Source: Kiloniellales bacterium (GTDB taxonomy: Bacteria; Pseudomonadota; Alphaproteobacteria; Kiloniellales; JAKSDN01). Taken from it: a stretch of DNA of 64,000 nt. Location: NCBI GenBank assembly GCA_041617155.1, contig JBFJPL010000003.1, positions 19,189 through 83,188 of the forward strand. The letters run 5' to 3'. Under the pieces are notes generated by a model that did no database searches, was not told where the DNA came from, and was given only the letters and a program-made list of their open reading frames with translations. Positions 1-64,000 of this stretch are shown here, in pieces; the stretch's first letter is position 1; the number at the start of each line of letters is the position of its first letter. Both the position numbers and the translations under genes were made by a program.

Positions 1-1
1 C

Positions 2-718
2 TATGCCTTCGGGGTCGACATGGGATCGAAGAGCGACGGCCGCTTCCATGCCGACGGCAGCGTTTATTCGACCGGCCTGATCGACGACTACGCCACCGCG
101 ACCCTGAGCTTCCCGGGCAACTTCGGCGGCCAGGCGAGCGGCGAGGCGATCCTCAACTGGTCGCGCAGCGTTCTGGAAAACGTGCTCGCCTCGCACCGCA
201 GCGTGCGGGTCTACAACTGCAGCGACGGCGTTCGCATCGCCGGCGCCTTGCCCAAGGTGGCGCGCGCGATCGAGTTGCCGGCCGATCCGGTCGACGCCGC
301 GGCGCTCAAGCGGAGCATCGCCGGGTCTTTGCGCGTCTTTACCGCCAAGTTGCTGCAAGACATGTGGGACGGCGACGCCCGGCTGGCCGAGGTCGAGGCG
401 GTCTTCGATCGCCTGGAAGCCGACCTACGGGACAACGAGGACGGTGCGGAGCAGGGCATCGGCTGGATCCACGCGCTGTTCGAGACCGTCGGCCGGGCCG
501 GCGAACAGAGCGCGGTCACCAAGGCCTACTTGACCGGCACGACGCTGCTGATCATCGGCTGTGTCCGCTGGTACGACCGGCGGCTCGCCGACGCCAAGGA
601 CCGGACGCGCTATCGCGAAATCGCCGCGCAACTGGTGCGTGAGACCTTCCGCGATATGAGGCGGCAGTTGACCGAGCTGGTCCGGGAAACCGACCAGCGC
701 CTGCGCGCGGTCGGCTAG
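2..718 (+). CDS. C-terminal part of a hypothetical protein whose 5' end lies upstream of the window. Flagellin-locus associated, function unknown; a Maf/DUF115-type flagellin-modification role is only a guess.
   Basis: The frame of ORF 20..718 stays open back to base 2 (YAFGVD-MGSKSDGRF...), so the gene is cut by the window edge. Its stop TAG 716-718 lies in the palindrome CTAG that also supplies the stop of the convergent gene. Confidence 0.55.
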   Translation, partial: YAFGVDMGSKSDGRFHADGSVYSTGLIDDYATATLSFPGNFGGQASGEAILNWSRSVLENVLASHRSVRVYNCSDGVRIAGALPKVARAIELPADPVDAAALKRSIAGSLRVFTAKLLQDMWDGDARLAEVEAVFDRLEADLRDNEDGAEQGIGWIHALFETVGRAGEQSAVTKAYLTGTTLLIIGCVRWYDRRLADAKDRTRYREIAAQLVRETFRDMRRQLTELVRETDQRLRAVG

Positions 719-2706
719 ACGCCGGGTTTACGTGAGGGCCCCCGCGGGGCTCCGGTGGCGCAGTGGTCGCGCCACATGGCCCGGTAGGCCTGTTCCAGAG
801 CCCGCGCGAAACCGGCGACGTCGGCCAGCGGCGAGCGGCTCACCGCCTCGCGCAGGCCGGCCCGCAGCTCGGCCAGACGGCCAAGGTCGGCCGACAGGTC
901 AGCGGCCAGGGCGGCGAGCGCCGCTGCGGATTCGGCGGCCCAGCCGGGATGGCCCGCCGCGGCGACCAGACTTGCCCCCAGTCTCGTGCCGTGCCGGTCG
1001 CCGCTCAGGACCAGCAGCGGTACGCCCATCCACAAGGCCCGGCAGTTGTCCGCCAGCTCGCCCAGCGACCCGTTGGAGAGCGCCAAGTCGACGTGCTGGT
1101 AGAAATCGAACTCGGTCTGGAAGTTGTCGGCCATGTTGACGACATCGACACGGTTGCGCAGACCCAAGTGCGCGAACAGTTCCAACGGCCGGTCGATGCA
1201 GGACTGGTCCTGGTCGAAGCGGTTGCAGATCAATAGCCTGGCCCGGTCGAGCGACCGCAGCAGCCCGGCCCAGTGCGCCACGGTCCGCGGGCCGATCGCG
1301 CCCAGCTCGCCCGAGACGCCAAGCGTCAGGTGCCCGTGCGCCGGCGCGGGCAGGGGGCCGACCGGCGGCAGCAGGCTCGGCGCGCCGTAGGCGAAAGCGG
1401 CGCGTGGCAGGCGCCACACGGCCTCGCCGGTCGCGGGCGGCGGACAGTCGGCGGGCCAGGCCAGCTCGTCGGTGACGAAGTGGTCGATGGCGGCGACGCC
1501 GGTCGGATGCGGCGTGCCGAACCAGCTGAGCGCCACGGGCGCCGGGCGCCGGGCGAAGACCAGCGGTCGGCCGCCCTGTTCGTGGCCCGACAGATCGACC
1601 GCGATGTCGATCTGGTCGCCACGCAGGATTTGCCAGACCGTCTCGTCGTCGACTCCGGTGATGTCGGTCCACTTGTCGGACCGGCGCATCAGTCCCTCGG
1701 AGGTCACGTCGCTGCGGGTGCCGTCGCTGTAGCAGAAGAGCTCGACCGCCGTGCGGTCGTGCGCCTCGAGGATCGGCTTGAGCAGGCGCATCAGGTCATT
1801 GTCGTAGAACCCGCCCGAGAGGTAGGCGACGCGCAGCCGGCGCTCCGGTTCGGCATCTGCGCCTGCCGCCGGCCGCCAGGGCTCGATCCCGCCCGCGTGG
1901 CGCTGCTGCCATTCCCGATGGGCCGCGGTGAGGGCCGCGCTGGGGGTCTCCGGATCGCGCGCCAAATCCGCCAGCCAGAGGGAGTGCAGATCGGCGCGCT
2001 CCGGCGCCAGGTCGACGGCGGTCCGGTGGCAGGCGTCGGCCTCCGCCACCCGGCCGGCGGCGCTCAGGGTTCGAGCCAGGCCACTGACGTCCTCGGCCAG
2101 CGCCACGCCGTCATGGAGCACCGCGTGGAACGCTGCCATCGACCGTTCGAGCTGGCCGTTGCCGTAGCCGGCGCGGGCCATGAGCCGCAGGGTCGGAACA
2201 TCGCCGGGCGTCAGCTCGAGCTGTTTCCCGCTGTCGGCGGCCGCGCCGGCGAAATCGCCGGCTTCGAGCTTGCGCCGCGCCCGGTCGCGATAAACATGGC
2301 GATGGGTCGTCTCCAGGTTCCTGAAGAAGCTGCCGAAGCGCGCCGGCAGCAGACCCGTGATGGTCGGATGGGGCGCCAAGGCGGTCGCCACCTTGGCATG
2401 GAACAGCCCGTCGGCGACCTTGCCCAGGCGCGCGTAGGTCGCGGCCAGCGCCTCGGCGAATTCCTGAACGCCGGGATCGATCTCGTGCGCCTTTTCCAGC
2501 AGCTTGAGCGCCTGAGTCGGTTCATCGAGATCGAGCGTGACCAGGCCGAGCAGAAAGAACGCCTCGGCACATGCCGAATGCTGTTTCAGGGCGCTTTCGC
2601 AGGCCAGGATGGCGTCGTCGTGCAGCTCGGATTCCAGGCAGGCGGCCGCCTGTCGGATGGCCGCCGCAACCGCGCTCTCGTCCCGGTCCATGCCGGTCGG
2701 TTCCAT
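715..2706 (-). CDS. TPR-repeat plus GT41 (SPINDLY/OGT-like) glycosyltransferase; FlmG-like candidate flagellin glycosyltransferase
   Basis: 663 aa counted from ATG 2706 (MEPTGMDRDES...). The N-terminal half has TPR-like helices (AEAFFLLGLVTLDLDEPTQALKLLEKAHEIDP...). The C-terminal half matches the COG3914/OGT pattern (RLRVAYLSGGF...IDIAVDLSGHEQGGRPLVFARRPAPVALSWFGTPHPTGVAAIDHFVTDE). It sits 41 nt downstream of flagellin 1 on the same strand. The upstream 350 codons of track ORF 715..3780 are an out-of-frame shadow over the flagellin. Confidence 0.8.
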   Translation of the reverse strand: MEPTGMDRDESAVAAAIRQAAACLESELHDDAILACESALKQHSACAEAFFLLGLVTLDLDEPTQALKLLEKAHEIDPGVQEFAEALAATYARLGKVADGLFHAKVATALAPHPTITGLLPARFGSFFRNLETTHRHVYRDRARRKLEAGDFAGAAADSGKQLELTPGDVPTLRLMARAGYGNGQLERSMAAFHAVLHDGVALAEDVSGLARTLSAAGRVAEADACHRTAVDLAPERADLHSLWLADLARDPETPSAALTAAHREWQQRHAGGIEPWRPAAGADAEPERRLRVAYLSGGFYDNDLMRLLKPILEAHDRTAVELFCYSDGTRSDVTSEGLMRRSDKWTDITGVDDETVWQILRGDQIDIAVDLSGHEQGGRPLVFARRPAPVALSWFGTPHPTGVAAIDHFVTDELAWPADCPPPATGEAVWRLPRAAFAYGAPSLLPPVGPLPAPAHGHLTLGVSGELGAIGPRTVAHWAGLLRSLDRARLLICNRFDQDQSCIDRPLELFAHLGLRNRVDVVNMADNFQTEFDFYQHVDLALSNGSLGELADNCRALWMGVPLLVLSGDRHGTRLGASLVAAAGHPGWAAESAAALAALAADLSADLGRLAELRAGLREAVSRSPLADVAGFARALEQAYRAMWRDHCATGAPRGPSRKPGV

Positions 2707-2747
2707 GTCGGCGTTATCCGGCTTGCTCGTGGTCGCCCATGCCACGC

Positions 2748-3569
2748 CTACCTGAAGAGCTGCAGCACCGCCTGCTCGCTCTGGCCGGCGAAGGCCAGGG
2801 CGCTGATGCCCAGCTGCTGGCGGGTCTGCAGGGCCACCAGGTTGGCGCCCTCCTCGGTAATGTCGGCCAGGGTCAGCTTGTCGGCGCCGGCTTCGAGCAC
2901 GTTGACGTAGCTTTCGTTGAAGTCGAGCCGGGTCTGCAGCAGCGCGATGTTGGAGCCCAGCGTCTGGGCCTCGCCGCTGAGCGTTTCGATGGCGCTGGTG
3001 ATCTCGGCCAGGGCGGCGGTGATCACGCTGGCCAGGCTGAAGTTGGCCGCCGAGGTCAGGGCGAGCCCCGTGCTGCCCGCCCGGACGTCGATCGAATCGA
3101 TGTTGAGCACGCTCGTGGTATCTGTGCTGAACGACACCTCGAGGGTCTCGCCGGTGCCGTTCACCAGGTTCAGGCCCTGGTAGTTGGCGTCGCCGGTCAG
3201 GTTGTCGATCTGGGTGCGCAGCTCGTTGTACTGGTCGACCAGGCTGGTCAGCTCGTTGCCGGTCGCGGTCTTGGCGGCGATCGCCAGGCCCTTCATCTGC
3301 TGCACGATGGCGTCGACCGACTCGATAGCTTCCAGCGCCGTGGTGACCGAGGAGATCGACTGGTCGATGCCCTCCTTCTTCTCGTCCATGTCGCGCGCCC
3401 GGTCGCTGATCGCCTTCGATTCGAAGAAGATGCGGGCGTCGTCGATCGGGCTGGCAACCCGGAGCCCGGACGACAGCCGGTTCTGGGTGCGCGAGATCAG
3501 ACGCTCGGTGCTCAACAGCGCGAGCAGGTTCTCGCGCACGGCGGCGGAAAGGGAAATCTCGGAGGCCAT
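2748..3569 (-). CDS. fliC: Flagellin (short alphaproteobacterial type), paralog 1
   Basis: 273 aa. Conserved flagellin N-terminus (NRLSSGLRVASPIDDARIFFE) and C-terminus (LVALQTRQQLGISALAFAGQSEQAVLQLFR), with a Ser/Thr-rich centre. GGAG lies about 10 nt upstream of the ATG. Confidence 0.95.
   Translation of the reverse strand: MASEISLSAAVRENLLALLSTERLISRTQNRLSSGLRVASPIDDARIFFESKAISDRARDMDEKKEGIDQSISSVTTALEAIESVDAIVQQMKGLAIAAKTATGNELTSLVDQYNELRTQIDNLTGDANYQGLNLVNGTGETLEVSFSTDTTSVLNIDSIDVRAGSTGLALTSAANFSLASVITAALAEITSAIETLSGEAQTLGSNIALLQTRLDFNESYVNVLEAGADKLTLADITEEGANLVALQTRQQLGISALAFAGQSEQAVLQLFR
2772..2812. repeat. 41-nt stretch identical between the 3' ends of the two flagellin genes (partner copy at 3866-3906)
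   Basis: ctgctcgctctggccggcgaaggccagggcgctgatgccca is present at both positions. The surrounding roughly 130 nt differ at only scattered sites. Confidence 0.9.
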
Positions 3570-3628
3570 CGTCCCGTCTCCATACTGGAAGGGTTGCTAC
3601 GAACGGTCTTGTTCTTCGATGGCCTGGT

Positions 3629-3644
3629 TGCAATCGCTGTACCA
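3629..3644 (-). promoter_or_regulatory. sigma54-type -24/-12 promoter of flagellin 1
   Basis: The minus strand reads TGGTACAGCGATTGCA against consensus TGGCAC-N5-TTGCW, with correct GG-N10-GC spacing. It lies about 60 nt upstream of ATG 3569. Confidence 0.7.
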
Positions 3645-3719
3645 CAAGAAGTATGCAATTAAAACAGATAGTTAAAGATATCTGGTGAATTTCGTGGCGG
3701 TCATGCTTGCCGGTCGGGA

Positions 3720-3754
3720 GGCAGGCATTGCCGGGACCGATGGCAAAAGTTACC
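3720..3754. promoter_or_regulatory. Candidate enhancer (bEBP/FlbD-type) dyads upstream of the flagellin-1 sigma54 promoter
   Basis: GGCAGGCATTGCC (3720-3732) and GGCAAAAGTTACC (3742-3754) both follow the pattern GGCA-N5-T(G/A)CC. They lie 75-110 bp upstream of the promoter. Confidence 0.5.
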
Positions 3755-3778
3755 GGCGCCGCGGGGCGGCGCAGGGGC

Positions 3779-3807
3779 AAAAAAAGGGGGGCGCTTGCGC
3801 GCCCCCC
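3779..3807 (-). terminator. Rho-independent terminator after flagellin 2
   Basis: The minus strand reads GGGGGGCGC-GCAA-GCGCCCCCC followed by TTTTTTT, a perfect 9-bp GC stem. It lies 35 nt after the flagellin-2 stop and separates it from the flagellin-1 enhancer/promoter. Confidence 0.85.
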
Positions 3808-3841
3808 GAAAGGACCGATGGTCGGTGGGTCGTGCTGTCTC

Positions 3842-4663
3842 CTATCGGAACAGCGCCAACACCGACTGCTCGCTCTGGCCGGCGAAGGCCAGGGCGCTGA
3901 TGCCCAACTGCTGGCGAGTCTGCAATGCCACCAGGTTGGCGCCTTCCTCGGTGATGTCGGCCAAGGTCAGCTTGCCGGCGCCTTCCTCGAGAACGTTGAC
4001 GTAGTTCACGGTGAAGTCGAGGCGGGTCTGTAACAAGGCCACGTTCGAACCGATCTCCTGGCCCTCGCCTTCGAGGGTCTCGACCGCGGCATCGAGTTCC
4101 ACGATCGCCGCATCGATGTTCGAGGTGAGGCTGAAGTTCGCCGCCGAGGTGATGTCGAGGCCGGTCGTGTCGGTGGTCAGGTCGACCGAATCGATGGCCA
4201 GCTGGCTCGAGGTCAGGTTGCTGAACTCGACGGTCAGCGTCTCGCCGGTGCCGTTGACCAGGTTGAGGCCCTGGAAGGTGGCGTCGGCCGCCAGGTTGTC
4301 GATCTGGGTCAACAGCTCGTTGTACTGCGAGACCAGCGATGCCAGCTCGGTGCCGGTCGCCGATTTGGCGGCGATCGCCAGACCCTTGGCCTGACGGACG
4401 ACCGAGTCGATCGTCTCGACCGCCTCGAGGGCGGCGCTGACCGAAGAGATCGCCTGATCGATGCCGCTCTTCTTTTCGTCGAGCGCGCTGGCCCGGTCGC
4501 TGAGCGACTTGGCCTCGAAGAAGACACGCGCATCGTCGACCGGGCTCGCGATGCGCAGGCCGGACGACAGACGGTTGTTGGTGCGGTTGATCAGGTCGCT
4601 GGTGTTGCCCAGCGCGAGCACGCTGGCGCGTGCGGCTGCGGAAAGGGTGATTTCACTTGCCAT
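3842..4663 (-). CDS. fliC: Flagellin, paralog 2
   Basis: 273 aa, colinear with paralog 1 without indels. Same N and C termini (NRLSSGLRIASPVDDARVFFE ... ALAFAGQSEQSVLALFR). GGAG lies upstream of the ATG. Confidence 0.95.
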   Translation of the reverse strand: MASEITLSAAARASVLALGNTSDLINRTNNRLSSGLRIASPVDDARVFFEAKSLSDRASALDEKKSGIDQAISSVSAALEAVETIDSVVRQAKGLAIAAKSATGTELASLVSQYNELLTQIDNLAADATFQGLNLVNGTGETLTVEFSNLTSSQLAIDSVDLTTDTTGLDITSAANFSLTSNIDAAIVELDAAVETLEGEGQEIGSNVALLQTRLDFTVNYVNVLEEGAGKLTLADITEEGANLVALQTRQQLGISALAFAGQSEQSVLALFR

Positions 4664-4736
4664 TCTGGATCTCCATTCTGAAGCGTTATGTCATGGACCT
4701 TCTGGTCCCCGGGCCGTTCTGACCCACCCCTTCAGA

Positions 4737-4752
4737 CGCAATGGCCGTGCCA
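4737..4752 (-). promoter_or_regulatory. sigma54-type -24/-12 promoter of flagellin 2
   Basis: The minus strand reads TGGCACGGCCATTGCG, a near-perfect match with correct spacing. It lies about 75 nt upstream of ATG 4663. Confidence 0.8.
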
Positions 4753-4828
4753 CCCGAGGCGCGGCGGACCGCCCCAGGCGGCCCGCTGGCGCCTATACTT
4801 AATGCCGTTTAACCACGTGCTTCGACCC

Positions 4829-4882
4829 GGCAGAACTTACCGGGTTGCGCGGCAATTCTTGCCCAACGGGGCAGTTGTTGCC
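4829..4882. promoter_or_regulatory. Candidate enhancer dyads upstream of the flagellin-2 sigma54 promoter
   Basis: GGCAGAACTTACC (4829-4841), GGCAATTCTTGCC (4851-4863) and GGCAGTTGTTGCC (4870-4882). They lie 77-130 bp upstream of the promoter. Confidence 0.55.
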
Positions 4883-4917
4883 GGGCTGTCGATCGTTGGA
4901 TTTCGAGGGGGCGCCGA

Positions 4918-5751
4918 TCAGGCGAAGAGGTTGAGCACCGAGCCCGGTTCGACTTCCCGGGGCAGGAGCGTGCTCTCGGCCAGCGAGTCGGTGAGCGCCT
5001 GGGCGGCTTCGAAGGCGAAGGATATATTGGTCAGGATCTGCGCGGTGCGGTCGCGCAGCGCCTGGATCTCGTCGATCTGCTTCTTGCGCTCGGCGATCTC
5101 GATGTCGTCGATCTTGAGCTTGGCCTGGTCCAGGCTGCGGTCCACGGTTTTGATCAGGTTGACCGACAGCGTGTTGTTGATTTCGATGATCGCGAGCGAT
5201 CCGTCGAGGTCGCTCCTGACGGCGTCGATCGCATCCTGCGCGGCCTGAACGTCCGCCGCCGAGGCGAAGTCGTTGGTGACGATGGCCTCGATCGCCGCCA
5301 GGCCGTCGGCCTTGGTCGCCGCCAGCCCGTCCGGCGCGCCCAAGCGGCCGGGGGTGGCGCTCAGCAGCTTGTCCAGCGACTGCAGCACCTCGGCCCGCTT
5401 GCTGTCGAACTCGGCCACGGTCGTGGGATCGGCTAGCGCGCGCAGCTCATCGAGCTGATTCTGCAGGTCCTTCACGGTCAGCCGGTTGGTCTTGACCGTG
5501 GCGCTATAGGCTTTGACCTCCTCGAGTTCGCGTTCCAGGCGGCTTGCCTTGACCCGCAGCAAGGCGGTCTTGCCCTGCCCGAAGTCGGACTCCTGGAATT
5601 CCGCGATCTTCGCATCGAGGCGGGCCAGCTCGACGTTCTGGGCGATGTTGAACTGCAGCTCGAAGTTCGGGCGCGCCGCCGCCTGCGCCAGCCGCACCAG
5701 GGAGGTGGCGATGCTGTTGACGATGGTGTTATTGGTCGGAAACGTCAGCAT
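4918..5751 (-). CDS. Hypothetical coiled-coil protein in the flagellin/hook-associated-protein operon (unknown function)
   Basis: 277 aa, Ala/Leu/Asp/Glu-rich heptad-like sequence with no TM or signal peptide. Sits between flgL (78 nt upstream) and the flagellin-2 control region. The C-terminus ...EPGSVLNLFA resembles the flagellin ends ...SVLALFR / AVLQLFR. I recognise no family. Confidence 0.7.
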   Translation of the reverse strand: MLTFPTNNTIVNSIATSLVRLAQAAARPNFELQFNIAQNVELARLDAKIAEFQESDFGQGKTALLRVKASRLERELEEVKAYSATVKTNRLTVKDLQNQLDELRALADPTTVAEFDSKRAEVLQSLDKLLSATPGRLGAPDGLAATKADGLAAIEAIVTNDFASAADVQAAQDAIDAVRSDLDGSLAIIEINNTLSVNLIKTVDRSLDQAKLKIDDIEIAERKKQIDEIQALRDRTAQILTNISFAFEAAQALTDSLAESTLLPREVEPGSVLNLFA

Positions 5752-5829
5752 GGTCGATCCAACAAATTAGAGCCCGGACCAGTTTACACCGATGCCCGTT
5801 AAGTTCGTCCTAATGGACTAGCTAAACGG

Positions 5830-7020
5830 TCATATGAAATCCAGAAGCGTGAGCGACTGAAGCCTGGCGAGCGAGGCGTAGGATGCCTCGAGCACCTGCT
5901 GATTGCTTTGCAGCCGGACGACGACTTCGTTGCGGTCGATGTGCTCGATGTCGTGGATCACGCCCTCGGCGTAGGCCGAGAGGCTTTCGTGTCGTTCGCG
6001 CGCGAACTTCAGGTTGTCGCGCGCCCGGCTCAGTTCGATGCGCAACTGGTCCAGAGTGTCGATACCGCTGCCGTTCAGGGCATCCAGGGCGCCGTTCAGC
6101 ATGTCGCGCGCCTTGGCGACGACCGCCCGTTGGAAGGGGTCGCCGGTGTCGCCGTCCGGCAGGTTGGCGACCGCGTCGAGCGCGCTCAGAACCTGCTGGA
6201 AGGCGGTCAGGTCGGCGCGCACGTCGAAGGTCACGTCCAGGTCGTCGTCGGCCCGTACGGTGGTCGCCTGGGTGTCGCCCTGATAGTAGTCCAACTTCGG
6301 GTTGGCCAGCAGGGCGGCCGCGTCCAGGCGGTCGACGTAGTACTGCCACAGCGCCGGGTCCTCGGCGACGAACTCGCTCAAGGTCGGGTTGTCCAGGTCG
6401 GCCGGCAGCGGCCCGGCCGGCAGCGCGCCGTTCTTGTCGAAAAAAATCTGCTGGTAGAAGGACCCCTGGGCGAAGGGCAGGGTGTTGCCTTGGACCTGGG
6501 TATAGTCGGCCTCGTAGTAGGTGCTGTCGACCGTCACCCCGTCGGCCTCGATCAGCGTCACGCTGGTGTAGCCCGGCGCGGACAGGTCGACCGGCGGCCG
6601 GTCGACCCGCGCGCCGGCGAAGAGAAAGCGCGCGCCGTCGCGCGAGTTGAGCAGGTCCGCGACCATGGCCCGCCGGTCCGCCGCCAGCTGGACCAGGTCG
6701 CTGCCCAAGGCGTCGGGGCCGTTGAGCGCCGTTTCCAGGATGGCGCGGAAATCACGGCTGACCTCCTCGATCGAGGCGACACTGAGATCGAGCAGTTCGA
6801 GGCGCTGCTCCCCGGTCGCGATGTTGCTGGTGAACTGTGTGATCTCCAGGCGCGTGATCTCCAGCGAGACCAGGCGCAACGCGTCCTTGTCGATGCCGGC
6901 GTAGTCCTGGGATTTCTTGTCGCTGGCGAGCTGGATTTGCAGGTCCTGCGCGCGCGACAAAGTGTTGAGCGTGTGGAACAGCGTCAGATTGTTCTGCGCG
7001 AGAGTGCCGACACGGATCAT
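5830..7020 (-). CDS. flgL: Flagellar hook-associated protein 3 (hook-filament junction)
   Basis: 396 aa with flagellin-like termini (MIRVGTLAQNNLTLFHTLNTLSRAQ... ; ...LEASYASLARLQSLTLLDFI). Located directly downstream of flgK. Confidence 0.85.
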   Translation of the reverse strand: MIRVGTLAQNNLTLFHTLNTLSRAQDLQIQLASDKKSQDYAGIDKDALRLVSLEITRLEITQFTSNIATGEQRLELLDLSVASIEEVSRDFRAILETALNGPDALGSDLVQLAADRRAMVADLLNSRDGARFLFAGARVDRPPVDLSAPGYTSVTLIEADGVTVDSTYYEADYTQVQGNTLPFAQGSFYQQIFFDKNGALPAGPLPADLDNPTLSEFVAEDPALWQYYVDRLDAAALLANPKLDYYQGDTQATTVRADDDLDVTFDVRADLTAFQQVLSALDAVANLPDGDTGDPFQRAVVAKARDMLNGALDALNGSGIDTLDQLRIELSRARDNLKFARERHESLSAYAEGVIHDIEHIDRNEVVVRLQSNQQVLEASYASLARLQSLTLLDFI

Positions 7021-7052
7021 GGCCTTGGTTCCTTATTTCCTGCTTTGAGTCA

Positions 7053-9107
7053 TCAGACGATCTCGATCAGCAGGTCGAGCAGTTCGGAGATCGTGGTGGT
7101 CAAGCGCGCCGAGGCGGCATAGGCGTTTTGCAGCACCACGAGCTGGGCCAGTTCCTCGTCCAGGTTGACCTGGCTGATCGCGGCCGACTGGGTCTCCAGC
7201 GCGATGGCGAAGCTCTCGCCGAAGGCGATTTCGTCGCCGAGGACGCTGGCGTTCGCGGCATTGAGCGAAAGAATGTTGGCGGCATAGCCGGCCAGCGTGG
7301 TGACGCTGACCGGCAAGCCGCCGGCCGCGGCGAAGCTTCGGTCCGTGGTGAAAGCATCGGCCATGGCCCGCGCGATCGATCCGTCGCCGGCGGAGATCGC
7401 GATGTCGCCGACGGCGAGGGTGACAGCCGACGACAGCTCGCCGCGCGCGACCAGGTTGGGATCGGCCAGCACCGCCGGGCGTACTTCCAGGAGGCCGGCC
7501 GTGCCGGCCTGGCCCGCGCGCAGATTCAGCTGTCCGCTCAGGGTCCCGGTGTCGGACAGGAAGAAGTTGTCGCCGTCGCCGTCGCGAATCTCCAACCGGA
7601 AGCCGCTGCCCTCGTTCACCACCGTGGCCGCGATGTTGGCGCCGCCGAGCGCGGCGTTGATCGCCGTCGCGATGTCGGTCAGGCTGTCGCCGGCGGCGTA
7701 GGCCACGCTGGTGGTCGCGCCGGCAACGGAAAAGTCGAGCGAGCCGGCGAGGCCCAGTACGGCGGTGGCGCTGGCGCTGCGGTCGCTCTGATAGACGTCG
7801 AAGTCGCTGCCGCTGACGAACAGGTCGTTGAGTCCCAGGAAGTGGGCCAGACCCTGGGTGGTGTTTCCCGTGGCGACCGCGCTATCGCTTTCGTTGACCG
7901 CGATGCCGTTGCCGCCGGCTGCGGTCAGCACCAACTGCCCGTTGGCGTTGATGCTGGCGCTGGCATTGGCCATGGCGTTGATCTGGGCGACCAACTGGCC
8001 GACGTTGGGCGGCGCCAGGGCGGTCAGGTCGATGTCCAGCGCCTCGACCACCAGGCCGGCGGCATCGACCACCGCGACGCGGAAGTTGCCGCCGAAGGCC
8101 GGTGCGTCGGTCGCCGCGACGCTGCGGCTGCCGGTCAGGCTGCCGGGCGCCGGGAAGGCGGTGCCGTCGTTGTGCAGGGCGTTGATGCCGTCCCTCAGGG
8201 CCTCGGCCAAGCGGTCGATCTCGGCCTGCAGGTCGACCAGGGTTTCGTCGCGCAGGGTCAGCAGGCCGTCCAGGCGGCCGGAGCGAATCTCGCCGGTGAT
8301 GTCCAAACCGGCCGTCCCGTAGGTGATGCCGGCCAGGCCGTTCTGCAGGGTGGCGCCGGCGGCGACCTGGGCCGAGGGCGTGAATCCCAGATTGGTCGGC
8401 AGGCTGTCGAGCAGGGTCCGCCCGGAGCTCGTGGTGATGACCACTTCGCCGCTGGTTCGCTCGAAATAGTGGATATCGATCTCGGCGGCGAGCTGGTCGA
8501 TCAGGAGGTCGCGCCTGTCCCGCAGATCGCCGACCGGCCGGCCGATCGCGAGGCCGCTGGCGATCTCCACGTTCACGTCGTCGATGTCGGGCAGCAGGCC
8601 GTTGATCCGGTCGATCGAGGCGGCGATCTCACGGTCGGTCGAGGCCCGCATCCGTTGCAGGTTGTCGGTCATGAAGTTCAGCTGGTCGGCCAGACGGCGG
8701 GCGGTGTCCACGACGCCGTTGCGCGCAACCACGCTTTCCGGCGCGTTCGCCATGGCTTCGATCGCCGATCCGAACTCGGTCAGGCCGTGGCTGACCGAGC
8801 TGTTGTCGGCCAGCGAGCCGAACAGGTTTTGGGTCTGGTCGAGGATGCCGCTCTGAACCTGCTGTCCGGTCAGCTTGGCGATATGGTCGCGGATCTGGCG
8901 CAGCAGCTGTTCGTCGACCGTGCGCTGCACCGCGGCCAGCTCGACGCCGACCGCCTGGCCGGCCACCACCAGGGTCTGTGGCTGGCTGACCTTGCGCGTG
9001 TAGCCCTCGGTGTTGACGTTGGCGATGTTGTTGGAAACGGTCTGCAAGGCGGCCTGCATCGTCTGCAGGCCGGACAGCGCGGTATTGAGCGAACCGATAA
9101 GCGACAT
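7053..9107 (-). CDS. flgK: Flagellar hook-associated protein 1
   Basis: 684 aa. The N-terminus MSLIGSLNTALSGLQTMQAALQTVSNNIANVNTEGYTRK is the axial-protein motif. The C-terminus is ...VVLQNAYAASARLTTTISELLDLLIEIV. Confidence 0.9.
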   Translation of the reverse strand: MSLIGSLNTALSGLQTMQAALQTVSNNIANVNTEGYTRKVSQPQTLVVAGQAVGVELAAVQRTVDEQLLRQIRDHIAKLTGQQVQSGILDQTQNLFGSLADNSSVSHGLTEFGSAIEAMANAPESVVARNGVVDTARRLADQLNFMTDNLQRMRASTDREIAASIDRINGLLPDIDDVNVEIASGLAIGRPVGDLRDRRDLLIDQLAAEIDIHYFERTSGEVVITTSSGRTLLDSLPTNLGFTPSAQVAAGATLQNGLAGITYGTAGLDITGEIRSGRLDGLLTLRDETLVDLQAEIDRLAEALRDGINALHNDGTAFPAPGSLTGSRSVAATDAPAFGGNFRVAVVDAAGLVVEALDIDLTALAPPNVGQLVAQINAMANASASINANGQLVLTAAGGNGIAVNESDSAVATGNTTQGLAHFLGLNDLFVSGSDFDVYQSDRSASATAVLGLAGSLDFSVAGATTSVAYAAGDSLTDIATAINAALGGANIAATVVNEGSGFRLEIRDGDGDNFFLSDTGTLSGQLNLRAGQAGTAGLLEVRPAVLADPNLVARGELSSAVTLAVGDIAISAGDGSIARAMADAFTTDRSFAAAGGLPVSVTTLAGYAANILSLNAANASVLGDEIAFGESFAIALETQSAAISQVNLDEELAQLVVLQNAYAASARLTTTISELLDLLIEIV

Positions 9108-9133
9108 CTCGTGGGATCTCCCGTTGGCCCGCC

Positions 9134-9592
9134 CTAGAGAACCTGGTTGACCGATACCGCTGGCAGCGTGTCCACCGGTCCGCCTTCGCTCAATCCGCCG
9201 TTCGCCTGGTAGCGGTTGCCGCCGCGCTGCTCGTCACGCACCGCGTGGGCGATGGCTCTCACCAGGCGGCCGTTGACCTCGATCCCGGCCCTGAGCGCAA
9301 GCGCATTTGCTTCGGTCGCGGCGGCCAGATCTTGCGCCGCCGCCTTGATCGCGGTCTTTGCCTCGGAGTCGAGGTCCCGCAGCAGTTCCGGACGGTCGGC
9401 CAGCTGGCCGAGCAGGTCCCGGTAGGTCTTCGTCGCGGCCTGCTTATCGGGCAACAGGGATTCGATCTCCCCGGTGCGCATGGTCTCGAGCAGCCGAACT
9501 TCGTCCTGCATCAGCGCCGTCAGGCGGCCGACGGTCCGGGTCAGTTGTTCGGCAATCCGGGGGGCCGTCGTCTCAGTGGTGTTCTCGGTCAC
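9134..9592 (-). CDS. Small helical flagellar protein, FlgN/FlbY-like (putative export chaperone or assembly factor)
   Basis: 152 aa, all-helical composition. Lies between flgJ and flgK with a 4-nt overlap to flgJ, a position equivalent to flbY in the Caulobacter flgI-cheL-flbY operon. The family assignment rests on context and composition only. Confidence 0.5.
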   Translation of the reverse strand: MTENTTETTAPRIAEQLTRTVGRLTALMQDEVRLLETMRTGEIESLLPDKQAATKTYRDLLGQLADRPELLRDLDSEAKTAIKAAAQDLAAATEANALALRAGIEVNGRLVRAIAHAVRDEQRGGNRYQANGGLSEGGPVDTLPAVSVNQVL

Positions 9593-9912
9593 GGCTGGCT
9601 CTCCTGTAGCCTAAGGATTTCACGTTGCACGGCATCGGCGATGCCGACACCGCCGGAGCGGGCGATCGCCTTGCCGTATTCTTGCACCATCATGGAGCGA
9701 TAGACCTCTTCGCCGGGGCCGCCGCCGAACAGCGGGTCGGTCCCCAGCTGCTCGAAGATCGGCGCCAACATTTGCGCGAGAAAAAGCGCTTCGAATTCCT
9801 CGGCGGTCCGGTGCGCTTTCTCGAGATCCGCCGATCGCGAACCGGCCGCTTGCCCGATGGCGTGCGGACCAGGTCCTGCCAGCTCGGCGACGATCTGTTT
9901 CGGCCCCATCAC
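9589..9912 (-). CDS. flgJ: Rod-binding protein (FlgJ N-terminal domain only, CheL-like; no muramidase domain)
   Basis: 107 aa. The motif AEEFEALFLAQMLAPIFE...EVYRSMMVQEYGKAIA matches the Rod_binding domain. It overlaps flgI and the next gene by 4 nt each. Confidence 0.85.
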   Translation of the reverse strand: MMGPKQIVAELAGPGPHAIGQAAGSRSADLEKAHRTAEEFEALFLAQMLAPIFEQLGTDPLFGGGPGEEVYRSMMVQEYGKAIARSGGVGIADAVQREILRLQESQP

Positions 9913-11069
9913 AGCACCTCGATTTCGGCCTGCAGGGCGCCGGCCGCCTTGATCGCCTGCAGGATCGTGATCATGTCGCGCGGTCCGATGCCCAGGGCGT
10001 TCAGGCCGTTGACCAGCTCCTGCAGGCTGACGCCGGCCGGCAGGACCGCCAGGCGCTGGTCGCCGTTCTCGTCGACCTGGACGTTGGTGCGGTCGACGGT
10101 TTCCGTGTTGCCGGTGGCCGACAGCGGATTGGGTTGGCTGACCTGCGGCGTTTCGGTGATGCGGATGGTCAGGTTGCCCTGGGCGATCGCGACCGTGCTG
10201 ATCCGAACGCTTTCGCCCATGACGATGACGCCTGACTGCTCGTCGATCACCACGCGGGCGGTCTGGTCGGCGGCGATACGCAACTGCTCGATCTCGCTCA
10301 GCAGCCCGACCGTGCCGCCGGGGTACTCGGGCGGCACCTGGACGAGTACGGTGGCCGAATCGAGTTGTTGGGCGATCGGCGCTTTGACGGCGCCGTTGAC
10401 CGCGGCGGCGAGGCGGCGCGCGGTGGTGAAATCCGGGTTCCTGAGGCTGACCTTCACGCTCACCATGCGCTGCAGGTCGAATTCGACCTCGCGCTCGATG
10501 ATCGCGCCGTTGGGAATGCGGCCGGTGGTCGGGACCCCCTTGCTGACCTCCTCGGCCGCGCCGCCGGCGCTGAAGCCGGCCACGGTGACGGCACCCTGGG
10601 CGACGGCGTAGATCTCGCCGTCCGCGCCCATCAGCGGGCTGACCACAAGGGTGCCGCCCAGCAGGCTCTTGGCGTCGCCCAGGGTCGAGATCGTTACGTC
10701 GATGCGCTGGCCCTGGCGGGCGAAGGGCGGCAGGTGGGCGGTGACCATGACCGCGGCCACGTTGTCGGTCTCGAGGTCGTCGCTGCGGGCGTTGACGCCG
10801 AGGCGCTCGAGCATGCCGATCAGGCTTTCCCGGGTGAAGACGGCGCTGTCCAGGTCGTCGCCGGTGCCGTTCAGGCCGACCACCAGCCCATAGCCGATCA
10901 GCTGGTTGTCGCGCACGCCCTCGAATTCGGCGATATCCTTGATGCGCGCCTGGGCCTGGGCGAGCTCCGGCCGCAGGGCCGCGGCCAGGAACAGCGCGGC
11001 GAACAGCGCGGTCCAGCGAAACCGGCTGCGGGTCGCGGCAGCTCTTGGTTCTGGCGTGCTTCCGGCCAT
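9909..11069 (-). CDS. flgI: Flagellar P-ring protein
   Basis: ARIKDIAEFEGVRDNQLIGYGLVVGLNGTGD... and C-terminal ...ITILQAIKAAGALQAEIEVL. A signal peptide follows ATG 11069, with GGAG 12 nt upstream. The track's TTG start at 11129 abuts the predicted sigma54 promoter (11130-11145) and lies upstream of its predicted transcription start, so it is disfavoured. Confidence 0.9.
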   Translation of the reverse strand: MAGSTPEPRAAATRSRFRWTALFAALFLAAALRPELAQAQARIKDIAEFEGVRDNQLIGYGLVVGLNGTGDDLDSAVFTRESLIGMLERLGVNARSDDLETDNVAAVMVTAHLPPFARQGQRIDVTISTLGDAKSLLGGTLVVSPLMGADGEIYAVAQGAVTVAGFSAGGAAEEVSKGVPTTGRIPNGAIIEREVEFDLQRMVSVKVSLRNPDFTTARRLAAAVNGAVKAPIAQQLDSATVLVQVPPEYPGGTVGLLSEIEQLRIAADQTARVVIDEQSGVIVMGESVRISTVAIAQGNLTIRITETPQVSQPNPLSATGNTETVDRTNVQVDENGDQRLAVLPAGVSLQELVNGLNALGIGPRDMITILQAIKAAGALQAEIEVL

Positions 11070-11129
11070 GGCTTGCCTGTTCTCCCGACGATTTCCGGAC
11101 CCGAAAGCGGGCGGGCCGCCCAACGGCAA

Positions 11130-11145
11130 TGCGAAAGGCGTGCCA
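11130..11145 (-). promoter_or_regulatory. sigma54-type -24/-12 promoter of the flgI-flgJ-flgN-like-flgK-flgL operon
   Basis: The minus strand reads TGGCACGCCTTTCGCA, with correct spacing and one mismatch in the -12 element. It lies about 60 nt upstream of ATG 11069. Confidence 0.7.
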
Positions 11146-11242
11146 CTCTCAGGGCTGTGGAAAAGCTCAGGAAATCAGGTATATAGGTTTCCCAAGACAA
11201 TGCGTAGGCGGCCAGCCGCCAAGCACCCGGCAAGGATGAACC

Positions 11243-11255
11243 GGCAACAATTACC
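11243..11255. promoter_or_regulatory. Candidate enhancer dyad upstream of the flgI sigma54 promoter
   Basis: GGCAACAATTACC lies about 100 bp upstream of 11130-11145. A related GGTACAGTTTGCC lies at 11672-11684. Confidence 0.4.
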
Positions 11256-11317
11256 CGCGGACGGCTGCTGATGGACCTTGGAATTTCAGCGCGAGAAGAT
11301 CGGCGCGTCGGGCAGGC

Positions 11318-11668
11318 TCAGACGACCCGGTCCAAGACCAGGCCTGAATCGTCGACTTCGCCATTGGCCGCGGCGACGATGCTGTCGATGTGCTTGACCA
11401 GTTCTTCCGGCGGGAAGCGCTGAACCACTTCACCGGATTCGGGGTCGACGATCTCGACGAAAACCCGGCTGAGCTCCTGGTCGTAGGTCAAGCGCGATCG
11501 CGAAGACTGCGCGGCCTGAAACGACCGGGCAGATCGCTCGGCGTTCTGGTTGGGCTCCACGCGCTCCTTGCGCACCACGGGCTCCGCGGGGCGGTTGGCG
11601 GCTGGGGCCGGTAGCCTCTGGCGAGGCGGTTCGGCGGACAGCGCTATATTTGTGATCGCGACCAACAT
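11318..11668 (-). CDS. flaG: FlaG-family flagellar protein
   Basis: 116 aa. The C-terminal motif LTYDQELSRVFVEIVDPESGEVVQRFPPEELV matches the FlaG signature (xYDxE...V.vvD..TGEvIRQiPpEe). Confidence 0.75.
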   Translation of the reverse strand: MLVAITNIALSAEPPRQRLPAPAANRPAEPVVRKERVEPNQNAERSARSFQAAQSSRSRLTYDQELSRVFVEIVDPESGEVVQRFPPEELVKHIDSIVAAANGEVDDSGLVLDRVV

Positions 11669-11807
11669 CAGGGTACAGTTTGCCTATTATCACTAATATA
11701 TAGCACATAGCATCATGATGCAAATGTATTAATAAAAACTTTACTGCACACTACTATTCCGATGCCTGGTTTCATCTGGGAAAGCCACACGAATCTGCGT
11801 TTTATGA

Positions 11808-11822
11808 TTAACGGATTGTTAA
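11808..11822. promoter_or_regulatory. CtrA-type box (TTAA-N7-TTAA) upstream of fliX
   Basis: TTAACGGATTGTTAA is a perfect match. It lies 61 nt upstream of the fliX ATG within a roughly 210-bp AT-rich divergent region. Confidence 0.6.
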
Positions 11823-11882
11823 CCCCGGCGCTCCCAGTCTGGTCGATGGATGCGAGCCATGAGCAGGTAGTGAGCAGCTAGA

Positions 11883-12296
11883 ATGAAGATCGATCCTCTT
11901 GCCAAACAGCGCCTGTCACCGACCCGGCGCAGCGAGCGCGCCAAGCAGCCGGAGGCGGGCGGTTTTGCCGAGGAACTGAGCGGCGAGGCCCCGGCCGGCG
12001 GCTCGGTCGGCGGCGCCACGGCGCCCAGTCCGGTCGACGGCCTGCTTGCCCTGCAGGAGGTGTCGGACGGCTTGGCGCGCCATGCCAAGGCGCGGCAGCG
12101 CGGCGAGGCCCTGCTCGAAGAGCTCGATAGACTGCGCCTGGATCTCCTGACCGGGACACTATCCAAGGCCCGGCTGGAGCATCTGGCGGCTTTGACGGCG
12201 GCGCAGCGGGAGCGGATCGATGATCCACACTTGGCGCAGATCATCGAGGAGATCGAGCTGCGGGCGGCGGTCGAACTGGCCAAACTCGACCACTAG
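11883..12296 (+). CDS. fliX: Class II flagellar assembly regulator FliX
   Basis: 137 aa. GLLALQEV...RQRGEALLEELDRLRLDLLTG...DPHLAQIIEEIELRAAVELAKL fits the FliX family pattern. It is divergent from the flgI-containing strand as in Caulobacter, with a perfect TTAA-N7-TTAA box 61 nt upstream. Confidence 0.7.
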   Translation: MKIDPLAKQRLSPTRRSERAKQPEAGGFAEELSGEAPAGGSVGGATAPSPVDGLLALQEVSDGLARHAKARQRGEALLEELDRLRLDLLTGTLSKARLEHLAALTAAQRERIDDPHLAQIIEEIELRAAVELAKLDH

Positions 12297-12372
12297 GGCG
12301 CGGAAACAACAACCGAACATTTTTTACCTGATATCAACGTCATGAAGTGACCATGACGATGCATTCTTGTGC

Positions 12373-12400
12373 TTGAAGGGTCGCGGGAAATTCATATACT
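12373..12400 (+). promoter_or_regulatory. Candidate sigma70-type promoter of dksA with a flanking inverted repeat
   Basis: TTGAAG-N16-TATACT. The -10 element is bracketed by the inverted repeat GTCGCGG...CCGCGAC (12380-12407). Confidence 0.35.
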
Positions 12401-12436
12401 CCGCGACAATCTGGAGGACTCAGGCAGGGGTGAGGC

Positions 12437-12859
12437 ATGGCGAATGGGACTAGGTTAGCGATCGGTTACCGTCCGTCCGACGATGAGCCGTTCATGAATT
12501 CCCGTATGAGGGATTATTTTCGGCAGAAACTGCTCGCCTGGAAGCAGGAACTGCTCGAGGAGTCGACCGAAACGCTCCAGCATCTCCAGGAAGGCGGTCT
12601 GGCCGAGCCGGATATCGCCGACCGGGCCTCGCTGGAGACCGACCGCTCGCTCGAACTGCGCACCCGAGACCGGGAGCGCAAGCTGATTGCCAAGATCGAG
12701 GACGCCCTGCGCCGGATCGACGAGGGCTCCTATGGCTATTGCGAGGAAACCGCCGAGCCGATCAGCCTGAGACGGCTCGAGGCGCGGCCCATCGCGACCC
12801 TCTCGATCGAGGCCCAGGAGCGTCACGAGCGCATGGAGCGCACCCACCGCGACGATTGA
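12437..12859 (+). CDS. dksA: RNA polymerase-binding transcription factor DksA (Cys-poor variant)
   Basis: 140 aa. It carries the coiled-coil tip motif PDIADRASLETDRSLELRTRDRERKLIAKIEDAL (DxxDxA) and YGYCEETAEPISLRRLEARPIATLSIEAQE. Only 1 of the 4 canonical zinc-finger Cys is present. Confidence 0.9.
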   Translation: MANGTRLAIGYRPSDDEPFMNSRMRDYFRQKLLAWKQELLEESTETLQHLQEGGLAEPDIADRASLETDRSLELRTRDRERKLIAKIEDALRRIDEGSYGYCEETAEPISLRRLEARPIATLSIEAQERHERMERTHRDD

Positions 12860-12918
12860 ACCCGCCCAAGGGGGAAAATCAAACCGCCGGAGCCCGTGGC
12901 CGCGATTCGGACAGGCTG

Positions 12919-13689
12919 CTAGAACGGCCAGAGAATATCGAAGATCTGCTGCCCGTAGCGCGGCTGCTGGAGATCGCTGATCTGGCCGCGTCCGCCGTAG
13001 GCGATGCGCGCCTCGGCGATCTGGTCGAACTGGATCGTGTTGGTCGAGGCGATGTCCTCGGGCCTGATGATGCCGGCCACCTGCAGCTCGCGCATTTCGA
13101 AGTTGACCCGCACCTCCTGGCGCCCGGCGACCACCAGATTGCCGTTGGGCAGCACCTGGATGACCAGGGCGGCGACGCTCAGATCGATGGCTTCGTCGCG
13201 CTGGATGCTGCCGACCCCTTGGGTGCTGCCGGAGCTGTCCAGGTCGATCAGGCTGGTCGGATCGATCGCGGTCGGCAGGATCTGGCTGAGACTAGCCTCG
13301 TAGCCGAGGATCGAGCTGGCCGAGGAGTCCTCCGCCGCGGTCCGGCTGCGGTTGGTCGTGTTGGAGATCGCGGCGCTGTCCTGGATCGAGATGTTGATGG
13401 TTACGATGTCGCCCACCGTGGCTGCGCGCTGGTCCTGCAGGAAATGTTGCGAGCCCGGCCGCCACAGCGAATTGGCCTGGTGCGTGACCAAGGCCGGTGC
13501 CGGCTGCGGTACCTGCACCGGCTGCCGGCCGATGATCCGCTGCGGGTTCTCGATGCCGCTCATCGGCGGCGGCCGGCCGATTTCGGCGATCCGCTGCAGC
13601 GCGTTGCAGGCGCTCAGGGACGCGGCGATCAGCAGGGTTCCGGCCAGGCGGAGCGGGCGGGCGAGGGAGGTGCGATGCTGCGGGGCCAA
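12919..13689 (-). CDS. flgH: Flagellar L-ring lipoprotein
   Basis: 256 aa with a lipobox (LLIAASLSAC). SLWRPGSQHFLQDQRAATVGDIVTINISI... is typical of FlgH. Confidence 0.9.
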   Translation of the reverse strand: MAPQHRTSLARPLRLAGTLLIAASLSACNALQRIAEIGRPPPMSGIENPQRIIGRQPVQVPQPAPALVTHQANSLWRPGSQHFLQDQRAATVGDIVTINISIQDSAAISNTTNRSRTAAEDSSASSILGYEASLSQILPTAIDPTSLIDLDSSGSTQGVGSIQRDEAIDLSVAALVIQVLPNGNLVVAGRQEVRVNFEMRELQVAGIIRPEDIASTNTIQFDQIAEARIAYGGRGQISDLQQPRYGQQIFDILWPF

Positions 13690-13700
13690 GGGAGCCTCCT

Positions 13701-14651
13701 TCAGTTGACGGTCGCGATGGTGGCGGGCAGCACCCGGACGGTACCGGCCCGCACCACCACGCCATTGATCACGGCATTTGACTTGGTGTTCATGACCCGG
13801 ATGACCTGACCGCTGGCACCGTCTTCCAGGGCACGGCCCTGGGCGGTCAGGACCATGCGGTCGGTTTCCAGCCGCAGGATCACCAGGCTCTTGCGGGGCA
13901 CCAGCACGGGTTCCCGCAGGTTGCCGGTGCGGATCGCTTCGCCGGCCCGGATCGGTCGGCGCGGGCTCTTGCCGATCAGACGCTGTGCGTCGAGCACCAC
14001 GTTGCCTGCCAGACGATCGCTGCGTTGGCGCAGCCAGTCGACATCCGCGTGGCTGATGATCTCACCCGGCAAGGCGCGCCGGCGCAGCACCGGAACCTCG
14101 GTCATCTGGACCGCACGACCGGTGACCGTGCCGCGGGCCAGGGGCGCCGCGCCGGCTGGTGCCTGGAGATGGGCCATGAAGCGGCCGCTGGCCGGGTCGT
14201 GGGCGAGGCTGGTCAGGGCCAGGGTCGGCTCGGCGTCGACCGGCAACTCCAGGTGCAGCGTCGGGTTGTCCAGAACCAGCGAGACGTCACCGCTGACGCC
14301 GCGCTCGGCCAAGGCCGCCTGCAGCGCGGCTTTGATGTGCGCGGCGCCGATGACATGGCTGGCGCGGGTCACCACGACACTGTCGAGCGCCGAGGCGGGT
14401 CGCCAGTCGATACCGTAGCCGCTGGCCACGGCGGCGAGCCAGCGGGCGTCCAGCTCTACTCGGCGGCCCGGGGCGGGCGCGCGCGCGACCGCGGTGTCGG
14501 CAGCATCCGTCAGCCCCTCGAACAGGTCGCCCAGGCGCAGGATCGCGCCGTCGATGACGACCGACTTCTTGAGCAGGACCGGCGTCTGGCCGGCCTGGGC
14601 GGGCAGGGCGAGCAGGAGGCCGAAAATCAGGGCCAGGCAGCGGGTTCTCAT
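13701..14651 (-). CDS. flgA: Flagellar P-ring assembly chaperone FlgA
   Basis: 316 aa with a signal peptide. The C-terminal SAF-like region is GEAIRTGNLREPVLVPRKSLVILRLETDRMVLTAQGRALEDGASGQVIRVMNTKSNAVINGVV. Located between flgG and flgH. Confidence 0.8.
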   Translation of the reverse strand: MRTRCLALIFGLLLALPAQAGQTPVLLKKSVVIDGAILRLGDLFEGLTDAADTAVARAPAPGRRVELDARWLAAVASGYGIDWRPASALDSVVVTRASHVIGAAHIKAALQAALAERGVSGDVSLVLDNPTLHLELPVDAEPTLALTSLAHDPASGRFMAHLQAPAGAAPLARGTVTGRAVQMTEVPVLRRRALPGEIISHADVDWLRQRSDRLAGNVVLDAQRLIGKSPRRPIRAGEAIRTGNLREPVLVPRKSLVILRLETDRMVLTAQGRALEDGASGQVIRVMNTKSNAVINGVVVRAGTVRVLPATIATVN

Positions 14652-14678
14652 GGAGTCACCTCGGTTCTATGGCGCCGC

Positions 14679-15464
14679 CTAGCGCAGCTGGGTCACGCTC
14701 GACATCATCTCGTCAGACGCCTGGATCACCTTGGAGTTCATCTCGTAGGCCCGCTGGGCGGTGATCAGGTTGGTGATCTCCGACACCACGTTGACGTTCG
14801 AGGCCTCCAGCGCGCCCTGCTCCATCGAGCCGAAGCCGGTCGAGGCCGGCGTACCGACGGTTGGCGTGCCGGATGCCGGAGTCTCCAGCAGCAGGTTGTC
14901 GCCGATCGGCTCCAGGCCCGCCTGATTGAGGAAGGTGGCCAGTTCGAGCTGGCCGACCTGCTGCGGCGCGACCTGGCCGGCGATGGTCACGAAGACCTGG
15001 CCGCTGGCGTTGATCGTCACCGTGCTGGCGTTGTTCGGAATGGTGATGCCGGGCTGCACGACAAGACCGTCGGGGGTGACCAGGTCGCCGTCCGCCGAGA
15101 GCTGGAATGCGCCGGCGCGGGTGTAGCCGGTCTCTCCGCTCGGCAGCTCGACCTGGAAATAGCCGCGGCCGCTGATCGCCAGGTCGAAGGGGTTGTCGGT
15201 GATGTTCATGCTGCCCTGTTCGGCGATCCGGTAGACCGCGGCCGGCTGCACGCCGAGCCCGAGCTGCACGCCGGCGGGCACGATGGTGCCGGCTTCCGAC
15301 GAGGTCGAGCCGACCCGCAGCTGGTTCTGGTACAGCAGATCCTGAAACTCCGCGCGGCGGCGCTTGAAGCCGGTCGTGTTCATGTTGGCGATGTTGTTCG
15401 AGATGACCTCGACGTTGAGCTGCTGAGCCAGCATGCCGGTCGCGGCGATATCGAGCGATTTCAT
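14679..15464 (-). CDS. flgG: Flagellar distal rod protein
   Basis: 261 aa. MKSLDIAATGMLAQQLNVEVISNNIANMNTTGFKRRRAEFQDLLYQ... and C-terminal ...LITAQRAYEMNSKVIQASDEMMSSVTQLR. Confidence 0.93.
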   Translation of the reverse strand: MKSLDIAATGMLAQQLNVEVISNNIANMNTTGFKRRRAEFQDLLYQNQLRVGSTSSEAGTIVPAGVQLGLGVQPAAVYRIAEQGSMNITDNPFDLAISGRGYFQVELPSGETGYTRAGAFQLSADGDLVTPDGLVVQPGITIPNNASTVTINASGQVFVTIAGQVAPQQVGQLELATFLNQAGLEPIGDNLLLETPASGTPTVGTPASTGFGSMEQGALEASNVNVVSEITNLITAQRAYEMNSKVIQASDEMMSSVTQLR

Positions 15465-15483
15465 GGTACTGCTCCCCGGGTCT

Positions 15484-16209
15484 CTAGCTTCTTGCGGTTG
15501 CCAGGGCGTCGATCGCCCGGCGTTGGCGTTCGTGTTCGTTGTTGGCCAGCTTGGCGGCCGCCTCGTAGCTGCGCACCGTGGCGACCAGCCTGGTCATCTC
15601 GACCACGCCGGCAACGTTGGAGCTCTCCAGCTTGCCTTGCTGGACGTCCGGCTGTTCGACCGGCAGGGCGGCCTGACCGGCGGCGTCATAGAGGCTGTTG
15701 GCCTGCCGCTTCAGTGCCTGCTGGTTATCGAAGCGGACCACCTGGACCCGGCCCAGCTCGCCCTGATCGGTCGAGATCGTGCCGTCACGCGCGACCGCGA
15801 CGGAAAGCGCGTCGACCGGGATGGTAATCGGCGCTCCGCCGTCGTCCAGCAGGGCAAAGCCCTGTGCGCTGACGATCCGGCCGTCGGGGTCGGGGGTGAA
15901 GCCGCCGGCGCGGGTATAGCGTGTGCCTTCCGGCGTCTCGATCGCGAAGTATCCCTCGCCGCGTATTGCCAAGTCGAAGGGGCTGCCGGTTTCGGTCATC
16001 GGCCCGGCCTTCAGGTCGCGGATCGTGGCGATGTCGCGAACGAAGCTGATCTTCTCGCGCGGCTCCGTGCGGGCGAGGTGCTCGACAAAGAGCATGCTCT
16101 CGCCCTTGAATCCGGGCGTGGTCAGGTTGGCCAGGTTGTTGGCCACCATGTCCATCTGGCGCCTGAGCACCATCTGACGCGAGAGTGCGATGTAGCCGGG
16201 ATTTTCCAC
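15484..16209 (-). CDS. flgF: Flagellar proximal rod protein
   Basis: (V)ENPGYIALSRQMVLRRQMDMVANNLANLTTPGFK... is the normal FlgF N-terminus and begins at GTG 16209. The track start 16290 lies upstream of the predicted sigma54 promoter (16268-16283). Confidence 0.85.
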   Translation of the reverse strand: MENPGYIALSRQMVLRRQMDMVANNLANLTTPGFKGESMLFVEHLARTEPREKISFVRDIATIRDLKAGPMTETGSPFDLAIRGEGYFAIETPEGTRYTRAGGFTPDPDGRIVSAQGFALLDDGGAPITIPVDALSVAVARDGTISTDQGELGRVQVVRFDNQQALKRQANSLYDAAGQAALPVEQPDVQQGKLESSNVAGVVEMTRLVATVRSYEAAAKLANNEHERQRRAIDALATARS

Positions 16210-16267
16210 CTGAGCGTCCGCTTCGCTGTGATCTTTCGCGCTGCCACCGGGCAGCACGGCACGGACT

Positions 16268-16283
16268 TGCAGTTTGCATGCCA
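16268..16283 (-). promoter_or_regulatory. sigma54-type -24/-12 promoter of the flgF-flgG-flgA-flgH operon
   Basis: The minus strand reads TGGCATGCAAACTGCA, with GG and GC correctly spaced and two flanking mismatches. It lies about 60 nt upstream of GTG 16209. Confidence 0.65.
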
Positions 16284-16300
16284 GCGGCAAGGGCTCGCAG

Positions 16301-16313
16301 AATCAAAGACTTA
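16301..16313. promoter_or_regulatory. Candidate IHF site between the enhancer dyads and the flgF sigma54 promoter
   Basis: AATCAAAGACTTA matches WATCAANNNNTTR exactly. It sits in an AT-rich spacer between 16283 and 16357. Confidence 0.45.
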
Positions 16314-16356
16314 TCAGTTAGAATATATTAACTAGCGAACTCATATCATCGATTCC

Positions 16357-16383
16357 GGCAGGGCTTGCCCGGCAGTTGTTGCC
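16357..16383. promoter_or_regulatory. Candidate tandem enhancer dyads upstream of the flgF sigma54 promoter
   Basis: GGCAGGGCTTGCC (16357-16369) is immediately followed by GGCAGTTGTTGCC (16371-16383). The 14-mer GGCAGTTGTTGCCG is identical to 4870-4883. Confidence 0.55.
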
Positions 16384-16428
16384 GCAGGCCGCTTCGAGGC
16401 CGCTGCCGGACGCAGTCTCAACCAGATG

Positions 16429-16436
16429 TTAACCAC
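16429..16436. promoter_or_regulatory. CtrA-type half site (TTAACCAC) upstream of fliL
   Basis: It matches the TTAACCAT 8-mer in 7 of 8 positions and lies 57 nt upstream of the fliL ATG. The same 9-mer TTAACCACG occurs at 4809-4817. Confidence 0.4.
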
Positions 16437-16492
16437 GGCAGCGTAGCTTAGAGCCGGTCTAAACCCTTGGGTAACCGTAAAAAGGACTAGGT

Positions 16493-17035
16493 ATGTCGGA
16501 TCAAGCGGCGACCGAAGACATTGGCGGCGGCATGGACGCCGAGTCGAAGCCCGACGCGGGCGGGACGAACGGCAAGTCGATTGTGCTTTTCGTCGTGCTG
16601 CCGATCCTTTTGCTGTTCGGCGCGGTGCTCGGCGCCTACTTCATGGGCATGCTCGACCCGCTCCTGGGCGTACCGCCCAAACAGCCGAAGGCCGAGCAGG
16701 CCGCGGCACCCATGCCCGAGGTGAACCAGTCGGCGGTGTTCTACGATCTGCCGGAAATGCTGGTGAACCTCAACGCCGGCGGACGCAAGGCCTCCTACCT
16801 GAAGATTTCGGTCAGCCTGGAGCTGCAAAGCGAGGCCGCCATGGAGCAGGTCAAGCAGGTGCTGCCGCGCGTCATCGACAACTTCCAGGTCTATCTGCGC
16901 GAGCTGCGGATCGAGGATCTGCGCGGCTCGGCCGGCCTGCAGCGCCTGCGCGAAGAGCTGCTGCTGCGCGTCAACGCCGCGGTCCGGCCGGTCGTGGTCA
17001 AGGACGTGCTGTTCAAGGAAATGCTCGTCCAATAG
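16493..17035 (+). CDS. fliL: Flagellar basal-body-associated protein FliL
   Basis: 180 aa with a single TM. AVFYDLPEMLVNLNAGGRKASYLKISVSLEL...VLFKEMLVQ is typical of FliL. Confidence 0.9.
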   Translation: MSDQAATEDIGGGMDAESKPDAGGTNGKSIVLFVVLPILLLFGAVLGAYFMGMLDPLLGVPPKQPKAEQAAAPMPEVNQSAVFYDLPEMLVNLNAGGRKASYLKISVSLELQSEAAMEQVKQVLPRVIDNFQVYLRELRIEDLRGSAGLQRLREELLLRVNAAVRPVVVKDVLFKEMLVQ

Positions 17036-17078
17036 GGATCGAAGCAACACGGGCTGAACGGCGGAGCGGGCAAAGCAA

Positions 17079-18080
17079 ATGGCTGAACCAGAGGCGGCGA
17101 CGGACAAAGACGCCGGTGGCTCGACCAAGATCCTCAACCAGGCCGAGATCGACAGCCTGCTCGGCGGCCACGACGGCCTGGACGCGCGTTCGGGTATCGC
17201 GGCGATCGTCGATTCGGCGCTCGTCTCCTACGAGCGCCTGCCCATGCTCGAGGTCGTATTCGACCGCCTCGTGCGCATGATGTCGACCTCGCTGCGCAAC
17301 TTCACGTCCGACAACGTCGAGGTCCACCTGGAGTCGATCTCCTCCTCGCGCTTCGGCGACTACCTCGATTCGATTCCTCTGCCCGCCATGCTGACGGTGT
17401 TCAAGGCGGAGGAATGGGACAACTTCGGCCTCATGGCGGTCGACTCCTCGCTGATCTATTCGATTGTCGACGTTCTGTTGGGCGGCCGGCGCGGCTCCGC
17501 CGCCGTACGCATGGAAGGCCGGCCCTACACCACGATCGAGCGCAACCTGGTCGAGCGCATGGTGCACGTCGTCCTGGCCGACCTATCGGCCGCTTTCGAC
17601 CCCTTGTCGCCGGTCACCTTCCGTTTCGAGCGGCTGGAATCCAACCCGCGCTTTGCCACCATTGCTCGGCCGGCCAACGCCACCGTCGTCGCCCAGCTGC
17701 GGGTCGAGATGGAGGATCGTGGCGGCCGCTTCGAGCTGATGCTGCCCTACGCCACCCTGGAGCCGGTCCGCGAGCTCTTGCTGCAGATGTTCATCGGCGA
17801 GAAGTTCGGCCATGACTCCATTTGGGAAAGCCATCTGACCACCGAGCTGTGGCAGACCGAGCTGCCGATCCAGGCGGTGCTCGACGAAGTCGAGGTGCAC
17901 TTGGGCGAAGTCATCGGCTGGACCGAAGGCAGCCGCCTCGAACTCAACTGCGGCCCGAATTCGAAGGTCGAGCTGCGGTGCGGCGACATCGCCATGTTCG
18001 AGGGCCAAATGGGACGAAAGGGATCGAACATCGCAGTGCGGGTCGCCGGCAAGCTGACCGGCAACGGGGAGTCCACCTGA
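17079..18080 (+). CDS. fliM: Flagellar motor switch protein FliM
   Basis: 333 aa. It has the N-terminal CheY-P-binding-type motif ILNQAEIDSLLG and central FliM core similarity (LEVVFDRLVRMMSTSLRNF...). Confidence 0.9.
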   Translation: MAEPEAATDKDAGGSTKILNQAEIDSLLGGHDGLDARSGIAAIVDSALVSYERLPMLEVVFDRLVRMMSTSLRNFTSDNVEVHLESISSSRFGDYLDSIPLPAMLTVFKAEEWDNFGLMAVDSSLIYSIVDVLLGGRRGSAAVRMEGRPYTTIERNLVERMVHVVLADLSAAFDPLSPVTFRFERLESNPRFATIARPANATVVAQLRVEMEDRGGRFELMLPYATLEPVRELLLQMFIGEKFGHDSIWESHLTTELWQTELPIQAVLDEVEVHLGEVIGWTEGSRLELNCGPNSKVELRCGDIAMFEGQMGRKGSNIAVRVAGKLTGNGEST

Positions 18081-18592
18081 TGGATCTGTTGCCGTTCGAA
18101 CACTGGAGCCTATTGGCCGACGCGGTTCTCGCGGTCCTCCTGGTCGCGACCATCGCCTATGCCGCGATACTCGAGCGCAAGCTCTCGGGCCTGCGCGCCG
18201 CGAAGCAGGAAATGGCGGAGCTGGTCGGCCGCTTCACCGAGGCGACCAAGCGCGCGGAGAACGGCTTGGCCGAGATCAGGCAGACCGCGGAGGAAACCGG
18301 CCGAACCCTGCAGCAGGCCCTGGAGAAGGGCAACAGCTTGGCCGACGACCTGGTTTTTCTGGTTGAACGCGGCGATGCCGTTGCCGGCCGGCTCGAGCGG
18401 GGCGCCGCAAAGGGCCGTGGCCGAGCGACCGCCGAGCCACCGCCGGCCGGCCCACGGTCGGTCGCCAAAGGCCCCGGGGGAACCGCTGCAAAGGCGCCCG
18501 CTCCGGCGGCCGCCGAGGACGACGCCACATCGAGCCGCAAGCGCACGCCGGAGCAGTCCGCTCTGATGGCGGCCCTGCGGGCCATGCGCTAG
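18080..18592 (+). CDS. Hypothetical membrane-anchored coiled-coil protein with an Ala/Pro-rich tail (flagellar cluster, unknown function)
   Basis: 170 aa from ATG 18080, which overlaps the fliM stop (TGATG). It has an N-terminal TM (WSLLADAVLAVLLVATIAYAAIL), then a helical segment and a low-complexity tail. The 86 codons upstream of it in track ORF 17822..18592 overlap fliM out of frame. Confidence 0.7.
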   Translation: MDLLPFEHWSLLADAVLAVLLVATIAYAAILERKLSGLRAAKQEMAELVGRFTEATKRAENGLAEIRQTAEETGRTLQQALEKGNSLADDLVFLVERGDAVAGRLERGAAKGRGRATAEPPPAGPRSVAKGPGGTAAKAPAPAAAEDDATSSRKRTPEQSALMAALRAMR

Positions 18593-18610
18593 GAGCCCGA
18601 GGAAGCGGAC

Positions 18611-19252
18611 ATGAAGCTACGCCTTCTGCCTTTGCTGATCTTTGCGGCCGGCACCGGAGTCCTGTTCCACCTGGGCGATTTGTGGCGGGGCTTCGGCCCC
18701 TTGGCCCAGGTCGCGGCGGCGGAGGGCGAAGCGAAGCCCGCCAAGGCGGCGAAAGCCGGCGCTCGCTACGAGCCAGCCGGGCCGAAAACGGCCGGCGAGA
18801 TGTCGCCTCGGACCGCCACCTTGGCCAGCGACCCCTTCAATCTGACCGATGAAGAGATCGACCTGCTGCAGAAACTGGCCGAGCGCCGGTCAGAACTCGA
18901 GAGCCGTGCGGCGGAGTTGGAACAGCGCCGTACTCTCTTGGAAGCGGCCGAGCGCCGCATCGACGAGAAGATCGGCGAGCTGGAGGCGATCCGGAAAAAC
19001 ATCGAGGGCCTGCTGGTGCGCCACGACGAGCAGGAAGAGGCGCAACTCAACAGCCTGGTCAAGATCTACGAGAGCATGAAACCCAAGGATGCCGCGCGGA
19101 TTTTCGAAGAGCTCGACATGGTGGTGCTGCTCGATGTGATCGAGCGCATGAAGGAACGCAAGACCGCGCCGATCCTGGCCAAGATGAACCCGCGGCGCGC
19201 CAAGGCGATCACCTTGGAGCTGGCTCAGCGCCGCGGCCTGCCGGGCTCCTAG
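18611..19252 (+). CDS. MotE/FlbB-like protein (MgtE-N-like helical domain; putative periplasmic stator chaperone)
   Basis: 213 aa with a signal/TM segment, a coiled coil (EIDLLQKLAERRSELESRAAELEQRRTLLEAAERRIDEKIGELEAIRKNIE), then LVKIYESMKPKDAARIFEELDMVVLLDVIERMKERKTAPILAKMNPRRAKAIT. This pattern matches COG3334/MotE-type proteins. Confidence 0.55.
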   Translation: MKLRLLPLLIFAAGTGVLFHLGDLWRGFGPLAQVAAAEGEAKPAKAAKAGARYEPAGPKTAGEMSPRTATLASDPFNLTDEEIDLLQKLAERRSELESRAAELEQRRTLLEAAERRIDEKIGELEAIRKNIEGLLVRHDEQEEAQLNSLVKIYESMKPKDAARIFEELDMVVLLDVIERMKERKTAPILAKMNPRRAKAITLELAQRRGLPGS

Positions 19253-19257
19253 TCCGG

Positions 19258-19947
19258 ATGGAGCGCGCCGGGCAAACCTCACCGGCCGAGCGTGGCGACC
19301 CGAACATCGTCGCCTTGCTCGGGCTCAAACTGCTGCTTTTGGGGTTTTTCATTCTGTTGAACGCGCTGTCCCACTATGAGGAGGACCGGACTCGACGGGT
19401 TCTGCAAAGCGTCGACCAGGCCTTCAACGGCCGCATCGAAGCCTTGAAAAGCGAGGCTGAACATTCCGCTGCCCTGGGGCCGCTGAACGGAACCGAGGCG
19501 ATGATCGACTCGGTGGGGGCGCTCTTTACTTCGCTGATACCGGCGGTTGAGCGAGAGCTATCGGCCGCCGGCACGCGCCTGCGCCTGGAGCTGCCGGTCG
19601 CTGCCCTGTTCCGACAGGACAGCGTCGCCCTGCAGTCGGGTCGCGGCGTGCTGATGAAACGCTTCGCCGAAGCCTTGACCCAAAACGGCCGCGGCCGACT
19701 CAACTATGAGGTCGAGCTCTTGCACGGCATAAGGCGCGAGGCGATCTCGGACCTGACCGAAGCCGGCGCCGACTCGCTGGAAGTTCGGCGCATCGCCGCC
19801 CTGGTCCTTGCCCTGACCAAACGCGGCGTGCCCGCGGACAAGCTGTCCGTCGGCGTCATCCCCGGCCGGCCCGGCAAGGTCCAGATGGTGGTGCAAACCT
19901 ACCAGCGGGCGGGCCCGGCATTCGACTACGGGGAGCTGGCGCGATGA
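19258..19947 (+). CDS. Degenerate MotB/OmpA-like paralog (single TM, no conserved plug-region Asp)
   Basis: 229 aa. The TM segment IVALLGLKLLLLGFFILLNALS aligns with the MotB-like AWMLTFTDLVALMLTFFVMLFAMS of the next gene but has K where that has D. The C-terminal LRLELPVAALFRQDSVALQSGRGVL...SLEVRRIAALVLALTKRGVPADKLSV parallels the OmpA-like VLIALPGDLLFAPGSTELATTGRQAL...ELSLARALRVAQVLRDSGY. The GHxD motif is replaced by LLHG. Confidence 0.6.
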   Translation: MERAGQTSPAERGDPNIVALLGLKLLLLGFFILLNALSHYEEDRTRRVLQSVDQAFNGRIEALKSEAEHSAALGPLNGTEAMIDSVGALFTSLIPAVERELSAAGTRLRLELPVAALFRQDSVALQSGRGVLMKRFAEALTQNGRGRLNYEVELLHGIRREAISDLTEAGADSLEVRRIAALVLALTKRGVPADKLSVGVIPGRPGKVQMVVQTYQRAGPAFDYGELAR

Positions 19948-20735
19948 CGGAGCCAGGGAGTGTCGAAGCGGACGGCGCCGAACCGGGGGCCGCCAATCGC
20001 GCTTGGTGGCTCGCGCTATCGAACCATGCAGCGGCCGCGCAGCGTGAAGCGCCTTTGGCGCGCGGCTCTGCCTGGATGCTCACCTTTACCGACCTGGTCG
20101 CCCTGATGCTGACCTTCTTCGTCATGCTCTTCGCCATGTCCAAGGTGGAAAAGCGCGAATGGGAGAACCTGACCGACGCTCTGGCGCCGAAGCTGAACGT
20201 CGTGAGCAAGCTGTCCATCGCCCTGCCGACAGAGTCGCGCGATGTCGACGCGGTCGAGACCTTGCCGTCGGTCGATTTGAACTATCTGGCGGCCTTGTTG
20301 AAACAGGACATGGCCGATGATCCCCTGCTCGGCCTGGGCATCCTGCGCCGCTTGGAGCGGCGTGTCCTGATCGCGCTGCCGGGCGATCTGCTCTTTGCGC
20401 CCGGATCGACCGAGCTCGCCACGACCGGGCGGCAAGCCTTGACCGGCTTCGTCGGCCTGCTGCGCCACGTGAACAACCGGATCGAAGTCATGGGCCACGC
20501 CGATCCGCGCCAACCGATTGCCGGCTTTGCCTCCAATTGGGAACTCTCCCTGGCGCGGGCCCTGCGGGTCGCCCAGGTGTTGCGCGATTCCGGGTACCGG
20601 GGCCAGGTGGTCGCACGCGGCTTCGGCCATTCACGCTTCGAGTCGCTTTCGCCGCGGCTCCGGCCGGCGCAGCGCTTGACCTTGGGACGCCGGGTCGAAC
20701 TGGTGATACACGACGACGCCGGAGAAGCACGCTGA
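19944..20735 (+). CDS. motB: MotB-like flagellar stator protein (OmpA-family C-terminal domain)
   Basis: 263 aa. It has the MotB N-terminal signature (WMLTFTDLVALMLTFFVMLFAMS) and an OmpA-like domain (LFAPGSTELATTGRQALTGFVGLLRHVNNRIEVMGHADPRQ...NWELSLARALRVAQVL). ATGA start/stop overlaps occur on both sides. Confidence 0.8.
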   Translation: MTEPGSVEADGAEPGAANRAWWLALSNHAAAAQREAPLARGSAWMLTFTDLVALMLTFFVMLFAMSKVEKREWENLTDALAPKLNVVSKLSIALPTESRDVDAVETLPSVDLNYLAALLKQDMADDPLLGLGILRRLERRVLIALPGDLLFAPGSTELATTGRQALTGFVGLLRHVNNRIEVMGHADPRQPIAGFASNWELSLARALRVAQVLRDSGYRGQVVARGFGHSRFESLSPRLRPAQRLTLGRRVELVIHDDAGEAR

Positions 20736-23700
20736 TGGCTCGGCGGCAGGCAAAGATCGCCGCGCTTCTCGGCGGGTTTCTGGTCGCGGCGCTGCCGGTC
20801 CCGGCGGCCGTGGCCGAACCGCCGGACCAAACGGCGCCCGCGCTCAACCTGCGCAGCGGCGAACACGAAGGTTTCAGCCGCCTGGTGTTCGATTGGGATG
20901 CGCCGGTGACCTACAGCATCGAGGAGACGCCGAGCGGTGCCACGGTGTCTTTCGACCGGCCGGCCCGACTCGACCTGAAGAGCTACCGAAAAGATCCCTC
21001 GCCGGGCATTCTGGACCTCACCTTGGGCCCAGGCGACGACGGCCTCACGGTTGCCCTGCGGTTGCCCGAGGGCGCCAACCTGCGCCATTTTCTCAGCGGC
21101 CCCAAGGTGGTCATCGACGTGCTCGCCCCGGGCGCCGGCGCGGCCGAAGCGCAGGCCGATCAGGAAAGCGCCGCCGCCGGGGCGGCGCCCGAATCGCTCG
21201 GCAATTCCATCCTGAGCGATGCCGTGGAAGCCGCCGTGGCCCTGACCGGTGACACGCGGGCGAACCGCGCCGGCACCCGCCCGACCCGGCTCGGCGTTGC
21301 ACCCAAGGCCGCCGAACCGAAAGCGCCGCCGCGCCGCGCCGCGCCGCGTCCGGCGACCTCAAGCAAGGCATCGAGACGAAAACTGGTCGTCACCTACGAG
21401 CGGCCGCCCCTGCCGGCGGCAATGCCGGTGCCCGGTATGACGGCGCCGCGCTACCGCCCTCTGGCGATCCGCCTGAAGGGCATCGCCGGCGTAGCCGCCG
21501 CCGCCTTTCGCCGTGGCCAGCACCTATGGCTGGTGTTCGATTTGCCGGCCCGGGTCAACATCGCCAGGCAGATTCAGCGGATCGCGCCAGAACTGGCGCC
21601 GGTGTTGCAGCTCGAGCGACCAGACATCGTGGCCCTGCGCTTGACTGTGCCGCTGGGTGTGGCGCCGAAGCTGCGGCGCGACGGCACCGACTGGCTGGTC
21701 GACCTGCGGCCGCGCCTGATCCGGCCGGAAAAGCCGGCGACCCTCGACCTTCGCGCCGGCCATGACGGCCCTCGGCTTGTCTTTCCGGTTACCGGCGCGG
21801 GCCGGCTGATCCAGCTGGACGACCCGGATATGGGCGACCGGGTTCACGTGCTGCCGGTTTCGCTTGCCGATTTCGGCCTGGCAACGGCCCGCGATTTCCC
21901 ACAGTTCCAGGCGCTCGCCACCTATCAAGGACTGGCCATCGTGCCGCGGTCCGACAGGCTGTGGATCACGCTCGACAAGGACGCCTTGAAGATCACCTCG
22001 TCGGCCGGCCTTCTGGTCACCGCGGGATTGGACACCGACGCCGAGCCGAACGAGGAGGAGACGGTCGCGGGCAAGCGACGGCTGTTCGACCTGGCGGCCT
22101 GGCGCGAGGTCGACGGCGACGACTTCGAAACCAATCGAAAACTGCTGCAGCGCGCGATTATCGCGCCGGGCGACGCCCGGAGTCTCGATCTCGCGCGGCT
22201 CCGGCTGGCACGATTCTTTTTCGCCCATGGCTTGGCCACCGAGACCTTGTCGGTGATCAGGCTGATGGCGCGTGAGCGCGGGCGTTTCGCCGCCGATCCG
22301 GAGATGATCCTGCTCGAGGGCGCCGCTGCTTTCCTGGCGCAGGACTTTCACGCCGCAGCGGCCAGCCTTTCCCACCCGGCCCTGGAGGGCGAGGCCGAGG
22401 CCGTGATCTGGCGCGCCGCCATGTCGGCGGCGGCCCAGGACTGGCCCTATGCCGCGGAGCTGTTCGAGCAAGGCAAGGCGACGATCCAGGACTACCCGCG
22501 CGCGGTGCGCGTCCGGCTGCATCTCTTGGCGGCCGAGGCGCGCCTGGCGATCGGCGACACCGGCGGCGCCAGCTTCTACCTGAAACAGGCGCTTGAGGCT
22601 CAATCGACCGATTTCGAGCGGGCCCAGATCGATTTCCTCGAAGGCCGGCGCCTGCTGGCAGACCAGCGTCCGGAGCGCGCGCTGCCCCTGTGGCGGCGTG
22701 TCGCCGCCTCGACGCACCGGCCGTCCCAGGCAAGGGCGCGCCTGGCCCTGGTCAACCAAGGCCTGAAAGCGGGCACGCTCGAACCGGCCTCCGCGATCGC
22801 CGAACTGGAGCGTCTGCGCTTTGTCTGGCGGGGCGACGAGTTCGAGGCGGCGCTGCTTGAACGCCTGGGCCGGCTCTACGCCGACGCGGGCGACTACCGG
22901 GATGCCCTGGTCGCCCTGCGTCAGGCGGCTTCCCACTTCCCCGGTTCGGTCCGCGCCGAAGCGGCGGCGCGCCATATGCGCAAGCTCTTCGCCTCGCTTT
23001 ACCTGGGCGACAAGCGCGCGAGCCTGTCGCCGCTGGCGGCCTTGGCGCTATACCGCGAGTTCGAGGAACTGACGCCTGCCGCGCAGGACGGCAACCGCCT
23101 GATCGACAACCTGGTCGACCGGCTGGTCGAGATCGATCTTCTGGGCCAGGCGGCGGAACTGCTGGAAGACCAGATCGCCCGCCGCCTGGCCGGCGAAAAG
23201 CGGGCGCGGGCCGGCGCGCGTCTGGCGCTGGTCCGGCTGCTCGACCGCCAGCCTGGGCACGCGCTCGAGGCGCTGAACTCGAGCGCCGCCAAGAAACTGC
23301 CCAGCGCCGTCGAGCGCCGGCGCCGCCACCTCAGGGCGCGCGCGCTTGCCGGGCTGCACCGCGGGCGCGACGGGCTGGCCGTGCTGGCCGGCGACGAGAG
23401 CGAGGATGCACGCAAGCTGCGCGCGGAGATCCTGTGGCAGCTGCGCGACTGGCCGGCGGCGGCCGTCGCGCTGGCCCGGCTGATCCCGAGAGATCCGCCC
23501 AAGGAGCGAGCGCTCGATGCCGTCGAAACCCAGACCGTGATCGACCTGGCGACCGCCTATACCCTGGCAGGCGACCGCCGGGCGCTCGACGATCTGGCGC
23601 GGCGCTTCGGCAAGGCCATGGCCGAGAGCGGCAAGGCCGACAGCTTTACCCTGCTGACCAGCGACTTCGGCAAGGCCAACTTGGCCGCGGTGGCCGACGA

Positions 23701-23785
23701 GCTGGCCGGGGTCGAACGGATCCAAGCCTTCATCGCGAGCTATCGCGCGCGGGTCCGCAAGGACGGCCTCAGCAACCTGAACTAG
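20735..23785 (+). CDS. Large secreted AMIN-like plus TPR-repeat protein (flagellar cluster, unknown function)
   Basis: 1016 aa from ATG 20735, which overlaps the motB stop (TGATG). It has a signal peptide (AALLGGFLVAALPVPAAVA), an AMIN-like segment (LNLRSGEHEGFSRLVFDWDAPVTYSIEETPSGATVSFDRPARLDL...VVIDV), an Ala/Pro-rich linker, and a long C-terminal helical-repeat region rich in A/L/R. The track ORF start 20537 is an out-of-frame overlap with motB. Confidence 0.75.
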   Translation: MARRQAKIAALLGGFLVAALPVPAAVAEPPDQTAPALNLRSGEHEGFSRLVFDWDAPVTYSIEETPSGATVSFDRPARLDLKSYRKDPSPGILDLTLGPGDDGLTVALRLPEGANLRHFLSGPKVVIDVLAPGAGAAEAQADQESAAAGAAPESLGNSILSDAVEAAVALTGDTRANRAGTRPTRLGVAPKAAEPKAPPRRAAPRPATSSKASRRKLVVTYERPPLPAAMPVPGMTAPRYRPLAIRLKGIAGVAAAAFRRGQHLWLVFDLPARVNIARQIQRIAPELAPVLQLERPDIVALRLTVPLGVAPKLRRDGTDWLVDLRPRLIRPEKPATLDLRAGHDGPRLVFPVTGAGRLIQLDDPDMGDRVHVLPVSLADFGLATARDFPQFQALATYQGLAIVPRSDRLWITLDKDALKITSSAGLLVTAGLDTDAEPNEEETVAGKRRLFDLAAWREVDGDDFETNRKLLQRAIIAPGDARSLDLARLRLARFFFAHGLATETLSVIRLMARERGRFAADPEMILLEGAAAFLAQDFHAAAASLSHPALEGEAEAVIWRAAMSAAAQDWPYAAELFEQGKATIQDYPRAVRVRLHLLAAEARLAIGDTGGASFYLKQALEAQSTDFERAQIDFLEGRRLLADQRPERALPLWRRVAASTHRPSQARARLALVNQGLKAGTLEPASAIAELERLRFVWRGDEFEAALLERLGRLYADAGDYRDALVALRQAASHFPGSVRAEAAARHMRKLFASLYLGDKRASLSPLAALALYREFEELTPAAQDGNRLIDNLVDRLVEIDLLGQAAELLEDQIARRLAGEKRARAGARLALVRLLDRQPGHALEALNSSAAKKLPSAVERRRRHLRARALAGLHRGRDGLAVLAGDESEDARKLRAEILWQLRDWPAAAVALARLIPRDPPKERALDAVETQTVIDLATAYTLAGDRRALDDLARRFGKAMAESGKADSFTLLTSDFGKANLAAVADELAGVERIQAFIASYRARVRKDGLSNLN

Positions 23786-23801
23786 GAGCTTTCGCGGCCC
23801 G

Positions 23802-24542
23802 CTAGGTGCCGTAGCTTTGCACCAGGGAGCCGGCGACCAGGTACCAGCCGTCGACCAGCACGAAGAAGATCAGCTTGAAGGGCAGGGAGATCATGATCGG
23901 CGGCAGCATCATCATGCCCATGGACATGAGGATCGAGGCCACCACCATGTCGATCACCAGGAACGGCAGGAACAAAAGGAAACCGATCTCGAAGGCGCGC
24001 TTCAGCTCGCTGATCATGAAGGCCGGGATGAGCGCACGCATCGGCGTCTCCTCCGGCGCCGATATCGCGTCGATCTCGGCCATGTCCATGAACAGCTTGA
24101 GGTCCTGCTCGCGCACGTGGGCCAGCATGAAACTGCGCACCGGACCGGTCGCGAGGTCGAGCGCCTGCATCTCGGTCACGTCCTCGGCCACCAGGGGTGC
24201 GATGGCCTCATCATAGATCAGTTCCAGAGTCGGCATCATGACGAAGGCCGTGAGGAACAGCGCAAGGCTGATCAACACCGAATTGGGCGGCGTTTGCTGG
24301 ATGCCGAGCGCGCTGCGCAGAAACGACAGGACAACGACGATCCGGGTGAACGAGGTCATCATCACCAGGATCGACGGCGCCAGGCTGAGGATGGTGATAA
24401 GTGCGACCAGCTGGATGATCCGGCCGGTTGCCGAGCCGCCTTCGGTGCCGAGGTCCAGATTGAGGCTTTGCGCCGCCGCCGGCTCGGCGCCCGCCAGGAG
24501 CGCGGCGATCAGCCCGCCGAGCAGCCAGAGGAGAGGTCTCAT
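23802..24542 (-). CDS. fliP: Flagellar export apparatus protein FliP
   Basis: 246 aa. LAPSILVMMTSFTRIVVVLSFLRSALGIQQTPPNSVLISLALFLTAFVM is the FliP signature. Confidence 0.95.
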   Translation of the reverse strand: MRPLLWLLGGLIAALLAGAEPAAAQSLNLDLGTEGGSATGRIIQLVALITILSLAPSILVMMTSFTRIVVVLSFLRSALGIQQTPPNSVLISLALFLTAFVMMPTLELIYDEAIAPLVAEDVTEMQALDLATGPVRSFMLAHVREQDLKLFMDMAEIDAISAPEETPMRALIPAFMISELKRAFEIGFLLFLPFLVIDMVVASILMSMGMMMLPPIMISLPFKLIFFVLVDGWYLVAGSLVQSYGT

Positions 24543-24856
24543 CGGGCTTCGCTCCCCGCCGGCAGCGGCTTCTCGTCGCTCAGGGCTTGCCGCCCGGCGG
24601 TCATGCGCTCCAGGTGCAGGTCAGCGCCGCCGCCCAGCAGCACCAAGTGTTCGGTGTCGTCGCGGCGCAGCAACACCAGGCGGCGGCGCGCGTCGAGCGG
24701 CATCACCTCGACCACCGAAAGGCGCCGCGCCTTGCCGGTGTTGGGCGTCAGCCGGCCGGCCAGCCCGAAGCGCCGCGCCGCCCAGGCCAGGCAGCCGATC
24801 AGGCCGAGCACGAAGATCAGGGCCAGCAGGAACTTGAAGTAGACGGCGAAGTCCAT
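24539..24856 (-). CDS. fliO: Flagellar export protein FliO
   Basis: 105 aa with a single N-terminal TM, then RRLSVVEVMPLDARRRLVLLRRDDTEHLVLLGG, which is typical of FliO. It overlaps fliP by 4 nt. Confidence 0.8.
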   Translation of the reverse strand: MDFAVYFKFLLALIFVLGLIGCLAWAARRFGLAGRLTPNTGKARRLSVVEVMPLDARRRLVLLRRDDTEHLVLLGGGADLHLERMTAGRQALSDEKPLPAGSEAR

Positions 24857-24865
24857 CGCGCGCCG

Positions 24866-25141
24866 TCAGGGCTGATTCTCTGGCTGCCCGCCGGCCTGGT
24901 TCAGCAGTTCGAGGACGGCGGCGGCCAGGCGGTCGAGCGCGTCGCGCAGATCCCACAGCTTGGGCGCCAGTGCCACGGCCTGCTCCCGCGGCTGGTTTTC
25001 GAGGTTCGTGCAGATATCTCGGACCCGCTGGCCGAAGCCGGACAGCTCCACCAGGCGGCCGGCGCTGATCTCGGCGTGGGCCGCGGCAACCGCCTGGCCG
25101 AGCCGGTCGATCTCCGCCGCGATCGCGGTGGTGGGGGTCAC
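24866..25141 (-). CDS. Hypothetical small helical protein (flagellar export operon)
   Basis: 91 aa. The GTG start overlaps the stop of the upstream FlhB-C-like gene (GTGA). It sits 9 nt upstream of fliO. I recognise no family. Confidence 0.55.
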   Translation of the reverse strand: MTPTTAIAAEIDRLGQAVAAAHAEISAGRLVELSGFGQRVRDICTNLENQPREQAVALAPKLWDLRDALDRLAAAVLELLNQAGGQPENQP

Positions 25142-25479
25142 GGCGCGGCCTCGCCGGCGGCGGCCTGAGAGGCGCGATAGACGTAGGTCAGGATCTCGGC
25201 CACGGCGGCCAAGGCGGGCAGCGGCACTTCGCTGTCGATCTCCACCGCCGCCAGAATCTCCGCCAGATCGGCGTCGGTCCGCACCTTGACGCCCCGGTCG
25301 AAGGCGATCGCGAGTATCTGCTCGGCCAGGCGGCCTTGCCCCTTGGCGACGACGCGCGGCCCCTGGGCGGCGCCGGGGTCCTGCTGCAGGGCGATGGCCA
25401 GCGGACGGGGCCCGCCGGAATCTGGTGTCGAAGAGATCGGCTTGTCGGCCACGGCTGGCACCCGGTCCTCGGCTGTCAT
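25138..25479 (-). CDS. Stand-alone FlhB C-terminal-domain-like protein (EscU/YscU/FlhB-CC family, COG2257-like)
   Basis: 113 aa. PLAIALQQDPGAAQGPRVVAKGQGRLAEQILAIAFDRGVKVRTDADLAEILAAVEIDSEVPLPALAAVAEILTYVYRA aligns with the post-NPTH part of the bona fide FlhB in this window (HFAVALAYELGSAGAPKVTAKGADTLALRMRELAEEYAVPVVENPPLARALYGSVELDQEIPPEHYKAVAEIIGYVMRL). Confidence 0.8.
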   Translation of the reverse strand: MTAEDRVPAVADKPISSTPDSGGPRPLAIALQQDPGAAQGPRVVAKGQGRLAEQILAIAFDRGVKVRTDADLAEILAAVEIDSEVPLPALAAVAEILTYVYRASQAAAGEAAP

Positions 25480-25541
25480 GGGTCCGGTCCCGACAAAAAG
25501 ACTATCGCCGACACCGAGGCGATAATCATTATCTGTTAACC

Positions 25542-25556
25542 TTAAAGAATTATTTA
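25542..25556. promoter_or_regulatory. CtrA-like box (TTAA-N7-TTTA) upstream of the FlhB-C-like/fliOP operon
   Basis: TTAAAGAATTATTTA followed by CGG, preceded by TTAACC at 25536-25541. It lies 63-77 nt upstream of ATG 25479. Confidence 0.4.
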
Positions 25557-25609
25557 CGGCGAGCGCGCGAGGCTGCCCAGTCGGGTCGGGAGAGGTGCGG
25601 GACCGTGGC

Positions 25610-25846
25610 TCAGTCGGTCGGTTTCTTGCCCTTCTCCTGCTCGGTCACCTGACCTGCCTGCTGGGTCGCGGCGGCCGCCCGGTTTTCGGCCTGTATGCGC
25701 TCGTGGATCTCGCGACGCAGCACGGTGGCGGTCGGCGGAAAGGTAAAGCCCAGTTTGATCGACTTGCCCCGAATGTCGATGACGGTGACTTCGATGTCGT
25801 CGTTTATGATGACTGACTCGCCGATCTTGCGTGTCAGATAGAGCAT
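25610..25846 (-). CDS. csrA: Carbon storage regulator / translational repressor CsrA homolog with a C-terminal extension
   Basis: 78 aa from ATG 25846. MLYLTRKIGESVIINDDIEVTVIDIRGKSIKLGFTFPPTATVLRREIHERI matches the CsrA fold sequence (MLILTRKxGESIxIGDDIxVTVLxIxGxQVRLGIxAP). The 22 upstream codons of the track ORF are not CsrA-like. Confidence 0.85.
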   Translation of the reverse strand: MLYLTRKIGESVIINDDIEVTVIDIRGKSIKLGFTFPPTATVLRREIHERIQAENRAAAATQQAGQVTEQEKGKKPTD

Positions 25847-25912
25847 GAGCTGCTTGCGCCTTTTCCAATTCGGCGGCGCCCCACGGCGCAACCCCCAGCA
25901 TTTATCATGCAA

Positions 25913-25927
25913 TTAAATCACTTTTTA
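25913..25927. promoter_or_regulatory. CtrA-like box (TTAA-N7-TTTA) in the csrA / flgB divergent region
   Basis: TTAAATCACTTTTTA followed by CGG, the same TTAA-N7-TTTACGG arrangement as at 25542. It lies about 95 nt upstream of the flgB ATG. Confidence 0.4.
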
Positions 25928-26019
25928 CGGATCATTAATAGGCCGCGCGTGATAGTGCGCTGGGTCGGTCTGTCGGCACCGACCGATCGAAGCTCGAAAG
26001 ATCGGCCCCGGGAGACCCC

Positions 26020-26430
26020 ATGGACGGCAAGCTGAACATCTTCGAAGCGATCGCCCGGCGCATGGTCTGGCTCGGCCAGCGGCAACAGGTCCTGGCCCAG
26101 AACATCGCCAATTCGGACACGCCCGACTACGTTCCGCAGGACCTCAAGCACGGTCCATTCCAGCGCGTGCTGGCGAAGAGCGTCGCGCTCGTGCGCCCGG
26201 CCGCGACCCACGCCAAACACATGGCGGGCCCGGCCGGCCTGGCCGCCCGCCCGGCCGAGAGCGCGGATCAGCGCGAGCGTTTCGAGACCGCGCCATCGGG
26301 CAACGCGGTGGTGCTCGACGAGCAGCTGATCAAGGTCGCCGAGACCCAGATGGACTATCAGACCATGACCAACCTGTACCGCAAGCACGCCCAGATGATC
26401 CGCGCGGCGCTCGGCCGCGGCGGCAACTAG
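26020..26430 (+). CDS. flgB: Flagellar proximal rod protein FlgB
   Basis: 136 aa. It carries RQQVLAQNIANSDTPDYVPQDL and C-terminal LDEQLIKVAETQMDYQTMTNLYRKHAQMIRAAL. Confidence 0.9.
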   Translation: MDGKLNIFEAIARRMVWLGQRQQVLAQNIANSDTPDYVPQDLKHGPFQRVLAKSVALVRPAATHAKHMAGPAGLAARPAESADQRERFETAPSGNAVVLDEQLIKVAETQMDYQTMTNLYRKHAQMIRAALGRGGN

Positions 26431-26457
26431 ACGGTCTAGCTAGGAGGAGGACAAGCT

Positions 26458-26868
26458 GTGTCGGATTTGGTCAAGGCGCTGAACATCTCGGCGGCCGGGC
26501 TCGAGGCCCAGGGCACGCGGCTTCGGGTGATCGCGGAAAACGTCGCCAACGCCGACTCGGCGGCGCAAAGCCCGGGTGCCGAGCCCTACCGCCGCAAGGT
26601 CGTCACCTTCAGCAACGCGCTCGACCGCGAGCTCGGGGTCGCGCGGGTCGAGGTCAAGGGCATCACCCTGGACCGCAGCGATTTCGGACGCCGTTTCGAG
26701 CCCGGCCACCCGGCGGCCGACCCGCAGGGCTACATCCGCACGCCGAACGTCAACAGCCTGCTCGAGGTGGCCGATATGCGCGAGGCGCAGCGCAGCTACG
26801 AGGCCAACCTCAAGGCGATCCAGTCGGCCCGCACCATGTTGCAACAGACCATCGACATTCTGCGCTGA
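26458..26868 (+). CDS. flgC: Flagellar proximal rod protein FlgC
   Basis: 136 aa with a GTG start preceded by AGGAGGAGG. It carries LRVIAENVANADS...PYRRKVVTF...PGHPAADPQGYIRTPNVNSLLEVADMREAQRSYEANL. Confidence 0.93.
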   Translation: MSDLVKALNISAAGLEAQGTRLRVIAENVANADSAAQSPGAEPYRRKVVTFSNALDRELGVARVEVKGITLDRSDFGRRFEPGHPAADPQGYIRTPNVNSLLEVADMREAQRSYEANLKAIQSARTMLQQTIDILR

Positions 26869-26956
26869 CCCGCGCCCGGACCGCCACAAGGGCGGCCGGT
26901 TTCACGCCAGAACGGCACACCCCGAGAGCGTACCGCACCCGCAAGGAGCATAGCTC

Positions 26957-27268
26957 ATGACCGTCAATCTCGCCGATGCCGTATCCGCCTATCAGCGCCT
27001 GGTCCGAAGCGAGGCGGAGACCGGATTGGAGGCGCGCGACGGCGCGCGCGACGGCGATTTCGCCGGCGCCCTGCGCGCGGCCACCGAGACCGCCGTCGAG
27101 TCGCTGCGCACGGGCGAGACGGAATCGCTGAAGGCGGCCGCCGGAAAGGCCGACATCAACGAGGTGGTGCTGGCCGTCAGCCAGGCGGAGATCACACTGC
27201 AGACCGTGGTCGCGGTGCGCGATCGGGTGATCCAGGCCTATCAGGAGATCCTGCGCATGCCGATCTAG
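26957..27268 (+). CDS. fliE: Flagellar hook-basal body complex protein FliE
   Basis: 103 aa. DINEVVLAVSQAEITLQTVVAVRDRVIQAYQEILRMPI is the FliE C-terminus. Confidence 0.9.
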   Translation: MTVNLADAVSAYQRLVRSEAETGLEARDGARDGDFAGALRAATETAVESLRTGETESLKAAAGKADINEVVLAVSQAEITLQTVVAVRDRVIQAYQEILRMPI

Positions 27269-27330
27269 GCCAGGAGGCGGCCCGCCGGCACCAGCGCAGT
27301 TCCCCAATTCACTGCAGAAGCTCAAGTACC

Positions 27331-27597
27331 ATGAACCCTACCGACGTCCTCGAGGTCTCGCGCCAGGCGGTCATCGTGATGCTGAAGATCGGCTCGCCGA
27401 TCCTTGGTCTGGCACTGGCGGTCGGCCTCGTCGTGTCGCTGTTCCAGGCGCTGACCCAGATCCAGGAGATGACCTTGTCCTTCGTGCCGAAGATCATGGT
27501 GATCTTCGTCTCGCTGCTGGTGCTGCTGCCGTTCATGATGTCCACGCTGGTGACCTTCGGTCATAGCCTGATGGACCGGATCGTCGCCCTCGGTTAG
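27331..27597 (+). CDS. fliQ: Flagellar export apparatus protein FliQ
   Basis: 88 aa with two TM segments. It carries LGLALAVGLVVSLFQALTQIQEMTLSFVPKI. Confidence 0.93.
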   Translation: MNPTDVLEVSRQAVIVMLKIGSPILGLALAVGLVVSLFQALTQIQEMTLSFVPKIMVIFVSLLVLLPFMMSTLVTFGHSLMDRIVALG

Positions 27598-27609
27598 GAC
27601 AGGGCAAGC

Positions 27610-28368
27610 ATGCTCGACGCCCTGCTGCCGAAGGAGCTCTTCGCGGTCCTGCTCGTTTTCGTTCGAATCGGCGCCGCCATGATGCTGCTGCCCGGCGTCG
27701 GCGAGCCCTATGTCTCGCCGCGGGTCCGCTTGCTTCTTGCGCTGATGATCGCGCTGCTGCTGACCCCGGTGTTGTCCGGCACGCTGCCGGCCCTGCCCGA
27801 TAGCCTGGCGCTGCTTGCCCTGCTGGTCTTGGGCGAGGTCGTGATCGGGCTCTTCATCGGCACGATCACCCGTTTCTTCATGGCGGCGCTGACCACCGCG
27901 GGCATGATGATCGCCTACTCCACGGCGCTCGCCAACGCGCTGACCAACGATCCAAGCGCGGCCCAGCAGGGTTCGATCTCCGGGTCATTTCTGACGCTGG
28001 TCGCCTTGCTGACCATCTTTGCACTCAACCTCCATCACCTGATGCTCCAGGCGCTGGTCGAGAGCTACCACCTGTTCGTGCCCGGCCAGGCGCTGCCGCT
28101 CGGCGATTTCTCCGACATGGTGGCGCGCGTGATGGCCCGGACCTTCCTGCTGTCGTTTCAGCTCGCGGCGCCGTTCGTTGCGGTGGCGATGATCTTCTTC
28201 CTGGGCATCGGCCTGCTGGCGCGGCTCATGCCCCAGGTGCAGATCTTCTTTGTCGCCATGCCGGTACAGATCGCCCTGGGCCTGGTCGTCCTGTCGCTGG
28301 CCGTGCCCTTCATCATCCGATGGTTTGCCGGCGGTCTGGAACAGACCGTGCTGAGCTTGGGCGGGTAG
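27610..28368 (+). CDS. fliR: Flagellar export apparatus protein FliR
   Basis: 252 aa, polytopic. FVRIGAAMMLLPGVGEPYVSPRVRL... is typical of FliR, and the gene lies between fliQ and flhB. Confidence 0.9.
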   Translation: MLDALLPKELFAVLLVFVRIGAAMMLLPGVGEPYVSPRVRLLLALMIALLLTPVLSGTLPALPDSLALLALLVLGEVVIGLFIGTITRFFMAALTTAGMMIAYSTALANALTNDPSAAQQGSISGSFLTLVALLTIFALNLHHLMLQALVESYHLFVPGQALPLGDFSDMVARVMARTFLLSFQLAAPFVAVAMIFFLGIGLLARLMPQVQIFFVAMPVQIALGLVVLSLAVPFIIRWFAGGLEQTVLSLGG

Positions 28369-28378
28369 ACCTTAAGCC

Positions 28379-29485
28379 ATGGCAGACGAACGTCCCGACG
28401 AGTCGCAAAAGACCGAGGAGCCGACCCAAAAGCGCCTGCTGGAGGCGCAGCAGAAGGGCCAGGTGGCCAAGTCCCAGGAGGTCGGCCACTGGTTCATGAT
28501 CCTGGCCTTCGCGATCATGGTCGGATTCCTGGCGCCCGGTGTCGCCCGGGACATCGCCGATGCGCTTTACGGCTTGGTCGCGCGGCCCCATGCGATCCGG
28601 GTCGACGGCGCCGGCATCCAGGACCTGCTCGGCGAACTGACGGCCAACCTGGGCCTGGCGCTCGCCGTCCTGGTCCTGCTGGCCATGGTCGCCGCTCTGG
28701 CATCGGGCATGCTGCAGACCGGGTTCATCCTGACCACCGAACCGATCAAGCCCAAACTGGAACGGATCTCGCCGGCCAGCGGATTGAATCGGATGTTCTC
28801 CGCGCGCGCCCTGGTCGAGTTCCTGAAAGGCGTTGCAAAGCTTTCGATCGTCGGCTGCGTCATCGCCTTGTTGCTGTGGCCGGAGCGGCGCCTGATCGCC
28901 GACCTGGTGACCATGGACCTGGTCCAGTTCCTGGCGGTGATCCAATCTCTGGCTTTCCGGGTCCTGCTTGCCGTGTTGGCCGTCATGACGGTGATTGCCG
29001 GACTGGATTTCCTGTTCCAGAAGCAGCAGCACGCCAAACAGATGCGCATGTCGAAGCAGGAAGTGAAGGACGAGTTCAAGCAGACCGAAGGCGATCCCAT
29101 GGTCAAGGCTCGGCTGCGGCAGATTCGCATGGAGCGCGCCCGGCAACGTATGATGGCCGCCGTGCCGGAGGCCGATGTGGTGATCGCCAATCCGACCCAC
29201 TTCGCGGTCGCGCTTGCTTACGAACTCGGCTCCGCCGGGGCGCCGAAGGTGACGGCCAAAGGCGCCGATACGCTTGCCCTGCGCATGCGCGAGCTGGCCG
29301 AGGAGTACGCTGTGCCGGTGGTCGAAAACCCGCCCCTGGCGCGCGCGCTCTACGGCTCGGTCGAGCTCGATCAGGAGATCCCGCCCGAACATTATAAGGC
29401 GGTCGCCGAAATCATCGGGTATGTCATGCGCCTAAAGGGTAAGCTACCCCAGCAGCGGGCCGGCTTGCAGCGGGGCCGTGAGTGA
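28379..29485 (+). CDS. flhB: Flagellar export switch protein FlhB
   Basis: 368 aa. It starts ESQKTEEPTQKRLLEAQQKGQVAKSQEV, has 4 TM segments, and carries the autocleavage motif VVIANPTHFAVAL. Confidence 0.95.
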   Translation: MADERPDESQKTEEPTQKRLLEAQQKGQVAKSQEVGHWFMILAFAIMVGFLAPGVARDIADALYGLVARPHAIRVDGAGIQDLLGELTANLGLALAVLVLLAMVAALASGMLQTGFILTTEPIKPKLERISPASGLNRMFSARALVEFLKGVAKLSIVGCVIALLLWPERRLIADLVTMDLVQFLAVIQSLAFRVLLAVLAVMTVIAGLDFLFQKQQHAKQMRMSKQEVKDEFKQTEGDPMVKARLRQIRMERARQRMMAAVPEADVVIANPTHFAVALAYELGSAGAPKVTAKGADTLALRMRELAEEYAVPVVENPPLARALYGSVELDQEIPPEHYKAVAEIIGYVMRLKGKLPQQRAGLQRGRE

Positions 29486-29566
29486 TGGATAAAGGGGTTC
29501 GCAAATCAGTACCTATCATCCTCCTGTGAGGGTGGGGACTGTTACGCTTGGGAGTGTTTTGACACG

Positions 29567-32050
<2,484 letters not shown>

Positions 32051-32087
32051 GCGATAGGCGGCCAGTCCCCTGAGCTTTCGGCCGAAA

Positions 32088-32538
32088 TCAGCCGAGGCCT
32101 TCGTACTCCACCGTCGTCATCGTGCCCGCTTGCATGTGGTCGGGGTTGTGGCAGTGGAACACCCAGTTGCCCGGATTGTCGGCGTCGAAGGCGAGGGTCG
32201 TGCTGCTTGCCCGGTGGCACCTGGAGCGTGTCGCGCAGGGCGCCGGAAAAACGCTGGCGATTCAGCGCCACCACCTGGAAGCTGTGGCCGTGCAGGTGCA
32301 TGGGTTGGGCCATCGAGGTGCGGTTGACCAGTTCGATCTCGACCCGCTCGCCAGGCGCGACACGCAACGGCTTGTGGCTGCCGTAAACGTCGCCGTTGAG
32401 GCTCCAGCGATAGTCCGCGCCGCCACCGGTCAAGGCCACTTCATAGCGCCGATTGGCCGCCTTGGCGGACAGCGGCGCGGCCGCCCGTAACCGACTCTCG
32501 AGCGCGTTGCCGTCCGCGGGTACGGCGGCCTCCGCCAC
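32088..32538 (-). pseudogene. Remnant of a multicopper oxidase (CopA/laccase-type C-terminal cupredoxin domain), 5'-truncated and frameshifted
   Basis: One frame gives ...YRWSLNGDVYGSHKPLRVAPGERVEIELVNRTSMAQPMHLHGHSFQVVALNRQRFSGALRDTLQVPPG. The conserved continuation SSTTLAFDADNPGNWVFHCHNPDHMQAGTMTTVEYEGLG* is in the +1 frame and stops at 32088-32090. The shift lies near 32207-32208 (extra A in GGCAAGC). Only about 200 codons of open frame exist before a stop near 32690, whereas full MCOs exceed 450 aa. Confidence 0.65.
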
Positions 32539-32682
32539 CGACGCCAGACGCCGGACCTGGGCGGTCTTGGTCGCCAGGACGATGCCGGCGCGCCGGCGGT
32601 CGCCTTCGCGCCGCGCGAAGACCGGGGTAGGCGCCCGGCCGGCGAGCCCCGGGTTGCGGCCGGAAAAGCGGCCGTCTTTTCT

Positions 32683-32735
32683 GTTCTCTTTTCATTCCGC
32701 TTTTTCGCTTGTTTTCATGAGAACAAAACGAGTAC
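32683..32735. promoter_or_regulatory. Two candidate alphaproteobacterial LexA (SOS) boxes upstream of recA
   Basis: GTTCTCTTTTCATTC (32683-32697) and GAACAAAACGAGTAC (32721-32735). Each has one mismatch to the direct-repeat GTTC-N7-GTTC / GAAC-N7-GAAC motif. They lie 50-100 nt upstream of the recA ATG. Confidence 0.4.
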
Positions 32736-32785
32736 ACTCGCATCCATTGCAGTCGCCCCGCACGTGAGATAAGAAAGGACCGGTC

Positions 32786-33877
32786 ATGTCGCAAAACGCC
32801 TTGCGTCTCGTCGAGAGGGAATCAGTGGATAAAACGAAGGCCTTGGAAGCCGCTTTGGGCCAGATCGAAAGGGCTTTCGGCAAGGGTTCGATCATGCGTC
32901 TCGGCGACGAGAAGGCGGTCGAGACCGAGGTTGTGCCGACTGGGTCGCTGGGCCTGGATATCGCGCTCGGCATCGGTGGCCTGCCGCGCGGGCGGGTGGT
33001 CGAGGTCTATGGGCCGGAAAGCTCCGGCAAGACGACGCTGGCGCTCCATGTGATCGCCGAGGCGCAGAAGCTCGGTGGCACCTGCGCCTTCGTCGATGCC
33101 GAGCACGCGCTCGATCCGGTTTACGCCGGCAAGCTGGGGGTCGATGTCGGCGAGCTCTTGATCTCGCAGCCCGATGCCGGCGAACAGGCTCTGGAGATTG
33201 CCGATACCCTGGTGCGATCCGGCGCGATCGACGTTCTGGTGATCGATTCCGTGGCCGCCCTGGTGCCGCGTGCCGAGCTGGAGGGGGAGATGGGCGACCA
33301 GCTCCCGGGGCTCCAGGCCCGGCTGATGAGCCAGGCCCTGCGCAAGCTGACCAGTTCGATCTCGAAGTCCAACACCATGGTGCTGTTCATCAACCAGATA
33401 CGCTACAAGATCGGCGTGATGTTCGGCAGCCCGGAGACCACGACCGGCGGCAACGCCTTGAAGTTCTACGCCTCGGTCCGGCTCGACATTCGGCGCATCG
33501 GGGCGATCAAGGACCGCGACGTCGTGGTCGGCAACCAGACCCGGGTCAAGGTGGTCAAGAACAAGATGGCGCCACCCTTCCGAGTGGTCGAGTTCGACAT
33601 CATGTACGGCGAAGGCGTGTCCAAGACCGGCGAGCTGATCGATCTCGGCGTTCAGGCCGGGATCGTCGAGAAGTCCGGTTCCTGGTTCTCCTTCAACGGC
33701 CAGAGGGTCGGACAGGGGCGCGAGAACGCCAAGAATTTCTTCAAGGAAAACCCGGAAATCGCCGCGAGCGTGGAACAGAAGATTCGCGAGAACGCCGGCT
33801 TGGTGGCGGCGGTCATGCTCGAAGGGCCGGAGCCCGGCGAATCGGACGCGGATCCGGAGACCGGCGCGGCCGGCTGA
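32786..33877 (+). CDS. recA: Recombinase RecA
   Basis: 363 aa. It carries [23 protein letters not shown]...[20 protein letters not shown]... Confidence 0.98.
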
Positions 33878-33948
33878 ATCGCCGGTCTCCCTCGGACCAT
33901 AGCTTGGTCGGCGGACGACCGGCTGATCATCGGATTTCAAGTGCGCTT

Positions 33949-33971
33949 GGCGAGGCCCCGGAGGCCTCGCC
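33949..33971 (+). terminator. Hairpin downstream of recA (possible terminator; weak U tract)
   Basis: GGCGAGGCC-CCGGA-GGCCTCGCC is a perfect 9-bp stem followed by TTCC. It lies 72 nt after the recA stop. Confidence 0.45.
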
Positions 33972-34135
33972 TTCCGCCGTCTTGGTGGCGGTTTTAGGGC
34001 GACCCGCGATCTGGACAGGCCGGGGCCGGCACGCTACATACTCCTGGCCGGTGGGCCAGCCATTCGGGGCCAAGAATGGAGCGATTCCAGCTTGGTCCGG
34101 GCGCGGCCCTAGCCGCCGCCGGAGTGGACAACGAC

Positions 34136-36808
34136 ATGACAACCGCCAACGAGATACGCAGCGCGTTTCTGCACTACTTCGCGCGCCACGGACATGAGAT
34201 CGTGGCCTCGTCGCCGCTGGTGCCGCACAATGACCCGACCCTCCTGTTCACCAACGCCGGCATGGTGCAGTTCAAGAACGTCTTCACCGGGGCCGAGACG
34301 CGGCCCTATCAGCGGGCGGTCACATCGCAGAAATGCGTGCGCGCGGGCGGCAAGCACAACGACCTGGAGAACGTCGGCTACACGGCGCGGCATCACACCT
34401 TCTTCGAGATGCTCGGCAATTTCTCCTTTGGCGACTACTTCAAGGACCTGGCGATCGAGCTGGCCTGGAATCTGGTGACCAAAGAGTACGGCCTCGATCC
34501 CAAGCGCCTGCTGGTCACGGTCTATGCCGAGGACGAGGAGGCGGCCAAGCTGTGGCACAAGATCGCCGGCCTGCCGGAAAAGCGGATCATCCGCATCGCG
34601 ACCTCCGACAACTTCTGGGCCATGGGCGAGACCGGGCCCTGCGGGCCCTGTTCCGAGATCTTCTACGACCATGGACCGGAGATCGCCGGCGGCCCGCCGG
34701 GCAGCTCGGACCAGGACGGCGACCGCTTCGTCGAGATCTGGAATCTGGTGTTCATGCAGTTCGAGCAGCGCGCGCCCGGCGAGCGGGTCGAGCTGCCCAA
34801 GCCCTCGATCGACACCGGCATGGGCCTGGAGCGGATCGCCGCGGTCCTGCAGGGCAAGCACGACAACTACGACACCGATCTGATGCGCGCGCTGATCGAG
34901 GCCTCGGCCGAGGCTTCCGGCCAGGCGCCCGACGGGCCGCACGCGGTCTCCCACCGGGTGATCGCCGACCATCTGCGGGCGACCGCCTTCCTGATCGCGG
35001 ACGGTGTCCAACCGTCCAACGAGGGGCGCGGCTACGTGCTGCGCCGGATTATGCGCCGGGCCATGCGCCACGTGCACAAGCTGGGCGTCAAGGACACCAT
35101 GATCTGGCGCCTGGTGCCGGTTCTGGTGGCGCAGATGGGCCAACACTTCGGTGAGCTGCAGCGCGCCGAGGCACACGTTACCGCGACGCTCAGGCAGGAG
35201 GAGAGCAACTTCAACCGCACGCTCGACCGCGGCCTCAAGCTGCTCGGCGAGGAGACCGCGAAGCTGGGCAAGGGCAAGGCGCTGCCCGGCGAGGTCGCCT
35301 TCAAGCTCTATGACACCTTCGGCTTCCCGCTCGACCTGACCCAGGACATCCTGCGCGGGCAGGGCGGCAGCGTCGACACCGCCGGCTTCGATGCCGCCAT
35401 GAAGCGTCAGAAGGAGCAGGCCAAGAAGGCCTGGGCCGGATCCGGCGACGCCGCCACCGAGTCCCAGTGGTTCGACCTGCGCGACCGCCTTGGCGCGACC
35501 GAGTTCCTGGGCTACGCCACCGAGGTGGCCGAGGGCCAGGTCCTGGCGCTATTGAAGGACGGCAAGGAGGTCAAGAAGGCCAAGGCGGGCGCCGCGGTCC
35601 AGGTGCTGGTCAACCAGACGCCCTTCTACGGCGAATCGGGTGGCCAGATCGGCGACACCGGAGTGTTCTTCAGCGCCGGCGGCGCGGAGCTCAGGATCGA
35701 CGATACCCAGAAGAAGCTGGGCGATCTGCACGTCCACATGGGCGAGGTCACGGGCGGCGAAATCGCCGTCGGCGACGTGGTCGAGATGCGCATCGACGGC
35801 CGGCGCCGGGCCGGCCTGCGCGCCCACCACTCGGCGACCCACCTGCTGCACGAAGCCCTGCGCCAGCGCCTGGGCGATCACGTGACCCAGAAGGGCTCGC
35901 TGGTCGCGCCCGACCGCCTGCGTTTCGACATCTCCCACCCCAAACCATTGACCGCCGAGGACATCCGCGCGGTCGAGGAGATGGTCAACGAGCGGATCCG
36001 CGAGAACGCGGCGGTCACCACCCGATTCATGACGCCGGACGAGGCGGTCGAGGCCGGCGCTCTGGCCCTGTTCGGCGAGAAGTATGGCGAGGAGGTGCGT
36101 GTCGTCTCCATGGGCGGCCCCGACTCGAAAAAGGGCGCCGACCAGGAATTCTCGACCGAGCTGTGCGGCGGCACCCACGTCAAGCGCACCGGCGATATCG
36201 GATTGCTGAAGATCGTCGGTGAGAGCGCGCTGGCCGCCGGCGTGCGGCGCATCGAGGCGGTCGCCGGGGCGGCGGCTCTCGCCACGTTCGCGCAGATCGA
36301 GGCGCAGCTCGGCCAGGCCGCGGCGCGCCTGAAGGTGGCGCCGCAGGACCTGGCCGGCCGGATCGACGACCTGTTGGGGGAGCGCAAGCGCCTGGAGCGT
36401 GAGTTGAGCGATCTGCGCAAGAAGCTGGCGACCGGCGCCGGCGGCAACGGCGCGGCGGCGCCCGCCGAGGCGCGCGAGGTGGGCGGCGTCAAATTTGCCG
36501 CCCGCGTTCTGGCAGACGTGCCGGCGAAAGATCTGAAACCCCTGGCCGACGAGATGAAGAGTCGGATCGGCTCGGGCGTCGTGGCGCTGGTCTCGGTCAA
36601 CGACAGCCGGGCCTCGCTCGTGGTTGGTGTGACCCCCGACCTGACCGGCCGGGTCTCGGCGATCGATCTGGTGCGGGTCGGCTCCCAGGCGGTCGGTGGC
36701 AAGGGCGGCGGCGGGCGGCCCGATATGGCCCAGGCCGGCGGACCGGACGGCGCGGCCGCACAAGCGGCGCTCAACGCGATTGAGGGAGCGCTCGCTGGAG
36801 CTGCCTGA
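34136..36808 (+). CDS. alaS: Alanine--tRNA ligase
   Basis: 890 aa from ATG 34136 ([47 protein letters not shown]). The 20 upstream codons of the track ORF are not conserved-looking. Confidence 0.97.
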
Positions 36809-36981
36809 CCGTGCAGGCGAAAGCCTTGATTCGACCCCGGGTGATGGGAATGATGTCGCACATACTGGAATTGACAGCTTCCCGGCGGCGTGGCTAGCTA
36901 GGCCATCAGACAATTACCGACCCCGGTGCCCGATACCGGGGTCTCAGCAAAGAACAAGCAATCTCAGCTAGGGAGGCTTCA

Positions 36982-38571
36982 GTGAAGAGCAATGTTTTCA
37001 CGGCTTCGGTCGTCGCGGCCGCAACACTGGCTTTTGCGGCGACGGCCCAGGCCAAGACCTTGGTTTACTGCTCGGAGGGCAGCCCCGAGGGTTTCAATCC
37101 GTCGCTCTATACCGCGGGCACGACATTCGACGCCTCGTCCCGCCCGATCTTCAACCGCTTGGTCGAGTTCGAGCGCGGTACCACCAAGATCGTCCCGGCG
37201 CTGGCCGAGTCCTGGACCGTCTCGAGTGACGGCCTGCAGTACACCTTCAAGCTGCGCAAGGGCGTCAAGTTCCATACGACCAAGGAGTTCACGCCGAGCC
37301 GCGACTTCAACGCGGACGACGTCATTTACAGCTTCGAGCGCCAGCTCAAGGCCGACCACCCCTACCACAAGGTCTCGGGCGGCTCCTACGAGTACTTCAA
37401 CGGCATGGGCATGCCGGACCTCTTGAAGTCGATCGACAAGCTCGACGACCACACGGTCCGTTTCGTGCTGACCAAGCCGGAGGCGCCCTTCATCGCCAAT
37501 CTGGGCATGGACTTCGCCTCGATCCAGTCGGCCGAGTACGCCGACAAGATGGCCAAGGCCGGCACACCCGAGCAGGTCGACCTGAAACCGGTCGGCACCG
37601 GCCCATTCCAGCTGGTCGCCTACCAGAAGGACGCGGTCATCCGCTACCAGGCGCACCCGGACTACTGGGCCGGCAGGGCCAAGATCGGTGGTCTGATCTA
37701 CGCCATCACGCCGGATCCCTCGGTGCGCTACCAGAAGCTCAAGGCCGGCGAATGTCATGTCATGCCCTATCCGAATCCGGCAGATATCGAAGCCATGCGC
37801 AAGGACCCGGACGTCAAGCTGTTGGAGCAGGAAGGGCTCAACGTCGGCTACCTGGCCTTCAACACCGAGAAGAAGCCGTTCACCGACAAGCGCGTGCGCC
37901 AGGCCCTCAACATGGCGATCGACAAGGGCGCGATCATCGACGTCGTGTTCCAGGGCGCCGGCAAGGCGGCCAAGAACCCGATCCCGCCGACCATCTGGTC
38001 CTACAACGACGCGACCCGAGACTATCCCTACGACCCGAACAAGGCGAAAGCCCTGCTCGCCGAGGCCGGAGTCAAGAACCTCAAGACCAACATCTGGGCC
38101 ATGCCCGTGCAGCGGCCCTACAATCCCAACGCCAAGCGCATGGCGGAGCTGATCCAGGCCGACTGGGCCAAGGTTGGCGTCGAGGCCGAAATCGTCACCT
38201 TCGAGTGGGGTGAGTACCTCAAGCGCTCGAAGCAGGGCGAGCACGAGACCGTGCTGCTCGGCTGGACCGGCGACAACGGCGATCCGGACAACTTCCTCTA
38301 CGTGCTGCTGAGCTGCGATGCCGCTTCGGGCGCCAATCGGGCGCGCTGGTGCTACAAGCCGTTCGACGATTTGCTGCGCAAGGCCAAGCAGATTTCCGAC
38401 GTGGCCGAGCGCACCAAGCTTTACGAGCAGGCCCAGCTGATCTTCAAGGAGGAGGCGCCCTGGGTGACGATCGCCCACTCGGTGGTCTTCATGCCGGTGC
38501 GCAACGAGGTCGTCGACTACAAGATCGATCCCTTCGGCGGCCACGTCTTCTACGGTGTGGACCTCAAGTAA
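36982..38571 (+). CDS. dppA: Dipeptide ABC transporter substrate-binding protein
   Basis: 529 aa with a signal peptide. KTLVYCSEGSPEGFNPSLYTAGTTFDASSRPIFNRLVEFERGTTKIVPALAESW closely follows E. coli DppA. Confidence 0.9.
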   Translation: MKSNVFTASVVAAATLAFAATAQAKTLVYCSEGSPEGFNPSLYTAGTTFDASSRPIFNRLVEFERGTTKIVPALAESWTVSSDGLQYTFKLRKGVKFHTTKEFTPSRDFNADDVIYSFERQLKADHPYHKVSGGSYEYFNGMGMPDLLKSIDKLDDHTVRFVLTKPEAPFIANLGMDFASIQSAEYADKMAKAGTPEQVDLKPVGTGPFQLVAYQKDAVIRYQAHPDYWAGRAKIGGLIYAITPDPSVRYQKLKAGECHVMPYPNPADIEAMRKDPDVKLLEQEGLNVGYLAFNTEKKPFTDKRVRQALNMAIDKGAIIDVVFQGAGKAAKNPIPPTIWSYNDATRDYPYDPNKAKALLAEAGVKNLKTNIWAMPVQRPYNPNAKRMAELIQADWAKVGVEAEIVTFEWGEYLKRSKQGEHETVLLGWTGDNGDPDNFLYVLLSCDAASGANRARWCYKPFDDLLRKAKQISDVAERTKLYEQAQLIFKEEAPWVTIAHSVVFMPVRNEVVDYKIDPFGGHVFYGVDLK

Positions 38572-38653
38572 AGGCCATGCTGCCGGAATGAACTGACGAC
38601 GCGGGAGAGGCCCGCCTTGCCTCTCCCGCGCCCGGTTCCCGAGGGGTCCGGAG

Positions 38654-39664
38654 ATGCTGCGCTTCATCCTGTCCCGCGTCGGCCTGCTGATTCCGACCTT
38701 TATCGGGGTCACGCTGATCGCGTTTTCCTTCATCCGCCTGGTGCCCGGCGACCCGATCGAGCTCCTGGTCGGCGAGCGCGGAATCGATCCGGAGCGTCAT
38801 GCCCAACTGTTGCACGAAATGGGCTTCGACCGGCCGTGGTACGTCCAGTATGGCGATTTTCTCGGCAGCGTGCTGCAGGGCGACCTGGGCCGTTCGATCG
38901 TCACCAAGAAGCCGGTCTTCACCGAGTTCCTCGAGCTCTTTCCGGCGACCATCGAGCTGTCGATCTTCGCCCTGGCCTTCGCCATCCTGATCGGCTTGCC
39001 GATCGGCATCCTGGCCGGGGTGAAGCGCGGCACGGCCTTCGACCACACCTCCATGACCCTGTCGCTGACCGGCTATTCCATGCCGATCTTCTGGTGGGCC
39101 TTGCTGCTGATCATCCTGTTTTCCGGCATCTTGAAATGGACACCGGTCTCCGGGCGCATCGACGTGCTCTACTTCGTCCAGCCGGTCACCGGATTCATGC
39201 TGATCGACACGCTGTTGTCGGACGAGGAGGGGGCCTTCGCCTCGGCGCTCAGTCATCTGATTCTGCCGTCGATCGCGCTCGGCACCATCCCCATGGCGGT
39301 GATCGCCCGGCAAACCCGGTCGGCCATGCTCGAGGTGCTGGGCGAGGACTACGTGCGCACCGCGCGGGCCAAGGGGCTGCCGCCGATGCGGGTGATCGGC
39401 CTGCACGCCTTGCGCAACGCCCTCATCCCGGTGGTGACGGTGATCGGCCTGCAGACCGGCACGCTCTTGGCCGGCGCCATCCTGACCGAGACGATCTTCG
39501 CCTGGCCGGGGATCGGCAAGTGGCTGTTCGATTCGATCAGCCGGCGCGACTATCCTTCCGTGCAGGGCGGCCTGCTGCTGATCGCCGTGCTGGTCATGAT
39601 GGTCAACCTTCTGGTCGACCTGCTCTATGGTTTGATCAATCCCCGAATCCGGCACGCGAGGTAA
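38654..39664 (+). CDS. dppB: Dipeptide ABC transporter permease
   Basis: 336 aa. MLRFILSRVGLLIPTFIGVTLIAFSFIRLVPGDPIELL is typical of DppB/OppB. Confidence 0.88.
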   Translation: MLRFILSRVGLLIPTFIGVTLIAFSFIRLVPGDPIELLVGERGIDPERHAQLLHEMGFDRPWYVQYGDFLGSVLQGDLGRSIVTKKPVFTEFLELFPATIELSIFALAFAILIGLPIGILAGVKRGTAFDHTSMTLSLTGYSMPIFWWALLLIILFSGILKWTPVSGRIDVLYFVQPVTGFMLIDTLLSDEEGAFASALSHLILPSIALGTIPMAVIARQTRSAMLEVLGEDYVRTARAKGLPPMRVIGLHALRNALIPVVTVIGLQTGTLLAGAILTETIFAWPGIGKWLFDSISRRDYPSVQGGLLLIAVLVMMVNLLVDLLYGLINPRIRHAR

Positions 39665-39668
39665 CGGC

Positions 39669-40571
39669 GTGACCACGACCGCCGAGACAGCCCGAATCGC
39701 GGAGGCGCCGCTCTCGCCGCTGGGCGAGTTCTGGCATTATTTCAGCGAGAACAACGGCGCCGTGGCGGGGCTGTCGGTGGTTGTCATGCTGATCCTTGTG
39801 GCCGTCTTCGCCGACGTCATCGCGCCCTATTCGCCCTACGAGCAGTACCGCGATGCCCTGCTGCAGCCGCCGTTCTGGCAAGCGGGCGGCGGCTTCGACC
39901 ACATTCTGGGCACCGACGCGACCGGACGCGACATCTTCTCGCGCATCATCCACGGCTCGCGGCTCTCGCTGCTGATCGGCTGCATCGCCGTCACCCTGTC
40001 GTTCTCCGTGGGCGTCTCACTGGGCCTGGTGGCCGCTTTCTTCCGGACCGTGGCGGACACGCTCATCATGCGCCTGATGGACGTCATCCTGGCGGTGCCG
40101 AGCCTGCTGCTGGCCCTGGTCATCGTTGCCATCTTGGGTCCCGGCCTGGTCAACGCCATGATCGCCGTGGCGGTCGTCTATGTTCCGGCCTTCGTGCGCC
40201 TGACCCGCGCCTCGGCGATGAACGAGCTGGCCAAGGACTACGTGACCGCCAGCCGGGTCAACGGCGCCGGGCTGTTCCGGCTGATGCTGGTCACCGTGCT
40301 GCCCAACTGCATGCCGCCGCTGATCGTCCAGGCCACGCTCAGCTTCTCGACCGCCGTTCTGGACGCCGCGGCACTCGGTTTCCTCGGCATGGGCGCCCAG
40401 CCGCCGACGCCGGAGTGGGGCGCCATGCTGGCCGATGCCCGCGAGTTCATCCTGCGCGCCTGGTGGGTCGTGACCTTCCCGGGCCTGGCCATCCTGATCA
40501 CCGTGCTGGCCATCAACCTGATGGGCGACGGCCTGCGCGACGCGCTCGACCCGAAACTGAAACGGAGCTAG
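39669..40571 (+). CDS. dppC: Dipeptide ABC transporter permease
   Basis: 300 aa. HILGTDATGRDIFSRIIHGSRLSLLIG is the DppC/OppC pattern. Confidence 0.88.
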   Translation: MTTTAETARIAEAPLSPLGEFWHYFSENNGAVAGLSVVVMLILVAVFADVIAPYSPYEQYRDALLQPPFWQAGGGFDHILGTDATGRDIFSRIIHGSRLSLLIGCIAVTLSFSVGVSLGLVAAFFRTVADTLIMRLMDVILAVPSLLLALVIVAILGPGLVNAMIAVAVVYVPAFVRLTRASAMNELAKDYVTASRVNGAGLFRLMLVTVLPNCMPPLIVQATLSFSTAVLDAAALGFLGMGAQPPTPEWGAMLADAREFILRAWWVVTFPGLAILITVLAINLMGDGLRDALDPKLKRS

Positions 40572-40577
40572 AGGGCC

Positions 40578-41569
<992 letters not shown>

Positions 41570-41573
<4 letters not shown>

Positions 41574-42553
41574 GCGCCGCGAAAGGCGAACAGGTGCTCG
41601 AGGCGGTCGATCTGGCGCGCCACTACAACGTCAAGCTCGGCCTGTTCGGCGGTCGCGCCACGGTCAAGGCGCTGGCCAACGCGAGCTTCAAGCTGGCGGC
41701 CGGCGAGACGCTTGCCGTGGTCGGCGAATCGGGCTGCGGCAAGTCGACCCTGGCCCGGCTGGTCACCTTGATCGAGCCGCCGACCTCCGGCCATTTGCTG
41801 ATCGACGGCGTCGACGTGGCCAAGGCCGGCGACGAGGAGCGCCGCAGGCTGCGCCGGGCCGTCCAGATCGTCTTCCAGGACCCTTACGGCTCGCTCAACC
41901 CGCGCAAGAAGGTCGGCACCATCATCGAGGAACCGGTGCTGATCAATACCAAGCAGAGCGCTGCCGAACGGCGCGAGCGGGCCGAGGCGATGATGGCCAA
42001 GGTCGGCCTGCGGCCCGAGCACTACAGCCGCTATCCGCACATGTTCTCGGGCGGTCAGCGCCAGCGCATCGCGGTGGCGCGCGCGCTCATGCTGCAGCCG
42101 CGGATCCTGGTCGCCGACGAGCCGGTCTCGGCGCTCGACGTCTCGATCCAGGCCCAGGTGCTCAATCTGCTGATGGATCTGCAGGAGGAGTTCGCGCTGG
42201 CCTATCTCTTCATCTCTCACGACCTCGGCGTAGTCCGGCACATCGCCGACGATGTCATGGTGATGTACCTGGGCCGGCCGGTCGAACACGGCCCGCGCGA
42301 GGCCATCTTCGCCAAGCCGGCGCACCCTTACACGCGGGCGCTTCTGGCCTCCACGCCGGCGGTCGATCCCAAGCACCGCGGCGCGCGCATCGAGCTCAAG
42401 GGCGAACTGCCCTCGCCGCTCGATCCGCCGTCCGGCTGTGCCTTTCACAAGCGCTGCCCCTACGCGACCGAGATCTGCGGCCAAGAGCGCCCGAAGCTGC
42501 GGCCCTTCGAAGGCCGCGACGTCGCCTGCCACCACGCCGAAACGCTCGGGTAG
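41570..42553 (+). CDS. dppF: Dipeptide ABC transporter ATP-binding protein
   Basis: 327 aa from GTG 41570, which overlaps the dppD stop (GTGA). It has Walker [10 protein letters not shown] and signature FSGGQRQR. The remainder of track ORF 40415..42553 is an out-of-frame shadow over dppD. Confidence 0.88.
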
Positions 42554-42597
42554 ACGCCAGTCACTCCCGGCGAGCGAGGGTATCCTGTTTGCTCAGG

Positions 42598-43155
42598 CTA
42601 TTCCTTGATGTCGGCTTGGATGCGCATGCGGACGATCTTGTCCGGGTCGTCGACCGCACCGCTCTGGCGGCCCGGCGGGGCTTTCTTGATCCGGTCGACC
42701 GCATCCATGCCGTCGATCACCTTGCCCCAGACCGTATACTTTTTGTTCAGGAACTGGGCGTCGTCGAACACGATGAAGAACTGGCTGTCGGCGCTGTTGG
42801 GGCTCTGCGCGCGGGCCATGCCGACGACGCCGCGCACGAAGGGCTCGGCGGTGAACTCGGCGGGGATTTTCTGCCCCGAGCCGCCGCGTCCGGTGCCCGT
42901 GGGGTCACCGGTCTGGGCCATGAAGCCCTCCATCACGCGGTGGAACACCACGCCGTCGTAGAAGCCCTGGCGGGTCAGCTCCCGGATCCGCTCGACATGC
43001 TTCGGCGCCAGGTCCGGCAGCATCTCGATGGTCACGGTGCCGTCGGCCAGCTCCATGATCAGGACGTTTTCGGGATCGGTCTCCGACCGCGATTCGGTGG
43101 CTGCTGAGGTCATGGCGAGGCCCAATGCTATGAGGAAGGTCGAGAAGAGTTTCAT
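42598..43155 (-). CDS. ppiA: Periplasmic cyclophilin-type peptidyl-prolyl cis-trans isomerase
   Basis: 185 aa with a signal peptide. It carries FYDGVVFHRVMEGFMAQTGDPTGTGRGGSG...NSADSQFFIVF...KYTVWGKVIDGMD. Confidence 0.9.
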   Translation of the reverse strand: MKLFSTFLIALGLAMTSAATESRSETDPENVLIMELADGTVTIEMLPDLAPKHVERIRELTRQGFYDGVVFHRVMEGFMAQTGDPTGTGRGGSGQKIPAEFTAEPFVRGVVGMARAQSPNSADSQFFIVFDDAQFLNKKYTVWGKVIDGMDAVDRIKKAPPGRQSGAVDDPDKIVRMRIQADIKE

Positions 43156-43184
43156 GGCGGATATCCAGGCTCACGGCGATGGGG

Positions 43185-44399
43185 TCAACCCATGGCCTTT
43201 TGGAGGTTTTCGTCCAACTTATCCATGAACTGGCCGGTCGTCAGCCACTTCTGGTCGGGTGAGATCAACAGGGCGAGGTCCTTGGTCATGTCGCCGGACT
43301 CGACCGTGTCGACGCAGACCCGCTCGAGCAGCTTGGCGAAGTCGACCACCTCCGGCGTGCCGTCGAACTCGCCCCGGTAGGCGAGGCCGCGGGTCCAGGC
43401 GAAGATCGAGGCGATCGGGTTGGTCGAGGTGTCCCGGCCCTGCTGGTGCAGGCGATAGTGCCGGGTCACCGTGCCGTGGGCCGCTTCGGCCTCGATCGTC
43501 TTGCCGTCGGGCGTCATCAGCACCGAGGTCATCAGCCCGAGCGAGCCGAAGCCCTGGGCCACCGTGTCGGACTGGACGTCGCCGTCGTAGTTCTTACAGG
43601 CCCAGACGAAGCCGCCCGACCATTTCATCGCGGCGGCCACCATGTCGTCGATCAGCCGGTGCTCGTAGGTGATCTTCTTGGCCGCGAACTTGTCCTGGAA
43701 TTCTTGGTCGAAGATCTCCTGGAAGAGGTCCTTGAAGCGGCCGTCGTAAGCCTTGAGGATGGTGTTCTTGGTCGAGAGGTAGAGCGGCCAGCCGAGCCCC
43801 AGCGCGTAGTTCATGCAGGCCCGCGCGAAGCCGCGGATCGATTCGTCGAGGTTGTACATGCCCATGGCGACGCCGGGCTCGGGAAAATCGAAGACCTCGC
43901 GGCTGATCGGCTCGCCGCCGTCCGCCGGCGTGAAGGTCAAGGTCAGCTTGCCCGGGCCCGGCACCAGGAAATCGGTCGCCCGGTACTGGTCGCCGAAGGC
44001 GTGGCGCCCGATCACGATGGGCTCGGTCCAGCCGGGCACGAGCCGCGGCACGTTCTGCATGATGATCGGCTGGCGGAACACCGTGCCGCCCAGGATGTTG
44101 CGGATCGTGCCGTTGGGCGAGCGCCACATCTTCTTCAAACCGAACTCCTCGACCCGGGCTTCGTCCGGGGTGATGGTCGCGCACTTGACGCCGACGCCGT
44201 ACCGCTGGATGGCGTTGGCCGAGTCGATGGTGATCTGGTCGTCGCTCCGGTCCCGGCTCTGGATCGATAGGTCGAAGTACTTCAGGTCGACGTCGAGATA
44301 GGGCTGGATCAGCTTCTCCTTGATCATCGCCCAGATGATCCGCGTCATCTCGTCGCCGTCCAGCTCGACGATCGGATTCTTGACCTTGATCTTGGCCAT
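43185..44399 (-). CDS. icd: NADP-dependent isocitrate dehydrogenase (about 404-aa dimeric IDH1-like type)
   Basis: [23 protein letters not shown]... GGAGG lies 5 nt upstream of ATG 44399, and the track start is 5 codons further upstream. Confidence 0.93.
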
Positions 44400-44600
44400 C
44401 GATGCCTCCGCCACTCAGACCCGGGGTGCCGCGCTTACCGGCGCGCCTTTGCGCGGCAAGATAACAGCCTTTGCCGGCAGCGCAAGTCAGGCGCGCGGTG
44501 CGGAAAGGACCTTCGATAGAAGAGCCGTGCGGCCGGAAGCGCTAAGCCACTTTACCGGTCCGCGCGGCGATTGGAACAGTCCGGATCCAGGCGACCCACT

Positions 44601-45590
44601 TTACGAAAGCTGGCCCATTTTTTCGAGCAGCCGCTTATGGACATCGAGTTCCGACATTATGAAGTCTTTCAGCATCGCCCGCTTGAGCCAATGTCGGGCG
44701 AGCGACTTCTTCTTCGCATAGCTCCGCCATTCGTCGGTCTTCTCGACTTTCGTGAACAGTTTTTCGTAGAACACCAGGGCCTTCCGCGGCACGTTGAGCG
44801 GCGCCATGACGCCGCGCTGCATGTGGTAGACCAGGTCGTGTCCGAGTTCCCTGAAGGTCGGCACGTCGGGGAACATTTCCAGCCGGACCGGCGTGAAGGC
44901 GGCGATTGGCCGGGACTTGCCTTCCTGATAGAAATCCATCTGTTCGGAGGGGTTGTTGACCGTCGAGTCGATGTCCTTGGCGATCAGCGCCTTCGCCACC
45001 GCGCCGCCGCCCTTGTAGGGCTTGTAGGCGTGTTTGATGCCATAGGCCTTCTCGAGCATCGCCGTGACCAGGGAGTCCTCCTGGCCGCTACCGGTGCCGC
45101 CCATGGTCCAGCCGCCGAGCCCGGCCGTTTTGACCGCTTCCACGTAGTCCTTGATGTTCCTGATATCCGACTCCGCGTTGACCCAAAGCAGGAAGCTGTC
45201 GATCGCCAGGGTCACGACAGGCGTGAACTCGCGAATGTCGAGACTGAGCGCCGGCGTGCGCAGCGGCGTCGTATAGAGGCTGTTCAGGGTGGCCATGATC
45301 ACGTTGGAGTTGCCGGCGTGCTGCTTGAGGTACAGCATGGCTTCCGCGCCGGATTGGCCGCCCTTGTTGATCGGCAGGAAGGCTTGATCGCTGAACTTGT
45401 ACTTCTCGATGATCTTGATGATGTAGCGTGCCAAGCGGTCCGCACCACCGCCTTCTCCGGCCATGATCACGAACTCGATCGGCCGATTGGGGCTCCAGTT
45501 GGCTGCTGCCTCGCCGGGGCCCAGCAGGGTGCTGGTTCCAAGGCCCGTGATAAGCCCCAGGCTAAACTCTCTCCGGTCAATTTTTCTCAT
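44601..45590 (-). CDS. Tripartite tricarboxylate transporter substrate-binding protein (TctC/Bug family), orphan
   Basis: About 329 aa from ATG 45590, with GGAG upstream and a Tat-like MRKIDRREFSLGL. FVIMAGEGGGADRLARYII...INKGGQSGAEAM...YKPYKGGGAVAKAL fits the Bug/TctC pattern. No tctA or tctB is adjacent. Confidence 0.75.
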   Translation of the reverse strand: MRKIDRREFSLGLITGLGTSTLLGPGEAAANWSPNRPIEFVIMAGEGGGADRLARYIIKIIEKYKFSDQAFLPINKGGQSGAEAMLYLKQHAGNSNVIMATLNSLYTTPLRTPALSLDIREFTPVVTLAIDSFLLWVNAESDIRNIKDYVEAVKTAGLGGWTMGGTGSGQEDSLVTAMLEKAYGIKHAYKPYKGGGAVAKALIAKDIDSTVNNPSEQMDFYQEGKSRPIAAFTPVRLEMFPDVPTFRELGHDLVYHMQRGVMAPLNVPRKALVFYEKLFTKVEKTDEWRSYAKKKSLARHWLKRAMLKDFIMSELDVHKRLLEKMGQLS

Positions 45591-45767
45591 CGCTCCGCCC
45601 GCCATGTTCGAAGTCAGGGTGTAAAACTCCAAGGCTTCTTGATTTGCAGTAGTTCTAGGCGTTAATTTATTAATGATCGGTTATTTATTTAACAATAATA
45701 ATTTGATGCTTTCAAGGTTTATTTATTTATTTCAAATATATTGGCTAATTATTAAAGGTAACATACT

Positions 45768-46352
45768 CTAAACTCGCGGACTGACTCCTTGGATATTCGG
45801 TTCGGGTGCGGCGTCCAGTGCGCCGAAGATTTCGTCGATCCGATTGACCACCTGGAACAGGTGGAGCTGGTCGCCGCGCACGTAGCCCGCTTCGGCCTGG
45901 TGCCGGATCAAGTCCAGCAAGGAGTCCCAGTAGCCGGCGATATTGACCAGGACTACCGGCTTGTCGTGCAGGCCAAGCTGCTTCCAGGTGATGATCTCGA
46001 AGGTCTCGTCCAGTGTGCCCAAGCCGCCGGGCAGGACGCAAAAGGCATCGGACACCTCGCACATGCGCTGCTTTCGGCTGTGCATGGAGTCGACCACCTG
46101 AAGGTCGCCGATGCCCGTGTGCCCGACCTCGCGGGCCTGCAGGTGTTCGGGTATGATTCCGGTAACTTGGCCGCCAGCTGCCAAGGCGGCGTCGGCCAGC
46201 ACGCCCATCAGGCCGACACGACCGCCGCCGAATACGATACGGACCTGGCGCTCGGCGGCCAGTCTGCCCAGTTCGGCGGCCGCTTCGACGTGGCTGCCGT
46301 CGACCTGATCGGAGGCGCCGCAATAGACGCAGAGCGAACTTACATTTGCCAT
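45768..46352 (-). CDS. LOG-family protein (TIGR00730; cytokinin riboside 5'-monophosphate phosphoribohydrolase-like)
   Basis: 194 aa from ATG 46352. It carries LCVYCGAS...IVFGGGRVGLMGVLADAAL...PGGLGTLDETFEIITWKQLGLHDKPVVLVN. Confidence 0.88.
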   Translation of the reverse strand: MANVSSLCVYCGASDQVDGSHVEAAAELGRLAAERQVRIVFGGGRVGLMGVLADAALAAGGQVTGIIPEHLQAREVGHTGIGDLQVVDSMHSRKQRMCEVSDAFCVLPGGLGTLDETFEIITWKQLGLHDKPVVLVNIAGYWDSLLDLIRHQAEAGYVRGDQLHLFQVVNRIDEIFGALDAAPEPNIQGVSPRV

Positions 46353-46540
46353 GGCTCCAAGTCTCCCTACTTGTAAAGCTGCATCATCGCGTAGACTTTG
46401 AACAATGCCCGATAAGGCTCCTACCGCAAGTTGCCTTTCAGGAAAAGTACCGGGCGGCGGTTCGGAAAAGGACGCGATCATTGCGCGACCTCGGTGGCCG
46501 TACTAGGGTGAGGCCGCGCGCGACGATTGGAGTCGGTTCA

Positions 46541-47596
46541 TTGAAGCGCCTAGTGGTTATTGCCGGAGCCGTGGTGGGTATTATCCTTGCCCTGCTCCTC
46601 TTCTTGTACCTCCAGACCGGCGAGGAGACCGAGACGCCGCTCACGGCGGAGACGCCGCGCCCGACCGTCCCGGTCGAGCGGCCGAGTGGTGCGCCGGACC
46701 AGCCCGAGGTGGCGACGGTCCCGCCGACTTTCGATATCGTGCGGGTCGAGCGGACCGGCGAAGCGGTGATTGCCGGCCGCGCGACACCTGGCGCCGAGGT
46801 GACGGTGCTTGATGGCGAGAAGGTGCTGGGCAAGGTCAGGGCGAACGAGAGCGGCGAGTGGGTATTCCTGCCAGACGAACCCCTGGCGCCCGGCAGCCAT
46901 GAATTGGGGCTGAGTGTGGCGACCGCCGGCGGCGAAGCTCAGTCGCCGGCCGCGGATGCCGAACCGAGCGGCGCTCCGGCGACCGGGGCGCTCGAATCCG
47001 AACAGGTGGTGGTGGTGGTCGTCCCGGAGGCGGCCGGCAGCGACCAGGCGGCGGCCCAGCCCGAGCGGGCCATCGCCGTGTTGACGCCGCGCGGCGGCGA
47101 GGGTGTTTCGAAGATCCTGCGGCAGCCGGGCGACGGCGGCTTGGCCGATCAGGACCTGGTCCTCAATGCCGTCGACTACGACGGTACCGGCTCCGTTATC
47201 ATCAGCGGACAGGCGACCCCCGGCGCACTGATTATCGTCTATCTCGACAACCGTGTGATCGGGCGCGTGGTGGCCGACGGCCAGGGCGCCTGGCAACTCA
47301 AGCCGGAGGCGCCGGTCGAACCGGGCCTGCATAGCCTGCGGGTCGACCGGGTCGACGCCCAGGGCAAGGTCATCGCCCGCGTGGAAACACCCTTCTCCCG
47401 TTCGACCGTGCTCGCCGGCCTGGAAGACGAAGGTTTCGCCGTGGTTCAGCCGGGCAACAGCCTGTGGCGGATCGCGCGCCGCACCTATGGCGACGGCATG
47501 CGTTATACGGTGATCTACCAGGCGAACAAAAGCCAGATCCGCGACCCGGACCTGATCTATCCGGGGCAGATATTCGTCGTGCCGCCGACCGACTGA
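46541..47596 (+). CDS. LysM peptidoglycan-binding protein with Ig-like repeats
   Basis: The C-terminal LysM is VVQPGNSLWRIARRTYGDGMRYTVIYQANKSQIRDPDLIYPGQIFVVP. It has an N-terminal TM (LVVIAGAVVGIILALLLFLYL). The start is uncertain: TTG 46541 has GGAG 8 nt upstream, and GTG 46508 is an alternative. The track start 46346 overlaps the LOG gene. Confidence 0.75.
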   Translation: MKRLVVIAGAVVGIILALLLFLYLQTGEETETPLTAETPRPTVPVERPSGAPDQPEVATVPPTFDIVRVERTGEAVIAGRATPGAEVTVLDGEKVLGKVRANESGEWVFLPDEPLAPGSHELGLSVATAGGEAQSPAADAEPSGAPATGALESEQVVVVVVPEAAGSDQAAAQPERAIAVLTPRGGEGVSKILRQPGDGGLADQDLVLNAVDYDGTGSVIISGQATPGALIIVYLDNRVIGRVVADGQGAWQLKPEAPVEPGLHSLRVDRVDAQGKVIARVETPFSRSTVLAGLEDEGFAVVQPGNSLWRIARRTYGDGMRYTVIYQANKSQIRDPDLIYPGQIFVVPPTD

Positions 47597-47731
47597 CGGC
47601 CACCGCCGGCCCCGGTTAACCATTGGTAAAGCATAACACGGGCAGCTTGGATCGCCGGAAGGCGAGGCTTGCCTTGACTTTCACCCGGGTTATGCTGCGC
47701 GCCACAGTCGATCAGGTTAGGAGACCAGCGG

Positions 47732-48406
47732 GTGCTCGTTCCCATACATCGGGCCGGTTGGCCATTCGTCGCCGTCTTTTGTCTCGTCACCCTTGTGGCC
47801 GGCTATTTCTTCCAACCGCTGTTTTGGATCGGCCTCGTCCTGACGGCCTGGTGCGCCTATTTCTTCCGCGACCCGCCGCGCATGACGCCGGTGCGCGAGG
47901 GCCTGGTGGTCAGCCCGGCGGACGGCCGGGTCACCTGGGTCGCCAGGGCCAAGCCGCCGGCGGAACTCGGCCTGGGCGAGGACGAGCTGACCCGCATCAG
48001 CATCTTCCTCAACGTGTTCGACGTGCACATCAACCGGATTCCGATCGGCGGCAGGATCGCGCGCCTGGAATATCATGCCGGCAAGTTCCTCAATGCCGAG
48101 CTCGACAAGGCGTCGGAGGACAACGAACGACAGTCGGTGTTGATCGAGTTGGCGGACGGGCGCCAAATCGGTGTGGTACAAATAGCCGGGCTGGTGGCGC
48201 GGCGCATCGTGTGCGATCTGAAGCTGGACCAGCAAGTAACGACCGGCGCGCGGTTCGGGTTGATCCGCTTCGGCAGCCGGACCGACCTCTTCCTGCCGGA
48301 CGGCGTGGCGCCTCTGGTCGCCGTCGGACAACGGGCGGTCGGCGGCGAGACCGTGCTGGCGGATCTCAGCTCCAGCGAAGGCCCGCGTGAGGCGAAGGAA
48401 AGGTAG
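47732..48406 (+). CDS. psd: Phosphatidylserine decarboxylase (short type)
   Basis: 224 aa, GTG start with AGGAGA upstream. It carries [19 protein letters not shown]...[10 protein letters not shown]...[16 protein letters not shown]. Confidence 0.9.
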
Positions 48407-48410
48407 ACCC

Positions 48411-49211
48411 ATGGAGATGCATCCGCAGCATCGGCTGAGAGGTCATTCGCTCAACCGGCTGATCCCCAACATTCTGACCCTGCTCGCGCTCTGTGCCGGC
48501 ATAACCGCCATGCGCTACGGCCTGCAGGGGGCCTGGGAGCGCGCCGTGATCGCGATCCTGGTGGCGGCGATTCTGGACGGACTCGACGGCCGGATCGCGC
48601 GCGCGCTGGGCGCCTCGAGCCGCTTTGGCGCCGAGCTGGACTCGCTGTCGGACTTCGTGGCCTTTGGGGTCGCGCCGGCCTTTGTCATCTATCTTTGGAG
48701 CCTGCAGACCGCCGGCGGTTTCGGCTGGGCGCTGACGCTGCTGTTCGCGGTATGCTGCGGGCTGCGCTTGGCGCGCTTCAACACGGCGCTGGAATCCGAG
48801 GTCCCGAAGCCGGCCTGGACCAAGAATTTCTTTGTCGGGGTGCCGGCGCCGCTCGGCGGCCTGCTGGCCTTGATGCCGCTGATTGTGGGCCTTGAAACCG
48901 AGCACAGTGCCTTCGCCAGCCCGCTGCTCACCGGTGTGACCATGGTGCTGGTCTCCGCACTGATGGTCAGCCGGGTGCCGACCCTGGCGCTCAAGCAGGC
49001 CAAGGTGCCGGCGCGCTATGTGGTGTTCGTCCTGCTCGGGGTCGGGGCCTTCGCCGCGTTTCTGATCAGCACGCCCTGGATCACGCTCGGCATTACCGGT
49101 CTGGTCTACCTGGCCAGCATTCCCTACGCGATCACTGTCTACCGCCGCATGGAACGGAGCGAGCCGGTCGCCGCGGCGAAGGTCGAGGTGTCGGAAGACG
49201 AGGAGGCATAG
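48411..49211 (+). CDS. pssA: CDP-diacylglycerol--serine O-phosphatidyltransferase
   Basis: 266 aa from ATG 48411. The CDP-alcohol phosphatidyltransferase motif is DGLDGRIARALGASSRFGAELDSLSDFV. It lies immediately downstream of psd. Confidence 0.9.
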   Translation: MEMHPQHRLRGHSLNRLIPNILTLLALCAGITAMRYGLQGAWERAVIAILVAAILDGLDGRIARALGASSRFGAELDSLSDFVAFGVAPAFVIYLWSLQTAGGFGWALTLLFAVCCGLRLARFNTALESEVPKPAWTKNFFVGVPAPLGGLLALMPLIVGLETEHSAFASPLLTGVTMVLVSALMVSRVPTLALKQAKVPARYVVFVLLGVGAFAAFLISTPWITLGITGLVYLASIPYAITVYRRMERSEPVAAAKVEVSEDEEA

Positions 49212-49228
49212 CGCCCTCGCGCCGGTTA

Positions 49229-52200
49229 CTATTCCGCCGCCTTCGGCACCTGCTCGAGGTCGACCGCGGCGGGCGGCCCCGCGGCCGGCCGCGGCCGCCG
49301 CTTCTTGCGCCACCAATCAGCCAGGTTGGCGCGCAGCATGAGTGCCGACGGCGTCACCACCAGTGTCAGCACGGTCGCGAAGGTCAGGCCGAACACGATC
49401 GCGGTCGACAGCTGGCGCCACCACTGGGTCGAGGGCGCGCCCAGCTGCACGGTCCGGGTCAGGAAGTCGATGTTCATGGCCAGCACCATGGGCATCAGCC
49501 CGAGGATCGTCGTCACCGTGGTCAACAGCACCGGGCGCAGGCGCTGGGCGCCGGTGCGCAGAATCGCCTCGCGCACGTTCGGCGTGGTTTGCTTCAGGCG
49601 GTCGAAGGTATCGATCAGCACGATGTTGTTGTTGACCACGATGCCGGCCAGCGCGATGACGCCGATGCCCGACATGACGATACCGAAGGGCTGGCCGGTG
49701 ACCAGCAGTCCGATCATGACGCCGATGGTCGACATAATGACCGCCGAGAGGATCAGGAAGGCGCTGTAGAAGCTGTTGAACTGGGTCACCAGAATGATCG
49801 CCATGAGGAACAGGGCGACGATGAAGGCCTTGATCAGGAAAGCCTGCGCCTCCTGCTGTTCCTCGTCCTCGCCTTTGAAAGTGACGGTGACCCGAGGATC
49901 GAGCGCGGCGGTGGCCAGCCAGCGACGGATCTCGCCGACCTTGTCGTCGACCAGGAGACCGGGTGCGACATCGGCCTTCACGGTCATGACGCGGCTGCCG
50001 TCGATGCGGTTCAGCAGCCCGACCTTGGGCCGCGCCTTGCGCTCGACGAAGTTCGCGATCGGGATCAGCCCGGCGCCGGTCTGGACCCGTATCTCGTCCA
50101 GGTGGTCGATGCTGCGGTTCGCCTCGGGCAGGCGCACCACGATGTCGATCTCCTCGTCGCTATCGTCCGGCCGGTACTCGCCCAGCTTCATGCCGTTGGT
50201 GATCATGCGCACGTAGCTGCCGATCAGCGACACGTCGGCGCCGAACTTGGCCGCCTGGGAACGGTCGACGCTGAGCTCCCACTCGATGCCGGGGATCGGC
50301 CGGCTGTCCTCCAGGTCGACGAAACCGCCGATCCGCTTCATGGCCTCGACCACCTGTGCCACGGTCGGTTCGATCGCCGCCGGGTCGGCGGAGGCGATCT
50401 GGACCTGGACCGGCTTGCCGACCGGCGGGCCGGCTTCCTCCTTGCGCGGCTCGACGGCGATGCCGGCCAGATCGGCGGTGCGGGCGCGCACCTCGGCCAG
50501 GATCTCGTTGGCCGGCCGGCGCAGGTGCCAGTCCGTGAACTCGATTTGTATGGTGCCGATCAGGTCCTGCGGCTCGTTGTCGCGTTGGGTGCCCGACGAG
50601 GCGACGCTGCGCGCGTAGATCGCGTGGAATTCGGCCTTTTCGCGCTGCATCTGGAGGATCCGGTCCTCGACCTGACGCAGCAGGTGGTCGCGCTCGTCGA
50701 TCGACAGGTTGCCGCGCCCGTGAACCTGAAGGGCGGCGTTGTCGGGCTCCACGTCGGGGAAGAACTCGACCCCCCGGCCGAAGGTGGCATAGGCGAACTG
50801 TACGCCGACCAGCACCACCAGGGCCGCCAGCAGCACCTTGGCCGGGTGTTTCAAGGCCGCCTGGAGCAGTCTTATGTAGCGTCCGGTAAAGCCCGGCACC
50901 CTGGTGAGGTCGCCGGACTCCCCGGCGGCCAGCACCTTGGCGGTCTCGCCTTTGGCGGCACCGCCCGCCCGGCCGAAGATCGAGCCCAATGTCGGCACGA
51001 AGACCAGCGCCATCAGCAGCGAGGCCGACAGCGTCGCGACCAGGGTAATCGGCAGGTATTTCATGAATTCGCCGACCGTGCCGGGCCAGAAGATCAGCGG
51101 CAGGAAGGCGGCCAGGGTGGTCGCGGTCGCCGCGGCGATCGGCCATGCCATGCGCTTGGCCGCCAGGGTGTAGGACTCCTTCTTGTCCAGGCCCTCGCTC
51201 ATCTTCCGGTCGGCGTATTCGGTCACCACGATGGCGCCGTCGACCAGCATGCCGACCGCGAGGATCAGGCTGAACAGCACCACGATGTTGACTGTGAAGC
51301 CGACCACCGCCAGCACCAGAATGCCGGTCAGAAAAGAGCCCGGGATGGCAATGCCGACCATGCTGGCTGAACGCAGGCCGAGCGCGGCGACCACCACGAT
51401 CATCACCAGCAGGATCGCGCTCAGCACGTTGTTCTGCAAGTCGCTCAACATGTTGCGGATGTCGGAAGACTTGTCCTGGCTGTAGGTCACGATCACATCG
51501 GCCGGCCAATTGCGGCGCTCGGCCTCGACCGCGGTGCGGACCTGCTCGATGGTCGCGATGATGTTCTCGCCGGTGCGCTTGGAAACCTCGAGCGCGATCG
51601 CCGGGCTGCCGTTGATGCGGGCGAAACCTTGGGAATCCTTGAAGGTGCGGCGCAGCACGCCGATGTCGCGAAAGCGCACGGCGGCGTCGCCGAAAACCTT
51701 CACCGGCATGTCGAGAATGTCGTCGGCGGTCTCGAACAGGCCCGGCACCTTGATGGCGAAACGGCCCTGGCCGGTGTCCAGCGAACCGGCCGCGACCAGC
51801 CGGTTGGAGCGGTTGACCGTATCTATGATGTCGCGGGCGTTCAAGTTGTAGCTTTCCAGGATCAAAGGATCGACCACCAGTTCGACCAGCTCCTCGCGGT
51901 CGCCGCCGATCTCGGCCTTGAGCACGCTGGAGATGCCTTCGATCCGGTCCTGCAGGTCGCGGGCCAGGCGCAGAAGCGTGCGCTCCGGCACGTCGCCCGA
52001 TAGGGTCACCACCAGCACCGGGAAGAGGCTCAGGTTGATCTCGTGGACCGTCGGCTCGTCGCTGTCCTCCGGCAGTTCCGGCTTGGCCAGGTCGACCTTC
52101 TCGCGAACATCGGCCATGGCGATGTCGACGTCGAACCCGGCGTCGAACTCGAGCACCACGTTGGCGCCGCCGAGGAAGGCGGTCGAGCGCATCTCCTTGG

Positions 52201-52432
52201 CGCCCTCGATGTCGCGCAGCTGTTTTTCCAGCGGCTTGATCAAGAGACGCTCGGCGTCTTCCGGCGAAATGCCCTCGTGGTTGGCGTTGACGTAGAGTAT
52301 CGGAATGTTGATGTCCGGTTCGGCCTCCTTGGGCACGGCGACATAGGCATAGGTGCCGGCGATCAGCACCAGCACCAGCGTGGCCAGGACCGTACGCGAA
52401 TGGCCGATGGCGGCTTCGATCAGGCTGTTCAA
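49229..52432 (-). CDS. RND efflux transporter permease (AcrB/HAE family)
   Basis: 1067 aa with the 12-TM RND pattern (MNSLIEAAIGHSRTVLATLVLVLIAG...; two large loops). It overlaps the MFP gene by 4 nt. Confidence 0.92.
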   Translation of the reverse strand: MNSLIEAAIGHSRTVLATLVLVLIAGTYAYVAVPKEAEPDINIPILYVNANHEGISPEDAERLLIKPLEKQLRDIEGAKEMRSTAFLGGANVVLEFDAGFDVDIAMADVREKVDLAKPELPEDSDEPTVHEINLSLFPVLVVTLSGDVPERTLLRLARDLQDRIEGISSVLKAEIGGDREELVELVVDPLILESYNLNARDIIDTVNRSNRLVAAGSLDTGQGRFAIKVPGLFETADDILDMPVKVFGDAAVRFRDIGVLRRTFKDSQGFARINGSPAIALEVSKRTGENIIATIEQVRTAVEAERRNWPADVIVTYSQDKSSDIRNMLSDLQNNVLSAILLVMIVVVAALGLRSASMVGIAIPGSFLTGILVLAVVGFTVNIVVLFSLILAVGMLVDGAIVVTEYADRKMSEGLDKKESYTLAAKRMAWPIAAATATTLAAFLPLIFWPGTVGEFMKYLPITLVATLSASLLMALVFVPTLGSIFGRAGGAAKGETAKVLAAGESGDLTRVPGFTGRYIRLLQAALKHPAKVLLAALVVLVGVQFAYATFGRGVEFFPDVEPDNAALQVHGRGNLSIDERDHLLRQVEDRILQMQREKAEFHAIYARSVASSGTQRDNEPQDLIGTIQIEFTDWHLRRPANEILAEVRARTADLAGIAVEPRKEEAGPPVGKPVQVQIASADPAAIEPTVAQVVEAMKRIGGFVDLEDSRPIPGIEWELSVDRSQAAKFGADVSLIGSYVRMITNGMKLGEYRPDDSDEEIDIVVRLPEANRSIDHLDEIRVQTGAGLIPIANFVERKARPKVGLLNRIDGSRVMTVKADVAPGLLVDDKVGEIRRWLATAALDPRVTVTFKGEDEEQQEAQAFLIKAFIVALFLMAIILVTQFNSFYSAFLILSAVIMSTIGVMIGLLVTGQPFGIVMSGIGVIALAGIVVNNNIVLIDTFDRLKQTTPNVREAILRTGAQRLRPVLLTTVTTILGLMPMVLAMNIDFLTRTVQLGAPSTQWWRQLSTAIVFGLTFATVLTLVVTPSALMLRANLADWWRKKRRPRPAAGPPAAVDLEQVPKAAE

Positions 52433-53535
52433 GACTCACCGCCCGCGACCGCCGGCCTTTCCAGGCTGCCTTCCTCGACCGGCCGCACCGTCTGGCCGAC
52501 CGTGACGAACTCCTGGCCCACGGTGATGAAGGTGACCCGCTCCGGCGGCCCGCCGATCCACATGCCCTTGGCGCCGCTCTCGAGGATCTTGACCGGGAGG
52601 AAGCCGACCGTGTTGTCCGCCTCCAGGGTCTTGACACCGATTTCGCCGCTGTCGGTCAATGTCAGGATGGCCGGTGATACCAGGTGCGCGAGCGCGCTTT
52701 CCAGGGGAATGCGCAGCTCAGCCGTGACGCCGTCGGGAATCGCGCCCTTCGGGTTGGCGACTTCCAGCTCGACCCGGAAGGTGCGGGTCGCCGGGTCGGC
52801 CATGGCGCCGATGAAGCGCAGCCTGCCGCGCACCTCGACACCGGTGATCAGGCGCGCCCGGGCATCGGCGCCGATCGTCAAGCGGCCGACGTCGCGCTCG
52901 CTCACCTGGGCGACCACCAGGATCGGATCGAGATCGATCACCCGGGCGATCGGATTGCCGGTTTCGACGAAATCGCCGATCTCGATCATGCGTTCGTCGA
53001 CCAGGCCGTCGAACGGCGCCCGGATGCTGAGGTTTTCCAGCTCCACTTCGGCGCGGCTGACCGCGGCTTCCGCGGCATTCAGGGCGGCCTTGGCGGCGGC
53101 CAGCTGGGTTTCGGCGCGGAAGCCTTTTTTCGACAGGCGCCTGGCGGCGTCGTACTCGATGCGCCGCTGCTCGAGCAGCGAGCGCGCCTCCTTGAGCTGT
53201 GCCGGTCGGTCTTCCGGGGCCAGGCCGGCGATGACCTGGTTGCCCTCGACCCGGTCACCGCGTGCGATCGGCAGCGTTACCACCCGGCCATAAGTCTCGG
53301 CCTTGACCTGAACGGTGCGCACCGCTTCGGTCCGGCCGCGCAGAATGATCTTCGCCTGGCGCATCTCGGCCACTTGGCTGCGCACCCGTACCAGCGGCAC
53401 CTTACTGGCGCCGGCCAGATCGGCCGGCGGTTTGCGCGCTTCCGGCTCGTTGCCGCCCTCGGCGATCAGGCCCGAAGCGATCCACCCGGCGGCGGCTACC
53501 GCCAGCACGGCGGCTATGACATACGAGCGGTTCAT
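52429..53535 (-). CDS. RND efflux periplasmic adaptor (membrane fusion protein)
   Basis: 368 aa with an N-terminal anchor, a coiled-coil hairpin (LKEARSLLEQRRIEYDAARRL...AAKAALNAAEAAVSRAEVELENLSIRAPFDG) and a beta-barrel region. Confidence 0.9.
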   Translation of the reverse strand: MNRSYVIAAVLAVAAAGWIASGLIAEGGNEPEARKPPADLAGASKVPLVRVRSQVAEMRQAKIILRGRTEAVRTVQVKAETYGRVVTLPIARGDRVEGNQVIAGLAPEDRPAQLKEARSLLEQRRIEYDAARRLSKKGFRAETQLAAAKAALNAAEAAVSRAEVELENLSIRAPFDGLVDERMIEIGDFVETGNPIARVIDLDPILVVAQVSERDVGRLTIGADARARLITGVEVRGRLRFIGAMADPATRTFRVELEVANPKGAIPDGVTAELRIPLESALAHLVSPAILTLTDSGEIGVKTLEADNTVGFLPVKILESGAKGMWIGGPPERVTFITVGQEFVTVGQTVRPVEEGSLERPAVAGGES

Positions 53536-53612
53536 TGCGGCGGTCGGCTCCTCGTGGACCTCTGTTCAATTGTACGCGCTATCGGGCGGTTCGGTTCCCG
53601 CGACCGGCGGGT

Positions 53613-54170
53613 TTATTCGGCCACCAGGGCCGGTGGCGGGTCGGCCAGGGGATGGGCGGCGTCGGCCGCCACCAGGTCGCGGTTCTGCCGCAGATAGTCG
53701 GCGGCGGCGCGATAGAGCGCCAGGCCGAAGCCGTGGACCAGTTGCTGACCGGCCGAGCGGTCGTCCGGGGCGCAGGCCTCCATGCGGGCGATCTGCGCCT
53801 CGTAGTAGGCGATCCGCTGGTCGATCACGGCCGCCACGTGGCTTGCCGGCAGCATGTGGCTCAGGAACAGCACGAACAGAAAATCCGAGCGGAACTTGTC
53901 GGGCGGCGGCGGTTCCATCAGGGCGGCGGTCAAGGCCTGCCAACCGGACTCGGTGATCGCGTAGACCTTTTTGTCCGGCCGCTTTTGCTGGGCCATCTCG
54001 GTGCCGTGGACCAGCCCTTCCTCGGTCAGCTTGGTGAGCGCCGGATAGATCGACCCGAAGCCGGTGTCCTGGAACTGGCCGAGCGGCGGCTCTTCCAGGG
54101 CTTTCTTAATCTCGTAGCCACTGGCGTCGCCTCGGCTCAGCACCGCCAGGCAAAGTGATTTGGCATCCAT
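53613..54170 (-). CDS. PadR-family transcriptional regulator
   Basis: 185 aa. LAVLSRGDASGYEIKKALEE...GSIYPALTKLTEEGLV...KKVYAITESG is the PadR wHTH. It lies upstream of the MFP-RND genes on the same strand. Confidence 0.88.
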   Translation of the reverse strand: MDAKSLCLAVLSRGDASGYEIKKALEEPPLGQFQDTGFGSIYPALTKLTEEGLVHGTEMAQQKRPDKKVYAITESGWQALTAALMEPPPPDKFRSDFLFVLFLSHMLPASHVAAVIDQRIAYYEAQIARMEACAPDDRSAGQQLVHGFGLALYRAAADYLRQNRDLVAADAAHPLADPPPALVAE

Positions 54171-54372
54171 GGTGCGCCTCTTCCCCCGATAATGGCCTTA
54201 TATATCGGAACGAAATAACACGGTCCAATATATTTTTTTTCGGTATATCAATATGCGCGTAAAAATCCTGGAGACCTCGCGGCAATACCCTAAAAATTAC
54301 ATAAAAATCATACATTTGCCGATCTAGCTTCTACATAGTAGTATTAAAAGACGATATATTTCGGGGACCGCC

Positions 54373-54771
54373 ATGAATTTGCTGTCCAACGCGACCCTCT
54401 CCAGCCTGGCGGCGCAAAGCCATAGCCTGGCTGTTTCGGCGAGCAATATCGCGAACGTGCGCAGCCTGGGTCTGCCGCTAGACGGTAGTCAGCCGAGCGG
54501 GGGAGAGTACGTGCCCCAGCGTGCGGTGCAGACCTCCGGGCCGGACGGTATCGTACGCAGCCAGGCGGTACCGATCGAACCACCCTCGGTTCCAGCTTTC
54601 GACCCGAATGACCCCCGGGCCGACGCGAACGGATTGGTGCCGATCGCCAACGTGTCGCTGGAACAGGAATTCGTCGTCCAGATCCAGGCCAAGCTCGCCT
54701 ACAAGGCCAATCTGGCGGCCTTGCAGACCCAAAACGAGATCCTGGGCGAGTTGCTCGACGTGGTGTCCTGA
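54373..54771 (+). CDS. Orphan FlgC-like flagellar rod-family protein
   Basis: 132 aa, colinear with FlgC of this window: SNIANVRS (vs ENVANADS), YVPQRAVQT (vs YRRKVVTF), FDPNDPRADANGLVPIANVSLEQEFVVQIQAKLAYKANL (vs [39 protein letters not shown]). It lies 22 kb away from the flagellar island. Confidence 0.7.
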   Translation: MNLLSNATLSSLAAQSHSLAVSASNIANVRSLGLPLDGSQPSGGEYVPQRAVQTSGPDGIVRSQAVPIEPPSVPAFDPNDPRADANGLVPIANVSLEQEFVVQIQAKLAYKANLAALQTQNEILGELLDVVS

Positions 54772-54854
54772 GCGCAGCCTGGACGCGGGCCTGCGTTGGC
54801 CGGCTCTTAGTTTAACCTTGTCCCCGCGTCACCGGCGCGCTACATATGTCCCTG

Positions 54855-54971
54855 ATGAGCACGACGCGCAAAGAGATGATCCAGCATCAAAGTGCCCTGC
54901 CGGACGCTGGGGTTGTTCGTGCGCCGCTGCTCCCCCTCCTTCCCGAGATCCTCCTTCTTAGCTGCCCCTGA
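54855..54971 (+). promoter_or_regulatory. Candidate Leu-rich leader peptide ORF upstream of leuA
   Basis: A 38-codon ORF encodes MSTTRKEMIQHQSALPDAGVVRAPLLPLLPEILLLSCP*, with an in-frame alternative ATG at 54846. Seven Leu occur in the last 14 codons, including three CTT. It ends 90 nt before the leuA ATG. No convincing SD is present. Confidence 0.35.
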
Positions 54972-55060
54972 GCGCTACAGCCGCGTTGTGGCGGCAAGCG
55001 AGCAGGGGGACATGACCGGCCCAACGCTAAGTAACTGAGGGAACGAGGAAATTTTCAGTC

Positions 55061-56617
55061 ATGAGTAGTACCAAGAAGGGCGCCGAGCGCGTCATCGTCT
55101 TCGACACCACCCTGCGCGACGGCGAACAGTCGCCGGGTTGCTCGATGAACCTGGAGGAGAAGGTCCAGGTCGCCGACATGCTCGAGCGCATGGGCGTGGA
55201 TGTCATCGAAGCCGGCTTCCCGATCGCCTCGCGCGGCGACTTCGAGGCGGTCAGCAAGATCGCCAGCCGGGTCAAGGACAGCGCCGTGGCCGGATTGGCC
55301 AGGGCCAGCGCAAAGGACATCGACCGGGCCGGAGAGGCGCTCAAGCATGCCGAGCGGCCGCGCATCCACACTTTCATCTCCACCAGCCCGCTGCATATGA
55401 AGCACAAGCTGCAGATGGAGCCCGAGGCGGTGCACCAGGCGGTGATCGACAGCGTCACCCGGGCCCGCAACCTGTGCGACGACGTGGAGTGGTCGCCCGA
55501 GGACGGCACCCGCACCGAGCACGACTTCCTCTGCCGTTGCGTCGAGTCGGCGATCAAGGCGGGCGCGCGCACGGTCAACATCCCGGACACCGTGGGCTAC
55601 ACCGTGCCCGAGGAGTTCCACGACCTGATCGCCATGCTGAAGAACCGGGTGCCCAACATCGACCAGGCGGTGATCTCGGTCCACTGCCACAACGATCTGG
55701 GCTTGGCGGTCGCCAACTCCCTGGCCGCGATCCAGGCCGGCGCCCGGCAGGTCGAATGCACGATCAACGGCATCGGCGAACGGGCCGGCAACGCCTCGAT
55801 GGAGGAGATCGTCATGGCGCTGCGCACGCGCCGCGACTTCATGCCTTTCGAGACCGGCGTCGACACCACGATGATCACCAAGGCCTCGCGCCTGCTTTCG
55901 GCGGTCACCGGCTTTTCGGTCCAGCCGAACAAGGCCATCGTCGGCGCCAACGCCTTCGCCCACGAGGCCGGCATCCATCAGGACGGCATGCTGAAGAACG
56001 CCGAGACCTACGAGATCATGACGCCGGAGTCGGTCGGCCTGACCCGCTCGACCCTGGTCATGGGCAAGCATTCGGGGCGCCACGCCTTCAAGACCAAGCT
56101 CGAGGAGCTGGGCTTCAAGCTGAGCGACAACGAGCTGAACGACGCCTTCGAGCGCTTCAAGGACTTGGCGGACAACAAGAAAGACGTGTTCGACGAAGAC
56201 CTGATCGCCCTGGTCGACGATGCCGTGGTGCGCCACAACGACCGCATCAAGTTCGTTTCCCTGCAGGTGGTATGCGGCTCGAAGGGGCCGCAGACGGCCG
56301 AGCTAGAGCTCGAGTTCGACGGCAAGGTCAAGTGCGAGAAGGCCAACGGCAACGGTCCGGTCGACGCGCTGTTCGCGGCGATCAGCAAGATCTGTCCGCA
56401 CGAGGGCAAACTGCAGCTCTATCAGGTCCATGCCGTGACCGGCGGGACCGACGCCCAGGCCGAAGTGACGGTACGACTTGAAGAGAACGGCAAAACCGTC
56501 AACGGCCAGGGCGCCGACTATGATACCCTGGTGGCGTCCGCCCGGGCCTATGTGAATGCTTTGAACAAACTACTGGTGAAACGAGAAAAGACCGCGCCGG
56601 CGGCGCTTTCGGCCTGA
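55061..56617 (+). CDS. leuA: 2-isopropylmalate synthase
   Basis: 518 aa. It carries VIVFDTTLRDGEQSPGCSMNLEEKVQVADMLERMGVDVIEAGFPIAS...HCHNDLGLAVANSLAA. Confidence 0.96.
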   Translation: MSSTKKGAERVIVFDTTLRDGEQSPGCSMNLEEKVQVADMLERMGVDVIEAGFPIASRGDFEAVSKIASRVKDSAVAGLARASAKDIDRAGEALKHAERPRIHTFISTSPLHMKHKLQMEPEAVHQAVIDSVTRARNLCDDVEWSPEDGTRTEHDFLCRCVESAIKAGARTVNIPDTVGYTVPEEFHDLIAMLKNRVPNIDQAVISVHCHNDLGLAVANSLAAIQAGARQVECTINGIGERAGNASMEEIVMALRTRRDFMPFETGVDTTMITKASRLLSAVTGFSVQPNKAIVGANAFAHEAGIHQDGMLKNAETYEIMTPESVGLTRSTLVMGKHSGRHAFKTKLEELGFKLSDNELNDAFERFKDLADNKKDVFDEDLIALVDDAVVRHNDRIKFVSLQVVCGSKGPQTAELELEFDGKVKCEKANGNGPVDALFAAISKICPHEGKLQLYQVHAVTGGTDAQAEVTVRLEENGKTVNGQGADYDTLVASARAYVNALNKLLVKREKTAPAALSA

Positions 56618-56728
56618 TCCCTGACAAGGGTTTCAGGCTGATGGCCCAACCATTTCCTTGAAATCGCCACGGCGGGGCGCTATTCCGATGCGATACCCGC
56701 CGTGGCGGGGTTTACTCCTAACCCTTGA

Positions 56729-57781
<1,053 letters not shown>

Positions 57782-57942
57782 TGGTCTGATTCAGATCACT
57801 AGGGTCTCGGCGCTGCCCGCAACCGGTTTCCCAAATTCTCAACGCTTTATTAAGATAAAGCTGTATACCTTAAAGTGTAGCGACAGTAGCATAGACCGAA
57901 TCGCAAACGTGATGGTGGCTGATACCCAGGAACGGAGGGGGC

Positions 57943-58824
57943 GTGTATAGACGCGCGGGTTCAGTTGTTCGCTTGGCCACGCCCGTCAAGGCGTGGGCGC
58001 AAAGGTTTGCCCTCCTTCTGCTGATCGGCGTCGCCATTGCCCTGATGTTGCTGGACAAGGCCGACAGCGTGGTGATCGAACGGGCCCGCACCGTTGTGAC
58101 CGACGCCGTCTCGCCCCTGCTCGAAGCGGCCGCCCGGCCCGTCACGACCTTCAACGAGATGACCGAGCGTGCCGCCCAGCTGGTTTCCGTGGCCGCCGAG
58201 AACGCCACCCTGCGCGAGCAGAACGAACGCCTGCAGCACTGGCAGACCGTCGCGCGCCGCCTGGAAGCGGAGAACACCGCGCTCAGGAACATGCTCAGCC
58301 TGGCGCCGGACCCGGCGCTTCGGTTCGTCACCGCGCGGGTGATCGGCGATCAGGGCGGCGCCTTCGTCCGCTCGATGCTGGTCAATGTCGGCCGCCGCCA
58401 AGGCGTCGCGCGTGGCCAGGCGGCGCTGACCGGCCAAGGCCTGGCCGGTCGGGTCGCGGAGGTCGGCGCGCATACGGCGCGGGTGCTCCTGTTGACCGAC
58501 ATGAACAGCCGGATACCGATCCTCGTGGGCGAGACGCGCGACCGCGCGATGCTGGCCGGCGACAACACGGGCCAACCACGGCTGCTCTACCTGGAGCCGC
58601 GGGTCGAGCTGAAGGTCGGCGACCGCGTGGTGACCTCGGGCCACGGGGGCGTGTTTCCGCCGGGCCTGCCGGTTGGCCAGGTGGTCTCGGCCGGCAAGGA
58701 AGGCGTCCGGGTGCAGCCCTTTGTCGACTGGGGGCACATGGAATATCTTCGGCTGGTGGACTATGAACTGCCCGGCATCCTGCGCTCCCTCGAGGATAGC
58801 AAGACGCCGGGGAATGGTCGGTGA
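57943..58824 (+). CDS. mreC: Rod shape-determining protein MreC
   Basis: 293 aa, GTG start after GGAGGGGG. It has a coiled coil (LREQNERLQHWQTVARRLEAENTALR) and C-terminal GDRVVTSGHGGVFPPGLPVGQV. Confidence 0.9.
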   Translation: MYRRAGSVVRLATPVKAWAQRFALLLLIGVAIALMLLDKADSVVIERARTVVTDAVSPLLEAAARPVTTFNEMTERAAQLVSVAAENATLREQNERLQHWQTVARRLEAENTALRNMLSLAPDPALRFVTARVIGDQGGAFVRSMLVNVGRRQGVARGQAALTGQGLAGRVAEVGAHTARVLLLTDMNSRIPILVGETRDRAMLAGDNTGQPRLLYLEPRVELKVGDRVVTSGHGGVFPPGLPVGQVVSAGKEGVRVQPFVDWGHMEYLRLVDYELPGILRSLEDSKTPGNGR

Positions 58825-59330
58825 AGCAAGGCCTCTGGCACCGTTTGGATATCATCGCACGCAGCCTGTCGCCCCTGGCGATCACGCTGCTGTTGATCAT
58901 GTTGGGCATGATCCCGCTGCAGATCCCCAATATCGCCCCGGTGATTCCGGCCCTGGCCTTGATCGCGGTCTACTACTGGGCGGTTCACCGGCCGGAACTC
59001 ATGACGGTCTGGGCGATCTTTCTGATCGGACTGTTTCATGATCTGCTGTCGGGCGGCCATATCGGGGTCGGCATCCTGGCGCTGCTGCTGGTGCATATCA
59101 TCGTCGACACCCAGCGGCGGATCTTCGCCCGCTCGTCGTTTCAGGCGCTGTGGGTGCTGTTCGCGCCGGTCGCGGCCGCCGCCATGTATCTGATGTGGCT
59201 TCTGAACTGCCTAATGCAGGGTGAGTTTCTGGAGGTCGGGCCGGTGTTGTTTCAGTATCTGACCACCGTCGCGGCCTATCCCTGTCTGGCCTGGCTTTTC
59301 GCCCAGGCCCAGAAAGTCTTGTTAAGATAG
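58821..59330 (+). CDS. mreD: Rod shape-determining protein MreD
   Basis: 169 aa, polytopic. It overlaps mreC by 4 nt and occupies the position between mreC and mrdA. Confidence 0.8.
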   Translation: MKQGLWHRLDIIARSLSPLAITLLLIMLGMIPLQIPNIAPVIPALALIAVYYWAVHRPELMTVWAIFLIGLFHDLLSGGHIGVGILALLLVHIIVDTQRRIFARSSFQALWVLFAPVAAAAMYLMWLLNCLMQGEFLEVGPVLFQYLTTVAAYPCLAWLFAQAQKVLLR

Positions 59331-59373
59331 GTTCCTAGGCCGGCAAAGCGGTCGAGTGAGGATCAGGCGCAGC

Positions 59374-61269
59374 ATGGTGCGGCGTAACGAAGAACAGGCC
59401 CGCTACAAGTCCTTCTCCCGGCGCGCCTTGCTGTTGGGCGGCGGTCAGGCCGCGCTGCTCGCCACCCTGGCCGGGCGCATGTACTACCTGCAGATCCTGG
59501 AGTCCGACCGCTATGCGACGCTGGCCGAGGACAACCGCATCAACCTGCGCCTGCTGCCGCCGCCGCGCGGGCGCATCGTCGACCGTTTCGGCCGGCCGCT
59601 GGCGGACAACGTGCAGAACTACCGCGTGGTGCTGGTGCGCGAGCAGGCGCCGGATGTCCGCGCGACGCTGGACGACCTGGGCCGGTTGATCGCGCTGTCG
59701 GACTACGACCGCGAGCGGGTGCTGCGGGAGACCTCCAAGAAGCGGGCCTTCGTCCCGGTCACCGTGCGCGGCCACCTGAGCTGGCCCGAGGTCAGCCGGA
59801 TCGAGGTCAACGCGCCGGAGCTGCCCGGCGTCGGCATCGAGGTCGGCGAGAGCCGGCGCTATCCCTACGGCGACCCCATGACCCAGGTGCTGGGTTACGT
59901 CGCGCCGGTGTCGGAAGCGGAGCAGACCGGCGAGCCCCTGCTGCAGCTGGCGGACTTCCGGATCGGCAAGAACGGCGTCGAGCGGCAGCACGACCTGGCG
60001 TTGCGCGGTTCGCCTGGGACCACGCACTTCGAGGTCAACGCCGCCGGCCGGATCATCCGCGAGGTGCCGCCGCGCGAGGAGGCCAAACCGGGCCGCGAGC
60101 TGGTGCTGAGTCTGGACGCGGAACTGCAGAGCTTCGTGCACCAGCAGCTGATCCAGCACAAGAGCGCCACCGCCGTGGTTATGAACGTCGAGGACGGCGA
60201 GGTCCTGGCCCTCGACTCCGCGCCCAGCTACGACGCCAGCGCCTTCGACCTCGGACTGTCGTCGGAGCAGTGGAGCCAGTTGGTCAACAATCCGTTGTCG
60301 CCCTTGACCAACAAGGCGATCAGTGGGCTCTACGCGCCGGGTTCGACCTTCAAGATGATGGTTGCGCTGGCCGCCCTGGAATCGGGAATCAGGCCCTCGG
60401 AGACGGCCTTTTGCCGCGGTTACCTGGAGCTCGGCAACGCCCGCTTCCACTGCTGGAAAAAGCACGGGCACGGCCTCATGGACATGCACCGAGGCATCAA
60501 GCATTCCTGCGACATCTATTTCTACGAGCTGGCAAAGCGGGTCGGCATAGACGCGATTTCCGACATGGCCTTCCGCTTCGGGCTCGGCAAGCTGGTCGGG
60601 CTCGACCTGCCGGGCGAGCGCCCCGGCGTGGTGCCGACCCGCGACTGGAAGCTCGCCAACATCGGCGAAGTCTGGCAGCGCGGGGAAACCCTGGTGACCG
60701 CGATCGGTCAGGGCTTCGTCCTGGCGACGCCGCTGCAGCTGGCGGTCATGACCGCGCGCCTCGCCAGCGGCACGGCGGTCACGCCGCGCCTGACCCGCGG
60801 CTTCCGAGATGTCGAGGGCGAGGGGCCGGTGATCGGCGTCGAGACGCCCGGGTTCGCGCCGCTCGAGGTCTCCAAGGCCCACCTCAAGATCGTCCGTGAC
60901 GGCATGGACGCGGTGGTCAACGAGGAGCGCGGCACCGCCTATTGGCGGCGCATCGCCCAGGAGGGCTGGGAGATGGCCGGCAAGACCGGGACATCCCAGG
61001 TGCGCCGGATCACCAAGGCCGAGCGGGAGGCCGGCGTCAAGAAGAACGAGGAGCTGCCCTGGCGGTTCCGGGACCATGCCCTGTTCGTCGCCTTCGCGCC
61101 GGTCCACAAGCCGCGCTACAGCTGCGCCGTACTGGTCGAACACGGCGGCGGCGGGTCCAAAGCGGCGGCGCCGATCGCGCGCGACATCCTGATCGAAACC
61201 CAGCGCCGCGATCCGTCCGGCGCCCAAGGTCTGCCGATGCTCGCCAGCAGCGCGGTGGGCGAGGGTTAG
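59374..61269 (+). CDS. mrdA: Penicillin-binding protein 2 (elongasome transpeptidase)
   Basis: It carries RLLPPPRGRIVDRFGRPLADN..., the active-site motif APGSTFKM, and KTGTSQV. The start is either ATG 59374 or GTG 59356. Confidence 0.92.
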   Translation: MVRRNEEQARYKSFSRRALLLGGGQAALLATLAGRMYYLQILESDRYATLAEDNRINLRLLPPPRGRIVDRFGRPLADNVQNYRVVLVREQAPDVRATLDDLGRLIALSDYDRERVLRETSKKRAFVPVTVRGHLSWPEVSRIEVNAPELPGVGIEVGESRRYPYGDPMTQVLGYVAPVSEAEQTGEPLLQLADFRIGKNGVERQHDLALRGSPGTTHFEVNAAGRIIREVPPREEAKPGRELVLSLDAELQSFVHQQLIQHKSATAVVMNVEDGEVLALDSAPSYDASAFDLGLSSEQWSQLVNNPLSPLTNKAISGLYAPGSTFKMMVALAALESGIRPSETAFCRGYLELGNARFHCWKKHGHGLMDMHRGIKHSCDIYFYELAKRVGIDAISDMAFRFGLGKLVGLDLPGERPGVVPTRDWKLANIGEVWQRGETLVTAIGQGFVLATPLQLAVMTARLASGTAVTPRLTRGFRDVEGEGPVIGVETPGFAPLEVSKAHLKIVRDGMDAVVNEERGTAYWRRIAQEGWEMAGKTGTSQVRRITKAEREAGVKKNEELPWRFRDHALFVAFAPVHKPRYSCAVLVEHGGGGSKAAAPIARDILIETQRRDPSGAQGLPMLASSAVGEG

Positions 61270-61279
61270 GCACTAGATC

Positions 61280-62437
61280 ATGGCCTATTCGGACCTCTCC
61301 TGGCCGCGCAATCCGCGCCTCAACCTGGCCCAAAAGGTCAGCCAGATCAACTGGGGCATGGTGTTCCTGGTCGTGCTGCTGGGCGCGATCGGCTGTTCCA
61401 TGCTCTACTCGGCGGCCGACGGCAGCATGGATCCCTGGGCCTCGCGCCAGTTGACCCGCTTCGCGCTCGGTTTCGTCTTGATGTTCGCGGTCGCGCTGGT
61501 CGATATCCGCTTCTGGTTCCGCAACGCCTACTTCATCTACTTGGGCGGACTGGTGCTGCTGGCGGCGGTCGAGGTGATCGGCAGCACCGGCATGGGCGCG
61601 CAGCGCTGGATCAATCTCGGCGTCGCCCAGGTGCAGCCCTCGGAGATCATGAAGGTGACCGTGGTGCTGGCGCTCGCGCGCTACTTCCACGGCGTGGCCA
61701 GCGAGGAGATCAGCCGTCCGTTCCTGCTGATCCTGCCGATCGGCCTGATCCTGGTGCCGACCGCCCTGGTGCTCAAGCAGCCGGATCTGGGCACCGGCAT
61801 GATGCTGCTGATGATGGGCGCGGCGGTCTTCTTCGTGGCCGGCGTGCGCATCTGGAAGTTCATCGTGGTGCTGGTCGCCGGCCTGGCGGCGATCCCGATC
61901 GGCTGGCAGTTCCTGCACGAGTACCAGCGCCGGCGGGTGCTCACCTTCCTCGACCCGGAGTCCGATCCGCTCGGCTCCGGCTACCACATCCTGCAGTCGA
62001 AGATCGCGCTCGGCTCCGGCGGCTTCCTCGGCAAGGGCTTCCTGCAGGGCACCCAGACCCACCTGGAGTTCCTGCCCGAAAAACACACCGACTTCATCTT
62101 CACCATGCTGGCCGAAGAGTTCGGCATGCTGGGCGGACTGGCCCTGTTGACCGTGTACACCAGTATTTTCGTCTACGGCGCCGCCATCGCCTACCGTTCG
62201 CGCAACCATTTCGGCCGGATCCTGGCCATGGGGCTGATGGTCAACCTGTTCCTCTACGTCTTCATCAACATCGCCATGGTGATGGGCCTGCTGCCGGTGG
62301 TCGGCGTGCCGCTGCCGCTGATCTCCTACGGCGGCACGGCGATGCTGACGGTGATGCTCTCGCTCGGCCTGATCATCTCGGTCTCGGTCCACCGCGACGT
62401 ACGCATCCCGCGCACCGGCCTGAACAACAACCTTTAG
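61280..62437 (+). CDS. mrdB: Peptidoglycan glycosyltransferase RodA (SEDS family)
   Basis: 385 aa. It carries QPSEIMKV...LLILPIGLILVPTALVLKQPDLGT...TDFIFTMLAEEFG...PLPLISYGGT. Confidence 0.93.
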   Translation: MAYSDLSWPRNPRLNLAQKVSQINWGMVFLVVLLGAIGCSMLYSAADGSMDPWASRQLTRFALGFVLMFAVALVDIRFWFRNAYFIYLGGLVLLAAVEVIGSTGMGAQRWINLGVAQVQPSEIMKVTVVLALARYFHGVASEEISRPFLLILPIGLILVPTALVLKQPDLGTGMMLLMMGAAVFFVAGVRIWKFIVVLVAGLAAIPIGWQFLHEYQRRRVLTFLDPESDPLGSGYHILQSKIALGSGGFLGKGFLQGTQTHLEFLPEKHTDFIFTMLAEEFGMLGGLALLTVYTSIFVYGAAIAYRSRNHFGRILAMGLMVNLFLYVFINIAMVMGLLPVVGVPLPLISYGGTAMLTVMLSLGLIISVSVHRDVRIPRTGLNNNL

Positions 62438-62504
62438 CCGGCGGCGCCTTGCGGCCAATTCGCTCGACAAAGCGGGCCGGAGTTGCTATCTAGCCGGCCC
62501 GGTG

Positions 62505-62580
<76 letters not shown>

Positions 62581-62822
62581 TTCTTTTCAAAGACTTAGCC
62601 TAACGCCGCCGCTGCCAAGCGACGCGGGCCTCGAACCGACGTGTCTGCGGGCCACGACCTTCGGGCGCGCCGAAGGGCAGTCGCTGAAACGCCGATTGAG
62701 CGCGGGGCGGCTCCGATTGCCGGAATCCCGCGGCCGGACCACTTGATCCGGATCAATGATCCGACCGGGTTTCCCGTGGACTATCCGCAGCACGACCCGC
62801 AATTTGACCGCAGGTACCCGCG

Positions 62823-64000
62823 ATGGCCGATCTGCTCATGAGCTACGTCCACGGCACCAGCCCGACGCCGCTGCTGGGCTCGACAGTGGGCGCGCTGTTC
62901 GACCGCACGGTGGCTCGTTGGCCGGACAATCCGGCGCTCGTTGTCCGGCATCAGAACGTGCGCTGGACTTATCGAGAGCTGAAACGGGAAGTCGACGCCC
63001 TGGCGGCCGGCCTGATCGCGATCGGACTCGAGCCCGGCGATCGGCTCGGAATCTGGTCCCAGAACAATGCCGAATGGGTCGTTACCCAGTTCGCCTCGGC
63101 AAAGGCGGGCGTCATCCTGGTCAACATCAATCCAGGTTACCGGGTGCAGGAGGTTGAATACGCGCTCAACAAAACCGGCTGCAAGGCCCTCATCGCCGCG
63201 CCGGCCTTCAAGTCCAGCAACTATATCGAGATGCTCGGCCAGTTGGCCCCGGAACTCGAAACCGCCAGGCCAGGCGAACTCGAGAGCGCACGCCTGCCAC
63301 AGCTCAGAGTCGCCATATGTCTGGGCGGCGAGCCGAGCGCCGGCATGCTGAATTTTGCCGATCTGCCGGGGATGGCCGGCGCGTCGGAGCGGCTACGCCT
63401 CGAGGACCTGAGCACCACGCTGCAGTTCGACGACCCCATCAACATTCAGTTCACCAGCGGGACGACCGGCGCGCCCAAGGCCGCGACCCTGACCCATCAC
63501 AACATCGTCAACAATGCCTTTTTCGTCGGCCGGACCATGGAGCTCGGCGAGCGCGACCGGCTCTGCATTCCGGTTCCCATGTACCACTGCTTCGGCATGG
63601 TCCTCGGCACGCTTACTTGCGTCGCGCACGGCGCGAGCATGGTCTTCCCCTCGGAAGGATTCGATCCGCTGGAGGTGCTGAAGTCGGTCGAGGCCGAGCG
63701 CTGTACGGGGCTGCATGGCGTCCCCACGATGTTTATCGCCGAGCTCGATCATCCGGCGTTCGACGAGTTCGACCTTGCCTCCCTGCGCACCGGGATCATC
63801 GCCGGCGCGCCTTGTCCCATCGAGCTGATGAAGCGGCTGATCGGCGAGATGCACCTGCCGCAGATCACGATCGCCTACGGCATGACCGAGACCGGGCCCG
63901 TCAGCTTCGAGACCTCGGTCCACGATCCGATCGAGCGGCGCGTGACCACGGTCGGCCGGGTGCTGCCCCATACCGAGGTAAAGATCGTCGACGAAAAGGG
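62823..64000 (+). CDS. AMP-binding acyl-CoA synthetase/ligase (3' end beyond the window)
   Basis: Absent from the ORF track because no stop occurs in the window. My translation from ATG 62823 gives [41 protein letters not shown]...[26 protein letters not shown]...[11 protein letters not shown]..., which contains the AMP-binding core motifs. Confidence 0.88.

Follow-up and report, generated by a model that had tools for sequence, protein, structure and literature searches.

A probable stator-scaffold operon of a described alphaproteobacterial type in a Kiloniellales bacterium, with a MotB paralogue that lacks the proton-site Asp

Downstream of fliL and fliM in this Kiloniellales genome follow five tightly spaced ORFs, and the question is if they make up a new kind of stator-associated apparatus or belong to a motor system that has already been described. 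The original prediction, made from the sequence of the window (the whole 64,000-nucleotide stretch that was analysed), leaned towards the former. It saw a combination that could not be assigned to any described system, stressed that motA was missing, and guessed that the genes might serve an alphaproteobacterial motor as a periplasmic scaffold or for stator recruitment. Gene content, homologies, folds and conserved gene order identify the block as the form taken in Rhodospirillales by a described alphaproteobacterial operon, which codes for PflI, MotE of the E-ring, MotB and a spoke protein of the MotK/FssB/PflA kind. The one part without a described counterpart is ORF3, a widely conserved MotB look-alike.

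Layout, control and conservation of the operon

Table 1. Features of the fliL-led operon (positions in the window)
Feature	Position	Strand	Evidence
CtrA-box-like site TCAACCAGATGTTAA	16418..16432	+	TTAA-N7-TTAA with one mismatch, flgF/fliL divergent intergenic region
fliL	16493..17035	+	Pfam FliL E 8.3e-21; first operon gene
fliM	17079..18080	+	Pfam FliM E 5.8e-64 and FliMN_C
ORF1, PflI-like, 170 aa	18080..18592	+	DUF6468 PF20072 E 1.4e-21
ORF2, MotE/FlbB/FlgY-family, candidate E-ring protein, 213 aa	18611..19252	+	MgtE_N E 3.4e-6
ORF3, Asp-less MotB paralogue, 229 aa	19258..19947	+	hhalign, Foldseek, MotB_plug E 0.0045
ORF4, MotB, 263 aa	19944..20735	+	MotB_plug E 4.5e-14, OmpA E 3.8e-11
ORF5, MotK/FssB/PflA-like periplasmic protein, 1016 aa	20735..23785	+	AF2 model, Foldseek, synteny

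All five ORFs lie in the same direction as fliL and fliM (Table 1), and the junctions between them are as first noted. The stop codon TGA of fliM (18078-18080) overlaps the ATG of ORF1; a gap of 18 nt, with AGGAG upstream of the start, separates ORF1 from ORF2, and one of 5 nt ORF2 from ORF3; ORF3 and ORF4 overlap in ATGA (19944-19947), and ORF4 and ORF5 in TGATG (20733-20737). On six public contigs with the identical locus, independent gene calling yields products of the same five lengths, and GC3 is 0.81-0.85 across all five ORFs. The longer starts TTG 17822 for ORF1 and TTG 20537 for ORF5 were dropped for the ATG codons in the table, on account of these six gene calls and the lengths of homologues, and for ORF5 also of the signal peptide.

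Abutting or overlapping gene junctions are commonplace in operons. Here, however, they are conserved: out of 54 related loci, 34 have an overlap of 1 or 4 nt between ORF3 and motB, and out of 59, 47 have one between motB and the ORF5 gene, counts which take the start codon nearest to the upstream stop and are thereby biased toward short gaps. The CtrA-box-like site upstream of fliL, one of 11 in the window where 0.82 would be expected, could control the promoter of the operon, and the fliL2 operon of Cereibacter sphaeroides is CtrA-dependent (PMC10954123). Terminator-like signals inside the block are not above chance (6 found, 5.9 expected). The best explanation, which we consider probable, is that 18080-23785 forms the distal part of a single fliL-led flagellar operon in an alphaproteobacterium of the Rhodospirillales/Kiloniellales type.

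A comparison of gene neighbourhoods, proposed along with the original prediction, finds the block conserved together with flagellar genes. A MotE and a MotK-like gene are both present in 74 of 85 related loci, and in 55 of these 74 the complete order is fliL-fliM-pflI-motE-[cheY-cheZ]-ORF3-motB-motK; one more locus (L013) also has ORF3 in place, with a motB ORF that sorts after the overlapping MotK frame. The order spans Kiloniella, Pelagibius, Azospirillum, Thalassospiraceae, Magnetovibrio and Thalassobaculum, and is often followed by fliP on the opposite strand, while Magnetospirillum, Afipia, Dongia and Stellaceae have pflI, motE and the MotK-like gene without ORF3 and motB.

As for motA, its absence from the window is upheld, as none of the ORFs there combines a length of about 290 aa with four TM segments, and the best tblastn match to E. 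coli MotA has an E value of 0.49. The absence is however not special, because the window is without other core flagellar genes too: no candidates for fliF, fliG, flhA or flgE were found among its annotated ORFs. Nor does it distinguish this locus from its relatives, since none of the five related loci with Pfam annotation has a MotA/ExbB-family gene within 10 kb. It is normal for alphaproteobacteria that motA is located away from motB; in C. sphaeroides motA2 lies inside the fliL2 operon and motB2 is not listed among the operon genes (PMC10954123). We have thus rejected a MotA-independent system as a reading of the missing gene, as other core flagellar genes are missing as well and split motA/motB loci are documented.

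Counterparts in described flagellar motors

The first two ORFs had been described as a TM-anchored coiled-coil protein with an Ala/Pro tail and a MotE/FlbB-like protein, both accurately. ORF1 matches DUF6468 (PF20072) with 76.8 bits against a cut-off of 26.9, and has a TM helix near its N-terminus (about residues 9-30), then the DUF6468 coiled coil, then a C-terminal tail rich in Ala and Pro; a homologue lies between fliM and motE in 81 related loci. Judged from its sequence, ORF1 has the features described for PflI (PMC3792480, PMC10954123), and we call it PflI-like on DUF6468 membership and synteny, a full-text literature search for DUF6468 having given no paper. It would be bitopic in the inner membrane, its coiled coil cytoplasmic and its tail rich in Pro, and would act at the site of flagellar assembly.

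The MgtE_N domain (PF03448) of ORF2 scores 27.9 bits over residues 147-201 (cut-off 25.9), and is preceded by a coiled-coil-type match at 82-132 and a hydrophobic N-terminus, either anchor or signal. This appears to be the layout of the MotE/FlbB/FlgY family (COG3334), in which an ARM-like MgtE_N domain follows a long coiled coil and an N-terminal signal or anchor. The best named NCBIfam match is collar_FlbB (E 4.8e-9, below the cut-off), and tblastn confirmed 584 relatives in GTDB genomes. Going by published homologues (PMC13023049, PMC10954123), ORF2 would be anchored in the inner membrane, or secreted across it, and oligomerise into an E-ring around the MS-ring.

ORF5 begins with a putative signal peptide at about residues 1-26, read from the sequence as MARRQAKIAALLGGFLVAALPVPAAVA followed by EPP, where a positive n-region and a hydrophobic core lead up to an AxA site, with cleavage between AVA and EP; the protein is thus predicted to be Sec-secreted and periplasmic. 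A putative AMIN-like beta domain (36-130) is followed by a disordered Ala/Pro linker (131-215), further beta domains (218-425) and a TPR-like superhelix (440-1010). In the AF2 model (pLDDT 85.9, pTM 0.70) the first of these is an eight-strand beta domain with pLDDT above 88, and the last is all-helical with pLDDT above 90. The protein's own Pfam match to AMIN-like (PF24837) is faint, E 0.038, and those to TPR are also weak. AMIN-like is however found in 5 of 20 family members (best 1.3e-7) and AMIN in 2 of 20, and the family profile matches the N-terminal region of PilQ (E 1e-3) and TPR (E 1e-7), so the AMIN and TPR composition of the earlier description has stronger support from the family and the model than from the single sequence.

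The top Foldseek match of the model in the PDB is 9hmf_K of the Campylobacter jejuni flagellar motor periplasmic scaffold (E 2.4e-10, 882 columns), with generic TPR proteins next; chain K is, from its length of 773 residues, probably PflA, which the modelled TPR-like superhelical body of ORF5 resembles. An ORF5-type gene holds the same operon position, just after motE or the stator gene, in 74 loci. A profile search with 20 diverse homologues, using a tool that pre-filters by shared words, returned only the Rhodospirillales/Hyphomicrobiales family and no protein from Rhodobacterales or Caulobacterales. Our likening of ORF5 to MotK (Q3IY86) and FssB (Q9A6M9) is one of predicted domain layout and operon position, not of sequence match. 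Public annotation calls the homologues "hypothetical protein" or "tetratricopeptide repeat protein". If the likeness extends to function, the TPR superhelix would bind MotE and the periplasmic part of MotB and the AMIN-like domain would contact peptidoglycan, giving spokes that hold the stator units and favour their open, ion-conducting state.

The closest described system is the Fla2 operon of C. sphaeroides, fliL2-pflI-motE-motA2-motK (Velez-Gonzalez et al. [quoted passage not shown] Both operons are fliL-led and probably CtrA-controlled, and both have pflI, motE, a stator gene and a gene for a large Sec-secreted protein with a TPR-like body, N-terminal to which lies an AMIN-like domain in MotK and a candidate for one in ORF5. 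They differ in that fliM here lies between fliL and pflI, that the stator gene is motB instead of motA, and that the Asp-less paralogue is added before motB; furthermore, ORF5 is with its added beta domains 1016 aa long against 652 aa for MotK, and ORF2 has, unlike C. sphaeroides MotE, an N-terminal hydrophobic anchor without obvious cleavage site. The Caulobacter crescentus locus, fliL-fliM-pflI-CC_2059-fssB(CC_2058) (PMC3792480, PMC7885107, PMC13023049), shares the order that ends in a motE-like gene and one for a large secreted TPR protein, but has, as described, neither a stator gene nor an ORF3 homologue. CC_2059, like ORF2, is TM-anchored and has been proposed to form the E-ring (assignment of CC_2059/CC_2058 and E-ring/spoke model in PMC13023049 and PMC11870540), and the fssB mutant is flagellated yet paralysed (PMC7885107).

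More distant systems combine the same kinds of proteins, and the E-ring of MotE/FlbB/FlgY with its TPR partners MotK/MotC/PflA/FlcB has been reviewed (PMC13023049). Campylobacter and Helicobacter have an E-ring of FlgY, of the MgtE_N type, together with PflB and with spokes of PflA, a stator scaffold of periplasmic beta-sandwich/AMIN and TPR parts (PMC11870540, PMC12054838; PDB 9hmf), but sequence identity is about 10%, the genes are not in the same operon organisation, and no PflB-like TM-TPR protein and no cage or basal disk genes were seen here. In Borrelia the FlbB collar base with FlcA/FlcB, and in Sinorhizobium MotE-MotC, likewise pair a MotE-family protein with a periplasmic partner rich in TPRs, which the stators need for their recruitment or function (PMC13023049); ORF2 scores however below the FlbB cut-off, S. 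meliloti has its motE between flgI and flgH, and MotC is without AMIN domain.

That the block is a stator-associated system new to science, as first proposed, is therefore very unlikely. Public annotation indeed gives the genes no names, and DUF6468 is absent from the literature searched, but four of the five genes match PflI, MotE, MotB and MotK/FssB/PflA by domain, fold, order and operon position, and their counterparts were described between 2004 and 2026 (PMC10954123, PMC7885107, PMC13023049, PMC11870540). Literature and synteny largely refute the proposal, and the combination can be assigned, to C. sphaeroides Fla2 (PMC10954123), Caulobacter FssB (PMC7885107) and the E-ring systems of the review (PMC13023049). 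The guess of a periplasmic scaffold or stator-recruitment apparatus was on the other hand right, going by the match to published PflI-MotE-MotK systems. By analogy with these, we infer E-ring and spoke formation, contacts between MotE, MotK and MotB, and a paralysed phenotype on loss, and the operon's products would position stator units around the rotor and activate them.

MotB and its Asp-less paralogue

ORF4 had been called a bona fide-looking MotB, and its sequence fits the name. Its TM helix carries FTDL with the proton-site Asp (WMLTFTDLVALMLTFFVMLF, aligned to YADFMTAMMAFFLVMWL of E. coli MotB), and this Asp is kept in 60 of 60 family members from related loci. MotB_plug (PF13677) scores 52.2 bits (cut-off 24) and OmpA (PF00691) 43.6 bits (cut-off 27.2), and the peptidoglycan-binding motif GHAD...NWELSLARA is present. 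The best NCBIfam matches are MotD, MotS and MotB models, all below their equivalog cut-offs (85.7 vs 283 bits); being so far below every one of these for MotB, ORF4 represents a divergent MotB subfamily. It would be the MotB subunit of MotA5MotB2 stators, with MotA encoded elsewhere.

One could argue from these low scores, from additional ORF4 matches to TssL/DotU OmpA-domain models, and from the lack of the ORF3-motB pair in the same operon of Magnetospirillum, Afipia, Dongia and Stellaceae, that ORF3 and ORF4 are B subunits of a second or alternative stator, or of a non-flagellar motor of the MotAB/TolQR/ExbBD type that hitch-hikes in the operon, with the true flagellar MotB beside motA elsewhere. 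We find this improbable: the plug domain is well above threshold and the Asp invariant, the ORF4 stop overlaps the MotK-like start in most loci as given above, MotK is a proven partner of MotB2 in C. sphaeroides (PMC10954123), and a split of motA and motB between loci is what alphaproteobacteria normally have.

ORF3, rightly described as degenerate and MotB-like, has kept the homology and lost the Asp and the peptidoglycan motif. A TM helix bearing the MotB-type motif LxFFILL is joined in it by a plug-like helix and a domain of OmpA-like fold. Its Pfam match to MotB_plug is below threshold (17 bits), but hhalign aligns it over 192 columns to the neighbouring MotB family with a probability of 98.6% (E 1.1e-15), a homology that extends across TM helix, plug and OmpA-like domain, and Foldseek with the AF2 model (pLDDT 70) finds MotB-C/OmpA-like domains at E 1e-7 to 1e-5, with E 3e-7 to 2e-6 for MotB-C of H. 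pylori and Salmonella. The residue equivalent to the Asp is Gly in the window's ORF3. Among 139 cluster representatives the position holds S98/G20/A15/C3/P2/E1, that is Ser, Gly, Ala or Cys in 136, and never Asp, and because the TM Asp is never present we file ORF3 as a MotB-like paralogue and not as MotB. The motif GHxD ... NxxLSxxRA is lost likewise, as only the Arg (R178) is invariant and the GHxD and N..LS positions are not conserved. ORF3 adjoins motB wherever the contig covers the site, and its homologues are annotated only as hypothetical. A search of the literature on Azospirillum motB/fliL gave no description of the family, and tblastn of ORF3 against PLSDB plasmids gave no match.

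Loss of both the catalytic Asp and the peptidoglycan-binding residues could suggest a functionless motB duplicate in decay, but this is hardly credible for a family with 1072 clusters at 50% identity (E<=1e-10) of uniform length around 220-240 aa, with 15 invariant columns among 28 sequences, and with the gene intact and its coupling to motB conserved in 54 loci over several families; its GC3, 0.81, is what expressed genes here typically show. ORF3 would rather be an ancient MotB duplicate that cannot carry protons, since Ser, Gly or Ala stands in for the Asp, and that has probably lost peptidoglycan binding as well.

Such a protein would most likely still insert into the MotA pentamer, where it would modulate or anchor the stator, either in a pair with MotB or by forming a non-conducting unit, a role without precedent. 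Its most explicit form, which we regard as rather doubtful, is that ORF3 and MotB share one pentamer as MotA5-MotB-MotB', with a single proton-accepting Asp, a single peptidoglycan-binding domain and a non-conducting B subunit specialised to dock the MotE/MotK scaffold. Two paralogous single-TM subunits of the B type (MotB/TolR/ExbD) do occur encoded side by side, presumably sharing one A-type pentamer, in the AglR-AglQ-AglS system of Myxococcus and at tandem exbD1-exbD2 loci, which provides a precedent for a mixed pair of B subunits. To our knowledge both paralogues keep the TM Asp in those systems, however, which ORF3 never does.

ORF3 could also stand outside the pentamer, as a bitopic adaptor on its own in the inner membrane that links MotB, MotE and the MotK-like spoke, its degenerate OmpA-like domain having turned into a protein-binding module; we regard this as possible but less likely. 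The OmpA-like C-terminal domain of Vibrio MotY offers an analogy. The fold is retained though the peptidoglycan-binding motif is lost, and the gene lies within the scaffold operon, tightly coupled to motB and via motB to the MotK-like gene. In a mirror-tree analysis of 42 loci, with distance correlations both raw and controlled for FliL and FliM, ORF3 correlates no less with MotK (r 0.89) than with MotB (r 0.84). Co-variation is similar among all five proteins, and no partner of ORF3 is singled out. A plain membrane anchor would on the other hand have no need for LxFFILL and a plug-like helix, nor for a TM helix more strongly conserved than any other part of ORF3 (entropy 1.15 bits, where the OmpA-like domain has 2.29).

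Significance for Rhodospirillales motors

The PflI-MotE-MotK module of E-ring and spoke has so far been studied in Cereibacter, Caulobacter and Sinorhizobium. It is standard in Rhodospirillales too, where motB shares its operon. A model that has emerged only in 2024-2026 is thereby extended, and genes that hundreds of genomes list as hypothetical can be named.

Current models of the MotA5MotB2 stator have two equivalent Asp residues that are used alternately. A conserved Asp-less partner with the TM helix and plug of MotB might make for a natural stator with a single Asp, or might serve as a non-conducting placeholder or as an adaptor to the scaffold. If ORF3 and MotB do share a pentamer, a naturally asymmetric stator would occur across a large Rhodospirillales clade, Azospirillum included, and it would bear directly on the need for both MotB Asp residues in the rotary cycle. 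The same gene pair is present in Azospirillum brasilense, which is genetically tractable.

Layout and genomic surroundings

The five genes ORF1-ORF5 are part of a large flagellar gene cluster in a high-GC (about 66%) alphaproteobacterial genome. The locus was found to be identical on contigs of the MAG GCA_041606315.1 and of several Logan assemblies, and independent gene calls on public contigs with the identical locus gave the same five products. The gene junctions are exactly the overlapping and near-abutting stops and starts of the original prediction. Since terminator-like signals inside the block do not exceed chance (6, with 5.9 expected), and one CtrA-box-like site is located in the flgF/fliL intergenic region, these junctions are best read as those of a single fliL-led operon, of which ORF1-ORF5 form the distal portion.

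Features of the window and their positions
Feature	Position	Strand	Remark
Truncated ORF	2-718
TPR/GT41 gene	715-2706	-	663 aa
Flagellin paralogue	2748-3569	-
Flagellin paralogue	3842-4663	-
277-aa ORF	4918-5751
CtrA-box-like site	5799-5813
CtrA-box-like site	11808-11822
CtrA-box-like site	16418-16432		flgF/fliL intergenic
fliL	16493-17035	+	then 43-nt gap
fliM	17079-18080	+	TGATG overlap with ORF1
ORF1	18080-18592	+	then 18-nt gap
ORF2	18611-19252	+	then 5-nt gap
ORF3	19258-19947	+	ATGA overlap with ORF4
ORF4	19944-20735	+	TGATG overlap with ORF5
ORF5	20735-23785	+	last gene of block
91-aa ORF	24866-25141	-	unassigned
FlhB-C-terminal-like gene	25138-25479	-	TIGR00789 flhB_rel, E 2e-15
csrA	25610-25912	-	E 1.2e-19
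CtrA-box-like sites	25902-25938
CckA-like kinase gene	29567-32050	+	directly after flhB
Flg_bbr_C orphan	54373-54771	+	132 aa, E 9e-6

Upstream of the block, on the opposite strand, are flgF, flgG, flgA, flgH, a dksA-type gene, fliX, a flaG-like gene, flgI, a weak FlgN-like ORF, flgK, a probable flgL, two flagellin genes and a TPR/GT41 glycosyltransferase gene. The block is followed by fliP and fliO, again on the opposite strand, by the small FlhB-C-terminal-like gene and csrA, both within the cluster, and then by flgB, flgC, fliE, fliQ, fliR, flhB and the CckA-like kinase gene. The names flgB/C/F/G, fliE, fliP/Q/R, flhB and flgL were given by ORF size, gene order and annotated related loci rather than by HMM scans of these genes themselves. 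Sites of the type TTAA-N7-TTAA (at most one mismatch) number 11 in the window against 0.82 expected, and as they are mostly intergenic within the flagellar cluster, the sequence suggests that the whole cluster is under CtrA control. One site, between the flaG-like gene and fliX, is perfect; three others, between csrA and flgB, overlap one another.

The protein next to the flagellin paralogues, with TPRs at its N-terminus and a family 41 glycosyltransferase domain (E 1e-24), is a candidate enzyme for flagellin glycosylation. Pfam gave no match for the truncated ORF or the 277-aa ORF. The CckA-like protein is a hybrid histidine kinase matching the Brucella-type CckA of NCBIfam (E 4e-228; 759 bits, under the 1000-bit cut-off), and a similar kinase gene follows flhB in an Afipia locus (L008, 19021-21573). 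An orphan gene about 22 kb outside the flagellar cluster, surrounded by unrelated genes, encodes a protein with the flagellar rod domain Flg_bbr_C (C-terminal).

A conserved, probable stator-scaffold module

The PflI-like ORF1 matches DUF6468 (E 1.4e-21) and combines a single TM helix at the N-terminus with a coiled coil and a tail rich in Ala and Pro. ORF2 has an MgtE_N domain scoring over the Pfam cut-off and its top NCBIfam match is FlbB, the spirochaete collar protein; judged by these matches it is a member of the MotE/FlbB/FlgY family (COG3334), whose members are now regarded as making up the periplasmic E-ring (PMC13023049). In ORF4, MotB_plug and OmpA domains occur together with a proton-site Asp within the TM motif FTDL, invariant across 60 orthologues, and with the peptidoglycan-binding motif GHAD...NWELSLARA.

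ORF5 begins with a Sec-type signal peptide. As modelled by AlphaFold (pLDDT 85.9), the protein has a beta domain at residues 36-130, a disordered Ala/Pro linker, more beta domains to about residue 425 and a TPR-like superhelix at residues 440-1010. When the model was compared with 350,542 PDB chains, the top structural match was chain K of 9hmf, the periplasmic motor scaffold of Campylobacter jejuni (E 2.4e-10, 882 aligned columns), and generic eukaryotic TPR proteins ranked below it. Chain K is a candidate for PflA, which its length of 773 residues fits. Pfam finds an AMIN-like domain in 5 of 20 members of the ORF5 family and AMIN in 2 of 20, and the family profile weakly matches the PilQ N-terminal region. 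MotK of Cereibacter sphaeroides is a secreted protein in which an AMIN-like domain at the N-terminus precedes a TPR-like body; rotation depends on it, and it binds both MotE and MotB2 (PMC10954123). FssB/CC_2058 of Caulobacter is a secreted TPR protein, the loss of which paralyses the flagellum (PMC7885107), and an architecture like that of MotK is reported for PflA (PMC11870540, PMC13023049). ORF5 appears to have the reported architecture that these three proteins have in common.

A scan with the MotE alignment, one genome per GTDB species, gave 584 confirmed relatives. The best 80 of these loci, all alphaproteobacterial and mostly from Rhodospirillales sensu lato, were annotated with family HMMs, and together with five additional loci (L007-L011), 74 contain both motE and a MotK-like gene. 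The interval between the two is cheY-cheZ-ORF3-motB in 37 of the 74, cheY-cheZ only in 10, cheZ-ORF3-motB in 7, cheY-ORF3-motB in 5, ORF3-motB as in the window in 5, empty in 4 and otherwise composed in 6. The core trio of pflI, motE and the MotK-like gene is present also in Magnetospirillum, Afipia, Methylocystaceae, Dongia and Stellaceae. By these gene orders the block is conserved with flagellar genes, as the original prediction would have it. It is the module known from published work on Rhodobacterales and Caulobacterales, with cheY-cheZ and/or ORF3-motB inserted in a lineage-specific manner. The operon shares its parts and logic with the Fla2 locus of C. sphaeroides and with the Caulobacter locus, but has motB in place of motA, and an extra Asp-less MotB paralogue.

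Most Rhodospirillales relatives (among loci L013-L092) carry cheY-cheZ between motE and the MotB-like pair, and the lineage of the window has neither gene there; a CheZ-type phosphatase gene within a stator-scaffold operon is in itself unusual. Four loci from some Azospirillum and Rhodospirillaceae (L082, L083, L091, L040) have fliL-fliM-pflI-motE, but no ORF3, motB or MotK-like gene was detected within 10 kb downstream, and they may represent a second flagellar system with another partner set. In locus L011 a DDE transposase gene lies between flgG and flgF (3193-4551), and the MotK-like gene (11515-14595) is called as two ORFs of 389 and 621 aa, possibly by a frameshift or an assembly error.

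The window encodes no MotA, as had been claimed: a hydropathy scan of all 56 plausible genes turned up no four-TM protein with a length near 290 aa, those with several TM segments being FliP/Q/R, FlhB, ABC permeases, an RND pump, MreD/RodA-like and phospholipid-synthesis proteins, and the best tblastn match of E. coli MotA had an E of 0.49. That this absence is a peculiarity of the block does not hold. In five related loci with Pfam annotation, no MotA/ExbB-family gene lies within 10 kb, and the homologous C. sphaeroides operon includes motA2, with motB2 not among its listed genes (PMC10954123), so unlinked motA and motB are normal in this class; among the annotated ORFs of the window, candidates for fliF, fliG, flhA and flgE are missing as well.

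By analogy with the homologues, PflI would act at the assembly site on the cytoplasmic side and MotE would form the E-ring surrounding the MS-ring. The MotK-like protein would form TPR spokes anchored in peptidoglycan, which may bind both MotE and MotB, the latter in its periplasmic region, and recruit or activate the MotA5MotB2 stators.

The Asp-less MotB paralogue

ORF3 is the sole undescribed component of the block. Compared by hhalign, the profiles of the ORF3 family and of the neighbouring MotB family align over 192 columns (probability 98.6%, E 1.1e-15), spanning TM helix, plug and periplasmic domain, and the AlphaFold model of ORF3 (pLDDT 70) gives Foldseek matches to MotB-C and other OmpA-like domains (E 1e-7 to 1e-5), so ORF3 is an ancient, full-length MotB paralogue. 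The family comprises 1072 clusters (50% identity) at E<=1e-10 among 1.84 billion representatives searched; its members are intact, about 220-240 aa long, and all named ones, Azospirillum oryzae and Niveispirillum included, are annotated as hypothetical protein. Wherever the contig covers the site ORF3 adjoins motB, and in 34 of 54 loci the two genes overlap stop to start. In the Azospirillum brasilense locus L071 the ORF3 frame spans 12335-13081.

Where MotB has its Asp, the window ORF3 has Gly; in 139 cluster representatives this residue is most often Ser (98), then Gly (20), Ala (15), Cys (3), Pro (2) and Glu (1), and Asp does not occur. Of the peptidoglycan-binding motif, neither the GHxD nor the N..LS positions are conserved in the family. 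With the Asp and the binding motif lost, ORF3 would neither conduct ions nor anchor to the wall; it may instead dock onto the MotE/MotK scaffold. The TM helix with its MotB-type LxFFILL motif is the best-conserved segment (mean column entropy 1.15 against 2.29 bits in the OmpA-like domain), and MotB has the same pattern. Because the MotB-type helix and plug are constrained, ORF3 probably still sits within a MotA pentamer, either in a pair with MotB or as a unit that conducts no ions. The main rival is that ORF3 is a free-standing adaptor; a mirror-tree analysis did not separate the pentamer from the adaptor reading. A naturally asymmetric MotA5-MotB-MotB' stator, with ORF3 as MotB', we consider rather unlikely, at perhaps one chance in four.

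Finding PflI, MotE, MotB and a MotK/PflA-like protein after fliLM will be no surprise to the flagellar specialist. A conserved MotB look-alike that lacks the Asp and, in Azospirillum and relatives, is coupled to motB is probably of interest.

Follow-up and report, generated by a model that had tools for sequence, protein, structure and literature searches.

The window analysed here, a 64,000-nucleotide stretch of a contig from a Kiloniellales bacterium, contains two adjoining open reading frames on the forward strand, the second of which encodes a canonical MotB-type protein of 263 amino acids and the first a MotB paralogue of 229 amino acids, hereafter X, in which the conserved aspartate of the transmembrane helix is replaced by glycine. 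The alignments support that X is unable to bind the coupling proton and that its translation is coupled to that of the intact MotB, and the stator in this bacterium may therefore have an unrecognised, inactive partner subunit. The features of the locus are given in Table 1.

Table 1. Features of the X-motB locus and surrounding operon, with positions in the window
Feature	Position	Strand	Basis
fliL, first gene of the operon	16493..17035	+	Pfam FliL in the identical gene of locus L001; syntenic in related loci
fliM	17079..18080	+	Pfam FliM and FliMN_C
DUF6468 protein	18080..18592	+	Pfam DUF6468 at 1.5e-21
MotE / FlbB-type (E-ring type) periplasmic coiled-coil protein	18611..19252	+	Pfam MgtE_N 3.4e-6
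X, Asp-less MotB paralogue, 229 aa	19258..19947	+	
Transmembrane helix of X, residues 17-38, IVALLGLKLLLLGFFILLNALS	19306..19371	+	register from BLASTP, hhalign and HMM alignment to solved MotB
Gly22 of X (Asp-equivalent)	19321-19323	+	
Lys24 of X	19327-19329	+	
Asn35 of X (conserved)	19360-19362	+	
Plug-like amphipathic helix of X, residues 39-56, conserved E41, V48, S51 and F56	19372..19425	+	MotB_plug profile, AlphaFold2, entropy
Predicted OmpA-like / MotB-C-like domain of X, residues 76-215	19483..19902	+	AlphaFold2 pLDDT ~90, Foldseek, hhalign register
R160 of X, opposite the peptidoglycan-binding Asp	19735-19737	+	
R178 of X, retained Arg	19789-19791	+	
ATGA stop/start overlap of X and motB	19944..19947	+	
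Canonical MotB-type protein, 263 aa	19944..20735	+	Pfam MotB_plug and OmpA, PDB MotB matches
MotB D50	20091-20093	+	
MotB GHAD	20493-20504	+	
MotB R205	20556-20558	+	
MotK-like periplasmic protein, 1016 aa, with signal peptide, AMIN-like N-domain and TPR region	20735..23785	+	

Comparison of the profiles of X and the neighbouring MotB with hhalign gave a global alignment of 216 columns with a probability of 99.1 % (E = 1.6e-17), and the corresponding values were 98.1 % (E = 1.2e-13) in local mode and 93 % (E = 3.5e-7) for an independent and smaller pair of alignments. Judged from these profiles X is a full-length, very divergent homologue of the adjoining MotB, far above chance. When the Protein Data Bank was searched with the X profile the best matches were MotB chains (6ysf, 9e-6; the transmembrane segment of 9luc, 5.7e-4), in alignments that run from the transmembrane helix through the plug into the beginning of the OmpA domain, and these matches together with the full-length hhalign alignment identify the N-terminal transmembrane segment of X as MotB-type. 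The X profile scored about equally against its own MotB (29-39 bits) and a clostridial MotB (28.5 bits), and a recent tandem duplication can therefore not be claimed as the origin of X.

The layout of X resembles that of MotB, PomB and MotS, with a short cytoplasmic N-terminus, a single transmembrane helix with a FF(I/V)(L/M)L core, a plug, a linker and an OmpA-like C-domain whose secondary structure elements follow in the same order, and X is encoded in a flagellar operon. The MotB-like layout proposed in the first-pass annotation was thus confirmed, by the full-length homology as well as by the helix and C-domain in the AlphaFold2 model, and the MotB/OmpA homology that a formal alignment might have failed to find was present by profile-profile comparison and predicted fold. 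Unlike MotB and PomB, X has no protonatable Asp (Gly, Ser or Ala instead) and no Asp in the peptidoglycan pocket, and it has a conserved Asn35 where MotB has Phe, Tyr or Trp. Furthermore, X is always additional to a canonical MotB in the loci examined, which distinguishes it from MotB itself.

The MotB Asp, which is D50 in the adjoining protein and D32 in E. coli, was placed opposite Gly22 of X by BLASTP, by two hhalign runs and by HMM alignment to a solved MotB. Among about 190 representatives of the X family this column is occupied by Ser in 140, Gly in 27, Ala in 18, Cys in 3 and Pro in 2, and neither Asp nor Glu was found at it in the 78 genomic and about 190 database members; D50 is present in 76/76 orthologues of the partner MotB. 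These counts support the view that X is a MotB paralogue that would be unable to bind the coupling proton. It had been proposed that the first copy lacks the conserved Asp, which remained true after proper alignment, and that a Lys stands in its place, which did not, given that the Asp lies opposite Gly22 (mostly Ser in the family) and that Lys24, two residues further on, is not conserved (position 24 is Tyr in 68, Lys in 55, Phe in 40 and Asn in 17). A K-to-D exchange, as suggested earlier, would consequently alter the wrong residue, the relevant position being Gly/Ser22.

The mean pairwise identity in the transmembrane helix is 0.72 for X and likewise 0.72 for MotB, compared with 0.24-0.47 in the rest of either protein; the 78-locus set was found with the pattern LL[GA]FFILLN and conservation of the helix is there partly built in, but the unbiased set of about 190 members still shows it. 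Substitution is restricted at nearly all positions of the helix, a pattern more in keeping with a helix buried in protein than with a lipid-facing anchor. The mutual information between transmembrane and plug columns of 76 X-MotB pairs contained clade signal alone (e.g. a Thalassospira block of Y24, I52 and A49), and co-variation was discarded as evidence of contact.

Directly after the transmembrane helix X appears to keep an amphipathic plug-like helix, which matches positions 28-58 of the Pfam MotB_plug profile. The score of X itself against this profile (PF13677) is 17 bits compared with a cut-off of 24, and 22/27 family members match it at E<=0.01. In the AlphaFold2 model the transmembrane and plug segments form one long helix (residues 15-55), and low entropy recurs every 3-4 residues along the plug segment, as for a helix with one conserved face.

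The C-domain of X is predicted to have an OmpA-like/MotB-C fold. Foldseek matched it to MotB-C of H. pylori and Salmonella, PomB-C, MotS-C, PA0833 and YiaD (E values 7e-7 to 1e-4, probability 1.0) and also to OmpA-C (probability 1.0), with TM-scores on the target of 0.5-0.69 across the fold matches, and the structure prediction and fold comparison called for in the first-pass annotation thus gave the expected MotB-C match. The X profile matched RmpM (1r1m) at 0.0095. Given that single-sequence HMM evidence is weak, X scoring under the Pfam and NCBIfam thresholds and Pfam OmpA (PF00691) giving no match at E<=0.01 in X or any of 27 family members, the OmpA-like assignment rests on profile-profile comparison and the predicted fold. 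In the AlphaFold2 models the order of secondary structure elements parallels that of the adjoining MotB, and X, unlike MotB, is without a helical segment before the last strand.

In OmpA-like domains a pair formed by an Asp (GHTD) and an Arg (LS.RRA) binds the diaminopimelate of peptidoglycan. The GHxD Asp of the adjoining MotB, D187, was aligned by hhalign with R160 of X, which lies in a variable column, and the Arg of the LS..R helix (R178) is kept in 183/190 family members. The earlier suggestions that X has lost the GHxD element and kept the LS..R helix both agree with this alignment, which supports a probably degenerate peptidoglycan site with the Asp lost and its partner Arg retained. 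The loop at this site can accommodate acidic insertions about 150-250 residues long (P0271, P0272).

The adjoining protein is a typical MotB, with matches to Pfam MotB_plug (4.5e-14) and OmpA (3.8e-11) and to MotB in the Protein Data Bank (2.9e-15), an alignment with Clostridium sporogenes MotB through TFTD, GHAD, SNWELSLARA and RRVELVI, and an AlphaFold2 model that Foldseek matched to MotB-C at about 1e-9. Its start codon is preceded by a Shine-Dalgarno-like GGGGAG 9-14 nt upstream. X lies directly upstream of a canonical motB in 80/80 genome loci, usually with overlapping stop and start codons (ATGA), and in 79/81 loci the two genes overlap by no more than 10 nt or are separated by <=6 nt; the same order was found in two further divergent metagenome lineages. 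This organisation supports translational coupling of X to the intact MotB. The earlier proposal of co-translation with a functional MotB or stator was therefore half substantiated, by the stop/start overlap, given that no motA was found in the 64-kb window or in 83 related loci by tblastn with an E. coli MotA query.

The order of genes in the operon is fliL-fliM-DUF6468-motE-X-motB-motK-like. By analogy with the gene order fliL-pflI-motE (PMC10954123), the DUF6468 gene would sit at the pflI position of other alphaproteobacteria. The MotE-type protein matched NCBIfam collar_FlbB at 4.8e-9, which is under the cut-off of that model, and the roles of MotE, FlbB and FlgY are taken from the literature (PMC13023049, PMC10954123). 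The MotK-like gene, whose start overlaps the motB stop (TGATG), is syntenic in related loci and its product has weak Pfam AMIN-like (0.038) and TPR matches; it was likened to C. sphaeroides MotK and Caulobacter CC_2058 by architecture and position only. The X-motB-motK-like unit is kept even where the remaining operon is split up, and X is immediately preceded by cheY-cheZ or cheZ in the majority of related loci.

The flagellar stators whose structures have been solved all have an axle formed by two copies of MotB, each with the same Asp. The reading that we tentatively prefer, and regard as quite possible if short of probable, makes X a non-conducting B-type stator subunit, paired with MotB in a MotA5:MotB1:X1 complex. 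X keeps the two helices by which MotB sits within and above the MotA pentamer, the transmembrane helix and the plug helix, and its predicted periplasmic fold is OmpA-like. It would be produced at a constant ratio to the canonical MotB, by way of the overlapping cistron, and would fill one of the two B-subunit positions. The mixed stator would have only one proton-binding Asp and one canonical peptidoglycan site, and the periplasmic domain of X would serve as a docking surface for a MotE/MotK-type scaffold instead of peptidoglycan. That X touches MotA, forms a heterodimer with MotB and binds the scaffold is in each case inferred. What speaks for a partner of MotB embedded in the stator is the conservation of the transmembrane helix and plug, together with the 1:1 coupling to motB. 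MotE and MotK have been shown to bind MotB2 in C. sphaeroides, where rotation requires them (PMC10954123), and the prediction of a mixed axle of two B-type subunits for AglR5-AglQ-AglS (PMC11761067) is in line with the reading. Against it count the failure to find a motA in the window and the 83 related loci, the co-variation of X and MotB, which was phylogenetic only, and, for E. coli MotB, the dominant-negative effect of D32 mutations. In the accepted 5:2 rotary model, moreover, the two Asp residues take turns (reviewed in PMC9389320), and a one-Asp stator is therefore without precedent and might not turn. If X does prove to be a stator subunit, nature would contain stators with one Asp, which would offer a direct test of the alternating-site model.

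We consider it rather unlikely, though worth stating, that Rhodospirillales-type polar flagella have an obligately asymmetric stator MotA5:MotB1:X1 in which the neutral X chain ties the unit to the MotE/MotK scaffold. Such a stator, if it exists, would be a natural experiment on the need for two alternating Asp residues in 5:2 motors.

A parallel to the X-MotB pair is found in the Myxococcus AglRQS gliding motor, where two distinct B-type paralogues, AglQ and AglS, are also encoded together. These TolR/MotB-like subunits have been proposed to share one AglR pentamer as its axle (PMC11761067), the heterodimer being only predicted. Unlike X, however, AglQ and AglS both retain the conserved Asp (PMC9389320), and they are TolR-like rather than OmpA-like and non-flagellar.

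Alternatively, X could be a free-standing scaffold, which we regard as possible but doubtful. It would form its own inner-membrane-anchored dimers or a ring without MotA, or inert MotA5X2 'pseudo-stators', and by binding the MotE ring and the MotK-like AMIN/TPR protein it would recruit or position true MotA5MotB2 units, in a role analogous to that of MotY/MotX in Vibrio or PflA/PflB in Campylobacter. MotY acts with the repeat protein MotX to stabilise stators. MotY of the Vibrio/Pseudomonas T-ring resembles X in being a flagellar accessory protein whose C-domain is OmpA-like (see also PMC10954123), but it is secreted to the periplasm, is without a MotB-type transmembrane helix or plug and has retained peptidoglycan binding, whereas X has both the MotB transmembrane helix and the plug. 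There is ample documentation of periplasmic stator scaffolds that include OmpA-like and TPR/SLR proteins (PMC10954123, PMC13023049). Those of the MotE-MotK (C. sphaeroides Fla2), MotE-MotC (S. meliloti) and FlgY-PflA-PflB (epsilon-proteobacteria) types attach to the periplasmic portion of MotB, and rotation depends on them (PMC10954123, PMC13023049). X shares its operon neighbourhood with these systems, namely fliL, the DUF6468 gene at the pflI position of the literature, motE and the large AMIN/TPR protein, and its gene sits between motE and the MotK-like gene, in a slot that holds motA2 in C. sphaeroides and is empty in Caulobacter (PMC10954123). The loss of the peptidoglycan-binding Asp and the acceptance of acidic insertions in the loop likewise suggest that the X domain binds a partner other than peptidoglycan. 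However, a mere anchor would need neither MotB-level conservation on all faces of the transmembrane helix nor a retained plug helix, and the strict stop/start overlap is with motB, and not with motE or motK, which points to a 1:1 partnership with MotB. None of the described MotE/MotK-type systems has a MotB-derived, Asp-less membrane protein, and if X is a scaffold it would be a new MotB-derived component of the MotE/MotK (E-ring type) systems for stator recruitment in alphaproteobacteria.

It is improbable that X is instead a regulator, a brake or reserve plug in competition with MotB for MotA, forming units that are closed and do not conduct and thereby limiting proton leak or tuning the number of active stators. 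The channel-closing transmembrane helix and plug are kept and the Asp is lost, as such a protein would require, and the cheY-cheZ or cheZ genes upstream of X link the site to motor control, but obligatory co-translation with MotB in a fixed ratio would be an odd design for a regulator, Pfam and NCBIfam searches found neither a sensory nor a c-di-GMP-binding domain in X, and a simple competitor would not need the conserved OmpA-like domain, which is predicted to be well folded.

A charge-swapped subunit, in which Lys24 would replace the Asp through a salt bridge to the partner Asp or as an anion/hydroxide site, is highly improbable; in the protein of the window Lys24 and the Asp-equivalent are two residues, or roughly half a turn of the helix, apart, but the family column counts show no conserved charge at position 24 and Gly, Ser or Ala at the Asp-equivalent, and the substitution was rejected on that basis.

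That X is a decaying motB duplicate or a mis-called reading frame is scarcely credible, since, although both hallmark functional residues are lost and all named copies carry the label "hypothetical protein", the conservation of X refutes it: GC3 is 0.81, matching the adjoining genes, the fold is confidently predicted, length and motifs are conserved across more than 1,000 clusters, and synteny is kept in Kiloniellales, Thalassospira, Pelagibius and Niveispirillum. With 1,075 clusters (50 %-identity) at E<=1e-10, and with this bacterium and hundreds of relatives as carriers, the X family is large and, as its conservation indicates, under selection. No match to X was found among PLSDB plasmids by tblastn, and a search from a divergent Niveispirillum-type X found no tractable model organism (e.g. 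Azospirillum brasilense, Rhodospirillum or Magnetospirillum). PADLOC gave no match that would place X with ZorB, the MotB-like defence protein of Zorya, and its genomic context, which is wholly flagellar, also counts against this. No published description of X was found in the literature on MotB paralogues, DUF6468, MotE-linked MotB-like proteins and Rhodospirillales motors, and an Asp-less MotB is absent from a 2025 paper on MotAB evolution. Whether X is a stator subunit or a scaffold, more than 1,000 'hypothetical protein' clusters can be annotated as flagellar MotB-like accessory protein.

The 229-aa ORF studied here (X) and the 263-aa MotB-type ORF behind it (the partner) are set in a flagellar cluster, and in both of them third-position GC is as high as expected of real genes in this window of 67% GC. 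The stop codon of X and the start codon of motB form an ATGA overlap, with GGGGAG 9-14 nt upstream, and the ATG of the next gene overlaps the motB stop codon (TGATG).

Genes of the flagellar cluster around X and its partner
Gene or product	Position	Strand	Description
flgF, flgG, flgA, flgH	same cluster	-	
fliL	16493-17035	+	
fliM	17079-18080	+	
DUF6468 protein	18080-18592	+	
MotE/FlbB-type protein	18611-19252	+	
X	19258-19947	+	ORF, 229 aa
Partner, MotB-type ORF	19944-20735	+	263 aa
MotK-like secreted protein	20735-23785	+	1016 aa; signal peptide, AMIN-like N-domain, TPR repeats
fliP, fliO	after the 1016-aa gene	-	

The partner is a canonical MotB. It matched Pfam MotB_plug (4.5e-14) and OmpA (3.8e-11) as well as solved MotB chains (phmmer, 2.9e-15; alignment spanning TFTD, GHAD, SNWELSLARA and RRVELVI), and its AlphaFold2 model matched MotB-C, PomB-C and TssL at about 1e-9 (Foldseek). 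All 76 partner orthologues share D50 and W44, and 75 of them have R205; the PG-pocket Asp D187 (GHAD at 20493-20504) is kept in only 51 of the 76 (loci L004-L083). PG anchoring in the X-carrying lineage may rely partially on the AMIN-domain MotK-like protein. For the divergent partner in locus L084 no OmpA match is on record.

X is a full-length, very divergent MotB homologue, for which the evidence is weak from the single sequence but strong at the family level. X alone matched Pfam MotB_plug weakly (residues 26-56, E = 0.0045, 17 bits, cut-off 24), OmpA was not found among its Pfam matches, and BLASTP aligned it with the partner in the TM segment only (E = 2e-4). MotB_plug was matched by 22 of 27 X homologues (best 4e-6), and when an X-family profile was run against the PDB, MotB chains came out on top (6ysf, 9e-6, in an alignment spanning the TM through to where the OmpA domain begins); the RmpM OmpA-like domain was matched at 0.0095. 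Comparison of 78 X copies with 76 partner sequences by hhalign gave a global alignment of 216 columns (99.1% probability, E = 1.6e-17; local mode 98.1%, E = 1.2e-13), and independent alignments of X and partner left the register unchanged (93%, E = 3.5e-7). The AlphaFold2 model of X has a single long helix (residues 15-55) and a confident C-domain (76-215, pLDDT about 90) whose order of secondary-structure elements parallels that of the partner. Foldseek matched this C-domain to PA0833, H. pylori and Salmonella MotB-C, MotS-C, PomB-C, YiaD and OmpA-C (7e-7 to 1e-4), targets common to X and the partner at identities of 14-19% and 22-30%, respectively. The headline of the first-pass annotation, a MotB-like protein lacking the Asp beside a MotB, was borne out by the formal alignments, the survey of the family and the predicted fold.

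In every alignment the MotB Asp stands opposite Gly22 of X and not Lys24. Column 22 is occupied by S49/A23/G6 in the 78 genomic copies and by S140/G27/A18/C3/P2 in a set of about 190 family representatives collected by exhaustive HMM search, with no Asp or Glu among the latter. The Lys that had been placed at the Asp position at first pass was therefore mis-registered by two residues; column 24 is K32/Y25/F9/N7 in the genomic copies and Y68/K55/F40/N17 in the representatives, so that charge is not conserved. The proposed loss of the GHxD Asp with retention of the LS..R helix did hold, since the partner GHAD Asp faces R160 of X, a variable column, and the Arg of the LS.RRA helix (R178) is present in 74 of the 78 copies (Q in 4) and in 183/190 representatives. 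In two X-family proteins (P0271 and P0272) the very loop with which OmpA domains bind PG is extended by a disordered acidic insertion, roughly 150-250 residues long. The variable R160 column and the long loop insertions mean that the canonical PG pocket is not maintained in X. In Thalassospira, X ends C-terminally in a Pro-rich tail some 60 residues long (L065 5992-6846).

The most conserved part of X is the TM helix. L21, L28, F30 and F31 are near-invariant in the exhaustive HMM set, with I32 in 175/191 and N35 in 146/191. The invariance of residues 27-35 in the genomic set is built in, because LL[GA]FFILLN was the pattern used to find those loci; the exhaustive search is free of that bias. 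Across the same 76 genomes the mean pairwise identity is 0.72 for the TM of X and 0.72 for that of MotB, and 0.24-0.47 outside the TM in both proteins. The helix following the TM has a conserved face (E41, V48, S51, F56), like the MotB plug. Conservation on all faces of the TM and the retained plug would fit a helix enclosed by a ring of protein rather than a lipid-exposed anchor. Asn35 (19360-19362) is a polar residue inside the TM (N146/T22/V10 of about 190) where MotBs have Phe, Tyr or Trp.

The X-family HMM recovered 2,244 clusters (50% identity) at E≤1e-3, 1,075 at E≤1e-10 and 215 at E≤1e-30, and every named member is labelled "hypothetical protein". X relatives are encoded in 179 stretches of a species-level genome collection, of which 80 loci were examined, from Kiloniellales/Kiloniellaceae, Pelagibius, Denitrobaculum, Thalassospira, Niveispirillum-type "Azospirillum" and other Rhodospirillales-like MAGs; a MotB orthologue directly followed X in all 80. 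The order fliL-fliM-DUF6468-motE-(cheY-cheZ)-X-motB-large TPR protein was held wherever the contig was long enough, and the X/motB junction was an overlap of ≤10 nt or a gap of ≤6 nt in 79/81 loci. Protein look-ups added two more divergent lineages with cheZ-X-motB-large protein and 4-nt overlaps, in one of which unrelated genes separate this block from fliM-DUF6468-motE. Most related loci have cheY-cheZ or cheZ between motE and X (L065 4910-5980; L084 6283-6996; L086 4652-5287); the window has neither between 19252 and 19258, where the motE-X spacing is just 5 nt. No motA was found in the window or 83 related loci (tblastn, approximate E. coli MotA query), and X matched neither PADLOC defence models nor plasmids.

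The Fla2 operon of C. sphaeroides (Cereibacter) is fliL2-pflI-motE-motA2-motK; its MotE and MotK (AMIN domain and TPR) are periplasmic, bind MotB2 and are both needed for rotation, and loss of the MotK-like CC_2058 of Caulobacter gives a Mot- phenotype (PMC10954123). According to a 2026 review, MotE, FlbB and FlgY all belong to the E-ring proteins, and their TPR partners are MotC, MotK, PflA and FlcB (PMC13023049). Set beside this published work, the window operon is the Rhodospirillales version of the stator-accessory operon, in which X-motB occupies the slot between motE and the MotK-like gene. The 1016-aa protein resembles both C. sphaeroides MotK and CC_2058 in architecture and position, and its equivalence to MotK, like that of the DUF6468 protein to PflI, is by domain architecture and position alone. 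A description of an Asp-less MotB paralogue was not found in the literature, including these two papers. The nearest conceptual precedent is the gliding motor AglR5-AglQ-AglS, whose axle is predicted to be a heterodimer (PMC11761067); AglQ and AglS, however, both keep the Asp (PMC9389320). X is a MotB-family member lacking the Asp that defines the family, within a large uncharacterised family and a well-defined flagellar context.

By its sequence, X is a MotB-derived membrane protein whose canonical site cannot carry the coupling ion, with a degenerate PG pocket, under strong purifying selection and encoded by a cistron overlapping motB. The most likely reading, although at somewhat less than even odds, is that X fills one of the two stator axle positions (MotA5:MotB1:X1) and uses its periplasmic domain for the MotE/MotK scaffold instead of PG. 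The main rival, rather unlikely but not far behind, is that X builds a scaffold of its own or inert units, which bring in the true stators. That X acts as a brake or plug is considerably less probable. A charge-swap mechanism at Lys24 is very improbable given the residue counts at that column, and a non-functional relic, the least credible reading, is refuted by the conservation.

Elsewhere in the window, a 277-aa ORF at 4918-5751 (-), between the flagellin genes and a FlgL-like gene, had no credible Pfam match. Upstream of fliO and fliP are two adjoining ORFs (25138-25479 and 24866-25141, both -), one encoding an FlhB C-terminal domain on its own (Bac_export_2 positions 258-335, 6e-15) and the other a 91-aa ORF without a family match. 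An flhB-sized ORF, full-length by size, lies at 28379-29485, and directly downstream, at the edge of the flagellar cluster, is a hybrid PAS-HisKA-HATPase-receiver histidine kinase (29567-32050, +). About 22 kb from the cluster, a 132-aa ORF at 54373-54771 (+) carries a flagellar rod C-terminal motif (Flg_bbr_C, 9e-6).

Follow-up and report, generated by a model that had tools for sequence, protein, structure and literature searches.

PflA, the proximal-disk spoke protein of Campylobacter jejuni and Helicobacter pylori, forms the spokes that position the flagellar stators (PMC12222027, PMC11870540) and stator occupancy depends on it (PMC12222027, PMC11870540, PMC12054838). Its AMIN domain has already been described, and CC_2058, MotK and MotC have been proposed to be PflA-like (PMC12222027, PMC11870540, PMC12054838, PMC13023049). 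Deletion of fssB, which acts in the stator pathway, leaves Caulobacter crescentus with flagella that are assembled but paralysed (Hershey et al. 2021, PMC7885107). MotK of the Cereibacter sphaeroides Fla2 system is periplasmic, binds both MotE and MotB2, and is essential for rotation (Velez-Gonzalez et al. 2024, PMC10954123). It sits at the flagellated pole, with a polar localisation that depends on MotA2/MotB2, and, according to the same study, BLAST does not link it to the Caulobacter family (PMC10954123). MotE, FlgY and CC_2059 are treated as equivalents in the literature (PMC13023049), and publications of 2024-2026 already place CC_2058, MotK and PflA together, as proteins that partner the MotE/FlgY E-ring.

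We examined a gene for a 1016-aa protein in a window of 64,000 nucleotides (the whole stretch of DNA analysed) from a Kiloniellales bacterium. With a probability of roughly 78%, its product is a Sec-exported, soluble periplasmic flagellar-motor scaffold of the FssB family, and a PflA/MotK-type partner of the MotE/FlgY E-ring. The scaffold hypothesis as such is no longer new, having been published for relatives.

The gene and its flagellar operon

The locus has the order fliL-fliM-pflI-like-motE/flgY-like-(MotB paralogue)-motB-1016-aa gene, and flagellar genes flank the last of these on both sides:

16493-17035, + strand: fliL, operon head (NCBIfam FliL, 1.2e-41); with fliM it spans 16493-18080
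17079-18080, + strand: fliM, operon head (Pfam FliM, 5.8e-64)
18077-18592, + strand: DUF6468/PflI-like gene, its start overlapping the fliM stop (Pfam DUF6468, 1.5e-21)
18611-19252, + strand: gene for a MotE/FlgY/FlbB-like periplasmic coiled-coil and MgtE_N-type protein (Pfam MgtE_N, 3.4e-6; NCBIfam collar_FlbB, 4.8e-9)
19258-19947, + strand: divergent MotB paralogue of 229 aa, same operon (hhalign against the MotB family; weak MotB_plug match)
19944-20735, + strand: motB (MotB_plug, 4.5e-14; OmpA, 3.8e-11)
20721-20724, + strand: Shine-Dalgarno-like GGAG within the 3′ end of motB, 10 nt 5′ of the ATG (read from the sequence)
20735-23785, + strand: gene for the 1016-aa secreted AMIN-like and TPR protein (ORF and translation, homologues, BLASTP, AF2 model)
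23802-24542, − strand: fliP, the convergent downstream neighbour that bounds the 1016-aa gene (Pfam FliP, 1.6e-80)

The interval 20735-23785 on the + strand is a real gene. Its open frame runs from 20537 to 23785, of which the ATG at 20735 opens 1016 codons, and an identical protein (P0001) is held in a public collection. The ORF is not a product of chance: at E ≤ 1e-30, the family profile recovers 3843 clusters (50% identity). The start codon overlaps the motB stop, as had been read from the sequence initially: the TGA of motB at 20733-20735 shares one base with the ATG (TGATG). Among the 69 related loci in which both motB and the homologue were retained, motB lies upstream in every one (69/69) and directly upstream, with an overlap or a gap of ≤25 nt, in 68. 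The in-frame start overlapping the motB stop recurs in 57 of them, and a further 10 have a gap of ≤20 nt.

The wider order fliL-fliM-...-motE-...-motB recurs in most of 80 related loci, and the fliP neighbour in many. Afipia and another lineage (L081, L082) have fliL-fliM-DUF6468-motE-(cheYZ)-homologue. A homologue is found downstream of fliL-fliM-pflI(DUF6468)-motE in the window, in most of the 80 loci, in L081 and L082, and in the Caulobacter locus L083; it does not adjoin motB in Afipia or Caulobacter. The operon order is a conserved alphaproteobacterial flagellar arrangement, and the co-occurrence with flagellar genes is very strong. The tandem AMIN repeats, the tight motB coupling and the adjacent MotB-like gene without a proton-binding Asp are lineage-specific features. 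The gene for motA is absent from the flagellar cluster around the 1016-aa gene.

The motB product keeps the conserved Asp of the TFTDL motif. The family of the 229-aa paralogue aligns with the MotB family over 207 columns (family-to-family hhalign, 98.3%, E 2.2e-14), and the paralogue itself is without the conserved transmembrane, proton-binding Asp. This Asp-less neighbour could alter the scaffold picture.

Within the fliL-fliM-pflI-motE-(motB-like)-motB operon, the start/stop overlap would lead to co-production of the 1016-aa protein with MotB, probably in matched amounts. Such tight translational coupling would suit a dedicated chaperone as well, and a chaperone-type factor is an alternative that we regard as improbable. 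In its favour, chaperone and adaptor functions are common among TPR arrays, the earliest description of MotE was as a chaperone of the TPR protein MotC (cited in PMC13023049), and a stability dependence exists between MotE and MotK (PMC10954123). However, the homologue is not beside motB in Afipia and Caulobacter, about 1000 residues with wall-binding-type domains would be large for a chaperone, MotK is found at the flagellated pole (PMC10954123), and PflA is plainly visible as a structural spoke (PMC12222027).

Domain architecture and predicted fold

The AF2 model of the 1016-aa protein (pLDDT 82.4), together with profile and composition analysis, divides the protein as follows:

20735-20818, + strand: predicted signal peptide, residues 1-28 (MARRQAK, hydrophobic core, AVA|EP; rule-based; low pLDDT)
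20840-21124, + strand: AMIN-like beta-sandwich 1, residues 36-130 (pLDDT about 90; Pfam sub-threshold; Foldseek)
21137-21376, + strand: disordered Ala/Pro/Arg-rich linker, residues 135-214 (pLDDT <50; composition)
21452-21718, + strand: AMIN-like repeat 2, residues about 240-328 (hhalign; pLDDT 85-93)
21731-22009, + strand: third beta domain, residues about 333-425 (confident strands in the model)
22091-23764, + strand: TPR-like alpha-solenoid of about 14 helix pairs, residues 453-1010 (DSSP of the model, profile matches, Foldseek)

Residues 6-29 are the sole hydrophobic segment, with no membrane anchor beyond them. The protein has no Cys and is therefore not a lipoprotein. The N-terminus is best read as a cleavable-looking Sec/SPI signal peptide.

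An AMIN beta-sandwich fold is supported in the model. The Pfam AMIN-like profile PF24837 stays below threshold on the protein itself (E 0.0044, 17.5 bits, cut-off 27) and rises above it in P0010 (29.9 bits) and P0038 (32.2 bits), both homologues, where it matches only profile positions 4-37 of 129. The family profile also weakly touches the PilQ AMIN region (4av2, E 0.057). With residues 36-452 as the query, the Myxococcus PilQ AMIN array (3jc8_Qa) was the only significant Foldseek match (E 3.4e-5), and AmiC (4bin) and PilQ (4av2) were returned with a probability of 0.99 and an rmsd of about 4 Å over about 105 columns. AMIN-like repeat 2, which contains the nearly invariant motif AAAFRRG..LWLVFD, aligns with AMIN-like 1 over 89 columns (hhalign, probability 98.1%, E 8.6e-14). 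The third beta domain carries a conserved DPxxGD motif; it is unrelated to the AMIN repeats by hhalign, and Foldseek gave it generic beta-sandwich matches only. The linker between the first two domains (Ala 29%, Pro 10%, Arg 10%) differs in length between homologues.

The solenoid is recognised by profile and fold methods. Pfam TPR_2 is sub-threshold on the protein (E 0.0023, 18.4 bits against a cut-off of 27), the family profile matches the TPR structures EMC2 (2e-7) and designed CTPR (5e-5), and Foldseek places the model with the TPR superhelices OGT, Ctr9 and CTPR (E 1e-8 to 1e-5). Conserved motifs with invariant columns, WRGDxFE (698-704) and ELTPxxxxG (778-786), lie within it.

The initial annotation had anticipated much of this architecture. 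Its Sec-type signal peptide is upheld as a rule-based prediction. Profile and fold methods back its AMIN-resembling segment, the profiles chiefly in homologues, and its TPR assignment as well. Its Ala/Pro/Lys-rich linker is rich in Ala and Pro, with Arg at 10% in place of Lys, and its middle beta-rich region resolves into a second AMIN-like repeat and a further beta domain. The TPR-like repeats stand, but over about 560 residues (453-1010) instead of about 450.

The best PDB match of the whole model was C. jejuni PflA (9hmf_K; Foldseek E 1.4e-9, 895 aligned columns, 10% identity), a chain that we take, from its length of 773 residues, to cover PflA 16-788. The Foldseek TM-scores to PflA were only 0.15-0.18; low scores are to be expected of flexible solenoids with several domains, yet such values are weak as proof of homology. 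In phmmer and profile searches, no PflA chain was found among the PDB sequence matches, which were generic TPR proteins only.

These structural data bear on the choice of PflB as an analogue, and on the wall-anchored cage, both put forward initially. A PflB-like rim or cage part would form a peripheral ring around the stators rather than radial spokes. We consider this quite unlikely for the 1016-aa protein, even though it is TPR-rich and stator-linked and might make lateral contacts through its additional AMIN repeat and beta domain. No PflB, PflC, PflD or cage genes were seen in the flagellar cluster around the gene; with no separate PflB-like gene there, one protein might do both jobs. PflB, however, is a membrane-anchored rim protein, defined by its N-terminal transmembrane anchor and by an antiparallel pair of beta-strands in the TPR array (PMC11870540). 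The 1016-aa protein has a cleavable-looking signal peptide only, no strands occur inside the helical region 453-1010 of its model, and its top structural match is a PflA chain. PflA, which is secreted and has an N-terminal beta-sandwich, a linker and TPRs, is the closer analogue; the term cage is unsupported, and spoke or stator scaffold describes the candidate role better.

Homology to Caulobacter FssB and the proposed role

Alignment establishes the 1016-aa protein as a sequence homologue of the protein in the CC_2058 (fssB) position of Caulobacter, the comparison being made with orthologues from Caulobacter segnis and Caulobacter sp. rather than with the CB15 sequence itself. The Caulobacter protein P0056, which is 94% identical to a protein of Caulobacter sp. 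RHG1, matches at E 2.1e-84. BLASTP against P0249 of C. segnis gave a collinear alignment of 809 residues (E 5e-83, 28% identity) that covers residues 227-1008 of the 1016-aa protein, and the N-terminal AMIN region aligns too (E 0.002). P0249 is encoded between a motE-like gene and zwf-pgl-edd-glk, and its locus (fliL-fliM-DUF6468-270aa-[P0249]-zwf-pgl-edd-glk) corresponds to the CC_2058 position. Caulobacter motA and motB are located elsewhere in the genome.

Among the database names of the Caulobacter homologues are "endoglucanase" and "LapB". These names would suit a TPR protein of general envelope function, whether LapB/YbgF-like or an endoglucanase, or a septal or polar peptidoglycan-targeting factor that lies fortuitously in a flagellar cluster, as would the targeting of division-site peptidoglycan by the AMIN domains of AmiC and a weak NCBIfam match to PorW/SprE (1e-05; 24 bits where the cut-off is 250). 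The names are nevertheless automatic and unsupported. Pfam finds no glycosidase domain, the flagellar synteny is kept across orders, and deletion of fssB specifically paralyses the flagellum (PMC7885107). Such a role, with a place in the flagellar cluster by accident, is, to our minds, very unlikely.

We therefore return to the motor scaffold. The initial proposal of a stator scaffold was essentially right, and it fits the published relatives FssB, MotK and PflA. By analogy with these relatives, the 1016-aa protein would reside in the periplasm, where its TPR superhelix could form a radial arm whose inner end touches a MotE/FlgY-like ring around the MS-ring. The product of 18611-19252 is proposed as the E-ring partner. 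At the outer end, the AMIN-like beta-sandwiches, carried on the flexible linker, may bind peptidoglycan or neighbouring scaffold or stator parts. Such an arm would recruit MotA/MotB stator units or hold them in an active, wall-anchored state, and a cell without the protein would be expected to build flagella that do not rotate.

Comparison with known systems

PilQ secretins and the AmiC amidase share the beta-sandwich fold with the 1016-aa protein, in tandem in the case of Myxococcus PilQ. Their AMIN domains are joined to a secretin or an amidase, whereas here they are joined to a TPR solenoid. MotC of Sinorhizobium meliloti is also periplasmic, TPR-rich and MotB-associated, with MotE as a partner (PMC13023049), but it is without an AMIN domain and has about 430 aa; no MotC-type match to the 1016-aa protein was found in NCBIfam. 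By its published description, MotK has a Sec signal, an AMIN-like N-terminus, a Pro-rich disordered linker and TPR-like helices, and it is likewise encoded by the last gene of a fliL-pflI-motE-mot(A/B) operon. MotK (Q3IY86) is much shorter, however, at 652 aa, and follows motA instead of motB.

The likeness to PflA lies in the layout: both proteins have a secretion signal (a predicted one here), an N-terminal AMIN-type beta-sandwich, an unstructured linker and a C-terminal TPR superhelix (given as 14-17 or about 16-17 repeats in PflA, about 14 helix pairs here), and both have a FlgY/MotE-type partner encoded in the same genome (here 18611-19252). PflA differs in having no detectable sequence similarity to the 1016-aa protein, in being N-glycosylated, and in having a single beta-sandwich. 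Most relatives have three AMIN-like repeats; with two of them and an extra beta domain, the 1016-aa protein may differ in geometry from PflA and MotK.

FssB (CC_2058/CCNA_02137) is related by collinear homology over the full length. Both proteins have a Sec signal and TPRs, share AMIN-like repeat 2, the beta domain and the TPR motifs, and are encoded after fliL-fliM-pflI-motE. They differ in that identity is only about 28%, and in that a MotB-like gene and motB separate motE from the 1016-aa gene, which is coupled to motB. The 1016-aa protein thus adds a member to an already described class of motor scaffolds.

The motB-coupled gene and its product

An open reading frame runs from 20537 to 23785 on the plus strand of the window, and translation from the ATG at 20735 yields a protein of 1016 aa. 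The upstream ORF (19944–20735) stops at a TGA at 20733–20735, which overlaps this ATG by one base (TGATG), and a GGAG is found 10 nt upstream of the start. The product of the upstream ORF is MotB. It matches MotB_plug (4.5e-14) and OmpA (3.8e-11) as well as numerous NCBIfam models of the MotB/MotD/MotS type, and retains the conserved TFTDL aspartate. A word-indexed search retrieved an identical protein and 80 relatives, the family profile matched 3843 clusters at 50% identity in an exhaustive profile search (E ≤ 1e-30), and a relative is encoded in at least 556 genome stretches; the gene is therefore real. Repeating the word-indexed search with the family profile gave no further homologues, and the 150 matches listed by the exhaustive search were all close relatives, with no bridge to Caulobacter. 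Antisense ORFs of up to 483 aa lie inside the gene (e.g., 21524–22975, minus strand). They are typical for the local G+C content of 69–70% and are not evidence of extra genes.

The N-terminus consists of MARRQAK, a hydrophobic core and AVA followed by EP. Because this is the sole hydrophobic segment and the protein has no cysteine, a rule-based call predicts a secreted protein of the Sec/SPI type and not a membrane protein; the missing cysteine rules out a lipoprotein. An AlphaFold2 model built on 36 homologues was confident (mean pLDDT 82.4, pTM 0.63). The features of the protein are as follows:

Residues 1–28: signal peptide
Residues 36–130: beta-sandwich, AMIN-like (AlphaFold2 model)
Residues 135–214: disordered linker (Ala 29%, Pro 10%, Arg 10%)
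Residues about 218–425: beta-rich region (AlphaFold2 model)
Residues 453–1010: alpha-solenoid of about 14 helix pairs, counting 28 helices with 8 or more residues (AlphaFold2 model)

In profile–profile comparison, the N-terminal domain recurs as a second copy at residues 236–330 (98.1%, E 8.6e-14, 89 columns), and residues 331–428 are related to neither AMIN-like copy. For this third beta domain, Foldseek yields nothing beyond generic beta-sandwiches, small heat-shock proteins and GyrA fragments. Most relatives are 1100–1200 aa long and carry one extra AMIN-like copy at the N-terminus, so that the usual plan is AMIN-AMIN-linker-AMIN-beta-TPR. The first copy is missing from the window protein and its closest relatives, which either lost it or never had it. 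Invariant positions are found in the second repeat (AAAFRRG..LWLVFD and W320), in the third beta domain (DPxxGD) and in the solenoid (WRGDxFE at 698–704 and ELTPxxxxG at 778–786).

The AMIN-like assignment draws on profiles and on fold. Pfam PF24837 scores 17.5 bits on the window protein, below its cut-off of 27, which is passed in homologues, and the family profile gives a marginal match to the AMIN region of Neisseria PilQ with an E-value of 0.057. A separate model of residues 36–452 has the AMIN array of Myxococcus PilQ as its single significant PDB match (3jc8_Qa, E 3.4e-5, 403 columns), and matches the AmiC AMIN domain 4bin and PilQ 4av2 at a probability of 0.99. TPRs are sub-threshold in single-sequence Pfam but clear at the profile level (EMC2, 2e-7; designed CTPRs) and by fold. 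A weak NCBIfam match to PorW/SprE is irrelevant. The ORF, the TGATG overlap, the model and the profiles thus bear out, with minor corrections, the initial annotation of a secreted protein with AMIN-like and TPR regions that overlaps the motB stop.

Caulobacter FssB homologues and the flagellar neighbourhood

A first-round match to the window protein (P0056, E 2.1e-84) was assigned to Caulobacter through a search with P0056 and its gene context, and is 94% identical to a protein of Caulobacter sp. RHG1 and 78–80% identical to C. segnis proteins. Compared by BLASTP with the C. segnis homologue P0249, the window protein shows 28% identity over 809 residues (E 5e-83), in an alignment that runs from the second AMIN-like repeat through the third beta domain and across the entire solenoid; the N-terminal AMIN region aligned separately (E 0.002). 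The C. segnis locus reads flgH-flgA-flgG-flgF, followed by the divergent fliL-fliM-DUF6468-270aa-[P0249]-zwf-pgl-edd-glk. This position is that of CC_2058, the Entner–Doudoroff genes of strain CB15 being CC_2054–CC_2057. Sequence homology to P0249 and synteny at the CC_2058 position together place the window protein in the family of CC_2058, which is FssB, a TPR protein with a Sec signal (Hershey et al., 2021, PMC7885107). Deletion of fssB leaves flagella assembled but paralysed, as in a motB mutant, and FssB acts in a stator-dependent signalling pathway (PMC7885107).

Database names of the Caulobacter homologues would suggest a general envelope TPR protein or an ‘endoglucanase’, a reading that is contradicted by the conserved flagellar synteny and by the fssB phenotype. 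In NCBI and UniRef, the Caulobacter FssB-family proteins P0231, P0237, P0241, P0281 and P0311 go by ‘endoglucanase’ or by ‘lipopolysaccharide assembly protein LapB’; these names are wrong and have no domain evidence behind them.

The flagellar cluster of the window comprises flgK, flgI, flgH, flgA, flgG and flgF on the minus strand, and fliL, fliM, a DUF6468/PflI-like gene, a MotE/FlgY/FlbB-like gene (MgtE_N 3.4e-6; FlbB collar 4.8e-9), a 229-aa gene, motB and the FssB-family gene on the plus strand. Convergent fliP and fliO lie downstream, with fliR and flhB farther on. Features around the gene include:

715–3780 (minus): 1021-aa protein with TPRs and a GT41 (O-GlcNAc-transferase-like) domain
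3842–4663 (minus): flagellin
18077–18592 (plus): DUF6468 (PflI-like) gene, E 1.5e-21, its ATG overlapping the fliM stop
19258–19947 (plus): 229-aa gene
25138–25479 (minus): 113-aa ORF matching the FlhB C-terminal domain only (Bac_export_2 positions 258–335, E 6e-15)
28379–29485: full-length flhB

The 1021-aa protein, whose gene adjoins flagellin genes, is a candidate FlmG-like flagellin glycosyltransferase, and the 113-aa ORF, which is separate from flhB, may be a stand-alone FlhB-C-like protein. At the DUF6468 gene, the GC-rich DNA contains misleading alternative frames (17822–18592 and 18159–18566). Although motB and a MotB paralogue lie within the flagellar cluster (7000–29500), no motA was found there, and the MotA of the stator must be encoded elsewhere.

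Synteny was followed by tblastn of the window neighbour genes against 80 related loci, which include Rhodospirillales, Kiloniellales, Pelagibius, Thalassospiraceae, Tistlia, Dongiaceae, Roseospira and others. The window gene order recurs in most of them. As to the co-occurrence with motB raised in the initial annotation, each of the 69 loci retaining both genes has motB upstream of the homologue, directly so in 68. Its stop is overlapped by the in-frame start of the homologue (1 or 4 nt) in 57 of the 69, and the gap is 20 nt or less in a further 10. More distant homologues follow motE directly (Afipia locus L081) or motE-cheY-cheZ (locus L082, another lineage), with no motB nearby in either; the universal linkage of the family is thus fliL-fliM-pflI-motE, and coupling to motB is confined to one lineage.

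In most related loci, a cheY and cheZ pair separates the motE-like gene from the MotB paralogue (e.g., locus L006, 7360–7812 and 7837–8493); in L082, the pair is at 6876–7918. With a gap of only 5 nt at this junction in the window (19252–19258), its organism either lost the pair there or never had it.

A MotB paralogue without the conserved aspartate

The family of the 229-aa protein aligns over its full length with the MotB family (hhalign 98.3%, E 2.2e-14, 207 columns), and the protein has no OmpA match in Pfam. It lacks the conserved transmembrane (proton-binding) aspartate, with L.L.LL.LAFFI in place of the TFTDL of MotB. Family alignment thus identifies it as a divergent, full-length MotB paralogue. 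Its gene, directly upstream of motB, is kept in most Rhodospirillales and Kiloniellales loci.

Comparison with PflA, MotK and MotC

Among solved structures, the full model is matched best by chain K of 9HMF, the periplasmic scaffold of C. jejuni (E 1.4e-9 with 895 aligned columns); from its length of 773 residues we take this chain to be PflA 16–788. Sequence searches of the PDB recovered no PflA-, PflB- or MotK-type relative, only generic TPR proteins and a marginal PilQ match. PflA has an N-terminal beta-sandwich, an unstructured linker and a superhelix of 16–17 TPRs, and forms 17 spokes that position the stators together with the PflB rim (PMC12222027). The sandwich was named PflA-AMIN in a 2025 preprint, in which FlgY dimers (MgtE_N/ARM-like) form an E-ring touching PflA, and in which, based on structure and context, MotE, FlbB and CC_2059 were proposed to be FlgY homologues and MotC, MotK and CC_2058 to be PflA-like (PMC11870540). 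Both a study of H. pylori (PMC12054838) and a review from 2026 (PMC13023049) state the same FlgY- and PflA-type groupings. In C. sphaeroides, MotK combines a Sec signal and an AMIN-like N-terminus with a Pro-rich linker and TPR-like helices. This periplasmic protein is needed for rotation but not assembly, binds MotE and MotB2, and requires MotA2/MotB2 for its polar localisation (PMC10954123).

The window protein is a member of the FssB/CC_2058 family within this PflA/MotK class, whose stator scaffolds have MotE/FlgY as a partner. A stator scaffold, as initially proposed by analogy with PflB, is supported by FssB homology, PflA-like architecture and synteny, with PflA replacing PflB as the analogue. 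A PflB-like rim or cage is unlikely, as the protein has neither a transmembrane anchor nor an internal beta pair, the defining features of PflB. Membership in the MotC family is rejected, there being no NCBIfam match and no AMIN domain in MotC.

The location, partners, geometry and phenotype of the window protein would, by analogy, be those of its PflA/FlgY and MotK relatives. From these relatives, the most probable mechanism is one in which its TPR arm would be anchored at the inner end to a MotE-like ring, the AMIN-like domains on a flexible tether at the outer end would contact peptidoglycan or neighbouring parts, and both would jointly recruit or hold MotAB stators. In view of where MotK localises, of the spokes that PflA visibly forms and of the missing motB linkage in other lineages, the protein is less likely to be a MotB chaperone than a structural part.

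The protein opens no new question; its interest is modest, as this class, its phenotype and the proposed homologies were already published in 2021–2026. What novelty is left lies in the tandem arrangement of AMIN-like repeats, in the coupling to motB and in the MotB paralogue without the aspartate; of these, only the first and the last might open new ground. Sequence-level evidence extends the Caulobacter FssB family to Rhodospirillales, Kiloniellales and Hyphomicrobiales, and the architecture common to this family and Campylobacter PflA supports the recent proposal of ancient, widespread E-ring-plus-spoke scaffolds outside beta- and gamma-proteobacteria. Direct motB coupling adds independent genomic support for a stator-linked role in the window lineage.

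It is a speculative and rather improbable idea that in Rhodospirillales and Kiloniellales an FssB/PflA-like protein with 2–3 AMIN-like domains, translated in lock-step with MotB and constantly accompanied by an Asp-less MotB paralogue, has become part of a distinct stator module. In such a module, the inactive MotB-like subunit might join the multi-AMIN spoke in a static docking site bolted to the wall, or in a heteromeric stator, either of which would set how many stators are active or at what radius. We know of no described flagellar motor with such an arrangement.

PflA shares its architecture with the window protein but no sequence similarity in PDB sequence searches. PflA and MotK are described as having one sandwich each, whereas the window protein has two AMIN-like repeats (its relatives usually three) and an extra beta domain. 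Unlike these known members, the window gene is translationally coupled to motB, and its locus carries immediately before motB an Asp-less MotB paralogue that is missing from the Caulobacter and Afipia loci.

Follow-up and report, generated by a model that had tools for sequence, protein, structure and literature searches.

A flagellum-linked, FliW-type CsrA in a Kiloniellales bacterium that has probably lost its FliW partner

The csrA gene within the flagellar island of this Kiloniellales bacterium is, as judged from its sequence, a genuine CsrA of the long, FliW-type, flagellum-linked lineage. On balance, we consider it probable that the gene represents an ancestral flagellar CsrA whose partner FliW has most likely disappeared and whose link to it has decayed or been rewired. 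According to this proposal, csrA in the 64-kb stretch of DNA analyzed here (the window) would be the local orthologue of an ancestral FliW-type gene, which in a Rhodospirillales/Kiloniellales-type clade heads the same-strand string csrA-flhB(C-domain)-orf91-fliO-fliP. The clade would have inherited a partner switch of CsrA, FliW, and flagellin, with fliW retained after flgK-flgL in sister lineages, whose sigma54-type flagellin leaders combine a hairpin exposing GGA in its loop with a GGA-containing Shine-Dalgarno (SD) region, as in Bacillus hag. In the subclade with CsrA proteins of 78 amino acids, fliW would most likely have been lost and its slot taken by a flagellin-like gene; following FliW loss, residue N55 of CsrA would be unconstrained, the C-terminal tail remodeled, and the canonical leader hairpin gone. 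CsrA is predicted from its core residues to stay a competent RNA binder that may still dampen translation of the flagellin genes flaA and flaB through an A-N-GGA that overlaps the SD and another GGA close by. FliW probably does not antagonize it any more, and its range of targets is probably wider.

Translation of the open reading frame yields a protein of 78 amino acids, MLYLTRKIGESVIINDDIEVTVIDIRGKSIKLGFTFPPTATVLRREIHERIQAENRAAAATQQAGQVTEQEKGKKPTD, with 17 residues more than E. coli CsrA (61 amino acids), in agreement with an earlier note on this DNA that had described a 78-amino acid CsrA with a C-terminal extension. The protein matches Pfam CsrA (PF02599) at 6.3e-20 and 71.3 bits (cut-off 27), and it scores 76.1 bits against TIGR00202 (cut-off 70.1) and 73.9 bits against NF002469 (cut-off 73), placing it above the curated cut-offs for the CsrA/RsmA family with the whole beta-sheet core covered. 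Its top match among solved structures is 5dmb_D, a Geobacillus CsrA crystallized with FliW, and the alignment extends through the helix IQAEN(R)AAA, including I51 and N55. It is from these family scores and from the alignment to chain D of 5DMB through the helix that we assign the protein to the FliW-type CsrAs, as the earlier note had done. In an alignment with CsrA of E. coli and of B. subtilis, M1, L2, L4, R6, R44, E46, I51, and E54 are invariant; L2, L4, R6, R44, E46, and the I47 region are established RNA-binding residues of CsrA. The window CsrA possesses the AENRAAAA helix and the C-terminal extension with V/I51 and N55 expected of the CsrA side of a partner switch, and its C-terminal tail is remodeled (TQQAGQVTEQEKGKKPTD). 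The tail of CsrAs confirmed to coexist with FliW reads ...EENRAAAAG(S/G)(D/E)ALA(E/K)AL... in proteins of 92-96 amino acids, and that of the subclade of the window CsrA reads ...AENRAAAATQQAGQVTEQE..., ending at 78 amino acids.

Coding open reading frames of the window were chosen by third-position GC and then scanned with Pfam and NCBIfam. They define a flagellar island of ~2.7-29.5 kb (Table 1), inside which csrA is flanked by flgB and a small FlhB C-domain gene, confirming the position given to it previously. The product of the latter gene matches Pfam Bac_export_2 (6e-15) at profile positions 258-335 only, as well as TIGR00789 (flhB_rel), and presumably resembles H. pylori FlhX and B. subtilis YlqH; a full-length flhB is present in addition. 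Beyond the hybrid histidine kinase gene lie recA, alaS, and housekeeping genes. According to the profile scans, fliD, fliS, flgE, fliF, and other flagellar genes are absent from the 64-kb window.

Table 1. Features of the flagellar island and its surroundings, in window coordinates
Feature	Position	Strand	Remarks
TPR-GT41 glycosyltransferase	715-2706	-	directly after flagellin genes
flaB (flagellin)	2748..3569	-	273 aa, 72% identical to flaA
flaB upstream region	3570..3644	-	sigma54-type promoter and leader of ~49 nt
flaA (flagellin)	3842..4663	-	273 aa
flaA upstream region	4664..4752	-	sigma54-type promoter and leader of ~64 nt
orf277	4918..5751	-	predicted flagellin-like, divergent (AF2 model and PDB matches)
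flgL	5830-7020	-	
flgK	7053-9107	-	
flgN-like gene, rod-binding flgJ, flgI, flaG		-	next in island
fliX, dksA		+	
flgH, flgA, flgG, flgF		-	
fliL, fliM, DUF6468 gene, FlbB-like gene, two MotB-like genes, 1082-aa TPR protein		+	
fliP	23802-24542	-	Pfam; same gene string as csrA
fliO	24539-24856	-	Pfam; same gene string as csrA
orf91	24866..25141	-	small, family-less, helical by eye; between flhB-C paralogue and fliO
FlhB C-terminal-domain-only paralogue	25138..25479	-	113 aa; second gene of csrA-led string
csrA	25610..25846	-	78 aa; Pfam CsrA and NCBIfam csrA equivalog matches
flgB-flgC-fliE-fliQ-fliR-flhB	26020..29485	+	string divergent from csrA
flhB, full length	28379-29485	+	last gene of the preceding string
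Hybrid histidine kinase	29567-32050	+	PAS-HisKA-HATPase-REC

Several further features of the window deserve mention. The genes between fliM and fliP (17822-23785, plus strand) form an unusual block of accessory motor genes encoding the DUF6468 protein, the FlbB-like protein, which is a weak match to the spirochaete collar protein FlbB, the two MotB-like proteins, and the 1082-amino acid TPR protein; most of this block is found in many relatives whose loci extend that far. An orphan open reading frame of 132 amino acids (54373-54771, plus strand) matches Flg_bbr_C at 9e-6 and is located between padR and leuA, 25 kb off the island. A lone tRNA gene (62505-62577, plus strand) is the only Rfam match of the window. 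In relatives, the TPR-GT41 gene is followed by nonulosonic-acid genes of the NeuB/NeuC/CMP-transferase type (L094, 13087-20831). The presence of TPR-GT41 next to the flagellins, together with these nonulosonic-acid genes in relatives, implies that the flagellins are glycosylated, as with Caulobacter FlmG.

The position of csrA is widely conserved. At least 110 species encode a relative of the window CsrA in a genome collection holding one genome per species. We fetched 80 species loci and established their gene order by BLAST with the window proteins. The arrangement recA-HK-flhB-fliRQ-fliE-flgCB alongside csrA-flhB(C-domain)-orf91-fliO-fliP was recovered in ~70 of them, the flhB-C gene being found by BLAST in ~50 and orf91 in <10, and metagenome contigs of relatives have the same csrA gene order. 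Nearly all 80 loci are labeled alphaproteobacterial, with Kiloniellales, Pelagibius, Algihabitans, Fodinicurvata, Rhodovibrio, Dongiaceae, Inquilinus, Kiloniella, Denitrobaculum, and others among the labels; two metagenome-assembled genomes (MAGs) are labeled Udaeobacter and Gemmatimonas. The earlier note had raised the question of whether csrA occurs in the flagellar clusters of related genomes, which this synteny answers in the affirmative, and it had called CsrA-type control of flagellin unusual for an alphaproteobacterium, which is overstated in view of the number of species with a relative and of syntenic loci. Nearly all 80 loci have a hybrid histidine kinase gene flanked by recA and flhB, and this gene stays beside csrA even where the flagellar genes are gone.

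Five of the loci (L060, L071, L077, L079, and L086) have lost the flagellar genes that flank csrA on either side, and csrA is retained between the hybrid kinase/recA genes and dksA; its product has K55 or another residue different from N. The retention of csrA where the flanking flagellar genes have disappeared suggests that, in relatives, the gene has functions beyond the flagellum. It also favors an alternative explanation in which CsrA is a general post-transcriptional regulator, its position in the cluster is a phylogenetic relic, the flagellin mRNAs are not among its targets, and the conserved flaA leader serves a different factor or an SD-sequestering structure. We regard this explanation as improbable, given that csrA heads the export-gene string in ~70 species and that flagellin leaders of sister lineages contain clear CsrA sites.

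FlaF and FlbT are the textbook agents of flagellin translation control in Alphaproteobacteria, and work on CsrA-FliW control of flagellin has concerned Firmicutes, Campylobacterota, spirochaetes, and Geobacter. A comparative study listed 15 groups as likely using FliW, and Alphaproteobacteria were not among them (PMC4682653); our search of the literature yielded no experiments on CsrA of these alphaproteobacteria. A small FliW hidden Markov model (HMM) matched one open reading frame in a Kiloniellales MAG (locus L029) with the hallmark NLRAPIVLD. With this FliW as a query, 29 proteins were obtained, 28 of which have a precomputed PF02623 assignment and some of which are named FliW by JGI. The FliW gene of locus L089 (P0143) shares an 89,751-bp contig with csrA locus L031, and the order there is fliX and then flgI-flgJ-flgN-flgK-flgL-FliW-flagellin-flaG-fliD-fliS-flagellin-fliS. 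The P0146 FliW (L136) follows flgK-flgL on a 343-kb contig of an assembly that also includes csrA locus L007; P0137 likewise follows flgK-flgL, and the same holds in L137-139. In all five of the intact alphaproteobacterial fliW contexts that we examined, fliW is thus located directly after flgK-flgL. The alphaproteobacterial FliWs retain an NLxAP...(R)Q motif, including the Q124 equivalent; this motif holds the equivalents of B. subtilis FliW N108, A111, and Q124, which surround and contact CsrA N55 (bioRxiv 10.1101/2020.07.02.184341). In degraded clusters (L029 and L090), fliW and csrA persist, flgK and flgL are gone, and fliW lies away from flgL. The flagellar cluster of one relative (L007 and L008, 737-9828; L136, 1-1204) is full of transposases, with flhB in three open reading frames, flgC truncated, and csrA and fliW intact, which suggests ongoing pseudogenization.

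The flagellin genes of these FliW-type sister lineages have sigma54-type promoters and leaders that combine GAGACAGGA(U/C)GUCUC, in which GGA occupies the loop, and an SD of the sequence AGGAG. The hairpin, GAGAC-AGGAU-GUCUC, is a CsrA hairpin of the textbook type. The L089 leader carries GAGACAGGAUGUCUC and the L136 leader GAGACAGGACGUCUC; both fold with GGA in the loop and have an AGGAG(G) SD, and six GGA are present in ~100 nt of the L089 leader. Based on the location of fliW after flgK-flgL and on the two-site flagellin leaders in sister lineages, we infer that the clade inherited a CsrA-FliW-flagellin module. The same FliW genes and canonical leader sites make CsrA control of flagellin very plausible for the clade, as the earlier note had proposed; for this genome in particular, the evidence is nondiagnostic.

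In the window, neither Pfam nor NCBIfam recognized FliW, FlaF, or FlbT in any coding-space open reading frame; none of those in the island matches FlaF (PF07309) or FlbT (PF07378), and the slot after flgL holds orf277. A six-frame search of the window with the first FliW HMM, which was made from PDB-derived sequences, had a best E value of 15, and a repeat with an improved HMM, to which 27 alphaproteobacterial FliWs had been added, returned zero matches. Within the 64 kb, the FliW (PF02623) half of the partner-switch system was not found, and the earlier statement that fliW, flaF, and flbT are missing from the window stands.

The slot between flgL and the flagellin genes, which is the fliW position in sister lineages, is filled by orf277 here and in three relatives (L094, L095, and L097). 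The FliW HMM detected no FliW within 10 kb past orf277 in these three; this DNA contains two flagellin genes, TPR-GT41, and nonulosonic-acid synthesis genes. The orf277 protein has no Pfam or NCBIfam family match, and its family consists of 91 clusters, each unnamed or "hypothetical," with flagellin and/or GT41 genes as neighbors where these were identified. Its AlphaFold (AF2) model is all-helical (pLDDT 82), and the best PDB matches of the model are D0/D1 flagellins, for example, Caulobacter FljK (TM ~0.5, probability 1.0), although BLAST found no significant sequence similarity to the neighboring flagellins. Based on the model, orf277 encodes a very divergent flagellin-like protein, a candidate flagellin paralogue with a structural or regulatory role. 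We rejected orf277 as a cryptic FliW because it is all-helical and D0/D1 flagellin-like and has no FliW HMM score. For orf91 and the FlhB-C paralogue as replacements of FliW, we obtained no support; both accompany csrA in FliW-containing lineages too.

Residue 55 provides a second line of evidence. FliW binding requires N55 of CsrA in B. subtilis and C. jejuni, and N55 was reported to be invariant in FliW-encoding species (bioRxiv 10.1101/2020.07.02.184341; PMC7829508). Among the best 120 CsrA homologues, 119 of which were aligned, residue 55 is N in 105; K, Q, or R at this position is confined to the 78-amino acid subclade, in which residues 1-54 are almost invariant, and occurs in 13 of the 16 nearest relatives of the window CsrA. 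In the species loci, residues other than N55 also mark lineages without their flagellar genes. The relatives with K or Q at position 55 were tied to the orf277 arrangement by similar identity profiles rather than by shared contigs, and csrA is located ~20 kb from the flgL slot, compared with the 10-kb flanks available in relatives. The replacement of the slot, the drift at residue 55, the remodeled tail, and the absence of the leader hairpin are the basis on which we propose FliW loss or relaxed selection. Together they point to a decayed CsrA-FliW link rather than an intact checkpoint in the subclade of the window CsrA. Extrapolating from 64 kb, and with fliD, fliS, flgE, and further late genes encoded outside the window, we consider loss of fliW from this genome probable rather than proven.

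The principal alternative, which we judge to be appreciably less likely, is an intact CsrA-FliW-flagellin switch with fliW relocated beyond the 64 kb, perhaps to the neighborhood of fliD and fliS. CsrA would then repress flaA and flaB via the GGA in their SD until FliW is set free by the export of flagellin. The retention of I51, N55, and the AENRAAAA helix by the window CsrA, and of N55 by its two closest relatives as well, counts against loss and agrees with such a switch, as does the absence from the window of late genes, among them fliD, fliS, flgE, and fliF, with which fliW could sit. Moreover, fliW persists away from flgL in the degraded clusters, and each flagellin leader of the window contains two GGA motifs, one of them on the SD. 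Against this, the slot in which fliW resides in every intact context that we examined is otherwise filled here and in relatives, most of the nearest relatives have exchanged N55, and the leaders have no GGA-loop hairpin. Furthermore, the Logan-derived FliW matches that we checked came from sequencing runs other than those containing this organism, a weak negative result, and no FliW-family match has a contig count near the 23 obtained for csrA of this organism or the 25 for its orf277. The underlying protein search relies on a word index, so that divergent members may escape it.

Regarding the flagellin leaders themselves, we identified sigma54-type promoters upstream of flaA (TGGCAC-N5-TTGC, 4738-4752) and flaB (TGGTAC-N5-TTGC, 3630-3644), with transcription starts near 4726 and 3618, respectively, predicted from the usual 12-nt sigma54 spacing. 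The AUGGAGA element to which the earlier note had drawn attention is present at the SD just 5' of both flagellin ATGs (3577-3583 for flaB and 4670-4676 for flaA, minus strand), within a longer block, CUUC(C)AG(A/U)AUGGAGA, that these paralogues have in common. As a CsrA signature, however, the element did not hold up: GGAG is the SD itself, GGA is found at -22 to -4 in 33 of 55 window genes, and ATGGAGA occurs six times in the window against 5.6 expected and is not enriched. We thus rejected GGA in the SD as an uninformative criterion. The flaA leader has one GGA at -45, which falls within a predicted stem, and another at -11 in the SD, 34 nt apart; in the flaB leader, it is located at -12 in the SD and at -5, 7 nt apart. 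Two GGA per leader compare with ~0.7-0.9 expected from the window density of ~0.014 per nt, for which our own Poisson estimate is P ~0.15-0.23.

The earlier note had also pointed to the complementarity of UCUGAAG and CUUCAGA in one flagellin leader, which would amount to a hairpin. Both sequences are present in the DNA (UCUGAAG at 4730-4736), but relative to the sigma54 start predicted near 4726, UCUGAAG occupies positions of approximately -10 to -4 and would precede the transcript. Orthologous leaders have UUGUAAAG or UUGUGAAG in its place, without a compensating change. We therefore rejected this hairpin, whose 5' arm is probably untranscribed and is unconserved, and which is absent from the minimum-energy leader fold. 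In folds computed from the predicted transcription start, the SD GGAG is contained in a short stem with CUUC(A/C), and the upstream GGA of flaA in a stem GGACC/GGUCC. The two leaders fold no better than shuffled sequences (z = -1.2 and -0.3), and neither contains the GGA-loop ACAGGA hairpin, unlike those of L089 and L136. Known RNA families were not detected in the leaders (Rfam, sub-threshold chance matches only).

Binding of CsrA to the flaA and flaB leaders is possible on account of the SD-overlapping A-N-GGA and the second GGA 34 or 7 nt away, and residual CsrA control of flagellin is plausible; nothing in the leader sequence specifically argues for CsrA binding. The general-regulator explanation set out above agrees with the ordinariness of GGA-containing SD regions in the window, with leader GGA in predicted stems rather than loops, with folding not above that of shuffled sequences, and with a flaA leader dominated by CAGAA(N)GG repeats, of which there are four, with GGA in just one. 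Conversely, the SD-overlapping A-N-GGA is kept in all orthologous leaders, including ACGGAGA in L104.

Over the 66 nt that precede the flaA ATG, the window agrees with each of four other organisms at 60-63 of 66 positions. For the three most divergent of the four, leader identity is 61-63 of 66 (92-95%) and flagellin identity is 80-83%; synonymous third positions are 73-86% identical in the four flaA comparisons, and the promoter spacer and upstream DNA are essentially unconserved in two of them. By eye, the CAGAA(N)GG repeats are located at about -58, -41, -17, and -4. The flaA leader thus looks like a constrained regulatory RNA, for CsrA or for a different factor. In its own right, this leader (4664-4729, minus strand) is a candidate for a new cis-regulatory RNA element of sigma54-dependent flagellin genes. 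A further, quite improbable possibility is that CsrA was rewired to another late-assembly checkpoint following FliW loss, for example, titrated by or acting with orf277, which would be a "regulatory flagellin" in the manner of FljJ with CsrA in place of FlbT as its partner, through the nearly invariant 64-nt flaA leader with its four repeats.

Returning to the ancestral, FliW-type CsrA that we propose, its setting combines elements of several known systems. The CsrA-FliW switch of B. subtilis, C. jejuni, Borrelia, Helicobacter, and Geobacter is similar in the C-terminal extension of CsrA with I51/N55, the position of csrA in a flagellar cluster, the FliW-bound Geobacillus CsrA as the closest structure, and, in sister lineages, flgK-flgL-fliW with the GGA-loop hairpin and GGA-containing SD. 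It is dissimilar in that the window has no fliW, a flagellin-like gene in the slot, and leaders without a hairpin-loop site; csrA is not beside fliW or flgL and heads the fliOP export-gene string; the flagellin promoters are of the sigma54 type; and N55 is unconstrained in the nearest relatives. The FlaF/FlbT system of Caulobacter and Rhizobiales, with the regulatory flagellin FljJ, is likewise alphaproteobacterial and shares FliX, sigma54 flagellin genes with short leaders, the presence of more than one flagellin, and a TPR-GT41 glycosyltransferase gene next to them, but the window contains CsrA instead of FlaF and FlbT. Our data suggest that a large Rhodospirillales/Kiloniellales-type group keeps CsrA-FliW in a Caulobacter-like (FliX, sigma54) hierarchy. 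Gammaproteobacterial CsrA/RsmA, which sponge sRNAs (CsrB/C, RsmY/Z) antagonize under the control of BarA-UvrY, resembles the window case in a CsrA apparently without FliW and in K55, which relatives of the window CsrA have as in E. coli. It differs in that the window csrA is a flagellar-cluster gene encoding a C-terminal extension and in that no Csr/Rsm sRNA family was found in the window (Rfam, gathering thresholds). The adjacent hybrid kinase has a PAS-HisKA-HATPase-REC architecture. In Magnetococcus (MO-1/MC-1), the flagellar order is flgKL-fliW-flaG-fliD-fliS-fliS (PMC7175107). This is the same late-gene order as in the FliW-type sisters L089 and L136, in contrast to flgKL-orf277-fla-fla-GT41 in the lineage of the window, where flaG has moved in front of flgI.

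In conclusion, the csrA gene of the window is in itself nothing categorically new. Among its relatives, however, there appears to be a series of three steps: in the first, FliW is present, N55 is fixed, and the leader hairpin is canonical; in the second, the FliW slot is replaced, N55 is drifting, and the leader is remodeled; and in the third, flagella are lost and csrA is kept. This apparent series is so far undescribed and offers a useful handle on how CsrA escapes from FliW control. The transition of CsrA to FliW independence was inferred for Gammaproteobacteria and not observed in progress. The series would make testable how a flagellar checkpoint regulator becomes a FliW-independent, possibly global, one.
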